A DNA stretch of 63,935 nucleotides, counting the filler, from Rozella allomycis CSF55 (lineage: Eukaryota), in assembly GCA_000442015.1 (NCBI GenBank). It is 5 parts of 5 records of this genome, joined end to end, with 100 filler letters (N's around TTAATTAATTAA, not from the genome) between each part and the next. Parts side by side here need not be neighbours in the genome. Positions count along the whole stretch, not along the records: positions 1 to 31,812 come from KE560395.1; 4 more parts are not named here. One strand, 5' to 3'. Positions 1-63,935 of this stretch are shown piece by piece. Both the position numbers and the translations under genes were made by a program. Under the pieces are notes generated by a model. That model did no database searches. It was not told where the DNA came from and was given only the letters and a program-made list of their open reading frames with translations. Numbering within the stretch: the first letter of the stretch is position 1; every line of letters begins with the position of its first letter.

Positions 1-1044
1 GTTTTCTGTCTTATTTGGTCTATTAAAGTCCTTGAAATGTTGAAATTATAAGCAGTGGAAAAGAGAAGAGACTCTTGTTCATCAAAAAACATTTCTTGAG
101 CATCCATTAGCATGATCAAATCAAATTCATAAATGTCTTTGCTTAATAGCAGTTTGGGCTGCATAATTGATAGCCATGAAAGGCAAATGCGGTATATTAT
201 TTTGTATCCTTCGACAAAGAGACAATCCAGTATTCTAAAGGTTGTTTTTAGTGGCAATATGCCAATGAAGAAATTAGACAATAGGGTAGCATAGTTTGGG
301 TTTTCATTTTGATTGTTTTGCAGTTTCCGAACGTGTTTGTGTACTTTGGGTACATATCGAGAAACCAGTTCACTGAAAACGTCCACAAAGGAGTGTACTT
401 GGTAGCGATTGATGGGGAAATAGTTCCAAGCATCTGACTCATTTTTAATCATAGATACCATGCATCCCAAGACATCTTTTAGAAAATGTTTTGCCTAATT
501 TACCATATGCTGACATGTGATGACAGAGACAATGTACGAGTGGCGGTATAAAGGAGCAATACTCGAGATAAGGAAAGTCATGAGCCAAAATACACAAAAG
601 CAAAGTGCTTGTCTTCCTCCCCTTTTCATTCAGCCCCATAGAACTAACATCGAAAGATAAGCAGCCAAATGATGGCGGTTGAATACTGATTGGTATGTGC
701 CTTCCAAAAACTCGGTTCAAGCATTCATTATAATTTCGGTCATGTACTTTAAATTCATGAAATGATTTTTACTGTCGACGAGTTCAACTTTGAGTAATTC
801 GCACCACACCTTAAACAAACAAAGCAATCAATCAATACTTGTCCTCTTAAATTATCAGGTATTCCCTTTCTAATAGTTTGCTTAATGTTTTCATAATCCT
901 TCTTTTTCTGCAAATCAGAAACTGAAAATTGCTTATGCCATGTCAAGTCGAGGGAAATCTGTTCTATTAAATAAGATATTTCTAATTTACATCGTAAGGC
1001 GGGATTCTATATTTTTGTGCATCGACAAAATTCGAAAACGGCAT
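1..1044 (-). CDS. TBC-domain protein, TBC1D24/Skywalker-like; 3' end runs off the window
   Basis: Spliced translation through 4 tiny GT-AG introns: IRKGIPDNLRGQVW...HDFPYLEYCSFIPPLVHCLCHHM...LPLKTTFRILDCLFVEGYKIIYRICL, matching the TBC fold motifs as seen in the TBC1D24 family. ATG at 1044. Confidence 0.75.
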
Positions 1045-1387
1045 TAGCTTCAAAATTGTTGTTTTGAAATTTTCGTTGTTACAGAAGTGAAACTCTAATG
1101 ACTAATTCACAAAGATTATCAATATGACCAACATTGTTACACTTTACAGACAATGAACATACACATTCTGGACTCTAGGACACTATTAGGAAATCAAAGA
1201 TTGTATACTTTGTGGTATTAAGATTTTAAGAATTNATATCAATATGACCAACATTGTTACACTTTACAGTCAATGAACATACACATTCTGGACTCTAGGA
1301 GACCATTAGGAAATCAAAGATTGTATACTTTGTGGTATTAAGATTTTAAGAATTATATTTATTTAAAAGAATGAGAAAACTACTACT

Positions 1388-4300
1388 CTATGTTGCTGTT
1401 GACGCTCGCCGGCTTAAGGTATTGACAGCTTCTACTTTTAAAACAGCGCTCTTAAACTTTTTCTTACTTTTACTAGCCCAGTACTCGTGATTTGAGTTTA
1501 AATTTGCAACGATATCTGGAATATTAAATACTTCATTAAAAGCCTGAAATAGTGGTTTGCAAACATACTCAATAAATCCAATCTGAGACTTGTAAAGCTA
1601 GTTTAAGCTAAATTAAATTCTTACTGGCGTGCTTTCTCTATCCATTAAGGGTGAAACTGGCATTTTCAAAGACTTTTCCAAATCTCCTTGTCTAAAAAAC
1701 TCCTCTGTCACCAAATTAGCCCATTGAATGCTAATTTCATTTGTACGAGATGGATTGCTCACATCACCACACTTTATCATCATTTTCATTATCAAAAGAT
1801 GTAGTTCATCATTATCATCTTTCATTGTTTGGATTTGTGGTATCTTTGTTGGTCATATAGAACATTTACTTTGGCCTTAAAATTTGACACAACAAGGAAA
1901 TGCATAGCAAAGTCANCTTGTATTTGTGGTATCTTTGTTGGTTATATAGTTTAATTACTTTGGCCTTAAAATTTGACACAACAAGGAAATGCATAGCAAA
2001 GTCAGTTGTGAGAACTAAATCTACGACAGTAGACCTAAACTTTTGCACTTTAGTGTCACTAATATTTCCTAAAAAGTTATGTTTGCCTAATAACCTAAAG
2101 GCCACTGATGCATGATGAGATTCAAGAACTGATTTATCATTATACAGAATAGCCAATTCAGATTTTGATGCTATAAGAAAATTATTGTTTAATCCTGGGT
2201 GATCGACATCATGAACAAGACAAGCAACATATAGGCAAAGTATATCAAAATCAGACAATATCCCTTTAATCTTTTCATGGTGAGATAATGAATACGCAGC
2301 TTGCAAAACATCTGCTCCATGGAATGCGTTATGATAAGGGTTTTCGGAGTGATAGTTTATTTCAATGGCCGTCAGATATTCAGCAAATTTTAGAGGGTCT
2401 ATCTTAAGGCTTAAAAACAAATCTCTTGATTTCATAGCATGAATTCCCATTAAAACAATCGGATGATCTTTAATTTCCAGTGTATTAAAACTCCAAAGCT
2501 TCATTTCGTTTTGGAGCCTATCCAATTTAGAATTGTATAAACTGTAGAGACTTTGAGGAAGAAAATCAAAATTTTCATTTTCTAGTTCAGTTTGGGTTTC
2601 ATTTTCGTTTATGGTAGGAGGAATCGCACTTGCTTCCTTGTCTGTTTCNGGCATGAATTCCCATTAAAACAATCGGATGATCCCTAATTTCTAGTGTATT
2701 AAAACTCCATAGCTTCATTTCGTTTTGAAGCCTATCCAATTTAGAATTATATAAACTGTAAAGACTTTGAGGAAGAAAATCAAAATTTTCATTTTCGATT
2801 TCAGTTTCGGTCTCATTTTCGTTTATGGTAGGAGGAATCGCACTTGCTTCCTTGTCAGCTTCTGGTTTTTGACTCAAGAACTGTGTTATTAAAAAATTCT
2901 ATTTTTTTCCATGGAAATATTTACCGCAAGCTCTTCATCTGACTCTGTCTCATTCTTAAAAGTCTTTCTAATTCTTTGTTCCAACAAACTCGAATGGTTT
3001 GATTCCATTTGACCCAAAGATTCCAAAACTTTTTGGAGCATTTCAATCTGTAATGAGTCTTTAGTGTTCTTCAGCAATGATTTTATTAGCCTGCTGGCTT
3101 CTGTAATCGAGTAGTTTTCCAACATCAAGTTTTCATAGAGACTAGAGTCCTCCTCTGTCAATATCTTAGAGGTACTGAGACTTGGTATCCTGAAACTTGC
3201 ACTTCCCTGTTTTAAATATGAGATGTCTGATGCTCGTCTATCACTAACGATTGACCCTGGACGTGTCATATGACCTCGGACTTCGCTAATGGATGGCGCT
3301 TTTCGAACTTCAGGCCTAATTTCAGAGCCATTCTTGGTATCTATTTGAATATTTGATGTTGCGATAACTTCTTCCTTTACTTGGCTTTGTTCGGCACCTT
3401 TAATAATGACTTTATCTGGAGCTGGAGCAGGGTTTATTGCATTTTGTTTTTTAAACTTCTTGGAGAAGCATACACATTTGTGCTTTTCTTTTTTACACAT
3501 ATACAATAATAATGCGATTATAGCTAAAAGCCCCAATATTAAGTTTTGTTTCACGTCCCAAATTGAAAATGAAATCGCTATGATCAAACCTAAAAAGTGA
3601 ACTTCATTGATGTAGAAAGATGTTGACTTGTAGATTTTGAAATAGGCATATTGAATTAGTAAATGAAGTGAAAAATCGTAAACAGTGACATCAGGCTTTG
3701 TCAAAAAATAATACGTGCAAATATTTGCTATCCATGTTATTTGAAAAGGGAGATACATGAGTTTTTGATTNGATTTGCAATGAATCTTTGGTGTTCTTCA
3801 GCAATGACTTCACTAGCCTACTGGCCTCTGTAATCGAGAAGTTTTCTAGCATCAAGTTCTCGTAGAGACTGGAGTCCTCCTCGGTCAATATCTTAGAGGT
3901 ACTCAGACTTGGTACCCTGAAACTCGCACTTCCTTGTTTTAAATATGAGATATCAGATGCTCGTCTATCACTAACGATGGATCCTGGACGAGTCATATGG
4001 CCTCGGACCTCGCTAATGGATGGAGCTTTTCGTACTTCGGGCTTTACTTCAGAGTTGGTCTTAGTATCTATTTGAATATTTGATGTTGCGATAATCTCTT
4101 CTTTAACTTGATTTTGTTCAGAACCTTTAATGATAATTTTATCTGGAGCTGGAAGGGGGTTTATAACATTTTGTTTTTTAAAGTTCTTGGAAAAACAGAT
4201 ACATTTATGCTTTTCTTTTTTACATATATACATTAATAAAACAATTATTGCAGAGAGCCCCAATATCAGGTTTTGTTTCACATCCCAAATTGAAAATGAA

Positions 4301-4806
4301 ATCGCTATGATCAAACTTAAAAAGTGAACTTCATTGATATAAAAAGATGTTGCCTTGTATATTTTGAAGTAGGCGTACTGAATAAGTAACTGAAGTGAAA
4401 AATCGTAAACGGAGATGTTGGGCTTTGTCAATATATAATACGTGCATATATTTGCTATCCATGTTATTTGAAAAGGGAGATACATGAGTTTTTGATTTAA
4501 TCGATATCGTTTTACACATATAATTTCAATAACGGAGATGGCGAACAAAAAATATTTCGTAACCAACACTGCAATTCCGTAATTTCCTAGCAAGTTACCA
4601 TTCATTGCATCAAAAACTATTTGGTAAAAAATTAGAGGTAATGTGATTATCATTTTTGTCTTGATGATACGGCGTACGTGGTCTCGATCGCTTAGTTACA
4701 ATGGAGAATATGTACATACATTTTGTGNGCCATAATTTCCAAGTAAGTAACCATTCATTGCATCAAAAACTATTTGGTACAAAATCAGAGGTAATGTGAT
4801 TATCAT
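1388..4806 (-). CDS. Class I cyclic-nucleotide phosphodiesterase with N-terminal hydrophobic (membrane) region; internally duplicated by assembly
   Basis: YHNAFHGADV, HDVDHPGLNN, LESHH, KCGDVSNP, EEFFRQGD and SQIGFI motifs. The N-terminal ~140 aa contain several TM-like segments. Segments are repeated around single Ns at 1916, 2649, 3771 and 4728; the start lies at 4653 or 4806 depending on the allele copy. Confidence 0.9.
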
Positions 4807-4957
4807 TTCTGTCTTGTGTTAACTTACGTGGTCTCGATCCGCTTAGTTACAATGGAGAATATGTACATACATATTTGTATTGATAATTTAAAGATTCTAA
4901 TTTATAAATAATTTGGTGATCTATTTTTGACAATTTTAAAATAACTGTTTTATTAGC

Positions 4958-6832
4958 TTATTCGGATGCGGATTTTATGAGCGCCTGCTTTATATCTTCA
5001 ATCAAGTCATCAGTATCTTCAATTCCAACTGAAAGTCTGATTAAGTTATCAGTTATTCCCAATGCAAGTCTGTCTTCTTTACTGACAGACCCATGAGTCA
5101 TCAAACAACTACTCAAAGATATATCTAGCTGTTACGGAAGTTCAGCCAAGGATTCAACACCACCCAAACTTTCCGCTAGTGTGAATATTTTCAACTCTGC
5201 CAAAAATTTATTNCTTATTCGCATGCAGATTTTATGAGCGCCTGCTTTATATCTTCAATCAAGTCTTCTGTATCTTCAATTCCAACCGAAAGCCTGATTA
5301 AATTATCAGTTATCCCTAATGCAAATCTGTCTTCTTTACTAACAGACCCATGAGTCATCAAGCAACTACTCAAAGATAAATCTAGTTGTTACGGAAGTTC
5401 AGCCAAGGATTCAACACCTCCCAAACTTTCCGCTAGTGTGAATATTTTCAACTCTGCCAAAAATTTATTGGCTACTTTCAAATCTCCGTTTATTCTAAAT
5501 GAAATCATGCCCCCGAATCCACTTTGCTGGCGAACAGCAAGGTCATGTTGAGGATGTGATTTTAAACCAGGGTAAATGACTTGTTTAACAAACTTAGNGC
5601 ATTGGCTACTTTCAAATCGCCATTTATTCTAAAGGAAATCATGCCCCCGAATCCACTCTGCTGACGAACAGCAAGGTCATATTGAGGATGTGATTTTAAA
5701 CCAGGGTAAATGACTTGTTTAACAAACTTAGTTTCTGAGGAAAGATAATTAGCAACTGCCAATGCGTTTCTTTGGTGTTTTTCCATTCTAACTTCCAAGG
5801 TTTTAATACCCCTATGCACAAGGTAGCAATCAAAAGGTGATGGCACCGCGCCAATAGCATTTTGTAANCTCCAAGGTTTTGATGCCCCTATGTACAAGGT
5901 AGCAATCAAAAGGTGATGGCACCGCGCCAATAGCATTTTGTAAAAATGCTAATTTCTCGTATACATTTTCATCTTTAATGACTGCGATGCCCATGACTGC
6001 ATCTGAATGACCATTTATATATTTTGTCATTGAATGGACTACAATATCAGCACCTAATTGAAGAGGCTTCTAATCATGATCCAGATTTTGGATAAATACT
6101 TGAAAATAAGGTGACAAAAAGGTATTGTCTACAACGACTAATATGTCTTTGTCGTGTTGGTGCACTATGTTAGATATTGCTTGTATGTCCACCAATCGTA
6201 GCTAGTGTTCCTTGGCTGAATTATTTACCGTCGGATTTGTAGGTGTTTCAATCCAAACCATCTAGTTTCAATATACTTTTTGGATTTACTTTAGTATTGC
6301 TCTTAATAGCGGATCTTATATTTTCAGGATCATTCAAATCAACAAAAGTTGTTTCATAGCCAATTTGCTTNTAATATACCTTTTGGATTTACTTTAGTAT
6401 TGCTCTTAATAGCAGATCTTATGTTTTCAGGATCATTCAAATCAACAAAAGTTGTTTCATAGCCAATTTGCTTGGCAACTTTGGTGAAGAATCGGTAGGT
6501 TCCACCATAAACATCGTTGACTGATATTATGTGAGAGCCCTTTGGGAGTAAGTGAACAATCGTCGCCGTCGTAGCAGAACCAGACGCAAAAGCCAATGCA
6601 TGTTTGCCACACTCGATTGCTGCCATTACACTTTCAAGATTGGATCTGGTTGGATTTCCAGAACGGGAATATTCAAATCCCTTTATTGTAAAGATATTTC
6701 AATGCATACCTTGTGTACTCCAACAGACTCTTGCTTAAATGTAGTGGATAACGATATTGGAGGAATTACGGCACCGGTTACAGGATCCGGCTCTTGACCC
6801 GAATGAATCAAATGTGTTGCGAAGTTTGTCAT
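4958..6832 (-). CDS. CYS3: Cystathionine gamma-lyase (PLP-dependent)
   Basis: [55 protein letters not shown] (PLP lysine), FTLAESLGG and LIRLSVGIE. Allelic duplicates around Ns. Confidence 0.95.
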
Positions 6833-6970
6833 TTGCAAATGATTTGTGAATTTTCCAATATCCAAATTGAAATGAGTGAATTGACACAATTACAAATTGA
6901 TCATTAATGGGTTAATGCTTTTATTGACAGGTTGAATTCTACTTGTGCTTTATAATTGATGNATTGATCA

Positions 6971-8205
6971 TTAATGATTTAATGCTTTTATTGACAGGTT
7001 GAATTCTACTTGTGCTTTATAATTGATGAATAATTGCAGAGAAGTTTCTGATTCTATGGTTTTTAATACGTTCCACGATTCGAACGTTTCCATTGCCTCT
7101 TTATCTTGGAAAATGAGGGAGTGGTAAATAGAATGCTTCCCAAGTTCTGAATCATCCCAAACTTCTGTTAACTATCATTATATGCCTCGACGGTTACTTG
7201 GTCAAAATTTTGATCTAAGAATGTTGGAATACTACGAAGAACTTTTTCGCGTACTATCAAATTAAGTTTTTCAACATCAGACATTATCAACTTATCTGTG
7301 GCATTGTATTTCCATTCTCTTTTTAAGCATTTAGAAAAAAGAAAATTCTATTGCAAAATCGAGATTGAATTACCCTTAGGTTGGCAATATTGAAACCTTT
7401 ATAGCCGCTGACTAAAAAATGAATTTCATCCATTCGCTGTCGAAATATATTTTGATACATTTGTTTTTTAGCGTCTAACAAAGATGCGTTCGTCAAATCA
7501 TCGGACTATTTCATGCGAAGAGTTCATTTACTCTTGAGAAAACCAGCGTAATTGGAAGTTTTTGAGCATACACAAACTCCATTAATTCTAATTCTTTTTC
7601 TTCTATTCTTTTATCGTCGACATTTGAAATATAAAGTACTATTTTAATGAAGTTGGTTACTTACTTCGATCCAATTCATCAAAATCTATGTCCTTTAAAA
7701 CTCTTGATTGATATTTTTTTAATTGATTACTTTAAACATGAAGGGGTATCTTTTAAAACTAACTGGTGATAATCTTGAGAAACACAACCGGATATAACCA
7801 TATTTGTAGTGCCTGGATATATGGAAGTCGGAGACGCCTTTTGATATAANAGATGGGGTATCTTTTAAAACTAACTGGTGATTATCTTGAGAAACACAGC
7901 CGGTTATAACTATATTTGTAGTGCCTGGATATATGGAAGTCGGAGACGCCTTTTGATATAAAAATAGTAAAATGTACCAAGCTTTGAATTAATGAATTGA
8001 AAAGTGTTGATTTCCCGGAATTAGGCATTCCCACAACTATTACATCTTGGCTAAACGGGACAATAGGCTGAGACACTTTGTCGCCCTTAAAGAACAATCG
8101 ATTCTCGCCTATAATTTAATTAATGATAAAAATACTTGGCGCTCTTAAAGTGTTTAACATTCTCAAATGCATAATTGCTTGCGGTAGATGTCGACATCTA
8201 AACAT
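6971..8205 (-). CDS. Era/ERAL1-like GTPase with C-terminal KH-like region; G3 and G4 motifs degenerate
   Basis: Spliced across 7 introns: basic amphipathic N-terminus, VIVVGMPNSGKSTLFNSL (G1), TSIYPGTTNIVITG (G2), QLVLKDTPS (G3), LPITLVFSRSD (G4 position), FLVSGYKGFNIANL (G5), then WKY...LIVREKVLRSIP as in Era. Confidence 0.75.
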
Positions 8206-8326
8206 TGAAATTTCCTAAAACAGCAACTAAATAATGAATCTCGAAAGTTATTTATTTATTCATCATCTAATGCCAAGAGATCAAACATATTGGTAACCTT
8301 NGAATTAAATCTCGAAAGTTTTTTAT

Positions 8327-10045
8327 TTATTCATCATCTAATGCCAAGAGATCAAACATATTGGTGACCTTTGCATTCTTATTCTTTTTGTTCTTCTTGT
8401 TAGCTTTGAGAACACTTGGGTCAACGACACATAAATTCAATAATAAAGACAATCTTTCAGGGATCTCTTCAGGGAAACCATTCTTTTCAATGTAACCAAG
8501 ATACTTGATGAATCCAAGGCCATTCAATTTCATGAACGATTTAAGGATTTTTTGATGATCTTCAGGAATTAAGAGAAGCGCCAAGAGAGTGACAGAGTAA
8601 AACATTGCAACAAATTCAGCAAACGTGTGGTAAGTTTTATCGACGAGAAATGAAGGAGCTTTTGATTCAACAACGTCAAACCCTTCAACAGTCTCTTTTT
8701 GTTCTACTGCGATATCAATAGATTTACCAAGAGTTGAGAAATAGAGTGCAACAACTTGACCTTTTGATAAGTATTTCCCCTTTTGAAGAGCCATGATTGC
8801 CAACTCTGAGATATCTTGATATTCAAATTTAAGGCCCAATAGACTAGCTAGTTTTTCTCTTCTATCTTCAACAGAAAGTTCCTTCAATTCTTCATAATTC
8901 AAATAGTTATTCAGACTAACATCTTCAAAATGGAATTCTTCATAAAAGCGAATCAATTCTTTCACAGATTCCAAAGGTCCTATCACGGAAGACAAAATGT
9001 TATAGATGTGGTTTCTAACATTTCTAGACGATAACCAGCAGGTAGCTTGGTTTAAATCAGCAACCAAAGTGCTACAAACCATTATACCGCTTCCAATGAT
9101 TGACACAACATTTGGATCATAGAGAGCAATCTCACATTTCGATTTAAATTCATCATCAAATTTAAGATCTTCAGTTGAAGATTCATTTTGGTACTTTGAT
9201 ACAGCCGATGCGAATTTGGATGCAGCTTCGCTCATTCGATCTTCATAGAACAATCCACTTGCTACAGCTATTCTTGTAAAAGCTCCAATCATATCTTCAT
9301 TATCTTTTGGAACTGGTTCAGAAAGAGCTGCCGATGCTTCTTTAAATGTCATTGTTCTTTTGGCAAACTTTTCATGCTGGGGTTCAAAATGATAGCATCC
9401 ATAAAAACAGGCCAACAGTGGCAAATTGGAAACAGGTACATTGAAGCTTTTGGCAAGTTCATCAGACGTCCAAAGCGGCCATTCGTCTTTTGGCTCGTCA
9501 AACAGATCCACAGACGTGATTGGTACATATCCTACAAGCCATTTGTGATATAAAAGAAATTCGGCATCCGAGCTTATTATTATCCCATTAACTTTACGTC
9601 CTTTCTGGACAATGGCAAGATCAACGTCAGTAGCTTCAACTCTCTCAATAACGATAAAGTCTAGTTCCCTGGCAATATCAACAAGAATCAATGGACAAAA
9701 CGGACTTGCAATTCTATGAGTCTCATTGTTTGGTAACTTGCGGAGGTTTTGAGTACCCTTAAGTTTCTTTTGTTCACGGTGCTGAAGGGAAGGAAGAACA
9801 AAGTCTTTGGAAGGAGTTTCGATAAACAAGTGAATTTTTTTAAATTTTTTGTTCAGGTTTTTAAATACCTGGACAAAGGAATCTCTTAACTTGGCGTTGT
9901 CAGTCAAGTAGAGGTCTTGGACTTTCGCCTTGTGAACATAGCGGATAAGAGATGAGGCATCAATAAGGGCAGAATCAGAGCTGCTATTTTTCAAAGTGCC
10001 ATTCAAATTTGAAAGAGAATACGACAAGAGACTACGCGCAACCAT
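8327..10045 (-). CDS. Asteroid/FAM120-like XPG-type PIN-domain protein
   Basis: Intronless ORF with LIDASSLI, VEATDVDLAIV...IIISSDAEFLLY and LPLLACFYGC, matching the XPG_I-like signature. Several acidic catalytic positions look altered. Confidence 0.65.
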   Translation of the reverse strand: MVARSLLSYSLSNLNGTLKNSSSDSALIDASSLIRYVHKAKVQDLYLTDNAKLRDSFVQVFKNLNKKFKKIHLFIETPSKDFVLPSLQHREQKKLKGTQNLRKLPNNETHRIASPFCPLILVDIARELDFIVIERVEATDVDLAIVQKGRKVNGIIISSDAEFLLYHKWLVGYVPITSVDLFDEPKDEWPLWTSDELAKSFNVPVSNLPLLACFYGCYHFEPQHEKFAKRTMTFKEASAALSEPVPKDNEDMIGAFTRIAVASGLFYEDRMSEAASKFASAVSKYQNESSTEDLKFDDEFKSKCEIALYDPNVVSIIGSGIMVCSTLVADLNQATCWLSSRNVRNHIYNILSSVIGPLESVKELIRFYEEFHFEDVSLNNYLNYEELKELSVEDRREKLASLLGLKFEYQDISELAIMALQKGKYLSKGQVVALYFSTLGKSIDIAVEQKETVEGFDVVESKAPSFLVDKTYHTFAEFVAMFYSVTLLALLLIPEDHQKILKSFMKLNGLGFIKYLGYIEKNGFPEEIPERLSLLLNLCVVDPSVLKANKKNKKNKNAKVTNMFDLLALDDE

Positions 10046-10114
10046 TTTTAAGTGGCTTATCAAGTGAGCAAAATACTTAGTCGAAAATTAAAATGAAATA
10101 AGATTAAAATTTTA

Positions 10115-11542
10115 TTAATAACAAATAAATTCTGAAGGATCAGTTTCTCTAGCGATCTGGTCAAATTCTTCAAGTGGAAAAAGAACATCTTGTTTCGTAA
10201 TAATTTGTTGTCTTAATGAATTAGAAATATTCAAAATGCTTTTTTCTGTACAACTTTTTAACACCCAAGCACAGTAATCGTCAAGAAATAGTTCATTGAC
10301 CAAGAATCGCAATTCATCACCTTCAAATAGCGTCTTGGCTTTAATAAGTGCTTTCAAAACCCCGCGTTTTCCCAAATTTAACAATTTTTGAAGATCTTTC
10401 AATACTTGATTGCAAAGATCCCAATTTCTATACAAAGGATAAGTCAAAGACCTTCTATAGCACGATACTAGAACATCTTTTAAACATTTAAATTCCTATC
10501 ATAATTAAAGAAAATACATTGTACGGATAAACACGATATAGTGGAAGAAATCTTGGTGATAGTCCAAGTCGACTCTACATTGAAATCTTCCTCTGTAACT
10601 CTTAGTTCATACAGAAAAGCGTATAGTATATCTACTAGCCCGTATAAAACATATTCAACGTTTGTATTTTCAACTATTATTGAAAGTTTAAAAAATTTAC
10701 ACGTCCTCATCTGGGGATCATTCAGTAGTTCCTTTTCTTCGTTGCTAAACAATATCACATCTGATATCTTTGAATTCTTGTCTTCTGACAATATTTTATG
10801 AAATTCGTCAAATGAACTTTGGAAACTCAACAATTCTTCGATTCTCGGATTAAACTGATCAGCTCTGCATTATAGATAATCATAAAACGTTACATGTAAT
10901 AATTAGGATCAAACTGTTCATCTTCATTTTTTCTTTGAATTTCCCTCTTTTCTTCAAGACTTATGTTTTCGGGATCTGAAAACTCGATAATTTCATTCTT
11001 TGAACTACTGTCGCCGAGAATCCCAGAATATTTCTTATCAAAGCCATACAACCGCTTCTTGTTGGGCAAATCATTGGATCTTATCCCAAGTTGAAAATTA
11101 CATTCCCTCAAAGGTCTGTTTCCCTCCACACACTCATCCTTATTTAGATTCAAAGGCTCATCGTTATTTAAATCCGTAGGCTCTTCAGTGACTTCTTCTT
11201 CGTTTACTTCATTCAAAAGATTAATATCAATCTCAATCGCTTTAATATCGCGTAAATCTCCAAAATCTTCACCACTAACATTCTTCAAAAACTTCATTCC
11301 TATTATTCCAGTCTCCTCGTCAAAAGGCGTGATCTGCGCACCCTCTTTTTGTATTTCCCCGGGAAATATCAAGTGCAGATAATACGGCATCGCGAAAACT
11401 TTAAGATCCTTGCCATTAATGTGTATCTGGATTTCAAGAGTCTATTGAAAAAAATCTATCATTTTACTTTAATAGATTTGCATTCCAAAACGAGCTCCAA
11501 CTCATCTGCCGTTTGGCTCAACTCAAATTTTGGCGTTAGCAT
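10115..11542 (-). CDS. SHQ1: H/ACA snoRNP assembly factor Shq1
   Basis: MLTPKFELSQ (CS-domain start), PYYLHLIFPG, YGFDKKYSG, LVDILYAFLYELR...ESTWTITKIS and RRSLTYPLYRNWDL. Confidence 0.92.
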
Positions 11543-11587
11543 AACTCAGCCACATTCAAATGCAAAATCCAAAGTAAAAAATCAAAT

Positions 11588-14500
11588 CTAATTTATTAAA
11601 TCTTGTGATACGAGTAGTTTGCTTGTCTTTTTCCGTTTGACTGTATATGTTTTCATTTTGCCCTTGCCTTTAATTTGCTGGATACCTCTATAATCAAATT
11701 CAAAGTCGTCGCGCAGCAACATATAAACTTTTTCTGTGACTTGAATTTCTCCAGGGTTGGCACTTGATTCCTAATTGTTTTAAAATCTTTATTGTATTAC
11801 CATCCGCGACGCGACATTTACAGTATCGCCCCACACATCATATGAGAATTTACTCCTTCCAATTACTCCAGCGACCAGTGGCCCTATATGAATGCCAATC
11901 ATCAACTTGTATGCGGAATTGTATACCAAATTGATTTCATTTATTTTTGATTGGAGGGCCAACGCATATTCCAAAAAGCGTTTGTACTTTGCTTTTTTGG
12001 ATGCATCTTCCTTGTTTATTTGGTATTTGACATTAAGTTTTTCTTCGCTGGCAAGTTCAGTTTCAACTTCGCAGATCGTCAATGAGGGTGATCCAATATT
12101 GTTATCAATACTTTTACTTCTATATCGTTTTCTTGCCTGGGATTTATAATCTTCCAGTCCACAGGCACTCATGTAAGTTGCATATGAACCTAGTTAAATA
12201 ATTAAATTTAAGTGGTACCAACTGTTTTAATCTTCTCAACTCCATAAACAGGCAACAATTGATCGAATCTGCAAAAAATATCATTTAAGATGGTAATAGA
12301 CCTTTCATCTGTTTCTCTAAAATTGTGAACCGCGCAAAATAATATTCCCGCGCTTTCAATGCAATCTGAAATTTCTTTATCAGGATGGCGCTTCAGTCTG
12401 TCGACAATGTGTTTGGGCAAAAGTTTGTATAACAATTTTTCAGCTTTCAGTCTCATATCATCAATTTCAAATTTCCTTTGCTTCAGATCAGTTTTCAATA
12501 GATAAGTGATCCGAACTCCAAGCTCCAATTTTCTTGAAGAGAGTGACAAGAGTATAATAAGAAGAGTTGCGAAACCAACAGTGGAATAATTAGTACGTAT
12601 TAAGAATGATTTCGGCTGGAGGATGTGGAAGATGAGACTGTAGAATCCATTGATAATTGTTACAGATTTCCAACTGAAGCGGGTGTACAAAACTGAATTT
12701 AAAATTATAATGTAAATATCAGCGAGAATTAAATTATAATAACGCAAGAAAATGATGTGAAGAATAAGCTGAGTGATTTCAAATACAAAAAACCAAATAG
12801 GAAAAAGTAATCCATGTTTGATGTCAATTGAAATAATGTTTCTTGTGATATTTAATAATTTATCTCCAAATGTTCCAAGTTCTTTTAATAAAAAGTTCTT
12901 TGGGATTGATGATGATTGTCTAATAGCTTTGTCATAAAGATTGATTTTTAAATAAACGTAAAGGATTTGAAATAGTTGAAGAAAAAGGCCAATTAAACTA
13001 ATCCGCCATGGCCAACCTTCTACAATTAAAATGGAATTCTTTATTAGTTGAACTAGACAAATTATTGTAGTGAAAATTAAATTTAGCATTAATCGTCCAT
13101 TATATTTAGAGGAATGAATACTAAGATATTCTTGTTCTTCTTCATCCCTCTTAAAAGTAACTGTAAATTGGTTTATTGATTCATTCATTTTCTTTCTTAT
13201 TGGTTCCATTGTTTCATAAAAAGCTTTATTAGAATTTGGAATTGAATTTGTATTTTTAACTGTTGTGCTAAATAATGCTCTTCTATCAATTGTGTGTTGT
13301 CTAGAAACTGGAACAGACTTTGCAACACTAAACCTTCTGGGAATGATTGATAGTCTTCTACTTCTGGCAACTGGTTGATTATCTTCTAAAAATTCTACTT
13401 GTTTATCTTCTTTTACTTCTTGACTCAAATTGGGTTGAANTACTAAACCTTCTGGGAATGATTGATAGCCTTCTACTTCTGGAAACTGGTTGATTATCTT
13501 CTACAAATTCTACTTGTTTATCTTCTTTTACTTCTTGACTCAAATTGGGTTGAATTGTTTGATCCAAATTTAACTTTTTCACAGATTCATTAATATCAGT
13601 CACAAAATATGTTTGAATATTCCTTTTGGTATCTTCATGATACAAAACTTCCCCTTGTTCAAGGGTACAATAATCCTCTAATAAATTCTTCGTGTCTTCT
13701 GAAATGTGAACACTTGATGGTCGTCCCGTCTGCTCCATCATAGAAGCTATTGTAACATCATTCGACCAAACATCTTATTTTATTCAAACATTATTTTTTA
13801 CCGAAGATTATTCGTTCTTCACCTAAAATACCTGCAACAACATCTCCAGTGTGAATTCCAACACGAAGCTGCAAAGAAACTGGCTGAAGAGCAGTCAAAG
13901 TGCTAACCGCTCTAATCATTTTCTTCCCAACAACAACAGCTTTCAACGCATGATGAGACACTGGCTCAGGCAACCCCGCACAAAGCATATAACAGTCCCC
14001 AAGTGTCTTAATCTTTTCAAGCCCATACTGNGGACCAAACATCTAATTATATTTAAACATTAATTGTTACCAAAAATTATTCGTTCTTCGCCTAAAATAC
14101 CTGCAACTACATCTCCAGTGTGAATTCCAACACGAAGCTGCAAAGAAACTGGCTGAAGAGCAGTCAAAGTGCTAACCGCTCTAATCATTTTCTTTCCAAC
14201 AACAACAGCCTTCAACGCATGATGTGACACTGGCTCAGGCAATCCCGCGCAAAGCATATAACAGTCCCCAAGTGTCTTAATCTTTTCAAGTCCATAATGT
14301 GCGACAATATTATCAAATTCCAAGAATATACTATTCAAAAGTTCCACCAAATATTCAGCAGAAACGGTGGTCGACAATGTAGTAAATCCAACAATGTCTC
14401 CAAACAAAATTGTAACATTCCTATAACTATACGTTGGATTAGACATAATTCCATTCAAATCAACCTTTTCACCTTTGCGAAAATCATCCCAAACACCCTT

Positions 14501-15964
14501 TGGTATAATCGACAATGCCAGTGCATCCGCCTTTTCACTAGCCTCCTGCATCATCCTTCTTTCTTCCCACAACGAATACATTTTATAAAACTGCTTCTTT
14601 GAATCCGTCAACGACACAAACGAATACACCCATCCAATGAAATTAGCCACAATATAGTACAAGCAAGTCAAAGCGACAGATTTTTCGCAGTTGCCATTTG
14701 AATTTATCTGGCACACATCGTACCGCCTATTAGGATTAATAATTGACAGCGACAGCAAGATACAAGCTACGAGAACCAGCAGAGTCCCCATAGCGCCCAA
14801 ATACCTATGATCTGGTGTTTGCGTGGTGTACAGCAACGCTAGAAAGCAAAAAAAGTAGCCAGCTGGATCTGTTGACTAGAAATAATTATAAAGAAAACGT
14901 ACCATGGCATTCATATCCAAACACGATAATGCAACACCCAAGAAAAACATATATGTCGAAAAGACAGGAAACGCATTCTTCTTGTACCACTCTGTCCTCG
15001 TAATCACAACAAAGGCAACAGACAGCACAAGCATCGTCAGCGAAATAACATAATAAATAAATTTAAATCCCATATCAGCGGACACCAGATACGCATANAG
15101 TTTGCGTGGTGTACAGCAACGCTAGAAAACAAAAAAAGTAGCCAGCCGGGTCTGTTGACTAGAAATAATTAGAAAGAAAACGTACCATGGCATTCATATC
15201 CAAACACGATAATGCAACACCCAAGAAAAACATGTATGTCGAAAAGACGGGAAACGCATTCCTCTTGTACCACTCTGTCCTCGTAATCATAACAAAGGCA
15301 ACAGACAGCACAAGCATCGTCAGCGAAATGACATAATAAATAAATTTAAATCCCATATCAGCGGACACCAGATACGCATACGCAGCAAATAGCACTGATG
15401 CTAAAATTCCCAGGTTACCTCTTCCCCTCCATTGTTTCAGAAAAAATGGTTTTTGGTAATTTAAATATTGCTCTTGCAGCTTATCATCCAGCGTGATTTT
15501 CCAAGTAAATGATTTCAGAGGCGACTGTGCGAACGATGATATTGTTGAGACTATTGATACATCTGTATTTCGTCTCCGTGAGTTTGTTTCTGAAATGTCT
15601 GGCGGTTTTCTTGGTGATTGGTTTTGGTCATGTGGATTTGAAACGGACATAAATTGATTGTTGCCAGGATGGAGTGTTCCAAGNGATACGCATACGCAGC
15701 AAACAGCACTGATGCTAAAATTCCCAGGTTACCTCTTCCTCTCCATTGTTTCAGAAAAAATGGTTTTTGGTAATTTAAATATTGCTCTTGCAGCTTATCA
15801 TCCAGCGTGATTTTCCAAGTAAATGATTTCAGAGGTGACTGTGCGAACGATGATATTGTCGACACTATTGATACATCTGTATTTCGTCTTCGTGAGTTTG
15901 TTTCTGAAATATCTGGCGGTTTTCTTGGTGATTGGTTTTGGTCATGAGGATTTGAAACGGACAT
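11588..15964 (-). CDS. Transmembrane class III adenylyl cyclase with (TM-C1)-(TM-C2) architecture
   Basis: Two hydrophobic blocks, each followed by a cyclase domain. C1: ILFGDIVGFT, KTLGDCY, FDVWSNDV. C2: EKIKTVG, KFSYDVWGDTVNVASRMES, IKGKGKMKTY. Allelic duplicates at Ns 13440, 14031, 15098 and 15684. Confidence 0.92.
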
Positions 15965-16107
15965 AAATTGATGTTGCCAGGATGGAGTGTTCCAAGTTTA
16001 CGTATGTCATATTACTATACACTGACTAATCGCATGTAAAATAGACTATTTTGTATACAGTTATCTATTTTCTATCTTGAAAGACTGTATCTTTTGAGAA
16101 ATTTCTG

Positions 16108-17010
16108 ATGGATGATTTTCTCACGGAAAATGTTCTTTCATCTGCCGACAAGATACAGGAAGCGCTTTCAAGACTTGCCAACTATTACATAACGCACAGA
16201 GCCGATTTTTGCGATAAACAAAAATGCGCGCAGTTCATTGACTCGGCTATATCCATTGTCGAGCGGATCAAGGCTATGGATATCCAAATCAATGCGGACG
16301 GCTTCAATAGTACACTTTAAAATCCATATTAAAGTAGACTGCGATGAAGCTCTATTGTATATTCTGCGACAGCCACTATTTCATTCATTGCAAAACGAAA
16401 AGCTGGCTCAGTGTATCAGATTTCTTGAAACATTCAATTTGCCGATAGAAAAATCTATAGATTCTTTTCTTTACAGTACTGAAAGGGCGATTCAAGTTAA
16501 ATTGGTAATGTTGAAGGGAATTTCGCATGTGCCTTCAAAGATTAAACTATTGGCGCGGATAGGACCGCTGTTGCAGATTCTGGATGATGTTAAAGTGATT
16601 AACGAGTATTTGAGTGTTTTGAGTGAATGTATAAAGTCACTTGAGGGGAGTGAAAAAGAAGCGTTGATGAACTGTTGTCTGCCAAAATCATTTGTACAGC
16701 GTATTTTAAGATCAAATAATATGAGAGAGTTGCTTAGTGTGGAATCCAAAGTGTTTATTTTGAGGGAAAACAGGGAATTGCTGGGAGAATATGTAAGAGG
16801 ATGTTTGTGAGTTGAATAGATAGATATTGTCGCTAATAATGCTGGACAATGCATTGAAGATGCTGCACTTATTTTGTCCCTGGTGGCCGATAACAGATCG
16901 AATGTTGAAGATTATCCAGAGTTGATTCTGCGCTGTTTAAGAGTAGGAGTTCACACAGTTTCCATCGACTTCAGAGACTAGTGGATGAACTTTTAAAAAT
17001 TTTGAAATAA
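16108..17010 (+). CDS. Hypothetical alpha-helical protein
   Basis: Open frame maintained through 3 canonical tiny introns; no family recognised. Confidence 0.6.
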
Positions 17011-17098
17011 CGATTTTGAATCATCTAATTAATAATTATTAGATAGAACACAAAGCTTTAAGTAGTTTAAATTGATAATAAATATAGAAATAAGCGGT

Positions 17099-20000
17099 TT
17101 ATTTATAGGGAATACCATTAGTCTGCTTTTGAAAAGAATCATATAATTTAGATCTTTTGCTTTCATAAGAATTCAATATCAAGTTTTTCACATACTGTAC
17201 AACTTTGGTATCATGTAAATGCAAAGCAAACCTATTCTCCAATTTCCTCACAGTTTGATCTAAAAACAAATTAACTATTTCACTACCTTTAAAGCACGGC
17301 AGCCCACTATTGCGCATCAACGAGACAGAATCAACAATCATCGCATAATGCTTTCTGGCCACATAAAAAGCTTGAATACACATAGTTTCGTACAACTTGT
17401 AATAATAATCGTTTGGATCTGAGTCAATGATAGCCAGCATTTCAGACGTTAGTTTAAACGGCGCACTTTCAAAATTGATACCTCCTGGCGATATATCAAG
17501 AATAAACCCAAAATCTACATTCAAAGAGCAACCAAACCTTACCAATGTGAACAATGTGGCCCTTTTCATCAATCATGATATTCCCATTATGTCTATCCTT
17601 GATCGCCAACAAATAGCAGATGATTGAATACGCAGCGATACTCTGAATAAACGCAATTTTAGCTTTATGGAATCCATTGGAATGTTCTTTGCCAAATTTC
17701 AGAATAAAGAATTCGTAAAGATCATTCAGCTTTTCTCTGCCCATTTGATCCCTGCTCATTGAATTTGGAATAACTTCAATGATCCCCATGCCAGCGCCAG
17801 TCGCAACAACACGGTAGGGAAAGAGATACAGTGGGAGGTTCAGATCGGAATAGATTGTTCTGAAAATAGCCACCAGCTGAAGAGCCAAAACATCTTGTCT
17901 GCAGTCGTCGCCTACTTTGAAAATAGCTGATTGCCATTGTTCAGAGCCATCGTTGTTCTTTACATGAAAAGTAGCCATGAAAGGCGCCTTGAAAATATAT
18001 TGTTTATGTTTATTACTTTGGCGTGAGATTGCAATGGACGACCTGACAGATAATCAATGTCAATGACTGTTGATTCAGGGTTGCTGGGGAGATAGACGCC
18101 AGGATCAACAGAAATCTTTGCAAGTTCTTCATCAATCTTTTTCTTCTTTTCAGTTTTACTCTTTTTAACAAATGGACGCAGAGTTCCACTGATGCTTGTA
18201 ATTTTATCAAAGAAATCAAATTCTCTTTTATAAAATTCTAAATCAGGAGGATTAAATCTATCTATTATTTGTTTTATTATTCTTTCAAAAACAGGGGCTA
18301 ATTCATTAGGCTATAATAAATGATTAAATGGAGTTACTTGCATTGTTTCCCAACTCACATACATGTTCGCTTTAATGTTCCAAATGATTTGATGAGCNTA
18401 GGATTGAATCTATCTATTATTTGTTTAATTATTCTTTCAAAAACAGGGGCTAATTGATCAGGCTATATTAAAAGATTAAATGGAGTTACTTGCATTGTCT
18501 CCCAACTCACATACATGTTCGCTTTAATGTTCCAAATGATTTGATGAGCGAATTGTGGAGAAACAAACGCAGTTCTTAATATAAACTCTTCAACTGCGCC
18601 ACATCCATCTAATCTTAAAGCTTGAACAATTTGGGGAATAAAGAATAAATTATCATGTGGTGAATGAGAATGTAAAACTCTGAAACAAAAGTTTTGCAGA
18701 ATTGCTTTTTGAGAGAATTTGTGTTCCAACACTGTTATTGCTGAAGGGATCGGAATTCTCTTCCAATACAACAACAACTTTTATTAAACATGAGTTAATT
18801 TTTACGTGACATAAAGCTTCTTCATTCATTTTCTTGTAAGAATTGAGAACAAATTGCATGCATTTAGGATAATCAACAAATGCGTTGGCTTTGGATGTAA
18901 TAAAAGTTATCACATCTTTATTATCAAAGAAATATGGATTTGTAAAAATAGAAACAAACAATTTCTGATTCAAATTAAAAATATTCCTTAACAAATCCTA
19001 ATTGAACATTTAAGATATAATATTACAGGGGTATAAAAACTATCTCTTGGATCTAATGGTTTTGGTAGATTTGTATTATACAAAGAATAGAAATGAGATT
19101 CTAGAGTGTAACAAATGCAAATAAGAACTTCACCACAATCAAAAGATCTTTCATACAAAGTATTTCCTATTAATTAAATTAATGAAATTTACTAATTTTA
19201 GAAGGATTTGTTGAATTTGTANACAAATAAGAACTTCACCACAATCAAAAGACCTTTCATACAAAGTATTTCCTATCTTTGCAATTAATGAAATTTACTA
19301 ATTTTAGAAGGATTTGTTGAATTTTTATCTGTTAATCTGCTAGTGATTGATTCTTTAAACTGATCAATTTCATTCAATAAATCAACTGCATTCAAATTTG
19401 GATCAAATGGCATTTCCAAACAATTGTTGGCTAGAGTGGAGAAACCTTCTAGTAAAGAAGAAATCATATTAGCAGCAAAGAAAGCATCAGAGATTAATAA
19501 AAGATGAAATATTTTGATTGAAAGATGTGATAATAATTTAAATGCGTTTGAAACACTCAATGGGGAATTAATTTCACAAAGAAGATTCAAAGTCATTTCT
19601 GTTACATAAATAAACTGTTCAATTGTATAAATAAATCTAGTTAGAAGATTTAACGCTTTCAATAAATCTTTCACATCAAATCCCAATTTAATTTCATCTC
19701 TTTCAATTGGATTAAAATGAATTGAATAATCAAAATTTAATTCTTTTTCTTTCCTTTCATTTTTATTTGTTTTTTCTTTCCCTTTAATCAACAAAATCTT
19801 AAACAACCTTCTAACAAGGGTTGGTAACAATTCAAGTTTATGACACACAAAATAATTAACAAATTCAAATAAATTATGATTCTTAATACATTCTCTTAAA
19901 ACATTCTCCATATTTGAAAATGTTAATTCTATTCCAAGTTGTTTCATTCCAATCACTAATGGTCTATCATACTTTACTTCAATCTGTTTAAACAACTTTC

Positions 20001-22540
20001 TAAATTCTTCTTCTTCAATAAACGCCTTTTAATCCACTTTAATTATTTTACTCGGCTAGTTTTCAATGTTTCATCCAACAATTGATTCATTGGGAAATCA
20101 TGCATCGCCATCATAAATGTTTCAAGCGCTTTCTTTCTTTTATCAATTCTAACAGACAGATTTATTTTAATATTTTCATTCTTAAATTTTACATAAACAT
20201 CTTTCTAATCATTCAAAACAATAGTTTACCTTGAATTTCTTCCCTCCTACAAGTTTCGTAAATTTCCAAAATAAAATGCTTAATAAAATTCATCAATTCA
20301 TAATTGGTTGATAATCCTTTATTCAATTCTATCAAATTAACAAACTTATCAACAAAGAATGTACAATCTTCAACAAAATGTGAACATGAATTGGAAATTA
20401 ATGAAATTGCAAACCTTTGTGCCTTTTTTATTCCAAGCGAACTAGCCTTTTCCAAATACAAATCCAATTCTTTGTTTAAAACAATTGCAATCTTTTCATG
20501 AATCAAACTATCTCTCATTCTAAATGTTTTATATTCAAATAGACAATCAAAATCACACTGTTTTAATTTATTTTGAAAATGAACACTCAAACATGTACAA
20601 ATAAGTGCAGATCTCTTTTCTTCATTAGAAACTTTTAATAAAGAATCAATAGACAGAATTGGATGCGATGAAATGTTTAATAAACTTAAATGCTCAATGT
20701 TAATGTTTGGACTATTCTCTGTCATACTAGAAAACGCGTCTTCATCAAAATCATTCAAATGGCCTTCATTCAAAATTCCAAGCCAAACACAATTCATCCA
20801 AATCTCTGTAAACATTTCAGAATATTCTTTAATTATCTTTTCTTCTTTTATTTCTTCTTTAATAAATTTATTAAAAGTATTTATAAACTCTGAAAAGATT
20901 GAAATTAAAGATGAAACGTATTCAAACTTGAAATCTGCATTCATTCTCGTTTCATGCAGAATTTGAAGAAATCTTTGAATAAAACTTTTCCCAATTTCAT
21001 ATTTAACATTCTTTAAAATATTTCCTTCATTTATTAATTCAATCAAACATTTATTCGTTGTACAAAATTCAGCTTCTTTTGTTTTAACAACATTCTTCAT
21101 CAAATGTTCAAATAAAATCTTCATTGAATCTTCACTTAAATTATTAAAAAATAACTTTAATCTTTTGGAAAATATCGTTTGAATAAAGTTATCATTCAAA
21201 CAAAGCAATCTATTCAAAAATGAAACATAACTTTCATTTCCCTTTCTATCTTTATTAAATTCTAAAAGATAACAAAACAGTAACGTCAAAATTCCAATCT
21301 TCATTCTCCCTTCATAAACTACTTCGTCTTCATCTTGATCTTCAAAACAAATCACACTAAAAACTTTGCCAATAATTATTTCCTTTTCTTTCGATTTGTT
21401 AATAATCTTAAATAAAATTCTAGCACTCAATTCTATTAATTCATCTGTCTGAAAAGGAAACGTTTCAAATACATTTGACATTTCTTTTATAAACGAACAC
21501 AAATAGTTTATTGCTTCCTCCTCCTTCTCATCACTATCAAAATAAATCATCAAAATAAAGCCCTTTAATGATTCAACCAAATCTTCATTATCCACTGAAA
21601 ATACAAATTGAAAATCATTCTTCATTTTTTCAAACACTTTGCTTCTTTTTATACTTGCACATATTCCACAACACTTTAAAAGAATCGGTACTGCTTTTGA
21701 ATATTCCTTGAAATTATAATCTTCTCCAGCAAATGTCTTTTCCTTGATATGCAAAATTATCTTTTCAAAGTTTAATATAAACTCTGCAACCTTCATCGGC
21801 ACCTTGATTCCAGCATCCACAAATTCCTCAGCATTAGCCACCCCACAGTACGAAAACGTCAATTCATAAAACATGTTCAATCCACAATGCACAAAATCCA
21901 CAAAAGAGTCTCTCTCCAATACATCAACCAACTCCACATTCTCAAACGTCTTTATCATATCAACCACAATCCCAAAATTACACTCGCTCACCCTATTCCT
22001 CTTCACACAAGTACTCATCCCATCCACAAACTCAATTAAAACATCAACCGCATATTTCTCACCCGCCTTCAGCACATCCACATAAAACTCAAACAACTCC
22101 ACCACCGCATCACACTTCTCCAGCTTGTAACACGTCTCTATAAAACACCTCATAATCAGCCCAATAAAAGAATCACAGTCTGTATACTGTATCTTGACAA
22201 AATGCCGGCACAGAAACGAACAGTACTCATTCACCTTGTGCAGGTACATTTCGTTGGACATTTTTATCGCAGCATCGGCAACCTTTTCTAGTATTATACC
22301 GTCAAACGACGTCTAGTTAAGGAGAGAGTTGTTTGTTACTAGTGTGATCACCGCTTTTTCAAAATTGATTTCCGGAAGCATCGAGAATAGCCGCACTATT
22401 GTTTCCGGATTGTCGCTCTTTAATGAGTCCACAAAGGATTTTAGGACGGATGTTGAGGGAAGAAAGGACAAATTTCGCATACCTGAAATTTCAAAATGTG
22501 ATGCGTTAAATTTAGACACAATTGGTGTTCCATTATACAT
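17099..22540 (-). CDS. STT4: Phosphatidylinositol 4-kinase III alpha (Stt4)
   Basis: LFFIPQIVQALR (PIK helical domain), LQSHAKAPF, AIFKVGDDCRQDVLALQ, IKDRHNGNIM, HIDFGF, FESAPFKLT and C-terminal NGIPYK. Long helical N-terminus. Confidence 0.95.
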
Positions 22541-22634
22541 GATTAATTTTTATTAAAATTTAATGCTATTTTATAATTTAATTGCGTATTGCGACGATTG
22601 TCAATTTGCGGCAATTACCCACTGAAATTTACAA

Positions 22635-23296
22635 ATGTCTGCAACTTGCCAAAAAGGTTTCATTCGAGCAGCATGCATTCTGCAACGAAATCCCATTATC
22701 ATGACACCCCCAAATCCGCTGGAATGGACGTATCGAATATTTGAAGAACAACAAAGGTTCGCTGAAAGCCGTGGCACTCTGTTCGTGCATGGTTCGTCCA
22801 TTAAACAAGGACCTCAAGATTTACTGCCTATAACGGAAATGGAAGCAGAGTCCATTTCTCAAGCACCATTCGAAGAGCCGCCAAAGATTGACGAAAATCC
22901 TAATGATTCTAATTTAAAATCATTACAAAGAAAATTGAACAGGAATCTTTATTTTGTGACTAGAAATATTGAATCGGGTGGTTGGACTTTTCCTAGTGAA
23001 GAAATTTCAATTGTTAAACCAGAGAAAGGCCTGCATGAGGTAAGGTTTCTTTGTTGATAGAATAGGTTTCCATTGATGCTGTTAACAATGTTTGTGATAA
23101 AGAGAGTGCAACATTTTTTCATATGGGTAGGGAGCCTCTGGCACAGTTTAATGAGAACATCTTTTATTTCAAGTCACAAATTTTGAGAGGCAAGTTTGCA
23201 CCCAAGGTTCAAGAATATGCATGGTTGACAAAAGAAGAGCTGGAAGAAAATATAGATAAGAATGTGTATAATGCTGTAGAAAGTATAATAAATTAA
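22635..23296 (+). CDS. MRPL46: Mitochondrial ribosomal protein mL46
   Basis: ACILQRNPII, KSLQRKLNRNLYFV, WTFP and YAWLTKEEL; one intron. Confidence 0.85.
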
Positions 23297-23491
23297 GTGA
23301 TTTTTCTCTTTTTCTTTCTGGTGTCATTAATTGAACCATTAAAAAGCTATTCAGCTCGCTTTTAGTAATTATGAAGAAAAAATCTCAGATAGACATGATT
23401 CAAATGTTTTACTATTTTTAATTGCCTTCAAAAATTATTGGCTACCCAAGCCCCTGATCACCGACGTTTGTTTCATAAACATCAGAGGTAA

Positions 23492-24180
23492 ATGAATGCA
23501 CACACGACGGATTTATATACTCCAGTAACTTTTAAATAATCTATAAACGAGGTCCCGACAAGTGAAATCCCCGAAACATCCACGCACCAAGAAACCGCAC
23601 AACCTATGGCGCCCACTTCCAAAGACGCAGTATTTGTAAATATTCCAGCGAAGCCAAGTCCCGAAAACTCAGTAAAGCTTGATGCCACTGGAGAGATACC
23701 ACCAGTAAGCATAAATTTGGTTGTTAATGTAGACTTATGAATCAGTGGCTACAGATGCTGTTCCACCTTATACAGAACCTACAATTAATATTAATTTAGT
23801 CTCTGAAGAAATGCGAGGTAATATTTGTTGTGTTGTTTGATCAAGATCTTGTTGATGGCTATCCAGTCGGACATCCAGTGACGTTTCTAGTGTCATTTTT
23901 CATATCAGTGTTTTTCCAGACAATTGGATTTGTAATGTCTTTTGTTATGGCATCTGACCATTCAGGCCGCTTTGGATCATTAGCTGGGTTTGGGTTGAAT
24001 TTGGTGTTGATGGTTGTAAGTGATTACAAAAGCTTTTTTGGTGATGATAATGCCATGATATTCTTGAATTCTTTTATTGGTATATTTGGATTACTGATTA
24101 TGGTGTTTTCTATTCGCAGATATATTTCTATGAGGAAACTCGTTTGCAATCCGGTTTCGCCACAAGCTGAAAATGTCTAG
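23492..24180 (+). CDS. Bsd2/NDFIP-like Nedd4-family adaptor (PY motifs + 3 TM)
   Basis: AVFVNIPAKP, PPTYE...AVPPY, DGYPVG...FQTIGFV...GSLAGFGL; 3 tiny introns. Confidence 0.8.
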
Positions 24181-24401
24181 TAAAAAGTTATTCGATCTGT
24201 TCACAATAACGGGTCATAGTTATGTTGCATAAATAAATCGCCCTAGTCTTTTATAGTAAATGCTACAAGTTAGATCTAAAGTTTCATTTTTATTAAGCAT
24301 CGTTGATATCATTAAATTAGCATAGCTATGCGTATACAAAATTAATTAATTCTTTCAAAGTTTGAAAGACCAATTATCCAATTAAACCCTGGTCAAAATC
24401 A

Positions 24402-27400
24402 ATGACTGAACTTTCCTTTCAAGGACGTGTAGCAATTATCACTGGCGCAGGCGGTGGTCTCGGCCGCACCTACGCGCACCTGCTAGCATCTCGTGGAGCG
24501 AGCATTGTCGTGAATGATTTGGGGGTGACTCGCAGCGGGTCAGGGCACTCATCCAATGCAGCGGATGTTGTAGTTTCTGAAATTGTGAAGAATGGGGGCA
24601 AGGCTGTTGCAAACTATGATTCTGTTGAGGATGGCGACAAGATTGTTGCGTGTGCATTGAAAGCGTTTGGGAGGATTGATATAGTGATTAACAATGCGGG
24701 GTAAGAGGATGGGATGTTTGGGAGTAGGATATTGAGAGACAAGAGTTTTGCCAAGATGAGTGATGAGGACTGGGATCTGGTGTATCGTGTGCATGTGAGG
24801 GGCAGTTATAAGGTGACCAAGGCTGCGTGGCCGCATTTGATGAAGCAAAAGTATGGGAGGTATGGTTGATGGGTGGTTGTTAGTAGGATTATAATGACGT
24901 CGAGTGCCGCTGGGATTTATGGGAACTATGGGCAAGCTAATTATAGTGCGGGTAGGTGTTGTTTGGAGGTTTTATTGTAGCTAAAGCGGCGTTGGCTAGT
25001 TTTGGGTTTACATTGGCGAGAGAGGGGGCACGAAATAATGTTTATACGAATATTATTGCACCGTTGGCGGCATCGAGGATGACTGAGAGTGTGTTGCCGC
25101 CTGAGTTGCTAGCTGCATTGAAGCCTGAATTTGTGGCGCCAGTTGTTGGATGGCTGTGTCATGAGAAGAGTGAGGAGAATGGAGGGTTGTTTGAGTTGGG
25201 AGCGGGGTATGTTGGCAAGTTGAGATGGGAGAGAAGCAAAGGGGTGCTGTTGAAGACTGATGAGAGTTTGACGCCTGCAGCTGTTGGCGCCAAGATTGAA
25301 GAGGCTATGAATTTTAAGAATGTGGAGTATCCAACTGCGATAACTGATACTGATTGGGTAGGATTGGCGGAAAAGGCCAGGGAATTGAAGAGGAATGAGA
25401 GTAGGGAGGATATGAGGTTTGATGGAAGAGTGGTGATTGTTACTGGAGCAGGAGCGGGTATTGGCAGATGTTATGCATTGATGTTTGGAAGATTGGGAGC
25501 AAGTGTTGTGGTGAATGATTTGGGCGTGAGTACAACAGGACAGGGAAGCAGTTCAAGAGCTGCAGATAAAGTTGTTGAAGAGATTAAAGGCTTTGGTGGA
25601 AAGGCTGTAGCTAATTATGATTCAGTTGAAGAAGGGGAGAAGATTGTTGATACGGCAATTAAATCGTTTGGAAGGGTTGATGTTGTCATTAATAATGCTG
25701 GGATATTGAGAGACAAGAGTTTTATGAGGATGAGTGATGAAGATTGGGATTTGGTGCAAAGAGTGCATGTGAGAGGTAGTTTTAAAGTGGCTAAAGCGGC
25801 ATGGCCATTTATGATTAAGCAAAAGTATGGAAGAATAGTGAATACAGCATCAGCGGTTGGATTATATGGAAATTTTGGACAAGCTAATTACAGTGCGGGT
25901 AAAGTGGAGTTTATTTATATATTTAATAGCAAAGTTGGCGTTGGTTGGGATGAGTAACACTTTGGCGCAAGAAGGAAGTAGATTTAATATTAAAGTGAAT
26001 ACTGTGGCACCAAATGCAGGTACCAGAATGACAGGTAAAGAATTTTAAAGAAGATTAATAGCAACGATATTGCCACCAGAGATAGTGGAAGCATTGAAGC
26101 CTGATTTTGTAGCGCCGTTTGTTGGATATTTAGCCAATGAAAAGAATGAAGTTAGTGGAGGTGTGTTTGAAGTTGGATCAGGATGGATATCAAGAGTTAG
26201 ATGGCAGAGAAGCAGGGGAGTAGCATTTCCCATAAGGAATGGATTTAGTATTGAGCAAGTTGCATCCAAGTGGAAAGAGATTGTTGATTTTAAGAGTGTT
26301 GATTATCCAACTAATCCAACTGAGTCTCTTTCAATGATGATATCAAGTGTAGAGAATGTTAACAAACCAAGTGACAAGACTGATGATAAAGCAATTGATA
26401 AGACTACTGTTAAGAGTGTGAATGTGGAAGAGATAAGAAAAGTAGAGTTGCCAATATTTGATTATAAATTGAATCAAGAGATTGTTATTTTGTATAATTT
26501 GAGTGTTGGAGCTAAAAGAAAAGATTTAAAGTATACGTTTGAGTTGTCTGATGGATTTTCAGCTGTTCCTTCAATTGGAGTGATACCAGGGTTTCTGTCA
26601 TCGTTTAGTGTTCCATTGGATAAATATTTACCACCGTTTAATCCAATGATGTTATTGCATGGAGAACAATATTTAGAAATTGTTGGGAATGTTCCAATTA
26701 AAGGAGAAATGAAATCTCAATCTAAAATAGTTGATGTTGTTGATAAAGGGAAAGCAACAGCAGTGTTAATAAAGACAATAACAAAAGATGAGAATGGAAA
26801 TGTTTTATTTGTTAGTGAATCTACTAGTTATATTTTAGGCTTAACAAAATTAAATGTTGGAAAGAAATGGTCAGTTGAAAGACCATCAGCTGCAATATCT
26901 GATAATCATCCACCTAATCGTTCACCTGATTTTGTTTCAAAGGATTTTATTCCAGAAACACAAGCAGATTTGTATCGTTTATTAGTTGATAAGAATCCAC
27001 TTCATGTTGATCCCTTAATGTCTTCTTTAGCTGGATTTGATCAACCTATTTTGCATGGGTTGTGTACATTTGGTTATTCAACTAGAATGATTCTTGAAGC
27101 GTTTAATTTAAATTCAAATCAAATTAAATCAATCAAAGTTAGATTCAATAAACATGTTTTCCCTGGTGAAACAATTCAAACTGAAATGTGGAAAGTTGAA
27201 AATAAAATCATCTTTCAAGTCAAAGTCTTGGAAAGAAATGTGTTCGCTATAACAAATGCTGCTATTGAATTAAAAGATTCTTCTTTTCCAAAATTAATTG
27301 CTTCTTTTTCTTCTTTCAAATCAATTCCCTTGTTAAAAAGTTTAAAGTTAAATTCTGATTTAGCCAAAGTAAGTTTATCTTTCTATTTCAACTAGTTGAA

Positions 27401-27674
27401 GTCTTCTTTTCAATTTGATGTTATTGATAATTATGGATGTGTGTTTCCTGTTAGTCTTATTCTTAAATCAAATCCTTGTTTTAGTTTATCTCAAGTTAAC
27501 AACCCTGATTTAACCATTCGTGTTTACGATGATGACTTTGTTGATCTCCTTACTGGTAAATATTCCCCTCAAATTGCCCTCTTCAATTCTAAAATTAAAT
27601 TAACCGGTGATTTCACCGCCATTGCTAAATTGGAAAAAGTATTCAAAGTGTTAAAGAATACTGCCAAGCTTTAA
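24402..27674 (+). CDS. FOX2: Peroxisomal multifunctional beta-oxidation enzyme type 2 (2x SDR + hydratase 2 + SCP2)
   Basis: Two TGAGxGxGR...NNAGILRD...GQANYSAAK domains, [21 protein letters not shown]...ILHGLCTFG, an SCP2-like tail and C-terminal AKL (PTS1). Confidence 0.95.
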
Positions 27675-28214
27675 TTGAATTAAATAAACATTAATGTGTG
27701 ATTTTAACCCTTAAAAGTCATTTATTTTAATGTTTAGTGTTTAAACTGAAAAGTAATTGATACTGGAATACAATACCATCATCCCTCCAATCATAAATAT
27801 TCCATTGCAAATACACTTTTCCCATGGCTCCAACATGTACAATCCCGTTGTCAACTCGTATTGATAGTATTTCACTTTCATATACTCTATCATTCTCTTA
27901 TATGTACCCATAAACATTAATACCTTTTACCAATAATTGGATTAAATGCGCCACATTCACTTCAAATTGTTTATTCGTTTTAAACTTACGATCAAAGTTT
28001 GAACTTTGAAGTATGATAAATTAACGATAACCAATGCTTCTTCTTCATTTGGTCTTTTATCAGTTTTTAGTAAAAATGAGATCGAAAATGCGATGTGTTA
28101 TTTCATGACTTATCTAGGTAACTAATAATGAATAGCGTCTAGAGACGCCCAAAATTGGATTAATTCATTGGTATTCACAGTATATATCTGGTCATCAACT
28201 CTGCGCCACAAATA

Positions 28215-29487
28215 ATGGCTTGCGTCGCTTCGTTAGCTTCCTGTTGTCTCGCTGATGCAGGTAATCCATAAAAACAATTAAAATTCAGCATGCTGTGCTG
28301 CATCGGGTACAATAAAATGCTGCTGCAAAGCAGTCCCATGCTCCAAAGTAATCAGCACAAAACTCATCTATACCGGCGGTTTCATAGTCTCCACCATAAT
28401 TGCCTACATTCTAAACACATCGGGCTCCAACATACTGCTGAAAATGCCCAACAACACATGCACGTCGACACAATGTTTACTAATGTTTGAATACTTTTCC
28501 GTCCTCAAGATAAGTTTCGCGCTGGTAATGTATCATGCCATATTGGCGCTGTTTCTGCTTGGCGCCAAGAATACGGACGATCCCCGCAGCCATTTGCAGA
28601 ATGGGTTTTGGCCTCTGAAATTGTTGATGTGGGTTGGGCTGGTAATAGGCTCGTTCTTTATCCAAGATGCGTTTTTCGAGAAATACTGGATTGCGGCGGT
28701 TGTCTTTAGTGCCGTGTTTATCATCCTGCAGGCGATCATCCTGGTCGACTTTGCGTGCTCGTGGGCTGAGGATTGGGTCGGCAAGTACGAAATGTCCGAC
28801 AGCAATATGTACAAGTATCTGCTACTGGGGTCGACTTTTGTGCTGTATACGTTTAATTTTGTGGTGACTGTGCTACTGTACGTGTATTATACGAAGAATG
28901 AGGGGTGCGGTATTAATTCGTTTTTTGTGACGATGAATCTGATTCTGATGGTCGCTGTGTCGGTTGCGTCGGTGAACCCGAAAATACAAGAGATCAACTC
29001 GCGGTCGGGACTGCTGCAGGCTGCTATGATTGGGGCTTATAATGTGTATTTGGTGGCGAGTGCTGTAACGGAAGATCCGGACGGAAAATGTGGGTCGATT
29101 ACGACCAGCAGTGACGAAAGTGTGGCTACTCTGATGACGTATCTTGGATTGCTGTTTACGTTCCTGTCGTTGGGATACGCTGCTTTTTCGACGGGCTCTT
29201 CGGATGTGTTCCACAAACAAGATTCTGAGAGCAACGCCGATGAGGTTGAAATCGAATACAATTTTTCGTTTTTTCATTTTGCTTTTGTACTGGCGGCGTT
29301 TTATATGGCGGCTGTGATCACCGATTGGGGGTATCCGACGCTGGTGGAAGGGAATACGTTTGTTATTAAGAATAATTATGCGCCGGTTTGGGTCAAGATT
29401 TGTATGAGCTGGCTCACGTCGCTGTTGTATCTTTGGACTCTTGTCGCACCGTTGATTCTCAAGGATAGGGATTTTGGATATATATGA
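28215..29487 (+). CDS. Serinc/Tms1 family multi-pass membrane protein
   Basis: Cys-rich N-terminus, DPRSHLQNGFWPLK, ILVDFA, RSGLLQA, YNFSFFHF and WVKI...LYLWTLVAP. Confidence 0.93.
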
Positions 29488-29576
29488 CTATCTTCTGATG
29501 ATATTCCGTTAATTCAGTAATAAATTTTTTGTATAGTAAATAAACTTAAAATATGATGTACTTGAATCTCTTTTAT

Positions 29577-30602
29577 TTAGACGGCATCGGTAATTATAAT
29601 TTGACGGATCTGCCCAGTGGTTGGAGATTTGATAGTCCATTCCTTGTTGATAACTTCTAGATTGAGTTTTCCACAATTGTTGCGCTTGATCTTTACGAGA
29701 TCAAAGTTGCATAAATAGCATTTGGAACTGGTGTTTGAGATGAAGACGGTTGAATCGCCAATATTTATATCCAATTTCCATATTTGGGGCTTGCGCTTTG
29801 GAACACAATTCTTTCTGCGCCCTTCTCTGTCATCGATTGTAAGGCAAAGGTCCTCCAAATCAGTAGATTTTGGATCTAAGAGAATAGCATTCACTTGATA
29901 GTCAGTATCTCCCACAGGTGATTTCAATAACAATTTTTTCAAGTATGGTGCTTCAGGTTTCGTGAACAAGTCTCCCTGTTTTCTCCAGAAATACGCCCCT
30001 TCGATTTCTATTCTTTTCTGAAATATATTAATTGGTACAGATACAAGCCTAAGAGCATTCTTTTGGGCGTCTTTGAATTGAATGGACCAAGCTTTGTTTA
30101 CAGGCACAATTTTCAGTTTCTCACAGCTCTTTCCTTGCTTCTTTTTTGTTAATTTCATTGTGTTGCATAAGCAGAAAGTGCTTGATTTTCCCGTCTTGGA
30201 GTTTTTCAGAACAGTTGAAACAGTCGCTGTGTTATGTGATTTGACATCGAGATTCCAGATACCGCTTTTGCCTACAGTATCACATAGAGTTTTATTCTGA
30301 GATTGCGCCTTTGAACTTAGACAATAAGCTTTCCCTGGTGCATCAAACGTGGAGTTGGGAAAAACAAGAAATGTACTGATCACATGCCAGGAGACCTTGT
30401 ATGACCATTTGACAATATCAGATGTGTTTGCTACGCATGAAGACATTAGAGTATCATTAAAACGTTCCATTCTATTCAAATATAATCCTTTAGTTTCTTG
30501 GCAAATTAATGAAGAGTCATCAATTGGCGTTGTATACTTGGTGCTTTCTGCAGACACAATACATATCAGAGCCAAGAGGCAGGAATATAGGAATGAAATC
30601 AT
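29577..30602 (-). CDS. Secreted Cys-rich protein with two ~150-aa repeats (possibly ricin-B/beta-trefoil-like)
   Basis: Intronless 341-aa ORF with signal peptide MISFLYSCLLALICIVSA. Repeat pairs: YCL...C...GIWNLDV vs LCL...C...QIWKLDI, and FCLCN...CEKLKI...NKAWSI vs CYLCN...CGKLNL...NKEWTI. Confidence 0.7.
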   Translation of the reverse strand: MISFLYSCLLALICIVSAESTKYTTPIDDSSLICQETKGLYLNRMERFNDTLMSSCVANTSDIVKWSYKVSWHVISTFLVFPNSTFDAPGKAYCLSSKAQSQNKTLCDTVGKSGIWNLDVKSHNTATVSTVLKNSKTGKSSTFCLCNTMKLTKKKQGKSCEKLKIVPVNKAWSIQFKDAQKNALRLVSVPINIFQKRIEIEGAYFWRKQGDLFTKPEAPYLKKLLLKSPVGDTDYQVNAILLDPKSTDLEDLCLTIDDREGRRKNCVPKRKPQIWKLDINIGDSTVFISNTSSKCYLCNFDLVKIKRNNCGKLNLEVINKEWTIKSPTTGQIRQIIITDAV

Positions 30603-30889
30603 GGATGAAAGACGAATTCGGATAAATGACGGATATTTTAACCGTTACTTAGAAGAAAATCCTCCGATTGGTGAATGGTAGGAACAATTGCTGAATTGAT
30701 AGTTTAAATTCATTTTCAGGTAATTATTTCTAGATTAAGCACTCTTTTGGTAAAATTCAATAGATTTGATNAGGTTTGAATTCGATTTCAGATAATTATT
30801 TCTAGATTAAGCACTGTTTTGGTAAAATTCAATAGATTTGATGTTTGTATTACGTAAATTTCTATCAGATTGGATTTGGACCCTGGTAG

Positions 30890-31812
30890 ATGAGAATTTT
30901 TTTCTTTTTAGCTGCAAGCATTTTGGGTGAAAAGGCATGGAGTAAGCCCGATTCAAGCGGATCAATTAATTCACTTCCCGACAATGTTATTCGAAGAATC
31001 GAAAGTTATTTAGACACTAACGCTACTATGTCTCTTCGAGCAACGAATAGTTTCTATTACAATTTATTAGATGCAATGGACGCAAAGGATGTTGTGAAAA
31101 AATTCAAAGAGGCTGTAAGGTCTCAAGATTCCAAAAGGATAAGAGAAATTGTGCAATCGAAAGAGGCAAGAAGTGATATTTATGAGACAAAAAATGCAAA
31201 GTTGATTTCCGTGATTTTCCTTACAAGTTTAGATTTAGAACCAGCTCTTAAATCTACCATTATGGTAGAAATCAGCAACACGAATAATTTATGGCCTTTG
31301 ACTGACCAGCTTCTTGGTTCCAAAAGTATTACTGCAAAATTAGAAGGAAACGAATTGTACAAATCAATAATTTCAAAGGCCAATGTGCATAACGTTATGA
31401 CCAAAGCCGCCTGGTATGATTGTGTCAATATTTTTGCAATGTTTCAAACATCAAGAGCTTACCACGTGAAGAAAAGCGCATATCTATTCCAAAAAATCAT
31501 GGCAAAAGTTATTGCTAGGGATTCCATCAAGATTTTCAAATTATTAGATTTGCAAAGTCATATTAACCCTTATTCGCAAATTGAAATACCCCCGGGAAAG
31601 ACTATTGAATATGGTGATACGTATTTAAGTCGCGCAGTTGCCAATGATGCCCCGAAAATATTTGAATTTCTTTTAAATAAGCTTGAGAAGACTAGTTTGG
31701 GTATTGTTTTACGTATGGAAGCATCAAAAGCAGCAGAATTGAGTTCACCAAACGTCGCAACTTTGTTGGTTCGAAACTTTATGTATTCACCATCTATAAC
31801 TGACGTCCTCAC
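30890..31812 (+). CDS. Putative secreted F-box + ankyrin-repeat protein (truncated by gap)
   Basis: Hydrophobic N-terminus MRIFFFLAASILG; INSLPDNVIRRIESYLD...LRATN matches the F-box pattern; ankyrin-like units such as YGDTYLSRAVANDAPKIFEFLL. Intronless. Confidence 0.7.
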
Positions 31813-31912
31813 NNNNNNNNNNNNNNNNNNNNNNNNNNNNNNNNNNNNNNNNNNNNTTAATTAATTAANNNNNNNNNNNNNNNNNNNNNNNNNNNNNNNN
31901 NNNNNNNNNNNN
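31813..31912. other. Artificial contig-joining spacer (N44-TTAATTAATTAA-N44)
   Basis: 100-nt spacer with an all-frame stop linker, repeated identically four times in the window. Confidence 0.97.
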
Positions 31913-33634
31913 TCAACTTTTTGTTCTTCATTCTTTTTCGTCTTCTAAATTAATTCAATTAATATACATTACTTTAGATTTCTTGACTTTTTCGATTGGG
32001 ACTTCATTTGTTTCTTGGTTTTTAAGGTTGCGCTTTGAACGTTTCCTGATTTCTTTCGGTGCCTTATCAGAGTCTTTTAAAACTTCTTCATTAACAACCA
32101 CACTTGTTATTTCTTTTGGCTTTAGTCTTTCAATTTGTTCCAATTTGCCAGCTTCGTCATTTTCATCAATTTTGTCTTCAAGATCTTTCTTGCTTTCAGT
32201 ACCCTCAGACTCTTCAGGGGGCGGTGAAAAAGATAATCTTTCTCTTTTATGCAACTCTTGTTTTCTAAAACTCGAGGGCTCTTCGCCTAATTCTCTTTTT
32301 TCATGCTTTTGCAAGGTCAATATCAAATAATTTTCAATCAAATTTACAAAATCTTGTCTCTTTTCGAAGTTTACGCCATTTACAATGCAATCATTGCGGA
32401 TCCACACCTATTAAATACAATAATCCTACTTACCCTAGTATCATCACCTTCATCGGACGACCAATAAAGCTCATATGCTCTATATTGTAATCCAAAGCTA
32501 GGATTTCCCTTTCCAAACATAAGCCTATGGTCAATTATGCTCAAGTTTCGAACATGCTTTGGGATCGTCAATTGTTCCACCACCGTTTCTTTTTCAAATC
32601 CAGGCAAACTATTCGGAAATTGGGCAGCTTGATTCAACAAAATTTTCTTCCTGGAATAAGTCAATACTATATATTTACATTCTTTTCACATCGTTTACAC
32701 TTCTGTTGTGAAATTTTAACGTTTCGTCTCGATATATGGATCTATGACAATAATTATGCTGTTAAACAATTTTTTTGTATTTTACTCTTATTAAACCAGT
32801 TATCAAGTTTTCTATCTCATACAGAGTCCAACAACGGTCTGGGAATTCCATGTGTTTACAAAATTGAACAAGGGTGAAAATCCTAACCCTAATTTTTCAA
32901 AACTTAAAAATAGGTTGCAAAAAGTATTTTATTAGCTAGACGGTTATTATTTCGTCCGCTGGAATAGCTATGTTTTGCCTTTGTTATTAAATGGATAAAA
33001 TATACTTTAAGTTTTTCAAGTATTCGTCAAAGCTAGCAACATTCATGCCGTTAATATCTCTAATTTCAGAGAGTACATGCAAAATCTACCTTAATGCCGT
33101 AATTAAAATATGTGTTGATGAAACATCTTTTAGCCAGTATTCATACAAAAGTTCTTTCCAGTTACCATATTTTTCCTGTAACTCCTCAAGTGACAATAAT
33201 TCCACACAACGACCATTGTGATCATCTTCTCCGATTGGATCAGCATTAATCACTAAAACTTCATACTAACAAAATTCAAAGGCATCGTTACCAAGGAATT
33301 ACCATTGCACTGTAATATACAGGCTGCAACTGATTGTGTTTTAGGCTTCATTCCAATTATTGTCGACAACATATCAGCGTAATCTGGAATACCTTCAAGA
33401 TATTGCTTTTTCAAAACACGAAATCAATAAAATGTTTGGGATTAATATTTACCTGTCTTTTAAATCAACGTTTGTTCGCCTAACATGAAAATTGTACTTG
33501 ATATCATCTCCAATCTTTCTCCAGTTACCAACACCATGCTAAACATTTAAATTTAAAAAATTTACCTCCATAATACCATGGATCAAATCTTCTGTCTCCT
33601 TTTGAGACCAAGGGACCTTTGGTCGTTTTGTCAT
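31913..33634 (-). CDS. Telobox/TRF-like Myb protein with two Myb repeats and a possible chromo-like region; 3' end lost in gap
   Basis: Repeat 1: KVPWSQKETEDLIHGIMEHGVGNWRKI...RTNVDLKDRFRVLKK. Repeat 2: RCWTLYEIENLITGLIRHNY...KFHNRSVNDVKR. Splicing near 32880-32945 could not be resolved. Confidence 0.65.
33425..33452 (-). other. Candidate non-canonical GT-TG intron (28 nt)
   Basis: GTAAAT...TTATTG removal restores LKDR-FRVLKK in frame. The next AG, 19 nt downstream, gives a frame that hits a stop. Confidence 0.7.
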
Positions 33635-33784
33635 AGTGGCGCAGATATCAACAATGCTCTTCTAGACTCCCGTATACTAAGTGTACGTGCACTGGCTTTA
33701 TTATTGATACATAGAACTGTTTAGATTGTCAGAATGGCATAATTGAATTTATTACGAAATTCATGTGGCTGGAATCATTTAGAT

Positions 33785-35116
33785 ATGGACAATACTAGTA
33801 CACAAAGACTTGAAATAGAGGCAAGGGATAATACCGACCCAGAGAAAGATTATAAAGAGAACTTGAGATTTTTTTGCATTCAAGTTAAAAATCTATTTAA
33901 GCCTCTCCTAATTACGTTTTGTTTAGTATCTTGGTTTTCATTAACTACAATTGACGAGAAAAGTAGTAATTTATCACCGTAAACTTTTAAACATTATTTA
34001 AATCAAGAACTTTGGTTTATAAGCAGTCATCCGGTGATTCGACTTCAACCATTTTGGGTGGGTCCTTAATCAATGCATTGATAGTATTAGGTTCGATTGT
34101 TGGGATGACTCTTTTATTTGTGCTATGTTATGTTCTCAAATTATACAAAGTAAGGATTTTCAATTACTTAGAGCAGTTAATATATGCATGGCTCGGCCTT
34201 TCAACGTCAATGATTCTCGGAGGCACCGGAGGATTGACTTTCTATGGTATAATAAGATATTACAATATCGCCATGGATTATGTAACGTTCTTTTTCTGCT
34301 TGTGGAACTTTGTAGCAGTCGGATTGTTATGCATATATTATCATGCGCCGTTATATATTCAGCAATCCTATTTAGTGGTAGTTTCTGCATTACTTGCAAC
34401 AAACATGGCACGCTTGCCGGAATGGACAGCATGGTGCGTGGTGAGCGTAGTATCTATTTACGGTAAACAATAGTATTTGTAATTGTAAGACCTTTTCGCT
34501 GTCCTTTGCCCAAAGGGTCCTCTGAAAATGCTTATTAATACCGCAGAAGAAAGAAATGAAGCTCTTCCTGGTTTATTATATTCTGTGGGAATGGCAGATA
34601 CGTCAAAATCAATGAAAGCAGCACCTGGAGTTTATCAAGTTCAAGTAGGTATCGATGATTTAGAAAACAAAAATTCTTTCGAGATTGTTGATAATATAAC
34701 CTCTCCTGAAGTTGAAACAGATGACACTATNGGCATCACCTGGAGTATATCAAGTTCAAGTAGGTATTGATGATTTAGAAAACAAAAATTCTTTTGAGAT
34801 TGTTGATAATATAACCTCTCCTGAAGTTGAAACAGATGACACTATTAGAGACGGAGTGAAATTGGGGCTCGGGGACTTTATCTTTTACAGCGTAATCATT
34901 GCGAGAGCAGCCATGCTTGACTGGATTTCATTTGTTACTTGTTCAATATCTCTTTTGACTGGACTTTGCGGAACTCTATTACTATTGATGGTATACGAAA
35001 AAGCACTTCCTGCTTTACCTATATCGATTGCTCTTGGCTTGATATCTTACTTTACCTCTCGCTACTTAGTTATTCCATATATTGTATTTTTAAATAAAAA
35101 TGGATTAGTTATTTAG
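33785..35116 (+). CDS. PSEN: Presenilin (gamma-secretase catalytic subunit, A22A)
   Basis: [20 protein letters not shown] (split by an intron), [11 protein letters not shown] and ALPALPISI; both catalytic aspartates are present. Confidence 0.95.
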
Positions 35117-35274
35117 TGATATTTGATTTAAGGAGGATAATTGACAAATTATCACGAGCACATTTTTTTGTAACCTTTACAACATTCAACAGAAATATTG
35201 TACTTTATTTCGAATTAATTTTCTTGTGTTAATTTCCTAATGAAGGAATTTTCACTTCGACAATTTCAGGTCTA

Positions 35275-35909
35275 ATGATTCATGTATGTCTTGGTACGAT
35301 TGTAATCAATTTCAGGAAAGGAATGCCCAATCTATTGATAGCTAACAAAAAAATAATTCGTGATATTGGGAATATTTTCGGCATTTTGGGATGTGATGTT
35401 AATAAGTGGCATGTGAATATAACATTTGTTGGAAATGCTTACATGAAAATGCTTAACAGAACATACGCGGAAAAAAACAGGGCCACAGATTCGCTCGCTT
35501 TCCCCTATATTCAAGTAAAATGAATTATAGACACATTTGAGGTCCACAAATTTGAGACTTTGATGCATAATCCTATTTCTGAAGATCCTAATCAATCAAT
35601 ATTGGGAGACATATATGTTTCTTTGCCATATATAAAAGCCTACTGTCAAAGATATGGACGAGATTTTAACCGAGTACTACTGAAGACTATAATACATAGC
35701 GCGACCCATTTAATGGGTTTTGATCATTTAAATTAAATCAAAGAGATTTAATACAGGTAATGATACTAAGCGTTAATAATTTGATGAAACGAGTAGAGAG
35801 AAAGGCAAGAAAGAAACTTTTTGAAGTCATCGAGATCACACCAAAAACTGTTTATAGACCTCAATATATTCGTTATTTCGGAAAGACAAAGATTTTTAAG
35901 TCGCTTTGA
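35275..35909 (+). CDS. YBEY: YbeY endoribonuclease, with an apparent frameshift just after the metal-binding motif
   Basis: LNRTYAEKNRATDSLAFP, LGDIYVS and IHSATHLMGFDH (H-x3-H-x5-H). A TTAAA duplication at 35728-35737 gives an immediate stop; the downstream frame continues ...MKRVE. Confidence 0.8.
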
Positions 35910-36058
35910 ACACCATGAATGATGGAACACCTATCAGCTTTCTTGAACAAATAAAAACTTGATGACTTTTTGAACAAACAAATAGAGACTTGATGATTTT
36001 TCGTTTTGTATTTCTTTTCTTACTTCCGATTTCAAAACATAAACAAAAACAAAAACAA

Positions 36059-36528
36059 ATGCCAAAATCAAAAACCGCAAACACTAGAACTAGGACATCA
36101 TTTTCTTTGGAACAAAAATTGGACTTGCAAGAATCTTTCGCTAAAAATCATAATTTAAGCCGCAGCGAAATTCAAAGACTAGCGCTAAAAACTAATTTAG
36201 AGCCCAAGGTCATTCAGACATGGTAATATTAATAGATAGTATTAATAGGTTCCAGAATCAAAGAAGTCGACAGAAAAAGACAAAGCGCAGATATAATTGG
36301 CATATACTTCATCCCGAAGATATCAAGGACACAAATTTTAGTCATAATCTCATGTCTAATGAATGCCATGATTTCATATCGCAATTGTACGAGGAAATTA
36401 CTAGCAATGAAAATGAATATCCTACAGATATCCATTCAACTAAAGAGCTCCTTTGTAATGAAAATTTCAAATTAGATCATTGCATATATCGCGAATCAGA
36501 AAGTACGTCCAATTTATGGGGCTATTAA
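36059..36528 (+). CDS. Homeodomain transcription factor (non-TALE, Q50)
   Basis: RTRTSFSLEQ...LQESF...LALKTNLEPKVIQTW|FQNQRSRQKK across one 26-nt intron. Confidence 0.9.
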
Positions 36529-36596
36529 ACTGGGATCATTAGTCAATTAAAATTTTGATTTTTTGAAATAAATGAACATTTTATTTTTAATGGATA

Positions 36597-38966
36597 TTAA
36601 TTGACGGACCACTAAATAGTTGTTCATTACATTCATTACCTCCATTAAACAAGAGTCCATGCCACCAGCACTTAGTAATGTTTTACCGTCTTTTGTGAAG
36701 CGAACGTTTGTGACAAGAGCTGAATGTCGTTTATATTCTTGAAATAGCTTCTAAATTTTTATAGCTAAAGGCTTTTACTTGGTCTGCAGGAAAATTAAAA
36801 ATGCGTACAACCCCAAAGTCGTCTCCTGATGCAATGACCTTTTTTGATGTGTCTACATCGCAAGAGTTAATCTACATGAAATGAATTCAGCAAACTCTTT
36901 TACGTCGGTAGCATCCATTCCAGACTGCCAAATACCCTGAGTCGCCCAGCTTCTTGTACAAGTATTTGTCGCCCACGAAATATCCTTTAGTTCAGATAAT
37001 TTCTTTTCCTGGGTGCCACTGTCCAAGTTCCCTGATTGAAAAAAAACATTTGTGTAATACAATATAATACTTCACAATCGGTGCTATTTGATATTAGATA
37101 TTTTCCATTGGAGGAAAAGTCAACATGAATTACATGGCTAGTATGTCCCTAACTTTACAAACCAAAAATAGCGTAACTTGAAGGCTTGCTTTTAAGACAA
37201 ATGGCTGCTTTGACGAATCATATATATTAATCGCAAAATTTTTGGAACAAACCGCTAGTCGCGTACCGTCGGGTGAGAATTTAACTTCTGTTATAGGCGA
37301 GGTGCTATCCTTTATGGTAAATAATACGTCCAGTTTGTGCGAGTTAATGCATACTACCTATATTTAATAAATCATTGCCTTTTACTTGGCCATTATCCAG
37401 TCCTGCCGCTAAGATTACCCCTTTGTTATTGTATTCACAGCATTTCACTTTGGCATCAAACTTAGTAGAGTGAATCATTGTATGAGAAACAGTATTCCAA
37501 GTTCTGAGAGTACCATCATCAGAACATGATGCAAACGTGTTTTTGTCATCAGGGTTAACAGATAGTCCCCAGATTTCTTGAGCCTCAATGCCTCTATGCC
37601 CCTTTGTATCAAATATAACTTATTTCTTACATTCATAAACACTTTTGAGCTTCCAGTTTTATGATCAACTAATGAGAGAGTTGAGTCCTCGAAGCCTACA
37701 ACTAATTCAGAGCCCAAAAAGTCAAAGCTTCTCACAGCTTGCCTCTCCTTAATAGTCCCCACATTCTTTAAATCTATACAATTAATTTTTTCATATGTCA
37801 TGTTAAATGTATTGATTAGACAATCGCCTCCTCCTGTCAACAACATGTCTCCATGATAAAGGATGTTATGTACAGGTCCATCATGAGCAGGAATCGATTT
37901 AAATACTTTATGATCTTTCCAAATTAGTATGTTTCCAGACGTCGTTCCAGTGGCAACCATGGAATCAGTAATATGTGCGATGGAAAGTAAAGTCTAGTTT
38001 TCTGATGGCTTTAAATTTGTACAGATATTTTATTTTTATCCCCAAAAATACCATTTTTCCCGGACAACTCTTGATTTGTATCGTTAAACGACCAAAATTT
38101 GTATAACTTTTCACCAACAGTTATAAATTCATAATTACTTAGCGGATTGAATGCAACATTAAGAATTCTTTGGGAATGTCCATGTACTTTACATATTGGA
38201 TAACTATTTCTTTCCCAGTCATAAATAAAGATCTATCAAATATGAAATTGACCACCAGTACTGTATGATTGTCGTCATCTCCAACTGCAACTAAGTACTT
38301 TCCGCTTGGTGAAAATGTCAAAGAACATATTGCTCTAACTTTGTCTGTAGTTAAAATTTTGATTGTTGGAATAGATTGATCAACAACTTGAGATGCTTCG
38401 CTGTAAATATGAATAGATGGTTCTTCCCCGACTAACGTTAATTAATTTAATGATTAGATACCTTGACCAGAAGCAATTAGGCCTGATTCCGGATGATAAG
38501 CAATAGAAACAACATCATCAGTGTGATGTGTGTAGAATATCTGTTTCCTTTCTTTAATGTCCATGAAGACGACGCAACCCGCGGCCGGGTAAATAACTCT
38601 ATCACTTTTCTTTCTTGAAAAGAAAAGGTTATTTCTGCATTTCTTGATTCTGTATCCATATATATAGTTGAGATTTAATTTTTTCGCAACATGAGTGATA
38701 TTCTTTTGTTGTTTATAGTCATGCGGAGTAATTATTTCATGCTTCCACGTATCTTTTAAAGATATCTTGGGCTTGGATTCTTTTGGATTGTATTTTCTGG
38801 GACCGTGTTTTGCAACATGACCTGGGTCATCATCTGACGACTCGATCTCTTCGATTTCTGATGGCTCTAATTTTAAATCTTTTTCATTATTCTTTTTAAA
38901 TTTAGGTTCCTGAATTTTAGACGCTTGTTCCAAATCTGAACCAGAACAGGGTATACTAATGGGCAT
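36597..38966 (-). CDS. EML/EMAP-like microtubule-associated protein (HELP + WD40)
   Basis: LNLNYIYGYR..CRNNL, HTDDVVSIA, GHTSHVIHVDF, SWATQGIW, ASGDDFGVVRIF and HSALVTNVRF. Confidence 0.9.
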
Positions 38967-38973
38967 CTGTGTG

Positions 38974-38987
38974 GTTGCTAAGTAAAG
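38974..38987. promoter_or_regulatory. X-box/RFX-like motif upstream of EML-like gene
   Basis: GTTGCTAAGTAAAG, 7 nt from the ATG. Confidence 0.45.
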
Positions 38988-39006
38988 GAATATAATAATT
39001 TTGTGT

Positions 39007-40199
39007 TTAAACTGATTTATTTGGATCGTGTTTTCGCTTTCTATGATAACTTGATTTAATGTGAGCGTTCCATTCACTTAGACCAATAATAATTTTTTCA
39101 GGGCATTTAGGACAAAGATATCGTTTTACTTCCGTTTTGAGGATTTTTTGCATTTGAAGGGTAGGAACTCCACCGTTAAACCAAGTTTCCACACTCTCGT
39201 ACAACCTGGATGGATCGTCTAGGCTGAATTCATCAACTAGTATGTCCTTGTCCTGGCAATCTGGAATTAATTTATTCCTGAACCAGCTCTGTTGCTTTCT
39301 AGCGTATCTCTTTGTATTCACTTGAATTTTCTGTATGAGTTCTTCAAGATTATAGATTTTATTAAGGTAAGAAACAATTTCTCGAAAACCTTAAAAATTA
39401 TAGGAAGATAAGATACCAATGGACTGAAATATAGAGTCAGTAAAGTCAATGTCATTCTTGTCTATCTTGTTAGAATCTAAAAATCTTTCAACTTCTTCTA
39501 CAGCGCCGTTCTACATATTTATGACCGTCGCGTCTTACCTGAATCATAAATACTGCGCGTTTGTCAATTTTCAAATCCAAAATCTCTAAATCTCTTTTTA
39601 TAATGACAACCATCGCATTTGGATATCTAATTATCGTTTCGTCTTTACTATTTTTCTTTTTTGAAAGTCTCTTTCATCAAATTTATACCGTTTTACTTTT
39701 AAAGCACTTTTTATTTTCCTTTCATCATTCGGATGATACCTATCTGCCTCTTCAGGACACTTATTCTTCAACATTTCGTATAAATCATCATTATCACATT
39801 CAAAATTAAAAGATTCATTTGTTTCATTATCAGCTGTGTAATTATCAAATAGTAAACTCTGAATGTAATAATTTGTTCCCCCAACAACAATTGGAAGCTT
39901 ATTTTGTCCCAAAATTCCTTGAATCTTTTACAATGATGACTATAAGTTACTATTGAAACGACTCTATCTGTATATATTTTCACATTAAATTCAGAATTCC
40001 AAGCAATTTCATTAAACATGTGATGTGGAACGTTTTTCATTTCATCTGCAGAAATTTTGTTAGTTATGATAGATAAACCTTTCAAACACTGCATCGCATC
40101 TGCATTAATGATTTCTCCGTTATATTTTAAAGCAAGTTGAACTGCCAAGTCAGATTTGCCAGAGGCTGTTGGGCCGCAAATAAATAAAATCTTTGACAT
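39007..40199 (-). CDS. MOD5: tRNA dimethylallyltransferase (Mod5/TRIT1)
   Basis: GPTASGKS, INADAMQ, ITNK, PIVVGGTNYY, QSIGFRE, TKRYARKQ..W and a C-terminal zinc finger. Confidence 0.95.
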
Positions 40200-40276
40200 G
40201 TGGCTTGATCAGTGAAACTGCTGAAAACTAGGTTGAAATAAATTCAAGTTTTATTGATCATTTAAGATTAGTGGTG

Positions 40277-40285
40277 GTTGCCAAG
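40277..40285. promoter_or_regulatory. RFX half-site upstream of CCDC96
   Basis: GTTGCCAAG, 5 nt before the ATG. Confidence 0.45.
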
Positions 40286-40290
40286 TTGAG

Positions 40291-41937
40291 ATGGAAGAGC
40301 AGGATCCCGCAAACGTAAGGAAATATATGTGTTGAAAACGAGTCGAATCTTGTCGATTTGTCATCGGCAGAAATACCTATTCCTATTAAAAATCAAGAAG
40401 AAGTTCAAGAAGAAGTAAAGGAAGAAGATAATGAAATTGCACAATCAGAGCAAGATAAACATAATTCCGCTGAAACTAAACCACCCACAGGAATATCTAG
40501 CAATTTAGAATTACGTGATACAAATATATCCGTTTCAAAAACTGTATCAGAAGAAGACATTGATCATTTCCATAAAATGGCTTCATATGCAAAGGTTGAC
40601 CCTTCTAAGAGGGGATATGATTCATTCACTTTGAAAGAGGCATTGAATCAAGTATCTTCGCTGAATGATTTGGCGTCTCTTCCTTCATTGCAAGAATTGT
40701 ATAATCTAGTGCGTGCTAAATCTGCCAGTCAAATACAAAAAGAAAAGGAGGAGCAAGAAGTTGCAGAAAAGAAGATTAAAGAGGTTGAAGAGGAAAATAA
40801 TCGAAAGATGAAGATTGAAGAACAAGATAGATTGTTAAAGATGAGAGTTGACAAGGACGAGTTATTGAATCGATTCCAGACGCTTCTTGATAGGAGAGAC
40901 AAGGCGAAATTGAAGAATTCAAGTCTGCAGCATCGATTGGGTGAATATTTCAAGAGAAAACGGGTATTTTATTACAATCAAACACATGATAGGCTGATGA
41001 AAGTAATAGGGACTCTGATAGATCTGGGAGTGATTGGGACCAAAGATATGCCAATAATTTACAAACTCTTGCTGAGCTAAGGATAAAGTTTGATCAAATT
41101 GCATCATCAAACAATAAAGTTGTGGTCGATTTGAAACAGGAATTAGAAACTAAACGAGCGGAGACTGAAGGATATGAAAAAGATTTCTTAAGAGCGAGAA
41201 AGAATGCTCTTTGTTCTTCAGAAAACGGAAGAACTGGAAAAAAGTTGCCGCCAAAAGTAAATTGTAGTTTACGAAATTTAGGAGGTTATTGAAGCGTTAG
41301 AACTAGCGGATTCTAAAAAGACCCAAGAAGTTGTAGCAATAAGATTGGAATATATAAAATTAAAGAATAAAATCAAGAGACAGGAACAAATTTTGAAGCA
41401 AAGGGAGGATTTGGGAGAAGGATTGCATTTGATTGATTTTGAGCAATTGAAAATAGAAAATCAAGCCTACAATGAAAAAATTGAAGAGAGAAACGAAGTA
41501 AAATATTAAATGTATTACAAAAGGAAATACTAAAGCTTAAAAGAAAGATTACTGTGATTGTTCAAATATTAACTCACATTAAAGAAAAGTTGAATTATAT
41601 TGAAGGGGATAACGAACGTAGAAATGCAGACCTTCAAGTTCTTGATTCCAAAGCAAATGAATTGAAGGATCGTTTACCAATTTTAAAAATGAAGAGAGAT
41701 TCCTTAAGGGCGCACAACACTTTGCTCCGTCAAAAGAACGGCCTCCTTGGCAATAGAGATTTGTTAAGAGATTATGAAAACAAAAAAGACAATTGTGAGA
41801 AATTACAAAAGGATGTCAAGCAACTTAAAGATAATTACGAATTCTTAACAAGCAAGCATAATGAAGTGAAAAGACAAATTCAAAAGATTCAAATTAAACA
41901 CAGAGTTGGAAACTTTGGACTTCTTCAATCAGTCTAA
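40291..41937 (+). CDS. CCDC96: Ciliary coiled-coil protein CCDC96/CFAP184-like
   Basis: GEGLHLIDFEQLKIENQAYNEKIEERNEE, ILTHIKEKL and LLRDY. Confidence 0.88.
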
Positions 41938-41956
41938 AAATAAAACCTTTTCTTTA

Positions 41957-43419
41957 TTAAAGTTTTGATGAACCCTTCAATTTCTTAAACAAGGGTTCCA
42001 ATGTCATAGCTAACATCATGGCACCCTTAATCTTCAATTTTCCACTGGCAAAAGCCTTTTGTCCTTTTTAATTTGATATATTCGATATACCAGAAAGTTT
42101 CCCAGAATAAAGTGCCATAAAATCTTCATCTTTCAATGTAATTGAAATGTCAGGCTTTAGATCACCTGCGCCACGAAAGATCTTCCCACTCTTTTTCAAA
42201 TCTAAGATCCATTTATCTTCCTTTTCGTCTCCCTTAATAATAAATTCTAAAATTCCATTAATCTTTGCAAGTACAATTAAATTCTTTACAGATTTCATCA
42301 GAGATTTCTTTTCAAATTCATTCATTAAAGAGAACTGTTTCTCCATTTCATTAAAGGCTAAATTAGATTGTAGATCCACAGGTTTGGGTGACTTTATATC
42401 CTTTTTGTTTCTATTTGGCAATTCATGTTTATATCCCTCGTCAAGAAAGAAATCTGGAAGAAAATCTTTATTTCCAGGAGTTGTTGCATATTGTTCGAGG
42501 GGTATGCTTTCATTCTTTAACAATTCTTCATCAATTGCAAATATCCCCCTAAGTAATCAAGAAACTTCAATGTAATGTACGTGTAGGACGCAGGTTGGGA
42601 GAGAAGAATGTAAGCAGCATCAGCCATGATTTCAGGCTTACGTCCCTGTGTTCCCATTTGTTCCTTGTTGCCTATAGCTTGCAAAGCGGCGGTATCAATC
42701 ACAGTCTTCGGCCACAGTGCGTTTACAGCAATGTTCTTTCCATTTAACATATTAGATTTACGTATGACTTTAACTCTCCGGCTAAGCCTAAAACTAACAA
42801 AGACATTCCATATTTTGCAATGGAATAGGCTACATGAGGAGCGAACCATCCTATCTCGCATGTTCAACCATCTTACTTTCCGAAATGCACAGTGGCGGGG
42901 ATATCATTAGTATCTTTGGAGAGCTTGATTTTTTCAAATATGGAATGGCATGCTTTGACATTAAAAATGTACCTCTTAAATTGATTTGGTTCATCAAATC
43001 AAATTTCTTTGAGGTTGTTTCTTCTGTAGATGTTAGACTAATAGCACTTGCATTATTTATCAATATATCTATTCCACCAAATCTAAATCCATGCATTTAT
43101 TTATCATTTACCTTGCTACAGTTTTTTCAATTGCATTCTTTATTTGCTCCTCATCTCGAATATCACATTGAATCGGTAAAGCTTTGCCTCCAATCTTTTC
43201 GATTTCTTCAGCTGCAGAGTAAATTGTTCCTGGTAACTGTTCAAAGTAATTCCAATTCATTACTTTTGGGTTAGGATCAGCTGTTTTTGCTGCAATCGCA
43301 ATATTGGCACCTTCTTGAGCCAATCTTTTCTATATTAACGCAATTAATTACCTCAACGCTATGGCTTTTCCGATTCCTCTTGAAGCGCCAGTAATTAGAA
43401 CTGTCTTTCCCTTGAACAT
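41957..43419 (-). CDS. HSDL2: Hydroxysteroid dehydrogenase-like 2 (SDR + SCP2, peroxisomal)
   Basis: TGASRGIG, AAKTADPNPKLPGTI, NNASAI, YSIAKYGMS, RKPEIMADAA, SCP2 domain and C-terminal SKL. Confidence 0.93.
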
Positions 43420-43589
43420 TAAAATTGAGAATTTTCAAATGGATGAAATACACTTCTATGAAGGTCAAAATGTAATGGCGAAGAATTGTTTAAGTGTAAA
43501 TATGCTGAAAAAGGAAACTTAATGAATCTCTAAACCTCTACATTGACATTGTACAATATTTTTTCTAATATACATGGAACATATCATCT

Positions 43590-44536
43590 TTATTCATCAA
43601 CTTTGACATACATATTCGGCTTAGAAAACTTGGCAATATCCTGTTCAAGGGCCTTTAGTTGGTTTTCAATACCTACTTTTCTATTTATTACTCGCCCAAA
43701 TAATCATTACCGGTTAATTTTTGGGATGGTATCTACAGTCAAGGATAACTTCTGGTAATCGGTGTTAAGTTTGTTCAATTTCGCCTGAAGCCCAGCAAGA
43801 ATGCTCAAACGCTCTTCTTCAGGGAGTAACTGGTATTGCTTATTTTCATTAGCCAGAGCTTCTTCTCTTTGTCTCTGCACTTCTTCATTATGTCTTTCTT
43901 CTTTTCTTTTATCCAAGTATTTGGGATTCTTCCCATAATCTTTCTTGGTCAAATAACTGTATGGTTCCTTGGGGACTTTCTGTGGAGCTTAATATGTATA
44001 AATAAAATCTTATACTTGAATTGATTATATTAACTGCATTTGTGGTGACAAAGTCCATGCTAGTCGGCTTTGGAATTACTGGACTCTCCTTCTTTGACGG
44101 AACGCTAGGACGAAGTCCTTTATCAGCATAATGAAACTCTTTCGCTAGTTTGACAAACAAACTGAACATTTACGTTGAGGTAATCGTGGCTCTTTGGAAT
44201 GCTTTTTGAGAAATTCCTTTGGTGGGNTTTTAACAAACAAATTGAACATTTACGTGGAGGTAATCGTGGCTCTTTGGAATGCTTTTTGAGAAATTCCTTT
44301 GGTGGGTTAACCTTAACTTTGACAGGTCCCATTGACGCTGCTGGTTTAGTTCCCGTTGTATATTCGCTTTTGGCCATATTGGAGAAGATTGATTTGTACA
44401 AAGGTGGATGTGGTTTTTCTGGTACCACTTCGGGTATAAGACGATAAACTGATTCTTGAAATGGGTCATCTAACACCGATGAAGAATTGGTATATTTTTC
44501 AGCTTTAACTGGATCTCTTGGAATAACAATTGTCAT
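43590..44536 (-). CDS. ENKUR: Enkurin (flagellar microtubule inner protein)
   Basis: ESVYRLIP...YKSIF, MGPVKV...PKEFLKKH, DFVTTNA, KDYGKNPKYL and EERLSILAGL. Confidence 0.9.
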
Positions 44537-44539
44537 TGT

Positions 44540-44556
44540 GTTTCTTAGTTACCATG
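44540..44556. promoter_or_regulatory. X-box/RFX-like motif upstream of enkurin
   Basis: GTTTCTTAGTTAC overlapping GTTACCATG, 3 nt from the ATG. Confidence 0.5.
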
Positions 44557-44694
44557 CATTCAAACATTGCTCTTAAGGAGTTAAACTGATGTCACAGTTT
44601 AATTAGACCTTCTTAATTCGCTCGAGACTTTCTCAGATGAGTTTCGAATCAAGAAACATCATTTAGAATTTTACCTACATTCCAAGTTCCAAGA

Positions 44695-46413
44695 ATGGCA
44701 TTTTTCGCATTCGCCCTGAAGTTGGTGAAGCATTCACCTTGTTTTATTTATTGCGATTCTCAAAATATTTCAAAGCCAATACATGAGAATAGACCATTTG
44801 TTATCAAGAAACTACGATTTGCAGATGTTATTCCTAAAAGGCCACAGAATTTCACCCTATTTAAAAGATGCATTAGGCTAGCAGCATTTTTTATTCCTTT
44901 GTTAATATCTTACCCATTNGGAATTTCACCCTATTTAAAAGGTGCATTAGGCTAGCAGCATTTTTTATTCCTTTGTTAATATCTTACCCATTCTTTAAGC
45001 CTTGTAAAATAGTTTGGTACAAATGGTTCAAATGGACCCTTAGCAGGAACGGTGCATGCTTTATAAAGTTGGGTCAATGGCTGTAAAATATATAATATAT
45101 GGAAAAAGAGCAACACAGACTAGTATTGTTGGTAAAGACTTTGCTCGTATTTTATGTGACCTTCACGATTCTGCTTATGTTCATATCATGGATGAGAAAG
45201 CAATTCTTGGAATAAAGGGGTTAATCAATGTTGCAGTAAAACCGATTGGAGCAGGATGCATCGCTCAGGTAACATAATCTATTGAAATGTATAGGTTCAC
45301 AAGGGTGTGTGGAATGCTGATGGTGTTTTGCAAGAAGTTGCTGTAAAAATCAGACATCCGAAAGTGTACGAAAATGTAGTTTGCGATCTCACTATTATAT
45401 ATGAAGCATTCAAAATACTAGAGAAATTGCCAATAATCCAATCAATTCTCAGAAAGGAGCAGATTCTTGTTTTTGGCAAGTCAATGATGGAGCAAATAGA
45501 TTTGCGCAACGAGGCTGCTCATATGAATATTTTTAGAGAAAATTTTAGGAAAGAAAAGGATGTTAGTTTTCCTCGAATCTTGTACTGTGACAAGTCAACT
45601 ATTGTCGAGTCATTTGAACCCGGCACATCGTTAATGCAGTTAAAAGAACATTTGGACGAAGAAGCAAAAGAGAAGATTGTTTTCAAGACGTTAAAGGCCT
45701 TTATCAAGATGTCTATTGTTGATAATTTCACGCATGGTGATCTGCACCCGGGAAATATTCTAATACGCTTCCAGCTGAAACGAGCAAAGAAGTTTTGGAA
45801 CCGCTTTTGGGATGTAAAATCAATACCATTTTTCGATTTCTGTGGAGAAATGGATGCAATGCCGCTTCCTTTTGCTAAACCAAGATTACAAGAAACTTTA
45901 GAGTCACCAAAAGAAATAGAAACAGGACTTGAAAAGTACCCAAAGGACTATGAACCATGCCTTGTAATTTTAGACACCGGCCTAGTGACAAGACTCGAGC
46001 AAGAGCAATACACCAATCTTCTCCTACTCTTTTATTCCCTGATCCTAGAAAAGAATTCCGAAAACGCAGCCAATTTAATCCTGCGCCAAGCGCATCAGGG
46101 CGACTGCCCGAACATCAGCCATTTCCTTGTCGAGATGCCGATTCTGATTGACAGACATTTGAGAAACGGTGCTGTTCCCGATATGACTGATATTCTCGGC
46201 GAGGTTGTGTCGATTGTGAGGAAGAGCGGGGTGGTATTGGACGACAAGTTTTTGGGACTGTTGATTGGGTATCTGGTGCTGCAGTGGGTGGGAACGGATA
46301 TTGCGCGGGGTGTTGATGTCAAGGATGTTGCGAGGAGTGTGCATGATGAGTATCTTTGTAATCATAAGCCTTGGATTAAGATTATTGAAGAAAAGTATTC
46401 ACAAAAATTGTAA
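44695..46413 (+). CDS. ABC1/UbiB atypical kinase (ADCK2-like)
   Basis: FIKLGQW, PIGAGCIAQVH, VAVKIRHP, QIDLRNEA, HGDLHPGNI and LDTGL. Confidence 0.9.
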
Positions 46414-46549
46414 AGTTAATATTAATGTATTAGAATATAAAATTTATTTAATTATTTAAATTTTCAAATCTTTTTACATTCTTCTGCATTCTCTATCCAT
46501 CTTGCAACTTACTCTGTCAGTGGCTTGAGCAACCCCTGCAATAATTTTT

Positions 46550-49500
46550 ATGTCATCCTTATCAAAACAGTTAGAAACACTGCGATCTCTGAACCGCAGA
46601 TTATTTGATGCCGATGCCCCTGTGTCACTAGAGCAGACGCTGAGCCGAGCGCTTCGCGTGTTGTCTCGCCAACCGACGCTATCAAAGTACCAAGCGACGC
46701 TATTCAGTGAATCGCAACTAGGCGTAGATCGTGGCCACATGGTAAGCATATAAAAAATTCTTTAGCAGACATCCGAAGAGAGTGCAAAGTTTGACCAAGA
46801 ACTGCGGAAATTTTTGCAAGACGCGAGTAGTTTGTGGATGCGTGACGGGATGATGGATGTGTATGCGTGGTTGTGTGATAAATGGCGAGTGCATAGGATG
46901 CTTGTTGATGAGTTGCTGATGAGTGTGATGTGGATGCACGAGACTTTTGTTTTTGCTAGGATTTGTGTCAAGGTTCCTGTTGAGGAGCATGAAAGATGGC
47001 GGTTTTTGGAGGGTTATAAGAGAAAGTGGAGCAAGGTTGTGAAGAGCGGGGAGGAGGGCGAGGGGTTTGGGAGGGAGATGCTTGTTGATAGGATGAAGAG
47101 TGATAGGGACGTTGGATTGCGATTGTTTGAGTATGGGTGTTGTGTTGGGGGACGGGTGTTTGTGTTTGGAGTTTGTTTGCTGGTTGAGTGGATGCAGGGA
47201 TTGAAGGTGTTTANATGAAGAGTGATAGGGAGGTTGGATTGCGATTGTTTGAGTATGGGTGTGGTGTTGGGGGACGGGTGTTTGCGTTTGGAGTTTGTTT
47301 GCTGGTTGAGTGGATGCAGGGATTGAAGGTGTTTAATGATGAGAATGTTGTGCTTGTGTTGAAGGCTGTGAATGCTGCGATGAAGAGTGGAGATGAAGGA
47401 GTTAGAGTGGGAGGGATGATGCTTGTGTGTCAGTTGAGTTCTAATGTAAAGTTGAGTGAGCAAGTTGTTGAAGCGTTGATGGTTGAAATTGTTAAGGGAA
47501 GTGGGAAAACAGTTGATGAAGTGTTGTATGCGTTGTGTGTGTTGTTTGAAACGCAAGATTTGAAGAACATCCNGATTGTTAAAGGAAGTGGGAAGACAGT
47601 TGATGAAGAGTTGTATGCGTTGTGTGTGTTGTTTGAAACGCAAGATTTGAAGAACATCCCAGTTGAAGTATTGAATAAAATGAGTTTGGTTGATGGAATT
47701 GAAATGAAGATGAAGGAATTTGTAGATAGATATGAAATTCAAAAGTTTGTTGAGAGATTTGTGATTGGAATGATTGAAATTAGAATAGATCTAGTTGAAA
47801 AGATTATTGGAATGAGAATTGTTAAAGGAAAGATTGTGGAGAGTATTTTGAGAAAGATATTTGCCATGGAGCCAAAGAGAGGTGCAGGGGTGATAGAAAA
47901 GATGATTGAGAATTATTCTAAAGAGATGAGTGAGTTTGTTCAGTTAAATGGAATCAAAGAAGAATATTTTGGATTGATGACTGGATCATTTTCAATTGTT
48001 AAAGATCAGAGTTTATTTTTAGCGTTGAATCATTCAGAATCATTTGTGAGATTAACTGCGATTAAAGAAGTTGATAGAATTGTGAATGAAGAGAATAAAG
48101 AACAATTTAAGAGAGAAATTGGGAGTATTTTGATTGATAGATTGAGAGATGAAGATGAAGAAATAATTAACAATGTTTTGGATTTGAAGTATTTGATAGA
48201 TTTAACAGGAAAAGAAATATTTAATGAATTGTTGAGATTGAGTGAAAATGAAAAATTTAAGGATAAAATAGAAAAGATTTCAGTGGGAATCGAACGGGTA
48301 GATCCAAAAGAATATTTTGAATTTTGTTTGAAATTTGAGAAAATAGATTTTAGAAATGAAGAATATTTTGATTTGTTAATTGAAAATGAAAAGTTTAAAG
48401 AATTGATTGTATTTAGTAGAGAGAATAAAGAAATTGCTGAAAGAACAATTAGTTTAATGATTTCAAAGCCAATTAATGTTGTTAGAGAATATTTAAGAGA
48501 AATAATAGATTTAGAATTTGAAGAAGGAATTTATTTTGAAATTATTAAATATTTGATAAAGAATGGAGAAATTGAAATGATGAAAGAAATGTTTAAGAAT
48601 ATGAAGAATTTGATTTCTATTCTTAGTTCATTTGCATTACATAATGGGTTAATTGGATATGAACTATTATCAAGTTATTTCAAGTCACTCCCACGTAAAT
48701 TAACACTAATTGAAGACCATGAGAAGGAAAAGAGTGGAATGGTAGAGAATAACAAAGCTAACACTAATAAACATGATAACAAAACTAGCAATGATAACAC
48801 TACGTCTACGTTGATCTTGTTGGAGTTGTGCTTTGGATTGATGAATAAGAATAAAAGAATTAGAGAAATTTGTTTAGATTGCATTTCTTTAATAAATCAT
48901 AAATTTGTTTCAAAAATTGTTAAACTAAAAGAAAAGATTATTCTAGATCCAAAATCTATTAAATGTTTATTTAAACAAGAAATACTATTTGAAAATGTAT
49001 TCAAGAGAGATCAATTGAATTTCATTGTAGAATTATTTATAGAAAATGAAAATGATGTTTATTCATTATTAATAAACAAATTTGACAAAGTTGATGAATT
49101 AACAAAAGATGAATTTAAATTAATTTTGAAAACATTGAGATTGCAAGGGTTAGAAAAAAATATTCTAAAAATAGAAACAATGAAATTTAAGAATCTATTT
49201 TTAGAAACATCAAAAGAATTAATTCCAAAATTAAAACTAAAAGAGCAATTTGAATTATTGAATAAAATTATTAGAGAAGAAAGTTTGATTATTTTGATTT
49301 CTAATTTCTCTGCCAAAGTGTTGATTGAAATGATTGAATCTGTTCTTGTTGTTCCAGAAGAAGATGAAGTTGTAGTCGAAGGAAAGAGGAAAAAGGGATC
49401 CAAAGAAAAGAAATCAGCTGAAAAGAAACTAAAAGATGAAGAGAGCAAAGGGGACTCTATTAGCTCTGATTCCAACTCTAATTCCAACTCTAATTCAAAC

Positions 49501-52032
49501 TCTAATTCAAACTCTAATTCCAACACTAATTCCAACTCTAATTCAAACTCTTTAGTGACATTGTTGGAAGGGTTGGTTAAAAAGAATCAAGAGTTGAAGG
49601 ATGAATTGATTGTTAAACATTTGTTTGAACTAGTTAGCAAGATTGAGAATGAATACATGTTAAAACTAACATTGACAATAATGCAAAAGTCAATTTATGA
49701 TAAAATAAATAGAAATATATTCCAAGTGAATAAACTAGTTCAAATATTAAGAAGAACTGAAAATTCACAAATCCATCAACAAATCTTTATTCTTCTTTCT
49801 GAAATTTCAGAATATTATCCAGAATTAGTTTTAAACCACGTGATTTCAATCTTTACATTTATGAGTCAAAATGTATTAAAATATGATGACGACTATTCAT
49901 TCCAAGTTATAGAAAAGACAATCAAATCTATTATTAAAGAATACAACTATAATATTCTAGTTAAATTTATAGAGAATTTGTTGTTTATTCCAAAGCATAG
50001 AAGAGTTTTTATTATTGATTGCTTGATTAGTAGCATGGGTAGAGTTGAGGCTTTGAAGGATTTATTCTTTTTGATTCAAATTAATAATTTTGAGAATGTT
50101 GAATTTTTTGTTGAATTGTGTCAATTGCAGAATGTTAATGATTTAGTTAATAGTTTAACCAAAGTAATCATGAAAGTTGAAGAGGGAGTTAAAGAGAGAG
50201 TTAAAGAGAGAGATGAGAGTGTTAAAGAAGTTGATAGAGTTCAAATTGATAATGCATTAGAGTTGATTGGATTGGTCTTGAATGATGAAAATTTATTAAA
50301 CCAATTTACATTGATAGATTTGTCATTGATGCAATCTCTTGTATTGAATACTATAAAGTATCCAAAATTATTGAAATCAGTTTTAAATCTTGTTTCTCCA
50401 ATTCAACTATTTTCTATTTCTATTCAATTGATTAATATGAAACAATCTTGTATTTTAGATTTATTGTTTAATCAAGTAAAGAAAATGTCTAAATTTATTA
50501 AATCTCATGTTGGCGAGTCATTTGAGTTGTATAAATGTTTACTTGAAAGTGTTACAGAATTAGAAGGTAAAGAGAAAGGTGTTGAAAGTAGTGGTGAAGA
50601 TGTTAAGAGTCAAGAGAGTGATGGTCACATTAACCATCATAACGATTCTAATCATCATAACGATTCTAACCATCACAACGATAATAACACTTCAACTAAT
50701 TCTCATTCAATGGGGTTGATGATTTGTAATGTTATTGCTAGAAATATTTGTAAAAGTAATAAAAGTGAATTTCTATCTTTAATGCCAAATGTTGTTGGAT
50801 TGCTAAAGAATGGAAATCTCAAATCTTCTACCTTTATTCTACTTTCAACATTATTGACTGGATTGCAACAAGAAATGATTCCATTTATTCCAATGATTGT
50901 TAAAGAATTTCCATGGAATTCTAAATTTGAATTAAATTCTCAAATGGAATCTATTCTAGAATCTTCTCTTCACTTTGTTCAAGTTGGTTTAAAAGAATGG
51001 AAAAATTTCATGGCTCCTTATTTCTTTCCTCTTTTAAATTTCTTTTCTTCAAATGAAAATATTCTAAAAATAGAAAAATTCAATTCCAAAATTTCTAATC
51101 TAATTGAATCTATTTCTTTTCTTGATTCCAGAATTATCATAGATCTACTAGACAAAATTATTCCAAATATTTCAAATTCTTTTATTCTCTTCAAATTCAT
51201 GTTCATTTCAATGAAAAATATCGACAAGAAATTAATCTCTGAACCTTTCATCTTCAATCATTTCATTAGATTATTTACATGGGTTATTACAAGGGTTGGT
51301 GAAGAAGATTTAGAAAAAATGGAAAATTTTATTCAAAGCGATCAAGAAAATGTTAAATCTCTTTTATTTGAATCTTTCATTGAATGGATAAAGAAACTAA
51401 ATGAAAACACTCTCAGACCATTCCTCATCCAACTAGTAGATTGGATGGACAATGACGAGAAGCAATTTCTGATCTATTCACTTTTAGAAAAATGTTTAAT
51501 TGAATTCAAAGGGTTATTCGTGCCAATGTTCAAATCCATTCAACAAAATATTTCTATTCTTTTACAATCAAATCCAAATCCTGTCCTCTTAAAATTATTG
51601 TTAAACACTTTGAATCTATTCTATCTATACGACAAACAAGATGAAATGCATCCATCATTCGACACAATCGTTCCTATCCTATTCGACATCATTCCATCTC
51701 TCGACTATGATTTCATCATCGCCAACCTAGTTCCACTAGTCGCTCAAATAGCAGTGTCCCTGCACTCTGATTCATTCTGGAAACCATTAAACCAACACAT
51801 TCTCACGCTAGCTACAAACGAAGATTACCTATTGCGCAATGTGGCTGTGATGATGTTGTCGGAATGCTACAACAAGCTGGGCGAACAGTTTCTCATACTT
51901 TTGCCGGAATCTATTCCTACTATTGCAGAGCTGCTGGAAGATTCCGAAGAAATGGTTGAACAGTCTACTAAAGCGCTGGTACAGGTTATTGAATCGCTGC
52001 TTGGAGAGCCACTTGATAAATATTTTAAATAA
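46550..52032 (+). CDS. UTP10: U3 snoRNP HEAT-repeat protein Utp10/HEATR1
   Basis: MSSLSKQL start, YPELVLNHVISIFTFM, DDDYSFQVIEKTI, IPKHRR, KLNENTLRP and LLPESIPTIAELLED. Confidence 0.92.
49471..49551 (+). repeat. Coding hexamer microsatellite encoding (Ser-Asn)n
   Basis: Repeated TCYAAY/TCAAAC units within UTP10. Confidence 0.9.
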
Positions 52033-52123
52033 ATCATGCAAAGTTAAAAAGGATTTAAGAGTTTTATATTGTGAAATGGAGTATTTTAAATATTCTAAAT
52101 TGTTTAAGGTTATTAAATTATGT

Positions 52124-54108
52124 TTATTGCGAAATGGCATAACCATGCTTCCTTTCATCAGCCCCCGCTTCATACCCTCCAAACTCTGCAATCTTCATCG
52201 CCATCTGCACAGCCGATCGCGGTCCCTCCTCCTCCACCGTATGCCCAATCACAGTCAATCCATTCAGTATATCCCTATCAAATCCAACCTCAACTCTAAC
52301 CTATCATCAACATTCAATCACTCTCTTACCACATCGGGATTCAGCTGGTGGTGCACCCGCGGCTCATTAACAGCCATCTGCGGCAGCATCCTTCGCACAA
52401 GCACATTCAACACACTCTCTCACTATTTAACAAGGAATTTACTTGGAATACGGCACTCGGCATATACGCGCCGCCCGATGCGCCAACCGACATGAACACA
52501 TTTCCCTGTTTTTCTATTATTAATGGGGACATTGACGATTGCGGCCGCTTGCGTGGTTCTATCATTGTCGGTTACTCAATTGTATTTACCGATGTAGTTT
52601 GAGGGGTTCGGCGGATATCCAAAGGCGTTTGGATGTGTTGGCTGGCTGAAATCGTCCATTACGTTGTTTAGCAGGATGCCGGTGGTTGGGTCGATCAACT
52701 TGGAGCCGAAAATATGATTGATCTGTGTTACATTTTTGAGAGCGATTTACTGAGCTGGTGATACTGGCGCTGAGGCCATTGCGGTCTATTACCGATACGT
52801 GAGTTGTTCCTTGATCTTTCAATGCCTGTGTGACTGTATCCGTGTAATATTGCATTGGGTACGTTGCCGCCTATTGTTGTGGAAATTGTATCTTACATCG
52901 TTTATTAGTGAGTTTATGCGCTTGGCAAACGTTTCGTCTGTTGTTGAATTGACGAAATTAGACATTCCCTCATTGAAATCAGCATCGCCCATTAGGTTTC
53001 TAATCCCGTACCCGAATTTCATACACTCAACAAGCCTATCACCTCTACAGTCACAAAATACCTGTGATAAAACGTTACGGGATGAGGCTCCCTGTCATCA
53101 AACTGGTTCAAAACGTTCAACATCGTCACTACGATATTCCCGCTTGCAGGTGTTCCCATACTATACACATTCAAGCCGTTGAATTCTCCTTGAACCACAT
53201 CGCGCATTTTAATTGAATAGTTTTTGAAATCATCCGCAGTTAATATGCCGCCATTTGATTGGATAAATTTGATGAGTGAGGTGGCGATACTGCCGGAATA
53301 GAATGCATTGGCGCCCTCTTTGGAGATTGTTTCAAGGGTTTGCGCATAGTTTGGTCGTTGGAGGGTATCGCCGATGCCTAGTAGTTGGCCTTCTGGTGCG
53401 AATACTTGGCGGAGCGTTGGCTCCTCTAGGATGTCGGATTTATATATCTGATGTTTGTTTTGAAAGTTGTAGGGTTACCTGTATGCGACGAGCTAATTCC
53501 CTATCTACTGTAAATCCGTTTCGCGCAAGTTGGATGGATGGCTCGATGAGTGTGTTCCATTCAGCTTTCTTTAGTCCGAATCTTTGGTACAGCTCCCAAA
53601 GACCTTTGACTTCCCCAGGGACACCAACTGACAGAGCGCCTATTGAATTGCGAAATTATTTAATACCCTTCACTGATTTCGATGGATCAGTTGCAAAGAT
53701 ATCAAAAGTTGAGGAACTTGAAGACATTTCTCGGAAATCCATTGCATGAATTTGCATGTTTTCATCGCGCACCATCGCCACACCTCCCCTTTGAAGGAAC
53801 CTTGTATTTGATTACCCACCAATACCCGAGGAGAATGGATTTACTGTTCCAATACAAAATAGAGCGGCTATAGCGGCTTCGATGGCATTGGCTTGTTCCT
53901 CTTCCATTACCTTTCTTGCTATTGATGTGCAGATTTCATGTTCCGTTGATATGGCATAGTGCAATTCATCGTTGATGTTCTCAGCTTTTTCGACTCTGGT
54001 GAATGTTTCATTTTTGAGCGCGATGCACATGACTAATATGGTCAAACTAATTGCTATCATGGCCACTATTACGACTGCCCTTGATTTAATCATCGACTTA
54101 ATGGGCAT
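52124..54108 (-). CDS. Gamma-glutamyltranspeptidase, type II membrane-anchored
   Basis: N-terminal TM, SSGIGGGG, DFRE, VGVPGE, GTTHVSVID (catalytic Thr), LNNVMDDFS, RPQSSMSP, GASGG and PRVHHQL. Confidence 0.95.
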
Positions 54109-54261
54109 GAGATATTTAATGTAATAGTGCATATTTGTAATATATGTAATGTTTTGTCATTTTATTTTGATAGAATATTAATTTCGTTGTAAGTGCTATA
54201 TATCCATTTCGAAGAAGTCATTTATTGAAATGAAATTTGATAGCGATGCAATTTTATTTAT

Positions 54262-55548
54262 TCATTTTTTGATTTTAACTATTACATACGACAAAATTGA
54301 GATTGCTGTCATACAACTTATTACTATCAAATACACAATTTGAAATGAAAGACTTCTTGAATCCAGCTCCCCTTTTTCCGAAGACTTTATAGATATTTTA
54401 ATTTCTGACAAGCCATTATAAGCTGCTTTGGAGAACTCGCGTTTGGCAACTCGAAATGGAGAAACCAACTTTACAAAGCACGTATTTGGAAGCCTAAACA
54501 ACGCCTTCTTTCTTCTAGTATGTTTATACATAGCTTTCCAATCTATTCCACTAAAATACGAATGTTGTTTCATTTGTTCTATACTCGGCCTATCCGCTGC
54601 GTTAAAACTAATCATTCGTCGCGCCAGATCATAAATTTCTGAATCGAAGCCCTTTAATTTCTCACTCACTATAATGTCTGGAGTTATTTTATAATCCAAA
54701 GGATCAGCAGCCGCATAGAGCTGGTTATAAGTGTAATAGTATTCATACGGATAGACCATTGTGGCAAATTCAATTTCCTTTAAAGTATCGTTAGCAATTA
54801 TTGACAGGCCGTGAGTTGCATATAGTATGACACCAAGGGAATAAAGATCGCTTTGAGGTACAAAAACCCTGTTATCCAACAAAATTTCTGGAGCCGTATA
54901 AAAGGCATGCGAAGTCAAGTGCTGTACATCTCGATCCTCTAAGCTATTTGCTGCACCAAGATCCTTTATTCTAAAATTATCTTTTTCGCCGTAGACTAGA
55001 AGGTTATCGGGTGACAGATTATTGGCGCTTAAATTTGCGGAAGCCAAATCTTCCAATGCAATTAAAGCTCTAGCAATAATTTTCTGAAGTCTATCACCTC
55101 TAGGTAAAAGTTTGTTGCAAACGGAGATCTTGCTGTCAGCTTCTTCATATAAACAGTCCATGAATGGTTGCCACAAACCAGTGGCGAAGGATTCAACATG
55201 TTCCAATATGATAGATAATGATGAAAAGACTTTGTTTGTTTGATATACGCATACCAGGCCCGGGAAAAGATTTGAAAATCTCAATTGGTATATAGCCCTA
55301 GTCTCCCTTAAAAATGCATCAACTGTTTTCTGGTATTCACCTCTGGAAATGACATTCTTTCTGGTAAAAATCTTGTTGTCTGATATCCTTGATACTTTTT
55401 CGATTGTATAAAACTTGTTTTCACGAATTAGTTCTTCAAATTTGAAATCTTGTTCTGAACAACGGGGTATATGCTTAAGATCAAAATTTATAGACGTCAA
55501 TGTTGATATGTGAAACAAAATTATGAGGGTCAGACTACATAGGTCCAT
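54262..55548 (-). CDS. Signal-peptide-bearing, C-terminally anchored AGC-like pseudokinase
   Basis: Intronless ORF with a hydrophobic N-terminus. Kinase fold landmarks: TRK, FLRE, ANNLSPDNLL (HRD lost), KDLG, YTAPE, DLYSLG, HSYFSGIDW. C-terminal TM followed by KIKK. Confidence 0.75.
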   Translation of the reverse strand: MDLCSLTLIILFHISTLTSINFDLKHIPRCSEQDFKFEELIRENKFYTIEKVSRISDNKIFTRKNVISRGEYQKTVDAFLRETRAIYQLRFSNLFPGLVCVYQTNKVFSSLSIILEHVESFATGLWQPFMDCLYEEADSKISVCNKLLPRGDRLQKIIARALIALEDLASANLSANNLSPDNLLVYGEKDNFRIKDLGAANSLEDRDVQHLTSHAFYTAPEILLDNRVFVPQSDLYSLGVILYATHGLSIIANDTLKEIEFATMVYPYEYYYTYNQLYAAADPLDYKITPDIIVSEKLKGFDSEIYDLARRMISFNAADRPSIEQMKQHSYFSGIDWKAMYKHTRRKKALFRLPNTCFVKLVSPFRVAKREFSKAAYNGLSEIKISIKSSEKGELDSRSLSFQIVYLIVISCMTAISILSYVIVKIKK

Positions 55549-55758
55549 TCCTAAGCTCCAAAGCGTGGGTGGCAAAGCTAATCAGATTAGATTACCATTT
55601 CTAGGGAAGTTTTAATGGTCATGATTTTTAACACGCTGTTTCTTTCAAAAAATAAATTGGTTTAAAAGAAAGAAGGATATGAGAACCATGTAATTTTAAT
55701 AAGTAGTTTTTGCATTTCACGAAAACGCAACTTGGAATTTTCGAAATAGTTTTTCACA

Positions 55759-58342
55759 ATGGACTTTAAGGCACTTTTAGAGCGATCCAAGAGCTTATCG
55801 TCACAACTTGCACAGCCTTCTATTTTACCATGCATAGATAGAAATTTAGAACAAATCGACAGCCAAACTAGGCGCCTATTTTCTGAGCAAACGTTTCCTT
55901 CTGACGCTAATGCGTAACAAATTATATTTTCCTTTAAAAGTTACTATTTATTATCTCAACGTGGATTTAATCCTGAACCGTTAGAAAATGACCTAAAATC
56001 ACTGCCTACATTGGCTATGGACGTTGAGCCTACCCCAACTGTAGCTGACACTGATGTCGTTGTAATTTTTGTGTAAATAATTTAATAGGGGTTTATAAAA
56101 CAACAAAGACAAAATTTAGTGATATCTATTTTGGAAGAGCAAAAATGCAAGAGCAAGGAGCGTGCAAAGAAAATTTATCAAGACGCTGTTAAGGCGCACT
56201 GGGAAAAAATTAAAAAGAAGACGATATCATCATTGCCACCAAAATCTGGAATGAAGGTTGCGTCAACGTCTGGGCAATTTTCATCGTCTTTGAATGAATT
56301 TTCTTTAATAGTTAAAGAATATGTCAAGGAAATTAATGAAGGAAACGTAGGTTATCAATTCTGGCCTAGACTGTTGAATGTATTGAAGAAGGTTGCTTTT
56401 AATGAGCAAATGGTTGATTGCTTTGAATTACTTTTTATGATTAATAAAGAAAGCGATAAATTAAAGGCATGCAAAACGTTTTTAGAAAAGCAAATGTTTA
56501 GATTTATTGAGAAAATGGTTCAAAGACAACCACGTGAAGCGAACGTTGGTGGAAGTCCTTCTGTGATTGACAAAGTGAGGGTAAGTATGTTAGGGACTAT
56601 TTTTAAGGGATTCCTGAATATAAAATATAAACAGTTTAATGAATGGGATCCACAATTAACCATTGTGAATAACGTCCCGATTTTCGCTTTAGTTTTTTAT
56701 TTAATTCGATGTGGTTTTTGGACTGAGGCTTTGAATGTTTCGATGCAGTATAAAGATTTCATAGAAAGAAAGGACGTCCATTTAATATCCTTTCTAAAAG
56801 CGTACATGGATGACAAGGTGAATCCATCCATGAAACAAATGATAAACTCTGAGTTTTCACGAAAGCATCCAAATGATGATAGATTTAAGGTGGCTATCTA
56901 TAAAATTCTTGGACAATGTGAAGTTGAAAAGAAGAATATTCCAGGGGTTATTCAGTCCAGGGAGGATTATTTGTGGCTTCAAGTAAGAATTTGATTTGAA
57001 AATAATTTGTATTACTTAATGAATGATACTTATGATTTGAAAATGCTGCAGAAAAATATTCGTGATTTTGGTCCAAAACATTTCAATGCGAATCATAATC
57101 AATTGAACTATTTTTCTGTTCTCGCATTATCTCTACAAATTGAACTTGTAATTCATCAACGTAAAATTAAGATAGGCGCTTGGATATTTATTTGCAGAGA
57201 CAAATTATTGTAGTGAGGCAGTTCATTGCTTTATAGCATTGTCTGGAACTCTGAACCTTAACGATTCTGTTAGCTCGGAGATTGTTGAAGAAAAGAATGG
57301 AAATTATTTGTTGAATCCAGTTCAAATGATTTTCACATTTATCAAGAACAATCAATTGCCACTGAACCTTGCAATTCCTTACGTCATTTTTCTTTTCAAC
57401 ACAGAAAAGAAAACTTATTACAAATCACTTTATTCTCTTTTGAGAGATTTAGTTATTGAAAGCAAAGAGTTTGCATTCTATTTGGGTAGCGTTAAACCAG
57501 ATGGAAATAGGATGGTAAAATTTACGAAATTTCTTAAATTATAGCCGGGGTATTTGGAAGATTATTCTAGATTTATAAAATTATCTTCAAAGAAGGAATA
57601 TAATAAGGAAATTATTGTACCCATCGCAAATCATTTAATTTCTGTTAATCAATTTGAAGAATCTTTGCATTTGTTTAACTTGGCTGAAGAATATGATAAA
57701 GTTATGGATTTGTTGAATAAGAATCTTTCAAATTCAATTTCAAATCCTAATGAGCAAATTACTTTGATGGCTCAACAAATTCTTTCTTACTATCAAAGTC
57801 AAGGAAAACCAGTAAGTCTTGAGAAAACAAAATCATGTGAAACTCTTTTGAAACTATTTCAATTCTTTTCTCTATATCGCAATCAAAAATATGAACAAGC
57901 ACAAAATGTAAATTTCTGTTTCTCATTTCAAAAGGTTATCGAAGATTTGAAAATAATTCCAACTGATCAATCACAAATTCATTCTTCTTCTGTTCAATTT
58001 GATGAACTCTTGTCTGTTCACATCCCAGAATTGCNTATTCCAACTGATCAATCACAAATTCATTCTTCTGTTCAATTTGATGAACTCTTGTCTGTTCACA
58101 TCCCAGAATTGCTGTTAGCCGTTATGAATGTTTATTCCGCCATTTACCAACGTTTGAAAACATCTCCAATTAGAGATTCCTCCCGAGAATCAGTAATTCT
58201 AACATTGTGCCTTGAACTTTAGATTTTAAGAGATATTAAAAAGAAGTCAAGAGTCATTATGATGTTTGCCAGTATTGCTCAAGTTCGTGTTCCTCAAGAT
58301 ATTTTGGCGAAAATGAACCGCTTAGATGTTTTCATGAATTAA
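55759..58342 (+). CDS. NUP93: Nucleoporin Nup93/Nic96
   Basis: LPCIDRNLEQI, REANVGGSPS, PIFALVFYLIRCG, DRFKVAIYKILG, EDYLWLQ and FGPKHF. Confidence 0.92.
56983..57009 (+). other. Candidate non-AG intron (27 nt GT-TG, or 24 nt GT-AT)
   Basis: GTAAGA donor with an in-frame TGA inside. No AG occurs until 57051, and using that AG would delete the Nic96-like YDLKMLQ segment. Confidence 0.6.
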
Positions 58343-58511
58343 ATAAAGTCAATTTACAGTATTTTATATGCTCCAATTTCCTTAATAACCTAGCATGGTC
58401 AAATCATTATTGTATTGTGTATAGTGTATCTGTACCCGTGTCCCATAAATAGTTAAGTGTTTTTTTAAATATATTACTCAATTCATTGTGGTTTTGCTAC
58501 AAATGTTTAAC

Positions 58512-58611
58512 NNNNNNNNNNNNNNNNNNNNNNNNNNNNNNNNNNNNNNNNNNNNTTAATTAATTAANNNNNNNNNNNNNNNNNNNNNNNNNNNNNNNNN
58601 NNNNNNNNNNN
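58512..58611. other. Artificial contig-joining spacer
   Basis: N-TTAATTAATTAA-N, 100 nt. Confidence 0.97.
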
Positions 58612-59678
58612 ATCAAGTTTAGCATAATGATTAAATTGTTTTAGTAATTCGAATGTCAAATACTTTTGACATTACCGAAAATTGAATACCTTTATAATAA
58701 CAAGTGGAGGGATGCATGTAGTCAATAATTCATAAATCTTTTTCCTTATAAATAATAACTTTGAAGGGGTTTGCTCTCCTATTATGTCTTTAGCGATAGC
58801 AACGATTGCGTCTTGCCAATCAAACCCTTCCAAAACAGTATTTTCAGGCACTGGATAACTAATATTATTTGAGTAATACTTTTACTTTCTTGAAATCTCA
58901 GCTTCTAACATGATAACCGCGGCCCTTAAATTTCTTTCAGATTGTATTGCTATCTTTTCTGAAACAATATCTGGAATCGCTAATCTTTCCTTCTTTGCAA
59001 CTCCATTAAGAACTTTAACAGTTTGATCAATAGTCGGCGAGGGCACGCGAATCATAAAACAACGACTTCTAATAGGAGCAATAATCTTGCTTAAAGAATT
59101 GCAACACATTATGATCCTCATGTTATTTGCATATTTTTCCATGGTTCTTCTAAGTGCGTGCTGGGCGTCAACAGATAATGAATGAGCTTCGTTTAGTAAC
59201 ACTATTTTGAAACTTTTATTGGAACTTGTATCCACGGATTGGGTTTGTGCAATCTCTTTAATAATTTCTTGCACCACAATTCTATCATAAATACCAACGT
59301 CACTGAACGATTCGAGATTAAAAAATTACCTGGGAGTTAGTTCAATATGATAGTTGCTTGTAATTACATTTACGTCAACCTTTTTGCTTGATGGTGTGAC
59401 AAAAGACTTGGTGTCTAACCGAATCTCATAAGCTTCATTTCAAATACTTACTTTTTCTGCGCCAGGACCAAATATTTCTTTTAGAAAGGCGAATATTCTA
59501 GTTTTCCTTCCTGATCCAGGAGGGCCATAGAAAAGCAAGTGAGGCAAATCTTCAGTTTTTGCCTAGAAAATAAAACGGAATGATATACCAATTTTTTTAA
59601 CTGCTCAGTAAGATTATTATGAAAATCTAAATCGTTTAGAGAGCTTGGACGATATTTATCCACCCAAAGTTGACTCAT
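58612..59678 (-). CDS. RFC3: Replication factor C small subunit (human RFC3 / yeast Rfc5); 3' end lost in gap
   Basis: [45 protein letters not shown] and PIRSRC. Confidence 0.95.
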
Positions 59679-59706
59679 GAAATTAGGAATTTCTTAAAAA
59701 ACTGTT

Positions 59707-60246
59707 TTATTTATTCTTCTTAATTGATGCCTTTTTAATAGAGTTAGTTTTGATGCTTTTCTTCTTGGATGATTTTTTAATGGGTTTCTTTTTTAAAGCT
59801 GCTTTGGCTCCTTCAAATGTTTCTTTCGTATTGCCTGGATTTGTGCATCTTGAAACGCGTATCTTACGACCTTCTAATTCTGTTTCATTTAACTCTAATG
59901 CCAAAGAGACCGAAACCCTGTCCTTATATTCAAAAAATAAAATTCAGATTACTTGAAACTCCACGTACGCGATCCCTTTACCAACACTTGTTGCTTTATC
60001 ACGTACAACTCTCACATTAACAATGTCACCACAAGATGAAAAATACTGCCACAGGCTTTCTTCTTTTACATTAAACGGTAAGTTGCCAACAAATATACAC
60101 TTTTTGTATTCTGCTTTCTATTATATTTAAGTTAAATGGAGTACCTTTTCACCGACAACGTTATCAACACGAATATGTTTTCCATCAAAATCTGTAGCAT
60201 TTTCTTTTAATGCAGATGTAACAGACTTTTCATCTTTAAATACAAT
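59707..60246 (-). CDS. RRM nucleolar protein, Nop12/RBM34-like (3' part only)
   Basis: KHIRVD, IFVGNLPF, VRVVRDKATSVGKGIAYVEF, FEGAKA and a Lys-rich tail. Confidence 0.85.
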
Positions 60247-60346
60247 NNNNNNNNNNNNNNNNNNNNNNNNNNNNNNNNNNNNNNNNNNNNTTAATTAATT
60301 AANNNNNNNNNNNNNNNNNNNNNNNNNNNNNNNNNNNNNNNNNNNN
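60247..60346. other. Artificial contig-joining spacer
   Basis: N-TTAATTAATTAA-N, 100 nt. Confidence 0.97.
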
Positions 60347-60397
60347 AAATGAAAATAAAGATAAAAGCGACGACGACTAGAAAAAAATAGTTTCAAT

Positions 60398-61068
60398 TTA
60401 ATTTATTGGAATTTCTAGTCCTCCAACACTTTCAGCCGTTAAATTTGCATCTTCGGATGGATATTTTCTTATAAATTCATAAAAAAATATTTACAAGTTT
60501 TCAATGAATGAATTTCCGGTGGGATCTTCGATTTGAATTTCAAAAGGTTCATTAAGTTCTAATAATTTGGATAGCTTTTGAATGACCATCGAAATAGCAC
60601 TGTGAAATTCCGGTTCTTTTTGTCTTTGAGGTTGATTAAATTCCAAATCTTCGATTGCCCTTTGAATAAACCCACCCACAGTATTATATACACCAAATTT
60701 AGTAGTTGGTGGAATTTCTAAATCTGCAGCATCAATACTAAGTGAAGCTGGTTCAGATAAAACAATTCGTCTCTTTCAAAATCACTCTTATCCAATATTT
60801 TCAAATTAATTTTGCATCCATTGGAACGCATATCAGATTCGGGAGCTGGTGGTACTTTATTTCTTTTATATCCACAAAATTCGCATTCAAACGCTATGAC
60901 CGTAATACTTTTGAAGCCGGGAATTTCAGTATTGAAAACATTTGAAGTTCCCTATTAGTGATAGAGTAAAATATGTACTAGGATTCCACATTGATTACAT
61001 TCTGTTGCGAGATTTTCTTCGTTGGAAAATGTAAATGTATTTTGTTCAATCTCTTCTGTTTGTGTCAT
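60398..61068 (-). pseudogene. Single-module ZPR1 zinc-finger gene with an internal frameshift
   Basis: CNQC...IPGF...FECEFCGYK, then a frame change near 60770 before RRIVLSE...DLEIPP...TVGGFI...IEDPTGNSFIEN. It stops after one ZPR1 module. Confidence 0.65.
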
Positions 61069-61240
61069 GCAAAAGTTTTGTATTTGGGGCGCAGCGTCCT
61101 GCAAAATTTGGGTTCTTAATGTTCTTTCAGAAGTTATTATAGAACTATAAAGAATTTTATGACAGATTTCGGAGATAATAGAATTTAACTTTTAAGTTTG
61201 CTTTTTATCCTTTTCGTCAGCCTCAGTTACGTAGGTCGCA

Positions 61241-62092
61241 ATGGAATCAGAAGTCGAGAGTTTGATAAAAAATACAATAATATCTTTTAATGAGTGAAAT
61301 TTGAAGCTTGGAAGAACGCTACTTGCTCCGAAACTATTGAGACAGTATTTGAGGGACAAACAAGAAAGAAACAAAAGTCGGTTAAAACACGTTCTTCATT
61401 TATACGAATGGGCGTATTGTGCATTTGCAAATCCATCTAGCGGTAATTTATCAAGTATAGCGCATACAATTTCACAATTCAAAATTGTCAAATGGTTTAC
61501 ACAGTTACTGAGAGAAAAGGTGTACCACTTTTGGACTCAAATATGGATAAGTAATGAGATGGATCAATTAGCGGTCCCTCCTTTTGATTCAATAAAGCAA
61601 TTGTATGACGATTTCAGGAAAATTACGCTTGATGCCCTCAAAAAGATTCAAATAATGGATCCAACATTTACATCATCCGAGACACTCAAGGCTATGAAAT
61701 TTGTATGGTTGTCTATATATTGGGAATGGTTTTGCGATCCATCTTCAGAGACAGTCAGCGAACAATGTCTTCTCGTTCAATTGATTGCATTAGGGTTATG
61801 GTGTGTGTGTACAGATTCTTGTGTTGATAATCTAAGATTTTGTTCCAGCAATACAAAAGTTAGAAAGCACATTAACAATGTCCACCAGCGTAGACTACGT
61901 TCTTCTACAATTCCATTACTGGTAAGAAAATAAACCATGTTTGTGGACGTTTAGGCCGATCAAGGCCCTTTATCTCAATATAGACAATACTGCTGCGGCG
62001 CATACACTCATAAATGCATTTGGTCATTCCGGTCATGGTCGGCTGATAAATCGTACAATATCTGGAGACATACTCCTTTGGATCGTACTTAG
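61241..62092 (+). CDS. Hypothetical protein with possible C2H2-like motif(s)
   Basis: The 210-aa ORF 61301-61933 can be extended by plausible tiny introns at both ends; contains CTDSC...F...VRKHINNVH. Confidence 0.4.
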
Positions 62093-62831
62093 AGCAATAC
62101 TTTGAGCCACTCCTCAACATATAGTCGACATTCCCACACGGATCCTTGTAATTACTTCCTCGACTGTCTGCAACTACACTCTCGGTTAACAAAGTTGAAA
62201 TATTAGCACAAACCTCAACGCCACCTTCAAGAAATTTCGTAAATAAATTTTTTCTTTACCCTGGTACGTCCAGTTTTTCATTTGTTTTAACAACCATAAT
62301 AATGATGCCATTTATGACTGTGAAGAGTACATTCATTGGACACTCCAAAGCTAGTATTGCGTTTTTGGAACAATTTTGTTCACACATACTAGAAAACAAT
62401 TATAAAACTATTTATTAACGTTCTCTAATTTGTTAAAAGTTTCTCGTGCAGTCTCTATCAAATCCGTTTCTAAAGCTGAGTAGCTAGCCGATAAACCGTC
62501 GTTTTGTTATCGTTTAACAACTTTGGCATTCCATGACAATCAACTTGAAACAATAGTTTTCAAAAGATAATTACCATAAGTTCTGTTTGGGTTGTTTCCC
62601 GCCCAAAAAGATTTAAACAATTATGGAAAGGCCTTTTCTCGCTATGAGGCATAGATAATGTATATTCTTTGTAAATATCTTTTTGACATTCACTGGCATC
62701 GTGTCTGGTGAATAAATAAGTTTTCGATAAGCCAAATGGTTCATGAGTATATATTATCTATTTTAGAATAAACGGGTAACGTATCGTCTTTGAAATAATC
62801 CAACACAGACATATCGACGCTTGAAGAAACC

Positions 62832-62931
62832 NNNNNNNNNNNNNNNNNNNNNNNNNNNNNNNNNNNNNNNNNNNNTTAATTAATTAANNNNNNNNNNNNN
62901 NNNNNNNNNNNNNNNNNNNNNNNNNNNNNNN
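62832..62931. other. Artificial contig-joining spacer
   Basis: N-TTAATTAATTAA-N, 100 nt. Confidence 0.97.
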
Positions 62932-62994
62932 GGCGTATTTTAGTTCGAAGTAGGCCACTTCGGTTAGACTCGGAAAGGGTTGGCATTGACTCTC

Positions 62995-63278
62995 AAGAGG
63001 GGGAGTGTCGCGGACGATCTTGGATTAATATCCGTACAATTTGTGTTCGAGACTTAGCCACTCGTATATAGATCAATTTTNTGTTCGAGACTTAGCCACT
63101 CGTATATAGATCAATTTTACAAATTCCATAAACCCTGGTCATAATTTATTATCTTTTATGTCTTTTCCGTCTTCCCCAAGTTCTGGTTCCAAGCCCGCGT
63201 CTCTAGCTACAGCTGCTACCCCGTCGCTTGCTTCCACTGTTTCTCATCGTTCCACGGCCTCTTAGACGATTCGTGACA
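62995..63278 (+). mobile_element. 3' end of an LTR retrotransposon: polypurine tract plus 3' LTR
   Basis: PPT AAGAGGGGGAG (62995-63005) abuts TGTCGCGGACG at 63006. The element ends CGATTCGTGACA at 63278, giving TG...CA termini with an imperfect inverted repeat. It is more GC-rich than its flank and lies at a contig edge. Confidence 0.75.
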
Positions 63279-63935
63279 TTATAACCTAAATAAATATTAT
63301 AGATACTTTTGAAAAATATACTTTCCTAATTTGATTTTGTATAATATATTAAGCTTTATTTATACTTCCAATACAAACAATTAAAGTAGTATCTTTTGAA
63401 GTGATGGATGATGATGTGTGAATGTTAGTATCCATGACAAATGGTTATCATTTTGATGTACTTGTTGAGCGGGAACATATCGATATAATTTTAAAAACAC
63501 AATTTCGAAAGAAAACTTTATATTCATCGCTAGCAACATTTTTAACTTACTTGTCTAATTAGAAATTCTATTCTTTTGAAATGTTTTTAGCTTGTTTTCT
63601 TGGAAATATATTCTAAATTTGTCATTGTGTAATTTGATACGCATCTTGTTGATTATAACATACATTTTCCTAATTCATATTGCATTATTATTGTTCTTGT
63701 ATGTTATTTGCGTTTATTCGTCGTTGTAATCCATGTCAAGTTCGTCTTCTTGCATATATCGATGTTTCATTTTCAACACAGTTGTTCGTTATGTATACTG
63801 TATGGCATTATTGTAACCGGATATGGTAGTTCATTGTTGATTGTTATTGCTAAAATATAAGTTTATATATGATTATTTAACTAATACGATTATTTCATGA
63901 CAATAACATATTCATCAAATTTATTTTTAAAACAT

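What the first reader, a model, noticed from the sequence alone, without database searches (positions are those of the whole stretch)
30890..31812. Signal peptide + F-box + ankyrin repeats: candidate host-ubiquitin-hijacking effector
Seen: a short hydrophobic leader, an F-box pattern at about aa 26-62, and at least four ankyrin-like helix pairs, with no introns in an intron-rich genome. Established: F-boxes act with cytosolic Skp1/Cullin1, so a secreted one makes sense mainly inside another cell; F-box/ankyrin effectors are known from Legionella (AnkB), Orientia and poxviruses. Inference: a eukaryotic endoparasite effector that recruits host SCF. Its position at a contig break would fit a multicopy family.
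Basis: partly seen in the sequence, partly recalled or inferred. Interest (0 to 1): 0.75.

Follow-up and report, generated by a model that had tools for sequence, protein, structure and literature searches.

The report
Rozella leader plus F-box-like repeat protein
A gene of the fungal endoparasite Rozella allomycis, cut short by a contig end, encodes a signal-peptide-like leader, a weak F-box-like motif and a helical domain, so it is a plausible but unproven candidate for a secreted protein that borrows the host's ubiquitin machinery.

Summary
The ORF is real: 307 open codons at 30890-31812, cut off by a contig end. It is Rozella allomycis gene O9G_004273. The hydrophobic leader is there. A 572-aa paralogue (O9G_003407, 25% identical) has the same leader-then-F-box layout. 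The F-box call is weak but consistent. Both paralogues match Pfam F-box in the same register (15.9 and 13.2 bits, cut-off 20.5), and the best single-stretch PDB profile hit is the Cyclin-F F-box at E 0.98. Ankyrin repeats are not shown. Pfam gives no Ank hit and no internal repeat is detectable. The AlphaFold models are all-helical but poor (pLDDT 50-56). Only language-model neighbours and sub-noise structure matches point to ankyrin. The public annotation gives this gene a different N-terminus, spliced from two tiny exons inside a 72-bp tandem repeat, and that version has no classic signal peptide. No RNA data were available to decide. Exhaustive search finds only this gene, its copy in a second assembly and the one paralogue. 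A secreted adaptor for the host SCF ubiquitin ligase is my leading reading (about 0.35), barely ahead of an ordinary endogenous F-box protein (about 0.30). This would be a new member of a known kind. Interest is moderate.

The parts
30890..31812 (+). Open reading frame of 307 codons with its C-terminus missing. It is the main exon of Rozella allomycis O9G_004273 (EPZ36914.1, partial).
30890..30943 (+). Signal-peptide-like leader, aa 1-18. It has Arg at position 2, an 11-residue hydrophobic core at aa 3-13, and small residues (Ala, Ser) at -3/-1 of a possible cleavage site after aa 18.
   Evidence: A similar leader is seen in paralogue P0003. The cleavage site is read by rule; no predictor was run.
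30965..31072 (+). F-box-like motif, aa 26-61, below the Pfam threshold.
   Evidence: The residues P30, V33, R36, Y40, L41, S48, L49, R50 and T52 are invariant among the three sequences of alignment A1.
31079..31812 (+). All-helical region, aa 64-307, a possible alpha-solenoid. Ankyrin identity is not established.
31813..31912 (.). Artificial joint between contigs: 44 N, then TTAATTAATTAA, then 44 N. What follows is not shown to be linked to this gene.
   Evidence: plus the contig length of 31,812
30675..30701 (+). Exon 1 of the public gene model, encoding MVGTIAELI.
30734..30749 (+). 16-nt micro-exon of the public gene model. It is flanked by a 32-nt intron (30702-30733, 5' GTTTAA) and a 162-nt intron (30750-30911).
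30696..30842 (.). 72-bp tandem duplication (2.1 copies, 90% matches) in the 287-bp space between the two divergent genes. It covers the last 6 bases of exon 1 and all of the micro-exon of the public model.
29577..30602 (-). Divergent neighbour gene of 341 aa with a strong hydrophobic leader. It has no Pfam hit at E<=0.001, but UniRef names its copy in the other assembly a Ricin B lectin domain protein.

Best explanation
This is a Rozella-specific protein family with at least two members. Each member has a cleavable-looking N-terminal signal peptide, a divergent F-box, and a helical (alpha-solenoid, possibly ankyrin-like) domain.

Proposed mechanism:
1. The leader sends the protein into the parasite's secretory pathway and out of the wall-less plasmodium.
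2. In the host (Allomyces) cytoplasm the F-box binds host Skp1 and so recruits Cul1/Rbx1.
3. The helical domain selects host proteins for ubiquitination.

Shown: the ORF, the leader, the paralogue with the same layout, and sub-threshold in-register F-box matches in both paralogues.

Inferred: use of ATG 30890, leader cleavage, secretion, passage across the host-derived membrane, Skp1 binding, and the targets.
For: 1. The leader is the most hydrophobic 9-11-residue window in both paralogues and is too short for a membrane span. Both N-termini begin M-(R)-IFF-x-L.
2. The paralogue's leader is part of the public annotation, not my own choice of start.
3. In this gene an intact F-box needs translation to start upstream of residue 26. 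The only in-frame ATG before it is 30890, directly after a TAG.
4. The alternative 5' exons of the public model lie within a 72-bp tandem repeat. They need a 16-nt micro-exon and a GTTTAA donor. At the 9 junctions where I accept the shortest in-frame solution as the intron, the donor begins GTAA in 8 and GTAC in 1.
5. Pfam F-box matches in register in both paralogues: profile 1-37 at 15.9 bits and profile 1-36 at 13.2 bits.
6. The best single-stretch hit of the family profile in the PDB is Cyclin-F residues 32-79, E 0.98. That this stretch is its F-box is recalled.
7. UniRef names the paralogue 'F-box domain-containing protein'.
8. The family is lineage-specific. An exhaustive phmmer search of 1.84 billion representatives gave 3 hits at E<=0.001: the second-assembly copy, the one paralogue, and one spurious repeat protein.
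9. Nine of the 10 differences between the two assemblies' copies fall in aa 186-263 of the helical domain.
10. The neighbour gene also carries a leader.
11. Rozella grows unwalled inside host cytoplasm (PMC6317583, passages).
12. There is a eukaryotic precedent. The Hessian fly SSGP-71 effector family has an N-terminal F-box followed by LRRs and interacts with host Skp proteins (PMC4617103, passages; that these proteins carry signal peptides is recalled).
Against: 1. All F-box scores are below Pfam's cut-offs of 20.5 and 24.3 bits. The whole paralogue gave no Pfam hit at all.
2. No signal-peptide predictor was available.
3. The public model of this very gene (and of its copy in the second assembly) starts MVGTIAELIIKHSF, which is not a classic signal peptide. 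Ultrashort introns of 26-30 nt are normal in this genome, so a 32-nt intron is not absurd.
4. [quoted passage not shown] A secreted protein would therefore still have to cross a host membrane.
5. The gene is truncated, so its C-terminal half is unknown.
6. The structure models are poor, at pLDDT 50.3 and 55.9.
Confidence: 0.35

Rival explanations
1. It is an ordinary endogenous F-box protein. On this reading it is a lineage-specific substrate receptor of Rozella's own SCF ligase. The hydrophobic N-terminus is then either not translated (the public spliced model here; a start at Met36 in the paralogue) or is not a working signal peptide.
For: The public annotation gives this gene a non-classical N-terminus. 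The paralogue has a Met exactly at the start of the F-box motif. Lineage-specific expansions of F-box proteins are common in eukaryotes (general knowledge). The language-model neighbours include a cluster of Ascomycota proteins in which 73% carry Ank_4 and 24% F-box-like.
Against: The leader is conserved in position and in its first residues between paralogues that are only 25% identical. The public 5' exons lie in a tandem repeat and use an atypical donor. If the paralogue's first 35 codons were untranslated, they would be open and hydrophobic only by chance.
Confidence: 0.3
2. It is a secreted or surface helical protein with no functional F-box. The match at aa 26-61 would be a chance or vestigial similarity, and the protein would act at the host-parasite interface without SCF.
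For: All F-box scores are below threshold. F-boxes have no partner in the secretory lumen (general knowledge). The neighbour is a leader-bearing lectin-like protein. The same profile also picked up unrelated designed LRR proteins through a short repeated motif.
Against: Two sequences about 21% identical in this segment both align to Pfam F-box positions 1-36/37. The residues invariant between the paralogues include the Pro at the start of the motif and, from my own reading of the Pfam match, hydrophobic core positions. The best single-stretch PDB hit is Cyclin-F residues 32-79, recalled to be its F-box.
Confidence: 0.2
3. It is a decaying or misassembled gene copy at a repeat boundary with no function.
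For: The gene runs off the contig in both assemblies at the same residue. The two copies differ at 10 of 315 residues, against 1 of 572 for the paralogue.
Against: There are 307 open codons at a stop frequency of 0.07 per codon. All 10 differences are substitutions, with no stop or frameshift.
Confidence: 0.05

Closest known systems
Hessian fly (Mayetiola destructor) SSGP-71 effectors
   Same: The producer is a eukaryote. An N-terminal F-box is followed by a repeat domain. The proposed action is mimicry of host F-box proteins, and the effectors interact with host Skp proteins (PMC4617103, passages). That these proteins carry signal peptides is recalled.
   Different: The repeat domain there is LRR, not a helical solenoid. 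It is an insect-plant system and a very large family. Skp binding is shown there and untested here. I found no sequence relationship.
Legionella pneumophila AnkB
   Same: The order is the same: an N-terminal F-box followed by ankyrin repeats. AnkB binds host Skp1 (PDB 5k35 title). The low-confidence model of aa 194-302 aligns to its ankyrin domain at Z 6.0 and 5.9.
   Different: AnkB is bacterial and is delivered by a type IV system rather than a signal peptide (recalled). The Z scores are below the noise bar for helical repeats given. There is no sequence similarity in any search.
Poxvirus and Orientia ankyrin/PRANC (F-box-like) proteins
   Same: They combine ankyrin repeats with an F-box-like Skp1-binding motif used against the host (recalled).
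   Different: The domain order is reversed, with the F-box-like motif at the C-terminus (recalled). They are not secreted through a signal peptide. This was not tested here.
Rhizophagus clarus effector candidate NLS_30765
   Same: It is a fungal predicted secreted protein with an F-box-like domain, PF12937 (PMC4746824, passages).
   Different: That domain passes at 2.8e-07, whereas here the match is below threshold. The partner is a plant symbiont, the case is also untested, and no similarity was found.
Endogenous fungal F-box/ankyrin proteins
   Same: An Atlas cluster of Ascomycota proteins (73% Ank_4, 24% F-box-like) is among the language-model neighbours at 0.93.
   Different: Whether those proteins carry a leader was not examined; F-box proteins normally act in the cytosol (general knowledge). 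The match is a lead only, with 135 shared features where 170 is typical of true family members.

Membership tests
F-box (Pfam PF00646 / PF12937) | A sequence match to the roughly 45-residue three-helix motif, at or above the curated score. | tested here: inconclusive
   The scores are 15.9 bits (this gene) and 13.2 bits (paralogue) against a cut-off of 20.5. F-box-like scores 14.3 bits against 24.3. Both sequences are in register at profile positions 1-36/37. On the whole protein E is 0.11-0.13. The Cyclin-F hit (residues 32-79) is at E 0.98.
F-box (Pfam PF00646 / PF12937) | Binding to Skp1. | not testable with these tools
A search for PF01466 in one genome and 14 control genomes found nothing. 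No complex prediction was run.
F-box (Pfam PF00646 / PF12937) | A three-helix fold. | tested here: inconclusive
   The model has helices at 31-41, 49-62 and 67-77, but pLDDT is below 50 for residues 1-33 and 42-56.
Ankyrin repeat (Pfam clan Ank) | Recognisable 33-residue repeats by sequence profile. | tested here: not met
   Whole P0001, P0002 and P0003 give no Ank model at E<=10. No internal repeat is found by BLAST self-comparison or hhalign self-comparison, where the best off-diagonal alignment has E 0.34.
Ankyrin repeat (Pfam clan Ank) | A stacked helix-turn-helix solenoid fold. | tested here: inconclusive
   In VIA-align, 11 of 50 listed rows name ankyrin repeats or Ank proteins in their titles. 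They mostly fall on model residues about 192-306, at Z 5.6-6.3, with a best overall Z of 7.1, which is below the stated noise bar. Foldseek gave nothing at E<=0.001 and only generic solenoids. The ESM Atlas neighbours are all ankyrin clusters at 0.93-0.96, but with 128-168 shared features, under the typical 170.
Secretory signal peptide | A positively charged n-region, a 7-15-residue hydrophobic h-region, and small residues at -3/-1. | tested here: met
   There is Arg at position 2. The h-region is aa 3-13 with a mean Kyte-Doolittle score of 2.49. Ala16 and Ser18 sit at -3/-1 of a possible site before Lys19. This is a rule-based reading; no SignalP was run.
Secretory signal peptide | The leader is actually the translated N-terminus, and it is cleaved and secreted. 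| not testable with these tools
   No RNA run holds the locus. The public model has another N-terminus.

The most novel reading that the evidence does not exclude
Rozella secretes a small, fast-evolving family of F-box/alpha-solenoid adaptors. These cross the host-derived membrane and reprogram the Allomyces SCF ubiquitin ligase. This would be the first eukaryote-on-fungus case of SCF mimicry, and the first in the Rozella/Microsporidia lineage. Variation between gene copies is concentrated in the target-binding domain.
Probability: 0.3. Interest if true: 0.7.

Novelty: new member of a known kind. Interest (0 to 1): 0.45.

Why it matters
Mimicry of host F-box proteins is established for bacterial and viral effectors and for one insect family. 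It is not established for fungal or opisthosporidian endoparasites.

Little is published in the searched library on how Rozella manipulates its host. My searches found no paper linking Rozella with F-box or ankyrin effectors. In one search, 3 papers held all the terms, 2 of them were listed, and I read passages of one. In some searches I saw listings only.

If the leader works and the F-box binds host Skp1, this pair of genes would be a concrete handle on host manipulation at the base of the fungal tree. It would also raise the question of how a secreted protein crosses the host-derived membrane around the parasite.

Tried and rejected
- **RNA evidence.** No RNA holder was listed for the locus. 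The one same-species metatranscriptome laid 0 contigs on it.
- **Whole genome.** None is held for this window, so no genome-wide paralogue scan was possible.
- **Paralogues in the window.** tblastn of P0001, P0002 and P0003 against the window found no second copy.
- **Word-index searches.** Queries with P0001 and P0003 returned only P0002 and P0003 itself.
- **P0004.** This 966-aa tandem-repeat protein (E 1.9e-4) is judged spurious. It matches only aa 20-69, through a repeated motif.
- **Metagenome scan.** It gave one locus, L081. This is a bacterial operon whose match lies in the 327-aa ORF at 2545-3528, so it is spurious.
- **Viral contig scan.** No relative was found. The giant-virus ankyrin neighbours in the Atlas therefore give no support for viral origin.
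- **PDB searches.** The sequence searches gave only weak, unrelated hits: mevalonate diphosphate decarboxylase and FSP1. The designed LRR proteins at the top of the profile search score by summing a short repeated motif. They are not relatives.
- **Other Pfam hit.** TcaA_2nd at aa 68-107 (E 0.0058, below cut-off) is taken as chance.
- **Foldseek.** Neither model gave anything at E<=0.001.
- **Skp1 complex.** No Skp1 sequence could be obtained, so no complex prediction was run and Skp1 binding stays open.
- **Sub-segment Pfam scan.** A Pfam scan of the helical region cut into sub-segments was not carried out. A sub-threshold ankyrin signal of the kind seen for the F-box segment cannot be excluded.
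- **Earlier findings of this scan.** Three look-ups returned nothing.

Full report
**What is there**

The + strand ORF starts at ATG 30890, directly after an in-frame TAG. It stays open for 307 codons until the sequence runs into N at 31813. At the local stop-codon frequency of 0.07 per codon, 307 open codons have a chance probability of about 2e-10.

The block at 31813-31912 consists of 44 N, TTAATTAATTAA and 44 N. The same block recurs at three later places in the window. The annotated protein of this gene lies on a contig of exactly 31,812 bases. The window is therefore a chain of separate contigs. The gene is cut by a contig end, and what follows 31912 is not shown to be linked to it.

**Identity**

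A search of 5.8 billion proteins returned one hit. It is a 315-aa partial protein of Rozella allomycis CSF55, 96% identical.

Its 90% cluster has a second member, EPZ36914.1 (O9G_004273, partial, 315 aa). That protein is the window's own annotation. Joining 30675-30701, 30734-30749 and 30912-31812 reproduces it over all 314 complete codons.

The rest of the window carries ordinary eukaryotic housekeeping genes with introns. Examples are presenilin, Nic96, PI3-kinase, Serinc and SHQ1.

**Relatives**

An exhaustive phmmer search of 1.84 billion cluster representatives gave three hits at E<=0.001:
- the copy from the second assembly;
- a 572-aa Rozella protein, O9G_003407 (P0003, E 6.2e-8, 26% identity over aa 21-263);
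- a 966-aa tandem-repeat protein, which I judge spurious.

The metagenome scan gave one locus, which proved to be a bacterial operon. The viral contig scan gave no relative. No second copy lies in the window. On this evidence the family is Rozella-specific and small.

The two assemblies' versions of this gene differ at 10 of 315 residues. Nine of the ten differences fall between residues 186 and 263. The paralogue, by contrast, differs at 1 of 572 residues between assemblies. Both versions stop at the same residue. This fits a divergent allele or a recent duplicate next to a sequence that breaks assemblies. It is not proof of a multicopy family.

**The leader**

Residues 3-13 form the most hydrophobic 9- and 11-residue windows of the whole protein, with a mean Kyte-Doolittle score of 2.49 over 11 residues. 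The best 19-residue window at the N-terminus scores only 0.72, so this is not a membrane span. With Arg at position 2 and Ala/Ser at -3/-1 before Lys19, it reads as a signal peptide by the classical rules. No predictor was available.

The paralogue, in its public annotation, also begins with a hydrophobic leader of the same kind and the same low 19-residue score. In the alignment both N-termini begin M-(R)-IFF-x-L.

**The competing gene model**

The public model of this gene does not use ATG 30890. It starts at 30675, removes a 32-nt intron, uses a 16-nt micro-exon, and removes a 162-nt intron. The last 22 bases of that second intron are exactly the first seven codons of my ORF plus one base of the eighth. 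Its N-terminus carries Glu, Lys and His inside the hydrophobic stretch.

Tiny introns are normal here. At junctions supported by consecutive Pfam coordinates, the shortest in-frame solutions that I accept as introns are 26-30 nt long, with 5' GTAA or GTAC. One clear case is presenilin at 34463-34489. So the public model cannot be dismissed on intron size.

Three points count against it:
- Its first donor is GTTTAA. At the 9 junctions where I accept the shortest solution as the intron, the donor begins GTAA in 8 and GTAC in 1.
- The last 6 bases of its exon 1, its first intron and its micro-exon all sit inside a 72-bp tandem duplication (30696-30842, 2.1 copies, 90% matches) in the 287-bp intergenic space.
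- It removes a leader that the paralogue keeps.

I put about 0.7 on ATG 30890. No RNA data could be found to settle this.

**The F-box**

The whole paralogue gave no Pfam hit.

Scanned as isolated N-terminal segments, both paralogues match PF00646 from profile position 1 to 36/37:
- this gene: 15.9 bits, E 0.012;
- the paralogue: 13.2 bits, E 0.09;
- the cut-off is 20.5 bits.

These segments are only about 21% identical to each other.

A profile of the family's N-terminal region was searched against 177,635 PDB sequences. Its best single-stretch hit was Cyclin-F residues 32-79 at E 0.98. That Cyclin-F is an F-box protein with its F-box in this stretch is recalled, not from a call. The higher-ranked designed LRR proteins score only by summing a short repeated motif. 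UniRef names the paralogue 'F-box domain-containing protein'.

The AlphaFold model has helices at 31-41, 49-62 and 67-77, but at pLDDT below 50 over much of that span.

Taken together, I rate a true but divergent F-box at about 0.7. By the family's own threshold, membership remains inconclusive.

**The ankyrin claim**

This is not confirmed.
- **Pfam:** no Ank model is hit at E<=10 for any of the three whole proteins.
- **BLAST self-comparison:** no internal repeat is found.
- **hhalign self-comparison:** none either; the best off-diagonal alignment has E 0.34.
- **AlphaFold models:** both are entirely helical, with 17 helices in 308 residues and 38 helices in 572. They are of low confidence, at pLDDT 50.3 and 55.9.
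- **Foldseek:** nothing at E<=0.001, and only generic solenoids such as armadillo, PPR, TPR and HAT.
- **VIA-align:** run against 48,161 chains, it gives a best Z of 7.1.
- **VIA-align, ankyrin rows:** 11 of the 50 listed rows name ankyrin repeats or Ank proteins in their titles. These include Legionella AnkB at Z 6.0 and 5.9, mostly on model residues about 192-306. From my own knowledge of the other entries, about nine more are ankyrin domains. All of these lie under the tool's stated noise bar for helical repeats.
- **ESM Atlas:** the nearest clusters for both paralogues are ankyrin families at 0.93-0.96, with giant-virus clusters first. The shared-feature counts are 128-168, below the 170 typical of true members.

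I therefore describe the domain as an alpha-helical, probably solenoid domain. Ankyrin is a lead only.

**Context**

The divergent neighbour at 29577-30602 (- strand, 341 aa) has a strong leader: its best 19-residue window scores 2.05. It has no Pfam hit at E<=0.001. UniRef names its copy in the other assembly a Ricin B lectin domain protein. So two leader-bearing, lineage-restricted genes sit head to head at a contig end.

The 'no introns' point carries little weight. Thirteen other stop-free stretches of 300 codons or more occur in the window.

**Biology**

According to passages of PMC6317583:
[quoted passage not shown] - it grows as an unwalled plasmodium and phagocytoses host cytoplasm.

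A secreted protein would therefore reach the interface. It would still need to cross a host-derived membrane to meet the host SCF. That step has no support here.

**Verdict**

It is only just ahead of an ordinary endogenous F-box protein whose leader is not used (0.30). A secreted helical protein with a chance F-box resemblance follows at 0.20.

The kind is known. There are bacterial and viral F-box effectors. There is also the Hessian fly SSGP-71 family, which has an N-terminal F-box followed by LRRs and interacts with host Skp proteins (PMC4617103, passages). A predicted secreted F-box-like protein has been listed for Rhizophagus clarus (PMC4746824, passages).

I found no paper linking Rozella with F-box or ankyrin effectors. 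In one search, 3 papers held the terms, 2 were listed, and I read passages of one. In some searches I saw listings only. The original Rozella genome papers were not read. That the two assemblies come from the first genome paper and a later single-cell study is recalled, not checked.

Noticed in passing
window 34463-34489, 10496-10524 (-), 17515-17542 (-), 57515-57544, 52871-52896 (-), 27369-27395: Ultrashort spliceosomal introns of 26-30 nt, starting GTAA or GTAC and ending AG, join consecutive Pfam-supported exons of housekeeping genes. The presenilin intron is 27 nt.
   Followed up: partly
window 29577-30602 (-): This is a single-exon 341-aa gene with a strong signal-peptide-like leader and no Pfam hit at E<=0.001. 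Its copy in the other assembly is 98% identical, and UniRef calls it a Ricin B lectin domain protein. It sits head to head with the F-box-like gene.
   Followed up: partly
window 30696-30842: A 72-bp tandem duplication (2.1 copies, 90% matches) lies in the 287-bp intergenic space. The public gene model draws the end of exon 1, an intron and a 16-nt micro-exon from it.
   Followed up: yes
window 31813-31912, 58512-58611, 60247-60346, 62832-62931: Identical joints (44 N, TTAATTAATTAA, 44 N) recur, so the window is a chain of at least five separate contigs. Neighbourhood across these joints is not evidence of linkage. There are also 26 single N scattered through the window.
   Followed up: yes
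window 6357-6698 (-) and 5565-5948 (-): These are exons of a Cys/Met-metabolism PLP enzyme. The 114-aa piece is up to 60% identical to genes in Anaerolineae/Chloroflexota genomes. This is either high conservation or a bacterial origin.
   Followed up: no
window 24001-26000 and 46001-48000: Two 2-kb blocks have GC near 0.42 and a GC skew of about +0.44, against a background GC of about 0.33. They overlap the short-chain dehydrogenase/MFE-2 gene and the start of the 1614-codon U3 snoRNP10-like ORF.
   Followed up: no
P0005 vs P0002 (this gene), P0003 vs P0006 (the paralogue): The two public assemblies of the same strain differ at 10 of 315 residues in this gene, 9 of them in aa 186-263. They differ at only 1 of 572 residues in the paralogue. 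This could be a divergent allele, a recent duplicate or an assembly error.
   Followed up: partly

Follow-up and report, generated by a model that had tools for sequence, protein, structure and literature searches.

Does Rozella allomycis splice a Myb gene at a UG in place of the usual AG? That U2-type introns end in AG is among the firmest rules of eukaryotic gene structure, and the question arises from a 28-nt stretch that begins with GT, ends with TG and lies in the middle of the recognition helix of the first Myb domain. The stretch of DNA analysed, hereafter the window, is 63,935 nt of draft sequence from strain CSF55. It encodes ordinary eukaryotic proteins, for example Serinc, MFE-2 hydratase, ABC1 kinase, a protein kinase and Nic96. 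A ciliate genetic code was ruled out, as translation table 1 yields ORFs of up to 1614 aa in the window. Two public protein models of the Myb gene, P0001 and P0002, are available for comparison with the structure that we read from the window:

33566 to 33634, minus strand: exon 1, with the start codon at 33634-33632; it encodes the first 23 residues and Myb helix 1 and equals the N-termini of P0001 and P0002.
33539 to 33565, minus strand: intron 1, 27 nt, GTAAAT...TTTAG, canonical and spliced out in both public models.
33453 to 33538, minus strand: exon 2, encoding Myb helix 2 together with the opening half of helix 3; it ends ...VDLKD plus the AG of a split Arg codon.
33425 to 33452, minus strand: candidate intron 2, 28 nt, GTAAAT...TTATTG, phase 2, with no internal AG.
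33292 to 33424, minus strand: exon 3, whose opening A completes AGA (Arg), followed by FRVLKKQY...
33406 to 33424, minus strand: the 19-nt segment between the TG and the next AG, coding if splicing is at TG and intronic in the 47-nt and 64-nt GT-AG readings.
33266 to 33291, minus strand: intron 3, 26 nt, GTAACG...GTTAG, in agreement with P0001.
33090 to 33265, minus strand: exon 4, 100% identical to P0001 and P0002.
33060 to 33089, minus strand: intron 4, 30 nt, GTAGAT...ATTAG, in agreement with P0002, with a further exon beyond.
32650 to 32851 (approximate limits), minus strand: a second, weaker Myb-like repeat, about 15 bits against the homologue profile described below.

Exon 2 ends with ...GAT TTA AAA GAC AG at 33453, and 28 nt then run from GTAAAT to TTTTATTG. 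Reading through the end of this exon meets TAA at once, as the original prediction had stated. With the 28 nt (33452-33425) excised, the sequence continues in the exon-3 frame as ...DLKD-R-FRVLKKQY..., and the split Myb recognition helix is made whole. In that frame a TGA lies just upstream and overlaps the TG acceptor; this stop closes the frame, so an acceptor further upstream is impossible. The remainder of the gene is undamaged, with open exons and three canonical introns of 26–30 nt, and both public models attach the second Myb-like repeat to the same protein via a long intron. A recent mutation from AG to TG would leave identical coding-like flanks.

The restored helix agrees closely with homologous Myb domains. 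A search with P0002 against 1.84 billion representatives found, apart from P0001, 39 relatives, which are fungal proteins with ...VDLKDR(F/Y)RT... in their first Myb repeat and are alignable over the first ~56 residues only; the same 1.84 billion representatives gave Myb-domain matches but no full-length orthologue. We take the 39 homologues to be Tay1/Teb1-like telomere-repeat binders, a name that the tools themselves did not supply. Fungal proteins with two Myb repeats and VDLKDRFRT in the first resemble the Rozella protein in their helix-3 motif and in having a second Myb-like repeat further along, although the Rozella protein can be aligned with them over only its first ~56 residues. A motif of the D-L-K-D-R-(F/Y)-R type is present in 28/39 homologue segments. 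On a profile built from 35 homologous Myb domains, with P0013, P0026, P0027 and P0033 left out as seemingly truncated or of other architecture, the TG-spliced product scored 82.3 bits, the product spliced at the first downstream AG 72.9, P0002 55.5 and P0001 43.2. With all 39 homologues in the profile the ranking was unchanged (83.4, 74.2, 59.1 and 45.6 bits, respectively). The TG-spliced product aligned through helix 3, from position 5 to position 61 of the 76 in the homologue profile.

An unbiased choice of deletion led to the same place. A scan of 665 in-frame, stop-free deletions of 0–90 nt around the site gave 403 distinct proteins, and among the best-scoring 400 of these ranks 1 and 2 against the 35-homologue profile (84.9 and 84.8 bits) both correspond to this 28-nt deletion; the 84.8-bit product can be drawn with GT..TG borders, and the ends of the 84.9-bit product, AA..TT, are implausible. 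The expectation that removal of 28 nt would yield LKD-R-FRVLKKQY in the frame of the next exon was thus borne out, with the best score against homologues. The homologues also hint at the history of the junction. Similarity ends straight after DLKDR, followed by Y/C-V, in 6/39 of them (P0011, P0014, P0022, P0030, P0035 and P0040), and in P0030 and P0040 (S/R)FRT resumes further along. This pattern suggests that in these other fungi an unrecognized AG/GT intron in the same codon phase has been read through, and, judged from these breaks, the intron position is probably old.

Canonical splicing does not offer an equivalent product. We considered all single deletions of 15–120 nt that start between 33497 and 33424 and have GT-AG, GC-AG or AT-AC ends. 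Only 3 of the 63 such deletions are stop-free, and none keeps helix 3 in the exon-3 frame: the 79-nt and 64-nt deletions join the exon-3 frame but lose the entire second half of the Myb domain, and the 107-nt deletion loses the exon-3 frame. The complete Myb domain cannot come from any of the GT-AG, GC-AG or AT-AC introns tested here. Use of the first downstream AG, which makes a 47-nt intron ending at 33406, puts the message out of frame, with a stop 16 codons later, in keeping with the earlier statement that the nearest AG leads into a stop-bound frame. P0001 and P0002 contain GT-AG introns only, and helix 3 is lost in both. P0002 has a 64-nt intron with its donor at 33469 and its acceptor at 33406; P0001 has a 41-nt intron, a 4-nt micro-exon and a 47-nt intron. 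Of the 46 positions of the Pfam Myb profile (PF00249), P0002 matches only 1–30 and P0001 only 1–28, and exons 1 and 2 alone already reach position 36.

The TG is present in the DNA itself. We compared the window with contigs from sequencing runs that carry two organism labels in all, the four best-matching runs sharing one label; the comparison covered 31913–51900, a range that does not extend to the NUP93 site at 56983 discussed below. A contig from run X1 (word depth 631) spans 31913–34616 and differs from the window only at 34282 and 34538, and a contig from run X4, from another sample and study (depth 397), spans 31913–34254 with zero differences. A contig from run X5 also spans the Myb site, at depth 9 and with 12 differences and 8 gaps across its length, and run X7 has nearly zero coverage there. 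No RNA run was among those listed as matching the window, and one RNA run that was considered shared almost none of its sequence words. The window is a rough draft, with single Ns flanked by duplicated, unmerged overlaps and four N44-linker-N44 cassettes, and at two of these Ns the X1 and X4 contigs lack 80 and 74 nt. Because the X1 and X4 contigs, from different samples and studies, agree with the window here, the TG at the Myb site is real DNA and not an assembly error. The earlier proposal to look for TG versus AG in the DNA is thereby answered at the level of contigs: both carry TG, and the main contigs show no AG allele.

Introns in the window are very short and carry little signal beyond their ends. 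An ad hoc, AG-only gene finder predicted 148 introns, counted over genes with a score of at least 15, and 135/148 of these fall within 24–33 nt. The mode is 27 nt (40/148), and 28 nt is the third most frequent length (23/148). Among 40 high-confidence GT-AG seeds, defined by a GTA donor and flanks of at least 40 open codons, 17 are likewise 27 nt. The candidate Myb intron therefore lies inside the narrow peak, although its length of 28 nt is not the modal length that had been claimed for it. Of 128 predicted introns, 71 finish in TAG, 36 in AAG, 13 in CAG and 8 in GAG. A T ahead of the last two intron bases is the rule, as in TTG. A motif search of window introns found no branch-site or pyrimidine signal, with internal positions near background, and position-specific signal was limited to a starting GTAA and a terminal (A/T)-T-A-G.

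Within this setting the candidate resembles a U2-type intron in several features, its terminus excepted. Its GT lies within the local donor consensus, its length is ordinary, and excising it brings back an open frame and a conserved protein, but it ends in TTG with AG nowhere inside, and the next AG is 19 nt downstream. The donor, CAG/GTAAAT, scores 6.87, above all 128 predicted introns and within the top 0.02% of 5864 GT sites, which makes its context the best of the window; such a score is non-specific, given that 20/62 GT sites scoring at least 5.5 have no AG at 22–34 nt and several of these are plainly coding.

Two further candidates in the window bear on whether the Myb site stands alone:

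56983 to 57009, plus strand: second candidate GT..TG intron, in NUP93/Nic96, 27 nt, GTAAGA...AATTTG, after ...DYLWLQ, with an in-frame TGA inside.
35757 to 35783, plus strand: third candidate, weak, in YbeY, 27 nt, GTAATG...AATTTG, in frame and stop-free.

In NUP93 the first AG downstream of the donor is at 57051, 42 nt past the TG. The JGI model, P0003, removes 56983–57051 (69 nt, GT-AG) and in doing so drops 14 residues that hold T-Y-D-L-K-M-L-Q. In Nic96 of Chaetomium and yeast the aligned stretch is (S/R)-Y-(G/S)-L-x-(E/D)-(L/F)-Q; a similar stretch occurs in Cladosporium Nic96, and Y-x-L-x-x-L-Q is shared by Rozella with the three fungi. If the conserved residues are to be retained, a non-AG acceptor is needed, and among the in-frame options the 27-nt intron ending in TG has the modal length. 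Pfam splits the JGI model in two near the junction and matches the read-through product as one stretch. The read-through length also suits the homologues (16 versus 17 residues between conserved blocks), so the case is less clean than it appears; the intron is forced solely by the TGA that this assembly shows and the JGI assembly implies. A metagenome scan with P0003 returned no NUP93 relatives. The naming of NUP93 as a further case ending in ATTTG was nonetheless reasonable, in view of the in-frame TGA and of the conserved residues that the 69-nt alternative deletes. The same naming of YbeY was weak. Its 27 nt sit behind a 5-nt TTAAA duplication that causes a frameshift in this assembly and that is missing from a minor X1 contig, and in the JGI model the 27 nt are kept as coding sequence but the catalytic His motif is dropped. 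Removal of the 27 nt would presumably give the spacing of bacterial YbeY. Since the stretch is in frame, stop-free and behind a frameshifting duplication, it proves little.

Tallies across the window do not single out TG. Among 321 ORF-based cases with GTA donors, lengths of 25–31 nt and flanks of at least 30 codons, the terminal dinucleotides were AG 57, AA 36, AT 34, TT 32, TA 24, GA 20 and TG 19; such window-level tallies, which have low power in 64 kb, showed no excess of TG over other non-AG dinucleotides. In ORF-only tallies, moreover, antisense ORFs and echoes of true introns drown any signal. When each of the 15 non-AG dinucleotides was permitted in turn in the gene finder, every one gained 3–14 introns, among them TG with 10 (+17.9), TT with 13 (+22.7) and AA with 10 (+17.8), and with TG permitted the candidate Myb intron was not chosen. 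We rejected this dinucleotide test, several of the gained introns being plain coding sequence (ABC1 at 45132, WD40 at 36686 and 37133, SCP2 at 27556). A coding-potential filter for non-AG acceptors in the window left too few cases and gave TG no lead. Taken case by case, the 64 kb hold two reasonable GT-TG candidates and one weak one beside ~135 predicted introns of canonical length.

Several explanations can be set against use of the TG, and they differ in where they place the fault. An error of sequencing or assembly, with A as the true base and an ordinary TAG acceptor, would be in character for a draft-quality window with duplicated overlaps at its Ns, linker cassettes and the 80 and 74 nt that other contigs omit; it is nevertheless extremely improbable, because the deep X1 and X4 contigs match the window at this place across the whole Myb gene. 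Both public models, which come from different contigs, also avoid the 28-nt intron, as would be expected only if those assemblies lacked the AG as well. It is also improbable, if less extremely so, that the public models are right and the first Myb repeat is truly truncated by GT-AG introns of 64 nt (33469–33406) or of 41 and 47 nt around a 4-nt micro-exon. Both models were deposited in this form, both keep the exon-3 frame, and the 41 + 47 solution was recovered by the AG-only gene finder made for this analysis. Yet the two models contradict one another, rely on poor donors (GTTGAT and GTACAA), need introns far longer than the 24–33 nt that hold 135/148 predicted introns, and throw away the sequence coding for the most conserved motif of the family. 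That the JGI NUP93 model takes out too much (54 nt) where a 27-nt GT-AAG intron suits the homologues further indicates that the public models are not transcript-grade.

A more serious contender, though in our view still an unlikely one, is that the acceptor is crippled: a former AG would have been lost by a recent A-to-T change, and either the next AG (33406-33407, 47 nt) would be used or the intron retained. The consequence would be a frameshifted message ending 16 codons on, with no working helix 3, in a gene that is dying or dispensable in this strain. The first-AG product does meet a stop, the flanks look coding as they would shortly after an AG-to-TG mutation, and obligate parasites tolerate gene loss. 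In the human data TG is never the sole acceptor (PMC2374985). Against a crippled acceptor, there is no decay elsewhere in the gene, whose three other introns are canonical and whose exons are open, and an AG allele is absent from the main X1 and X4 contigs. NUP93, which belongs to a core nuclear-pore scaffold family, has the same TTG at the modal distance, so that two independent mutations would be required, each of them an A-to-T among six possible single-base changes.

On the sequence evidence we therefore favor, as the probable reading but with real room for doubt, that R. allomycis removes minus-strand 33452-33425 as a genuine U2-type spliceosomal intron and really uses its UG 3′ end. Ligation of the exons at UG would give an mRNA for a complete first Myb domain. 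We infer that the 3′ site is probably set chiefly by its distance from the 5′ site or branch, since introns are ~27 nt with almost no internal signal; a UG so placed still has the terminal G and may be ligated where an AG is out of reach. Whether the site belongs to a wider pattern is a more tentative matter. GT-TG introns may form a recurrent class in this genome, a possibility to which we give somewhat less than even credence. Held with the same reserve is the broader proposal that UG could be the constitutive 3′ site in ~1–2% of the ~27-nt introns of Rozella, including those of core genes such as NUP93, with the second step placed by distance and only the terminal G demanded; annotations restricted to GT-AG would then be wrong genome-wide, with conserved residues deleted and micro-exons invented.

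Use of UG at the second step has precedents, although none of them matches the arrangement proposed here. TG is known as the "least bad" of the non-AG acceptors, and GT-TG introns are mentioned in surveys of several species. In yeast, reporter mutants that change UAG to UUG, together with suppressor alleles of prp8, are reported to show that UUG is usable in the second step at reduced efficiency. The Rozella site resembles these mutants in keeping the terminal G and its pairing with the first intron G, but the yeast sites are engineered and inefficient, whereas the Rozella site would be natural and the sole route to a functional protein. Ultra-short-intron genomes such as those of ciliates share with Rozella a narrow length peak (27 nt here), AT-richness and scant branch-point or polypyrimidine signal; to our knowledge their introns are GT-AG, and non-AG ends are not part of how they are described. 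U12-type introns tolerate varied 3′ dinucleotides, and in the occurrence of non-AG 3′ ends they are like the Rozella candidates. Sequence excludes a U12-type identity, the donors being GTAAATAT, GTAAGAAT and GTAATGAT and not (A/G)TATCCTT.

A natural parallel is found in human tandem 3′ splice sites. In Szafranski et al. 2007 (PMC2374985), TG acceptors are recorded in 36 human genes, or about 0.02% of sites, and TG is the only non-AG dinucleotide found repeatedly at human 3′ splice sites; it is always an alternative beside AG, under a short distance constraint, and never the sole site. These TG-AG tandems are like the Rozella candidates in their GT donor, U2-type context, ligation at TG and retention of the terminal G (PMC2374985). 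In Rozella, in contrast, TG would be the only productive acceptor, with the nearest AG lying 19 nt beyond it in the Myb gene and 42 nt beyond it in NUP93, and the Myb gene lacks the human arrangement of a TG alternative beside a nearby functional AG: its AG, 19 nt away, breaks the frame. In R. allomycis itself, two putative ~30-nt introns in S23 have been reported to lack the splice-site and branch-point motifs that are conserved in E. cuniculi introns (PMC6349667). We found no report of non-AG splicing in Rozella in the literature searched, including passages of PMC8476143 and PMC6349667; supplements may hold intron tables. PMC5701793 nowhere mentions introns or splicing.

TG sites known so far are rare and serve as alternatives dependent on a neighboring AG, and a sole productive TG acceptor, perhaps at about 1–2% of introns, would be new by comparison with them. 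If our reading is true, a lineage at the base of the fungi and sister to the microsporidia would have sole TG acceptors at the percent level, and would offer a natural system for the study of site choice at the second step and of its relaxation as introns near their physical minimum. Deposited Rozella proteomes, which are widely used in the phylogenomics of early fungi, would then contain systematic errors, as with the DNA-reading helix missing from the Myb protein and the 14 residues missing from NUP93.

Two kinds of join bear on how the window should be read. The cassette N44 + TTAATTAATTAA + N44 occurs in four copies:

31813-31912, cassette
58512-58611, cassette
60247-60346, cassette
62832-62931, cassette

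It is a six-frame stop linker, and the window is therefore a set of separate contigs that have been concatenated, so that the order of genes cannot be read across the joins. Elsewhere, copies of one 20-50 nt stretch flank single Ns at 44227 and 44919, and further single Ns lie between duplicated 20-50 nt copies:

5868, single N
6962, single N
8301, single N
30771, single N
58035, single N
63081, single N

These sites look like contig ends that were put together with their overlap left unmerged. When contigs from two sequencing runs of different samples and studies (X1 and X4) were compared with the window, both lacked the 80 nt between 44176 and 44257 and the 74 nt between 44845 and 44920; the duplications at 44227 and 44919 are thus assembly artefacts, and they disrupt reading frames.

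Other differences from the contigs involve individual bases, in clusters of 4-7:

45723-45777, cluster of base differences
46672-46717, cluster of base differences
48936-48985, cluster of base differences

The clusters are common to contigs from several runs, some at partial depth, and are consistent with either two haplotypes or diverged repeat copies. Strong GC skew (size about 0.44) marks three segments:

20001-22000, GC skew
24001-26000, GC skew
46001-48000, GC skew

In these segments the G-rich strand carries long ORFs whose composition is ordinary: the dehydrogenase part of MFE-2, and an ORF of 1614 aa that is helical-repeat-like. The skew reflects coding-strand bias and not a repeat or an origin.

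Two genes carry features that affect their predicted products:

35725-35735, plus strand, tandem TTAAA duplication in the YbeY gene
56581-56607, plus strand, 27-nt GTAAGT...TTTAAG intron in NUP93, in frame and stop-free

In YbeY the duplicated bases cause a frameshift immediately past the catalytic H-x-x-x-H-x-x-G-x-x-H motif. A contig of X1 (depth 246 of 2091) is without 5 nt at 35728, which would restore the frame; the discrepancy is due to allelic variation or to an assembly bubble. The 27-nt NUP93 intron fits the Cladosporium homologue, which has a gap of exactly 9 residues at this site, whereas the JGI model (P0003) takes out 54 nt there; this again suggests that the public gene models have no transcript basis.

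Our home-made gene finder predicts two very small stop-to-next-start gaps between same-strand genes:

18344-18354, minus strand, 11-nt gap
59679-59706, minus strand, 28-nt gap

On this tentative prediction, intergenic spacers would be extremely short. Finally, in six fungal Myb homologues (P0011, P0014, P0022, P0030, P0035 and P0040) similarity ends directly after DLKDR and is followed by Y/C-V. This looks like read-through of unrecognised introns whose position matches that of the Rozella intron; the proteins would then be mis-annotations in other genomes.

Follow-up and report, generated by a model that had tools for sequence, protein, structure and literature searches.

Genes carrying the motif

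The window, i.e. the whole 64-kb stretch of DNA that was analysed, had been placed in the fungal lineage by a sequence-only reading made without database searches. This placement holds in the broad sense of fungal, one protein of the window being identical to one named Rozella allomycis. Five genes in the window carry an exact match to the 9-mer CYTRGYWAC (on either strand) upstream of the start codon. These genes are as follows:

36550..38966, minus strand, EML-like gene with a HELP motif and EML beta-propellers (3′ limit approximate)
40291..41937, plus strand, CCDC96-like gene with a first exon of 24 nt followed by a putative 28-nt intron
43590..44536, minus strand, enkurin gene, interrupted by introns of 29 and 28 nt that were checked by comparison with chytrid enkurins
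11591..15964, minus strand, adenylate cyclase with two class III cyclase domains and membrane regions (limits approximate)
1391..4653, minus strand, cyclic-nucleotide phosphodiesterase with a membrane N-terminus (limits approximate)

Judged by similarity, enkurin and CCDC96 belong to families found in solved axonemes. The C-terminal CCDC113/CCDC96 coiled coil of CCDC96 was recognised by PF13870 (2.6e-18), and the same C-terminus matched the CCDC96 chains of the axonemal structures 9fqr and 8j07 at 1.7e-17. Enkurin contains the Enkurin Pfam domain (3.4e-16), whilst its N-terminus matched solved doublet microtubules (7ung, 7rro, 8i7o and other chains, with E values of 2.5e-11 and weaker). The adenylate cyclase belongs to the animal transmembrane type, and the assembly carries a duplicate of its 5′ end; among the 120 relatives listed the closest came from an aphelid and a chytrid, and none was from Dikarya. 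The unidentified ORFs of the window showed similarity to no ciliary family, even at E values up to 1, and no match to the RFX DNA-binding domain (PF02257) was found among the ORFs of at least 88 amino acids in the window.

Distribution of CYTRGYWAC

Across the 64-kb window CYTRGYWAC was matched 11 times against an expectation of 3.17, and none of 100 shuffles attained 11. Four of the 11 matches are coding, starting at 6471, 8492, 33287 and 43229. The remaining seven are non-coding and represent five loci, two of which are duplicated by the assembly; all seven lie 5–37 nt 5′ of an ATG. The 9-mer was also sought in the 80 nt upstream of each of the 26 start codons placed in the window. The best match per ATG was exact in five cases, had one mismatch in one, two in 11 and three in nine, and none of the 21 remaining placed start codons is preceded by an exact match within this distance. 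Shuffled upstream windows had a mean of 0.135 genes with a match and 0 of 20000 shuffles attained five, for a motif that was defined after three of the five genes had been seen. The motif marks the EML gene and the two proven axonemal genes, as opposed to 2 of the 23 others in this one 64-kb window, and the housekeeping genes of the window are all free of CYTRGYWAC. The sample comprises five genes from one 64-kb window that was picked from a large scan. The individual promoter sites are:

38974..38982, minus strand, EML-like site, CTTAGCAAC (plus strand: GTTGCTAAG), 7 nt upstream of the EML-like ATG
40277..40285, minus strand, CCDC96 site, CTTGGCAAC (plus strand: GTTGCCAAG), 5 nt upstream of ATG 40291
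44544..44552, plus strand, enkurin site, CTTAGTTAC, 7 nt upstream of the minus-strand ATG 44536
15973..15981, minus strand, adenylate cyclase site, CCTGGCAAC (plus strand: GTTGCCAGG), 8 nt upstream of the ATG
4691..4699, plus strand, phosphodiesterase site, CTTAGTTAC, 37 nt upstream of the minus-strand ATG

The sequence-only reading had reported the first three of these sites next to the start codons of the EML-like, CCDC96 and enkurin genes, and all three are where it had placed them, 7, 5 and 7 nt before the ATG. The motif excess is larger than it had noted, with two additional promoter sites at the cyclase and the phosphodiesterase. A CCATG that it had quoted for enkurin belongs to the opposite strand; the enkurin gene does not start there.

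The distance to the ATG is 5–8 nt at four of the five sites, the phosphodiesterase site being the one at 37 nt. The EML site falls within a 40-bp gap (38967–39006) that separates the EML ATG (38966, minus strand) from the stop codon of the adjacent tRNA isopentenyltransferase gene (39007–39009). The CCDC96 site is 78 nt away from the divergent IPPT ATG and the enkurin site 143 nt away from the divergent ABC1 ATG. For three sites that share their intergenic region with another gene, the distance is 5–8 nt to the motif-bearing gene and 78–143 nt to the other gene. Relative to the gene, the motif runs forward at EML and the cyclase and in reverse at CCDC96, enkurin and the phosphodiesterase. The occurrence of both orientations among five sites argues for recognition of double-stranded DNA and, together with the location of the site on the side of the motif-bearing gene, fits a DNA-binding factor. 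Two of the sites are present in identical copies, that of the cyclase at 15660–15668 within a tandem duplicate of ~313 bp, and that of the phosphodiesterase at 4842–4850 within a tandem duplicate of ~151 bp.

The match at 33287 (CTTGGTAAC-g-ATG) was considered as a sixth promoter site and rejected, because it is exonic, belonging to a Myb/SANT-like gene with its start codon at 33634. Plus-strand ATGs are found directly after the motif at 4701 and 15982. These were rejected as gene starts, there being no open frame or workable splice downstream.

Variation and conservation around the sites were also inspected. The variant listing (DNA contigs, four runs) contains flanking variants at 38988, 39001, 39005 and 44568 and, among the rows listed, none inside the EML, CCDC96 or enkurin motifs, these rows being too few for a footprint. 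A look for RNA evidence on expression and transcription starts found no RNA source among 15 runs. An alignment of 37 enkurins yielded no usable conserved stretch for a cross-species footprint. A 21-sequence enkurin alignment led to one locus in metagenome contigs, an intron-less, cDNA-like contig of 1180 bp with 108 nt before the ATG, in which no promoter is shown.

Comparison with the RFX consensus

The published consensus for RFX monomers is GTTRCY; in S. rosetta it is GTTGCCA, and the spag6 gene has the functional site GTTGCCAA (PMC10530576). Choanoflagellate RFX sites take the monomer form, RFX motifs of choanoflagellates and animals gather within 50 bp of the transcription start, and the DNA specificity of RFX is reported as kept from fungi to animals (PMC10530576). 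We compared the sites with GTTRCYA, which is the published monomer consensus plus A, and which as a literature motif is independent of how the 9-mer was defined. There are 34 copies of GTTRCYA in the window. In the 40 nt before the ATG it was found at 4 of 26 genes (adenylate cyclase, EML, CCDC96 and enkurin), the expectation being 0.55 from length and 0.42 from shuffling (P = 0.00105).

GTTRCYA lies inside four of the five promoter sites. The CCDC96 site GTTGCCAAG contains the exact functional S. rosetta site GTTGCCAA, and at enkurin GTTACCA can be read on the plus strand from 44548. The phosphodiesterase site reads GTTACAA or GTAACTA, one base off, and GTTRCY failed in both readings. Two of the five sites contain AGTTAC, which is one base off RGYAAC. 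A good palindromic X-box (GTNRCC N0-3 RGYAAC), the form that binds an RFX dimer, is not present at any of the sites: the left halves, read by eye with a 1-nt spacer, match 3–4 of six positions, and the best X-box-like palindrome among the five is GTTTCT-T-AGTTAC at enkurin. There are 90 copies of the bare 6-mer GTTRCY in the window, and a bare GTTGCT falls within 40 nt of the ATG of the housekeeping gene UTP10; partial AGCAAC matches ahead of UTP10, mentioned in the sequence-only reading, are indeed present. Lastly, the EML and CCDC96 sites have CAACCAC in common, directly after the core.

RFX in fungi and other lineages

In the accepted picture, RFX control of ciliary genes arose in the stem lineage shared by choanoflagellates and animals, and in flagellated fungi the flagella are regulated by other means (Chu 2010; Coyle 2023; Piasecki 2010 as represented in Coyle). 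Published statements on RFX in early-diverging fungi are mixed. One paper describes it as absent there or far less abundant, RFX was not found in Batrachochytrium (Chu et al. 2010), and the ciliome promoters of Spizellomyces showed no enriched motif (Coyle et al. 2023, PMC10530576). A search of the literature found no published report of an RFX-type motif at flagellar genes in fungi, which agrees with the earlier statement that such a regulon was not established there.

One of the nearest known counterparts is the cRFXa regulon of S. rosetta, in which ciliary genes carry a monomer-type RFX motif (GTTGCCA; GTTGCCAA) near their transcription start. In the S. rosetta cRFXa mutant the enkurin counterpart is down (logFC -1.33, FDR 1.5e-14), as is CCDC113 (logFC -1.11, FDR 6e-13) (PMC10530576); enkurin and a CCDC113/96-family gene are RFX-dependent there and motif-bearing here. 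In S. rosetta the homologues of EML do not depend on RFX and are missing from the cilia proteome, and those of the phosphodiesterase are likewise not RFX-dependent (PMC10530576). The Rozella set differs from the S. rosetta regulon in also having the adenylate cyclase, the phosphodiesterase and EML, and in the location of the site 5–8 nt from the ATG in four genes. Moreover, the Rozella lineage belongs to Holomycota, where Coyle et al. 2023 saw no signal in a chytrid. The evidence for the S. rosetta regulon comes from mutants, reporters and protein-binding arrays; the Rozella case is known from sequence alone.

A further likeness is to the C. elegans DAF-19/X-box and animal RFX1/2/3 regulons, where an RFX site upstream of ciliary genes is predictive of such genes. 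According to Chu et al. 2010, animal X-boxes are typically palindromic (GTNRCC N0-3 RGYAAC) and in C. elegans lie 100–250 bp upstream of the coding sequence. In contrast, the Rozella sites consist of one strong half-site and a weak second half, directly before the ATG. The X1 box of MHC class II promoters (RFX5 complex) is also a half X-box, CCTAGCAAC, standing beside other promoter elements. However, it belongs to a vertebrate immune-gene enhanceosome and to a gene set different from that of Rozella. Ascomycete yeasts, which lack cilia, have RFX proteins of the same DNA specificity, Crt1/Rfx1 and Sak1, but these control the DNA-damage response and cell-cycle genes and have no ciliary targets (PMC10530576).

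A candidate RFX-type regulon and its alternatives

Taken together, these data make it probable that an RFX-type regulon based on half X-boxes governs zoospore and flagellar genes in Holomycota, a promising lead resting on five genes. In our preferred reading, to which we give a probability of roughly 0.58, CYTRGY(A/T)AC is a candidate half X-box of an RFX-family winged-helix factor that would switch on a zoospore gene set. The 9-mer would consist of one strong RFX-type half-site (RGYAAC = GTTRCY), with CY and one spacer base left over from the second half. The factor would bind at a very short promoter, 5–8 nt before the ATG in four genes or 37 nt in one, and among zoospore genes it would turn on the axonemal components enkurin and CCDC96. 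The same proposed factor would also turn on the microtubule-associated EML protein and a cAMP signalling pair, made up of the transmembrane adenylate cyclase and the phosphodiesterase. If so, the genes would be expected to be co-expressed during zoospore formation and the pattern to extend genome-wide.

An RFX-controlled flagellar regulon had been proposed in the sequence-only reading. This interpretation is partly supported, by the match to the published monomer consensus, by the promoter-proximal position in both orientations and by the marking of both proven axonemal genes but of no housekeeping gene in the window. The marked set is not purely flagellar: it includes the adenylate cyclase, the phosphodiesterase and an EML-like gene without a shown ciliary role.

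The principal alternative is that the motif is a genuine zoospore or flagellar promoter element bound by a factor that is not RFX, and that it resembles an RFX half-site by coincidence or convergence. The enrichment and position evidence fits such a factor equally well, and this account would sit easily with the reported absence or rarity of RFX in early-diverging fungi, with AGTTAC in place of the canonical RGYAAC at two sites and with the lack of a palindrome; the CAACCAC that follows the EML and CCDC96 cores could likewise belong to a different recognition sequence. However, the published monomer consensus plus A can be read at four of the five sites, one contains an experimentally validated choanoflagellate site (GTTGCCAA), and RFX specificity is reported to be conserved from fungi to animals. 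We know of no other factor family that combines such a site with a link to cilia, and we regard a non-RFX factor as unlikely, whilst giving it more weight than the other alternatives.

A fortuitous pattern is conceivable in an AT-rich compact genome, where a degenerate 9-mer was chosen post hoc and the window came out of a very large scan. The 9-mer was built from three sites that it describes, 26 starts were looked at, the four exact coding matches are close to the chance prediction, and the bare GTTRCY is plentiful. Set against this, the cyclase and phosphodiesterase matches played no part in the motif definition, and by our own estimate from the background rate only ~0.08 matches are expected in the other 23 upstream windows. 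The independent literature 7-mer GTTRCYA gave P ~0.001, four of the five sites fall 5–8 nt from the ATG, and every non-coding match is at the 5′ end of a gene. Chance is judged very improbable. The site may be transcribed, because it is only 5–8 nt from the ATG, and could then act at the RNA level as a 5′ untranslated element, e.g. in zoospore mRNA storage or translational control. However, it is found in both orientations relative to the gene, and therefore the RNAs would carry unrelated sequences, which makes this the least credible of the explanations.

Implications for the control of flagellar genes

Returning to the RFX-type reading, a broader and more tentative claim, which we hold to be somewhat doubtful, is that it was not animals and choanoflagellates that first brought flagellar genes under RFX control, and that in Rozella a stripped-down version, a single half X-box 5–8 nt before the ATG, would be the main zoospore promoter element, extending to zoospore cAMP signalling genes. 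The sites offer a hint that RFX control of flagella may predate animals and their closest relatives. If RFX-type sites do mark the flagellar genes of rozellids, the module would be either ancestral to opisthokonts and lost or blurred in chytrids, or recruited twice, and either origin bears on how the cilium gene battery became a regulated unit. On the practical side, given how compact this genome is, looking for the 9-mer immediately ahead of start codons would offer an easy way to predict genes for zoospores and flagella.

Occurrence of the motif in the window

A pattern search of the 63,935-base window returned 11 matches to the 9-mer CYTRGYWAC on both strands, against 3.17 expected from dinucleotide-preserving shuffles (0 of 100 shuffles reached 11). 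Each match was inspected in its sequence context, using a gene map derived from a Pfam scan of 101 open frames. Four were coding, which is about the number expected by chance:

6471, in a Cys/Met-metabolism enzyme
8492, in a GTPase-containing gene
33287, in an exon of a Myb/SANT-like gene
43229, in a short-chain dehydrogenase

The match at 33287 is followed by an ATG and was considered as an extra promoter site, but was rejected as exonic in the Myb/SANT-like gene (31955-33634, minus strand), whose start is at 33634. Apart from this match, that gene and a homeodomain gene (35966-36525, plus strand) are without the motif.

Every one of the other seven matches lay at a gene 5′ end. Three were the sites from which the sequence-only reading had proposed an RFX-controlled flagellar regulon, and all three were present; the remaining four extend the observation to two further promoter loci, each copied once within a tandem duplicate (of ~313 bp for 15973/15660 and ~151 bp for 4691/4842). 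Near-identical tandem duplicates are found at 44177-44256, 4560-4881, 15480-16000 and 4958-5388, often beside single N bases and with broken gene models. Since the first of these, an 80-bp duplicate in enkurin, is bypassed in contigs of two runs, the duplicates look like collapsed or duplicated haplotypes of the assembly, not real repeats. They were therefore treated as artefacts and the motif loci counted as five:

36550..38966 (3′ limit approximate), minus strand, EML-like gene (HELP motif and EML propellers in Pfam); motif at 38974, forward, 7 nt from the ATG
40291..41937, plus strand, CCDC96-like gene (PF13870, 2.6e-18); motif at 40277, reverse, 5 nt from the ATG
43590..44536, minus strand, enkurin (PF13864, 3.4e-16); motif at 44544, reverse, 7 nt from the ATG
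11591..15964 (limits approximate), minus strand, transmembrane adenylate cyclase (two class III domains in Pfam); motif at 15973 (copy at 15660), forward, 8 nt from the ATG
1391..4653 (limits approximate), minus strand, 3′5′-cyclic-nucleotide phosphodiesterase (PF00233, 2.4e-45); motif at 4691 (copy at 4842), reverse, 37 nt from the ATG

Position and enrichment at start codons

Twenty-six start codons could be placed. RabGAP, SHQ1, Serinc, the homeobox gene, an RRM-like gene and two or three unnamed genes, whose starts were unplaced, were left out; they carry no exact site, as all 11 exact matches are accounted for. Five of the 26 had an exact 9-mer in the 80 nt preceding the ATG: both proven axonemal genes (enkurin and CCDC96) and EML, against 2 of the other 23. 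Within the window, the frequency of the motif before non-ciliary genes favours the earlier claim. The best upstream match at the other 21 starts had one mismatch in one case, two in 11 and three in nine. The one-mismatch copy, CTAAGTAAC at 30644-30652, stands ~41 nt before the ATG at 30602 (minus strand) of an unnamed secreted protein with a signal peptide, which may be a weak member of the set. In three intergenic regions shared by two genes, the motif was 5–8 nt from the motif-bearing gene and distant from the opposite one (IPPT/CCDC96, 78 nt; enkurin/ABC1, 143 nt; cyclase/unnamed, 127 nt). Upstream, the tRNA isopentenyltransferase (IPPT) gene ends, at its stop codon, only 40 bp (38967-39006) from the EML ATG. 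Intergenic regions in the window are generally 40-160 bp, and the genome is very compact.

When each 80-nt upstream window was shuffled, the 9-mer marked a mean of 0.135 genes, and none of 20,000 shuffles reached five. As three of the five sites had been used to define the 9-mer, we also tested GTTRCYA, a motif fixed beforehand from the literature (the RFX monomer GTTRCY plus the A of the Salpingoeca rosetta consensus GTTGCCA). Of its 34 copies in the window, four fell in the 40-nt stretches ahead of the 26 placed ATGs (those of cyclase, EML, CCDC96 and enkurin), where length predicts 0.55 and shuffling 0.42 (P = 0.00105). With the bare 6-mer GTTRCY the signal was weaker, at 5 genes where 1.34 are expected (P = 0.009), and UTP10 was picked up too. 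The cyclase and phosphodiesterase sites played no part in defining the 9-mer and thus form an independent check, with ~0.08 expected in the other 23 windows by our estimate from the shuffle background. These figures come from one window picked out of a large scan, in which the flagellar category has two proven members only. Chance is quite improbable as the source of the pattern.

Resemblance to RFX sites

In Coyle et al. 2023 (PMC10530576) the RFX monomer is given as GTTRCY and the X-box (the RFX binding site) as GTNRCC N0-3 RGYAAC; GTTGCCA is the consensus in choanoflagellates, and GTTGCCAA in the spag6 promoter is a validated site. For conserved ciliary genes, the paper puts 60.4% of RFX-like motifs no more than 50 bp from the transcription start. 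In the window, GTTGCCAA recurs in the CCDC96 site, and the cyclase, EML and enkurin sites contain GTTGCCA, GTTGCTA and GTTACCA, respectively; the phosphodiesterase site differs by one base. When the sites are aligned to an X-box with a spacer of one base, 5-6 of 6 positions agree in the right half and only 3-4 of 6 in the left. Judged by sequence, the sites are half X-boxes, the conserved CY-T before RGYAAC being a putative remnant of the left half. The classical X1 box of MHC class II promoters also has CCTAGCAAC as its core, and so does the RFX5-type motif of motif libraries. At the EML and CCDC96 sites (38966-38982 and 40268-40285) the core is directly followed by a GCAACCAC extension, reading TGTGGTT and GGTGGTT on the opposite strand; it may lengthen the recognition sequence or form an element of its own.

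Identity of the marked genes

Among solved structures, the enkurin N-terminus matches enkurin chains of doublet microtubules; for CCDC96 it is the C-terminus that matches, to CCDC96 chains of axonemes. Both are axonemal by sequence membership. The EML-like gene is microtubule-related and stands outside the proven flagellar members. The cyclase belongs to the animal transmembrane type. Its closest matches come from an aphelid transcriptome and a chytrid, and animal types 3, 8, 1 and 9 rank next; Dikarya proteins were absent among the 120 best matches listed. Higher fungi may have lost this gene together with the flagellum. Over 91 residues, an enkurin fragment shows 100% identity to a protein labelled Rozella allomycis CSF55, and the window therefore comes from this or a very close organism.

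Enkurin has two very short spliceosomal introns (minus strand; 44257-44285, 29 nt, and 43989-44016, 28 nt), both confirmed by a reading frame that continues in line with chytrid enkurins. In CCDC96, a 28-nt GTAAGG...AG intron (40315-40342) after a 24-nt first exon is required for frame. A public protein model (P0002, 591 aa), identical to 42071-44536 on the minus strand, fuses enkurin with the adjacent short-chain dehydrogenase/SCP2 gene; these are separate genes with their own ATGs at 44536 and 43419.

Candidate regulators

Expression in S. rosetta was taken from the differential-expression table of Coyle et al. 2023 (PMC10530576, supplement file 1), queried by terms. In the entries so retrieved for the mutant of cRFXa, its RFX factor, enkurin is down (logFC -1.33, FDR 1.5e-14; also in the cilia proteome), as are a CCDC113-family gene (-1.11, FDR 6e-13) and one soluble-type adenylate cyclase (-1.25), whilst two EML homologues and six phosphodiesterases do not fall. 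The Rozella set thus resembles the cRFXa regulon in the two axonemal genes, and this part of the proposed flagellar regulon fits known RFX control. EML, cyclase and phosphodiesterase would have been added in this lineage or would belong to a broader 'zoospore' set.

Portions of Chu et al. 2010 report RFX and IFT genes together, among fungi, in Allomyces only, with Batrachochytrium lacking RFX, and propose that the RFX-cilia link arose near the animal origin. Coyle et al. 2023 (PMC10530576), in the sections concerned, move it back to the choanoflagellate-animal ancestor, leave a module in stem opisthokonts undecided, and note that Spizellomyces expresses RFX, yet its ciliome promoters have no enriched motif. 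According to part of a 2025 paper, early-diverging fungi lack RFX or have it in much lower abundance. We consider it rather unlikely that a factor other than RFX reads these sites. An RNA element would suit a motif so close to the ATG, but the motif is orientation-independent, which makes this reading highly improbable.

Under RFX-type control, an RFX-family protein would occupy the half X-box of these compact promoters, at the transcription start or next to it, and would activate the motif-bearing genes during zoospore production. With only 5–8 nt to the ATG in four of the five genes, the element may help to set the start site, or may sit in a very short leader. The sites and their placement are observed; binding, co-expression and the factor itself we infer from them. 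Full-text searches pairing RFX with zoosporic fungi turned up no account of RFX sites at the flagellar genes of fungi. RFX-type control of the motif-bearing genes is plausible (probability roughly 0.58), rests on five genes, and would be new for fungi.

Follow-up and report, generated by a model that had tools for sequence, protein, structure and literature searches.

Ultra-short introns also occur in Microsporidia, Paramecium, nucleomorphs and dicyemids. To our knowledge these systems are described as GT-AG, without a non-AG acceptor in the descriptions; the intron of the Nup93/Nic96 gene of Rozella allomycis CSF55 considered here differs from them in its TTG end. In R. allomycis S23 the introns were described as measuring about 30 nt and as lacking strong motifs (PMC6349667), and median intron lengths of 29–197 bp were given across species including R. 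allomycis (PMC8042348). In humans, Szafranski et al. 2007 (PMC2374985) recorded TG 3' sites in 36 genes, solely as alternatives and with an AG no farther than 28 nt away; mutants in which an AG had become TG were found to activate neighbouring AGs, with no splicing at the TG. The literature searched on Rozella introns and splice sites contained no report of splicing at a non-AG acceptor in this genus.

The gene lies in a window of 63,935 nucleotides, filler included, made up of five parts of the CSF55 assembly joined end to end, and the coordinates of its features are collected in Table 1. The introns of the window resemble those of these ultra-short systems, R. allomycis S23 (PMC6349667) included, in their tight lengths of about 27 nt, their weak motifs and the in-frame stops of introns that are a multiple of three in length. 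Judged from the sequence, ligation at a non-AG site in this Nup93 intron, most likely as a 27-nt GT-TG intron, is given an even chance. Like the human TG sites (PMC2374985), the intron combines a normal GT donor with TG for AG and keeps the last G, and its position -3 is a pyrimidine (T), as in the human TG-AG tandems; it departs from them in having T at +1, where the human sites have a purine, and in the 42 nt that separate 57009 from 57051, where the human tandems span at most 28 nt. The Nup93 TG is further unlike them in that an intact protein would require it as the principal site, within an intron of 27 nt (PMC2374985). Since the human TG sites are never the sole site and have an AG within 28 nt, they count against sole use of this TG, with its nearest downstream AG at a distance of 42 nt. 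The lost AG and the in-frame AG downstream in a 69-nt model are, in turn, like cryptic 3' site activation as presented there (PMC2374985); unlike such cases, the 69-nt intron would exceed twice the length of every other intron that the window requires and would delete a conserved segment of a scaffold nucleoporin.

Table 1. Coordinates of the Nup93/Nic96 gene and of the features around its intron without an AG acceptor, counted along the window.
Feature	Position	Strand	Basis
Nup93/Nic96 gene, 9 exons and 8 mini-introns	55759–58345	+	PF04097 matches, homologue profile
Exon 4, ending in EDYLWLQ (GAG GAT TAT TTG TGG CTT CAA)	56608–56982	+	PF04097 match
Proposed 27-nt intron: GTAAGA donor, in-frame TGA at 56992–56994, end TTG, no C, 22% G+C	56983–57009	+	
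TTG in place of the usual TAG/AAG	57007–57009	+	DNA runs, catalogue of 45 introns
Disputed 42 nt, translated as YYLMNDTYDLKMLQ where only 27 nt are removed; part of the intron in the GT-AG model of 69 nt	57010–57051	+	
CAG, first AG downstream, acceptor of public model P0001	57049–57051	+	C at -3 in 1 of 45 catalogued introns
Rest of exon 5 in both models (KNIRDFGPKHF...)	57052–57147	+	PF04097, human NUP93 alignment
Block of haplotype differences: +T behind 56989, 57015 C>T, 57044 T>C, 57069 T>C, 57081 T>C	56989–57081	.	

The gene was found to be an intact Nup93/Nic96, as the original prediction had held, with PF04097 matches and full-length family similarity over the nine exons, and removal of eight tiny introns leaves an unbroken reading frame of 2364 nt. 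The other seven introns are indeed short (27, 27, 27, 28, 30, 27 and 30 nt) and all GT-AG. Single exons matched PF04097 with 108.2 bits (exon 4), 81.3 bits (exon 7) and 40.5 bits (exon 6) at a cut-off of 34.2, below which exons 5 and 3 fell when taken singly (33.4 and 27.9 bits, respectively). Residues 2–125 of exon 4 correspond to positions 81–210 of the Nic96 profile and exon 5 to positions 225–265. Against a profile built from 125 homologues, the whole protein gave one full-length colinear Nup93 match of 563 bits (profile positions 22–774 of 861). The best five solved-structure matches of exon 5 were all Nup93, with E values of 0.12–0.71 that are weak since the query is short, and from query residue 7 the exon aligns with residues 434–473 of human NUP93 in 5ijn_C, with a weak E from the same short query. 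Towards the end of the gene, positions 57956–58034 recur at 58037–58112 with one TCT different, on either side of a single n at 58036; this looks like two overlapping contig ends joined unmerged, an assembly duplication that gives a false repeat of 26–27 residues in the C-terminal part of the protein. One DNA run (X5) has a 3-nt deletion at 57982, inside the duplicated stretch.

The letters of the odd intron are as had been described. EDYLWLQ ends at 56982 and the GTAAGA donor starts directly behind it, followed by the in-frame TGA, and a scan of 56983–57051 gave no AG before 57050–57051 except the one at 56986 inside the donor. The donor fits the consensus, and the same hexamer is present at the catalogued introns at 16793, 24701 and 1624. 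Removal of 27 nt, ending AATAATTTG, joins WLQ in frame to YYLMNDTYDLKMLQKNIRDFGPKHF; removal of 24 nt (GT-AT) adds a Leu after WLQ, as anticipated; and removal of 69 nt, which is GT-AG and in frame too, gives WLQ followed by KNIRDFGPKHF. Peptides specific to the products would be EDYLWLQYYLMNDTYDLK where 57010–57051 are kept and EDYLWLQK in the 69-nt model. Compared with a canonical U2-type intron, the AG end is absent (the 27-nt intron ends in TG, the 24-nt one in AT) and the length is ordinary, 27 nt being the modal value, while 69 nt lies outside anything needed in 22 gene regions.

Other kinds of intron were also considered for this stretch. The consensus of U12-type donors is /[AG]TATCCTT, and a U12 or AT-AC reading was rejected, GTAAGA not being a donor of that type; a formal 27-nt AT-AC cut (56989–57015) starts with ATTTGA and scored 563.9 bits against the homologue profile, no better than many in-frame cuts. 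Moving the donor so that the intron closes at the AG of 56982-3 or of 56986-7 produces stops, and the junction motifs do not match those of an IRE1-type intron. Folding of the RNA of 56975–57065 revealed no structure beyond chance and none that brings the distal AG closer (z = +1.34), and a scan of the window with Rfam gave 0 matches.

The introns of the window were catalogued as GTA...AG stretches between coding-like open frames, with a filter of 22–33 nt and with the end nearest to 27 nt taken where several were available. The 45 introns so obtained measured 23–33 nt, within the 22–33 nt that the filter allowed, and 22 of them were exactly 27 nt long. Window-wide, the style of the introns is one of GTA donors, T or A at -3 and an A-rich -5, without a clear branch motif; position -3 was T in 28 of the 45, A in 14 and C in 1. 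Scored by 3' context, the end at 27 nt reached +2.15 and that at 24 nt +1.02, with values of -2.38 for an end at 30 nt and -4.38 for the distal CAG, true introns having a mean of 0.48 (sd 2.33). The +1 base after the TG is T, as in only 7 of the 45 introns, which counts against the TG. A codon-score chain permitting only GT-AG introns of 20–36 nt was then applied to 22 gene regions, 18 of which yielded a single unbroken chain with 0–13 introns each; over all 22 regions 92 introns of 20–36 nt were predicted (mode 26–29 nt), 81 of them at 24–31 nt and 18 at exactly 27 nt. The Nup93 chain breaks at 56973–56998. Breaks outside Nup93 were caused by Ns, a 1-nt frameshift or intergenic DNA, the intergenic reading being checked for the RFC region and assumed for a 174-nt gap in the Cys/Met region. 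With the requirement for an AG lifted behind GTAA donors, so that any acceptor dinucleotide could be used, Nup93 gained 39.5 score units and the other 21 regions 0–3.7. Hence no other intron above 36 nt is needed and this is the sole junction requiring a non-AG acceptor among about 93 in the window, so that the several such acceptors implied by the title of the original prediction were not recovered. With one such junction in about 93, nothing suggests a generally permissive spliceosome, and on the evidence of the window the odd junction looks like a one-off exception and not a genome-wide habit.

Apparent introns of 41 and 44 nt from early ORF-joining scans resolve to 29 and 26 nt, and a chain permitting introns of up to 150 nt, which skipped real small exons, was not used. 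On the minus strand, a GTAAAG donor and an in-frame TAA lie at 62259–62224 between open frames of 47 and 116 codons. An in-frame cut there needs a non-AG end or, equivalently, a GG donor; the frames have no Pfam match, and a canonical 35-nt GT-AG intron works only with a 17-codon upstream frame starting MASLLW. This may be the 'first' non-AG acceptor in the numbering of the original prediction.

The reality of the TTG was evaluated with the contigs of three DNA runs (X1, X4 and X5), which were compared over 55700–58030 and all of which cover 56963–57111. X1 is a possible source run of the window DNA, and X4 and X5 come from other samples or studies; at least two independent samples and studies are represented among the runs, all of which may derive from one cultured strain. 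A sequence artefact, in which the true genome would carry an AG at the 27-nt position, could be imagined in view of the draft state of the window, where single Ns occur, gaps are filled with linker and contig ends are duplicated. A genomic AG near 57006–57009 had been set as a test of the prediction, and at this place no letter other than those of the window was found in the contigs of the three runs, which represent two or more independent samples (one strain being possible), or in either of two haplotypes. Since the contigs of the three runs and the two haplotypes agree, the TTG is not an assembly error, and an artefact is considered extremely improbable. Over 56963–57111 the second haplotype accounts for 256 of a depth of 804 in X1 (about 32%) and for 154 of 366 in X5 (about 42%), and is absent from X4. 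It keeps the TTG, and its additional T behind 56989 makes the intron 28 nt long. In the 27-nt model the differences at 57015, 57069 and 57081 are synonymous third positions, and the one at 57044 exchanges Met for Thr at a variable position of the family. Five haplotype differences are thus packed into a stretch of 93 nt with the odd intron at its centre, and only three lie elsewhere in 2.3 kb (56080, 57856 and 57982). The cluster could be a gene-conversion tract, or could reflect relaxed constraint or compensation.

The additional T also bears on the absence of splicing, that is, on a TGA at 56992 that is read through or recoded, or on a copy that is decaying or null. The frame is open on both sides of this single TGA, and read-through would give a spacer of 30 residues between two anchor motifs of the family, EDYLW and [YF]G..HF, near the homologue mode of 31. 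A 1-nt insertion within the 27 nt, as carried by the second haplotype, would shift the frame of a read-through product, which supports an intron and argues against stop-codon read-through; the perfect donor, the modal length and the intactness of the rest of the gene over nine exons point the same way, and unspliced expression or decay is held to be very unlikely. The earlier view of the stretch as an intron and not as pseudogene decay is thus upheld: the donor is that of the species, the length is modal, and the haplotypes differ by a 1-nt indel of a kind tolerated in introns only.

Whether the 42 nt after the TTG are coding was assessed by comparison with homologues. The profile was built from 125 of 149 Nup93 homologues, those of 650–1050 aa being kept and P0001, a public model of this gene, being left out. 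Scores of 563.2, 566.4 and 530.9 bits were obtained for the 27-nt, 24-nt and 69-nt models, respectively, an advantage of 32 bits for the 27-nt over the 69-nt model that was obtained in spite of a bias against it, as the homologues had been retrieved with the 69-nt model as the query. Inserts of 14 residues served as null models (200 residue shuffles, 200 translations of shuffled codons and 200 random open 42-mers); all 600 fell short of 563.2 bits, and their means were about 546.5. Any filler of 14 residues therefore regains about 16 bits, and the real segment stands 16–17 bits above that. For in-frame cuts starting at the GTAAGA, the score was flat at 12–36 nt and dropped steadily from 39 to 75 nt. 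In an alignment of the family (A1), all 11 homologues have a segment that ends in L/F-Q before [YF]G..HF, and 7 of the 11 have a Tyr seven residues before that Q; P0001 is gapped there. For the spacer that separates EDYLW from [YF]G..HF, the 27-nt model gives a length of 21 residues and the 69-nt model one of 7, compared with 21–58 (mode 31, none below 21) in the 46 of the 149 homologues that match both anchors. Two homologues, P0014 and P0004, have exactly 21 residues, like the 27-nt model, and exon 5 aligned with both by BLASTP without gaps from residue 2-3. The codon score of the 42 nt (+0.30 per codon) is similar to that of the exons. The resemblance of the retained segment to the Nic96 Y-x-L-x-x-L-Q...G..HF element, which had been predicted, is supported by the homologue profile, the spacer and the ungapped orthologue alignments. 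The sole carrier of the exon-5 peptide in the protein database was P0001, with no near matches, and a metagenome scan with P0001 for relatives gave 157 pattern matches, 0 of which were confirmed. It is concluded with high confidence that the oddity in the DNA is real and that the 42 nt are coding, or were so until recently. Should the loss of the AG be recent, however conserved these 42 nt are, a segment that is still coding cannot be told from one that was so until a short time ago.

P0001 (671 aa; NCBI: hypothetical protein, partial, Rozella allomycis CSF55) is the only close relative in the database, and the window spliced in the same way differs from it by 1 residue in 670. It uses the 69-nt intron and a 54-nt intron 3, thereby lacking 14 and 9 conserved residues, and scored 502.7 bits against 563.2 for the model with short introns throughout. 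The 54-nt intron (56581–56634) removes GFLNIKYKQ, a match to the family consensus, at a cost of 28 bits, and a canonical 27-nt GT-AG alternative at 56581–56607 keeps these residues. As P0001 mis-splices intron 3, which served as a control, it is no evidence for the 69-nt junction. Gene callers confined to GT-AG and allowing long introns mis-model this genome, with a loss of 23 conserved residues over two junctions in the public model.

The 69-nt junction itself would follow from use of a cryptic AG. An ancestral TAG would have changed to TTG, ligation would occur at 57051 with 69 nt taken out, and Nup93 without 14 conserved residues would be tolerated or partly functional, the 42 nt looking coding since the change is recent. 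The removal is GT-AG and in frame and is the choice of the public model, AG>TG mutants in humans respond in this way (PMC2374985), and of the five haplotype differences three lie inside the 69 nt, among them the sole indel and the sole amino-acid exchange. Against it stand the loss of 32 bits relative to the family profile, a spacer of 7 residues where 46 of 46 homologues have at least 21, and the deletion of the conserved Y-x-L-x-x-L-Q-type segment, which is open and family-like in both haplotypes. No other intron of the window must exceed 36 nt, the CAG context is poor for this organism (-4.38), and the public model is not transcript-backed and deletes conserved residues with its 54-nt intron 3 as well. 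Use of the cryptic AG is accordingly a serious candidate that we nevertheless regard as rather doubtful, and a mixture of 27-nt and 69-nt products, intermediate between this and splicing at the TG, is quite possible. If the AG at 57051 is used, a scaffold nucleoporin tolerates the loss of a conserved segment, presumably part of a helix judging from family conservation, which would be informative about Nup93.

The best explanation is that 56983–57009 form a spliceosomal mini-intron of an intact Nup93, with TTG as its 3' end and the next 42 nt coding, a reading that we rate as evenly poised. The original claim of non-AG splicing stands in so far as the 42 nt encode conserved residues of the family, so that an intact protein needs a non-AG acceptor; it is weakened by the 69-nt GT-AG removal, which is also in frame. 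A U2-type spliceosome would bind the normal GUAAGA donor and probably branch in the A-rich tract, and in an intron so near to the minimum the 3' site may be set mainly by its distance from the branch. In spliceosome structures the last G of the intron pairs with the first, and yeast reporters with a UUG 3' site show weak splicing. The terminal G of the Nup93 intron would still pair with the first G, hence a U at -2 might be tolerated. Ligation would most likely take place at the TG of 57008–57009 (27 nt, with one more in the second haplotype), a less likely site being the AT at 24 nt; the TG is preferred on account of the splicing at UUG in yeast, the G-G pairing and the colinear alignment, free of gaps, with the shortest homologues. 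A GT-TG intron that is spliced constitutively in an essential housekeeping gene, with a 3' site set by distance and ligation at UG, would belong to a class reportedly absent from humans and is proposed tentatively, the sequence features leaving it somewhat short of an even prospect. Counting against the TG are the chance of about 6% of finding TG at a given position, the possibility that the in-frame removal of 69 nt could give a tolerated protein, and the fact that, of two haplotype differences within the 42 nt, the one at 57044 (Met>Thr) alters the protein. Were the TG used, it would be a natural and easily assayed case of a U2-type intron whose only 3' splice site is non-AG, and would bear on the choice of the second-step site in introns too short for scanning.

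Some further features of the window were recorded. Tandem copies that are 94% identical, spaced at about 260 nt, were found at 4957–5193 and 5214–5450, and at 13764–13931 and 14033–14200, one pair in the 3' end of a gene for a Cys/Met PLP enzyme and the other in a guanylate/adenylate cyclase gene. These pairs may be uncollapsed haplotypes set in tandem by the assembler or real duplications. Runs of N at 58513–58612 and 62871–62931 flank a linker, TTAATTAATTAA, which has stops in all frames and marks scaffold joins. GC skew reached -0.45 at 20001–22000 and +0.44 at both 24001–26000 and 46001–48000, in coding regions, and G/T-rich low-complexity stretches were observed near 24.7–25.0 kb and 47.1–47.2 kb.
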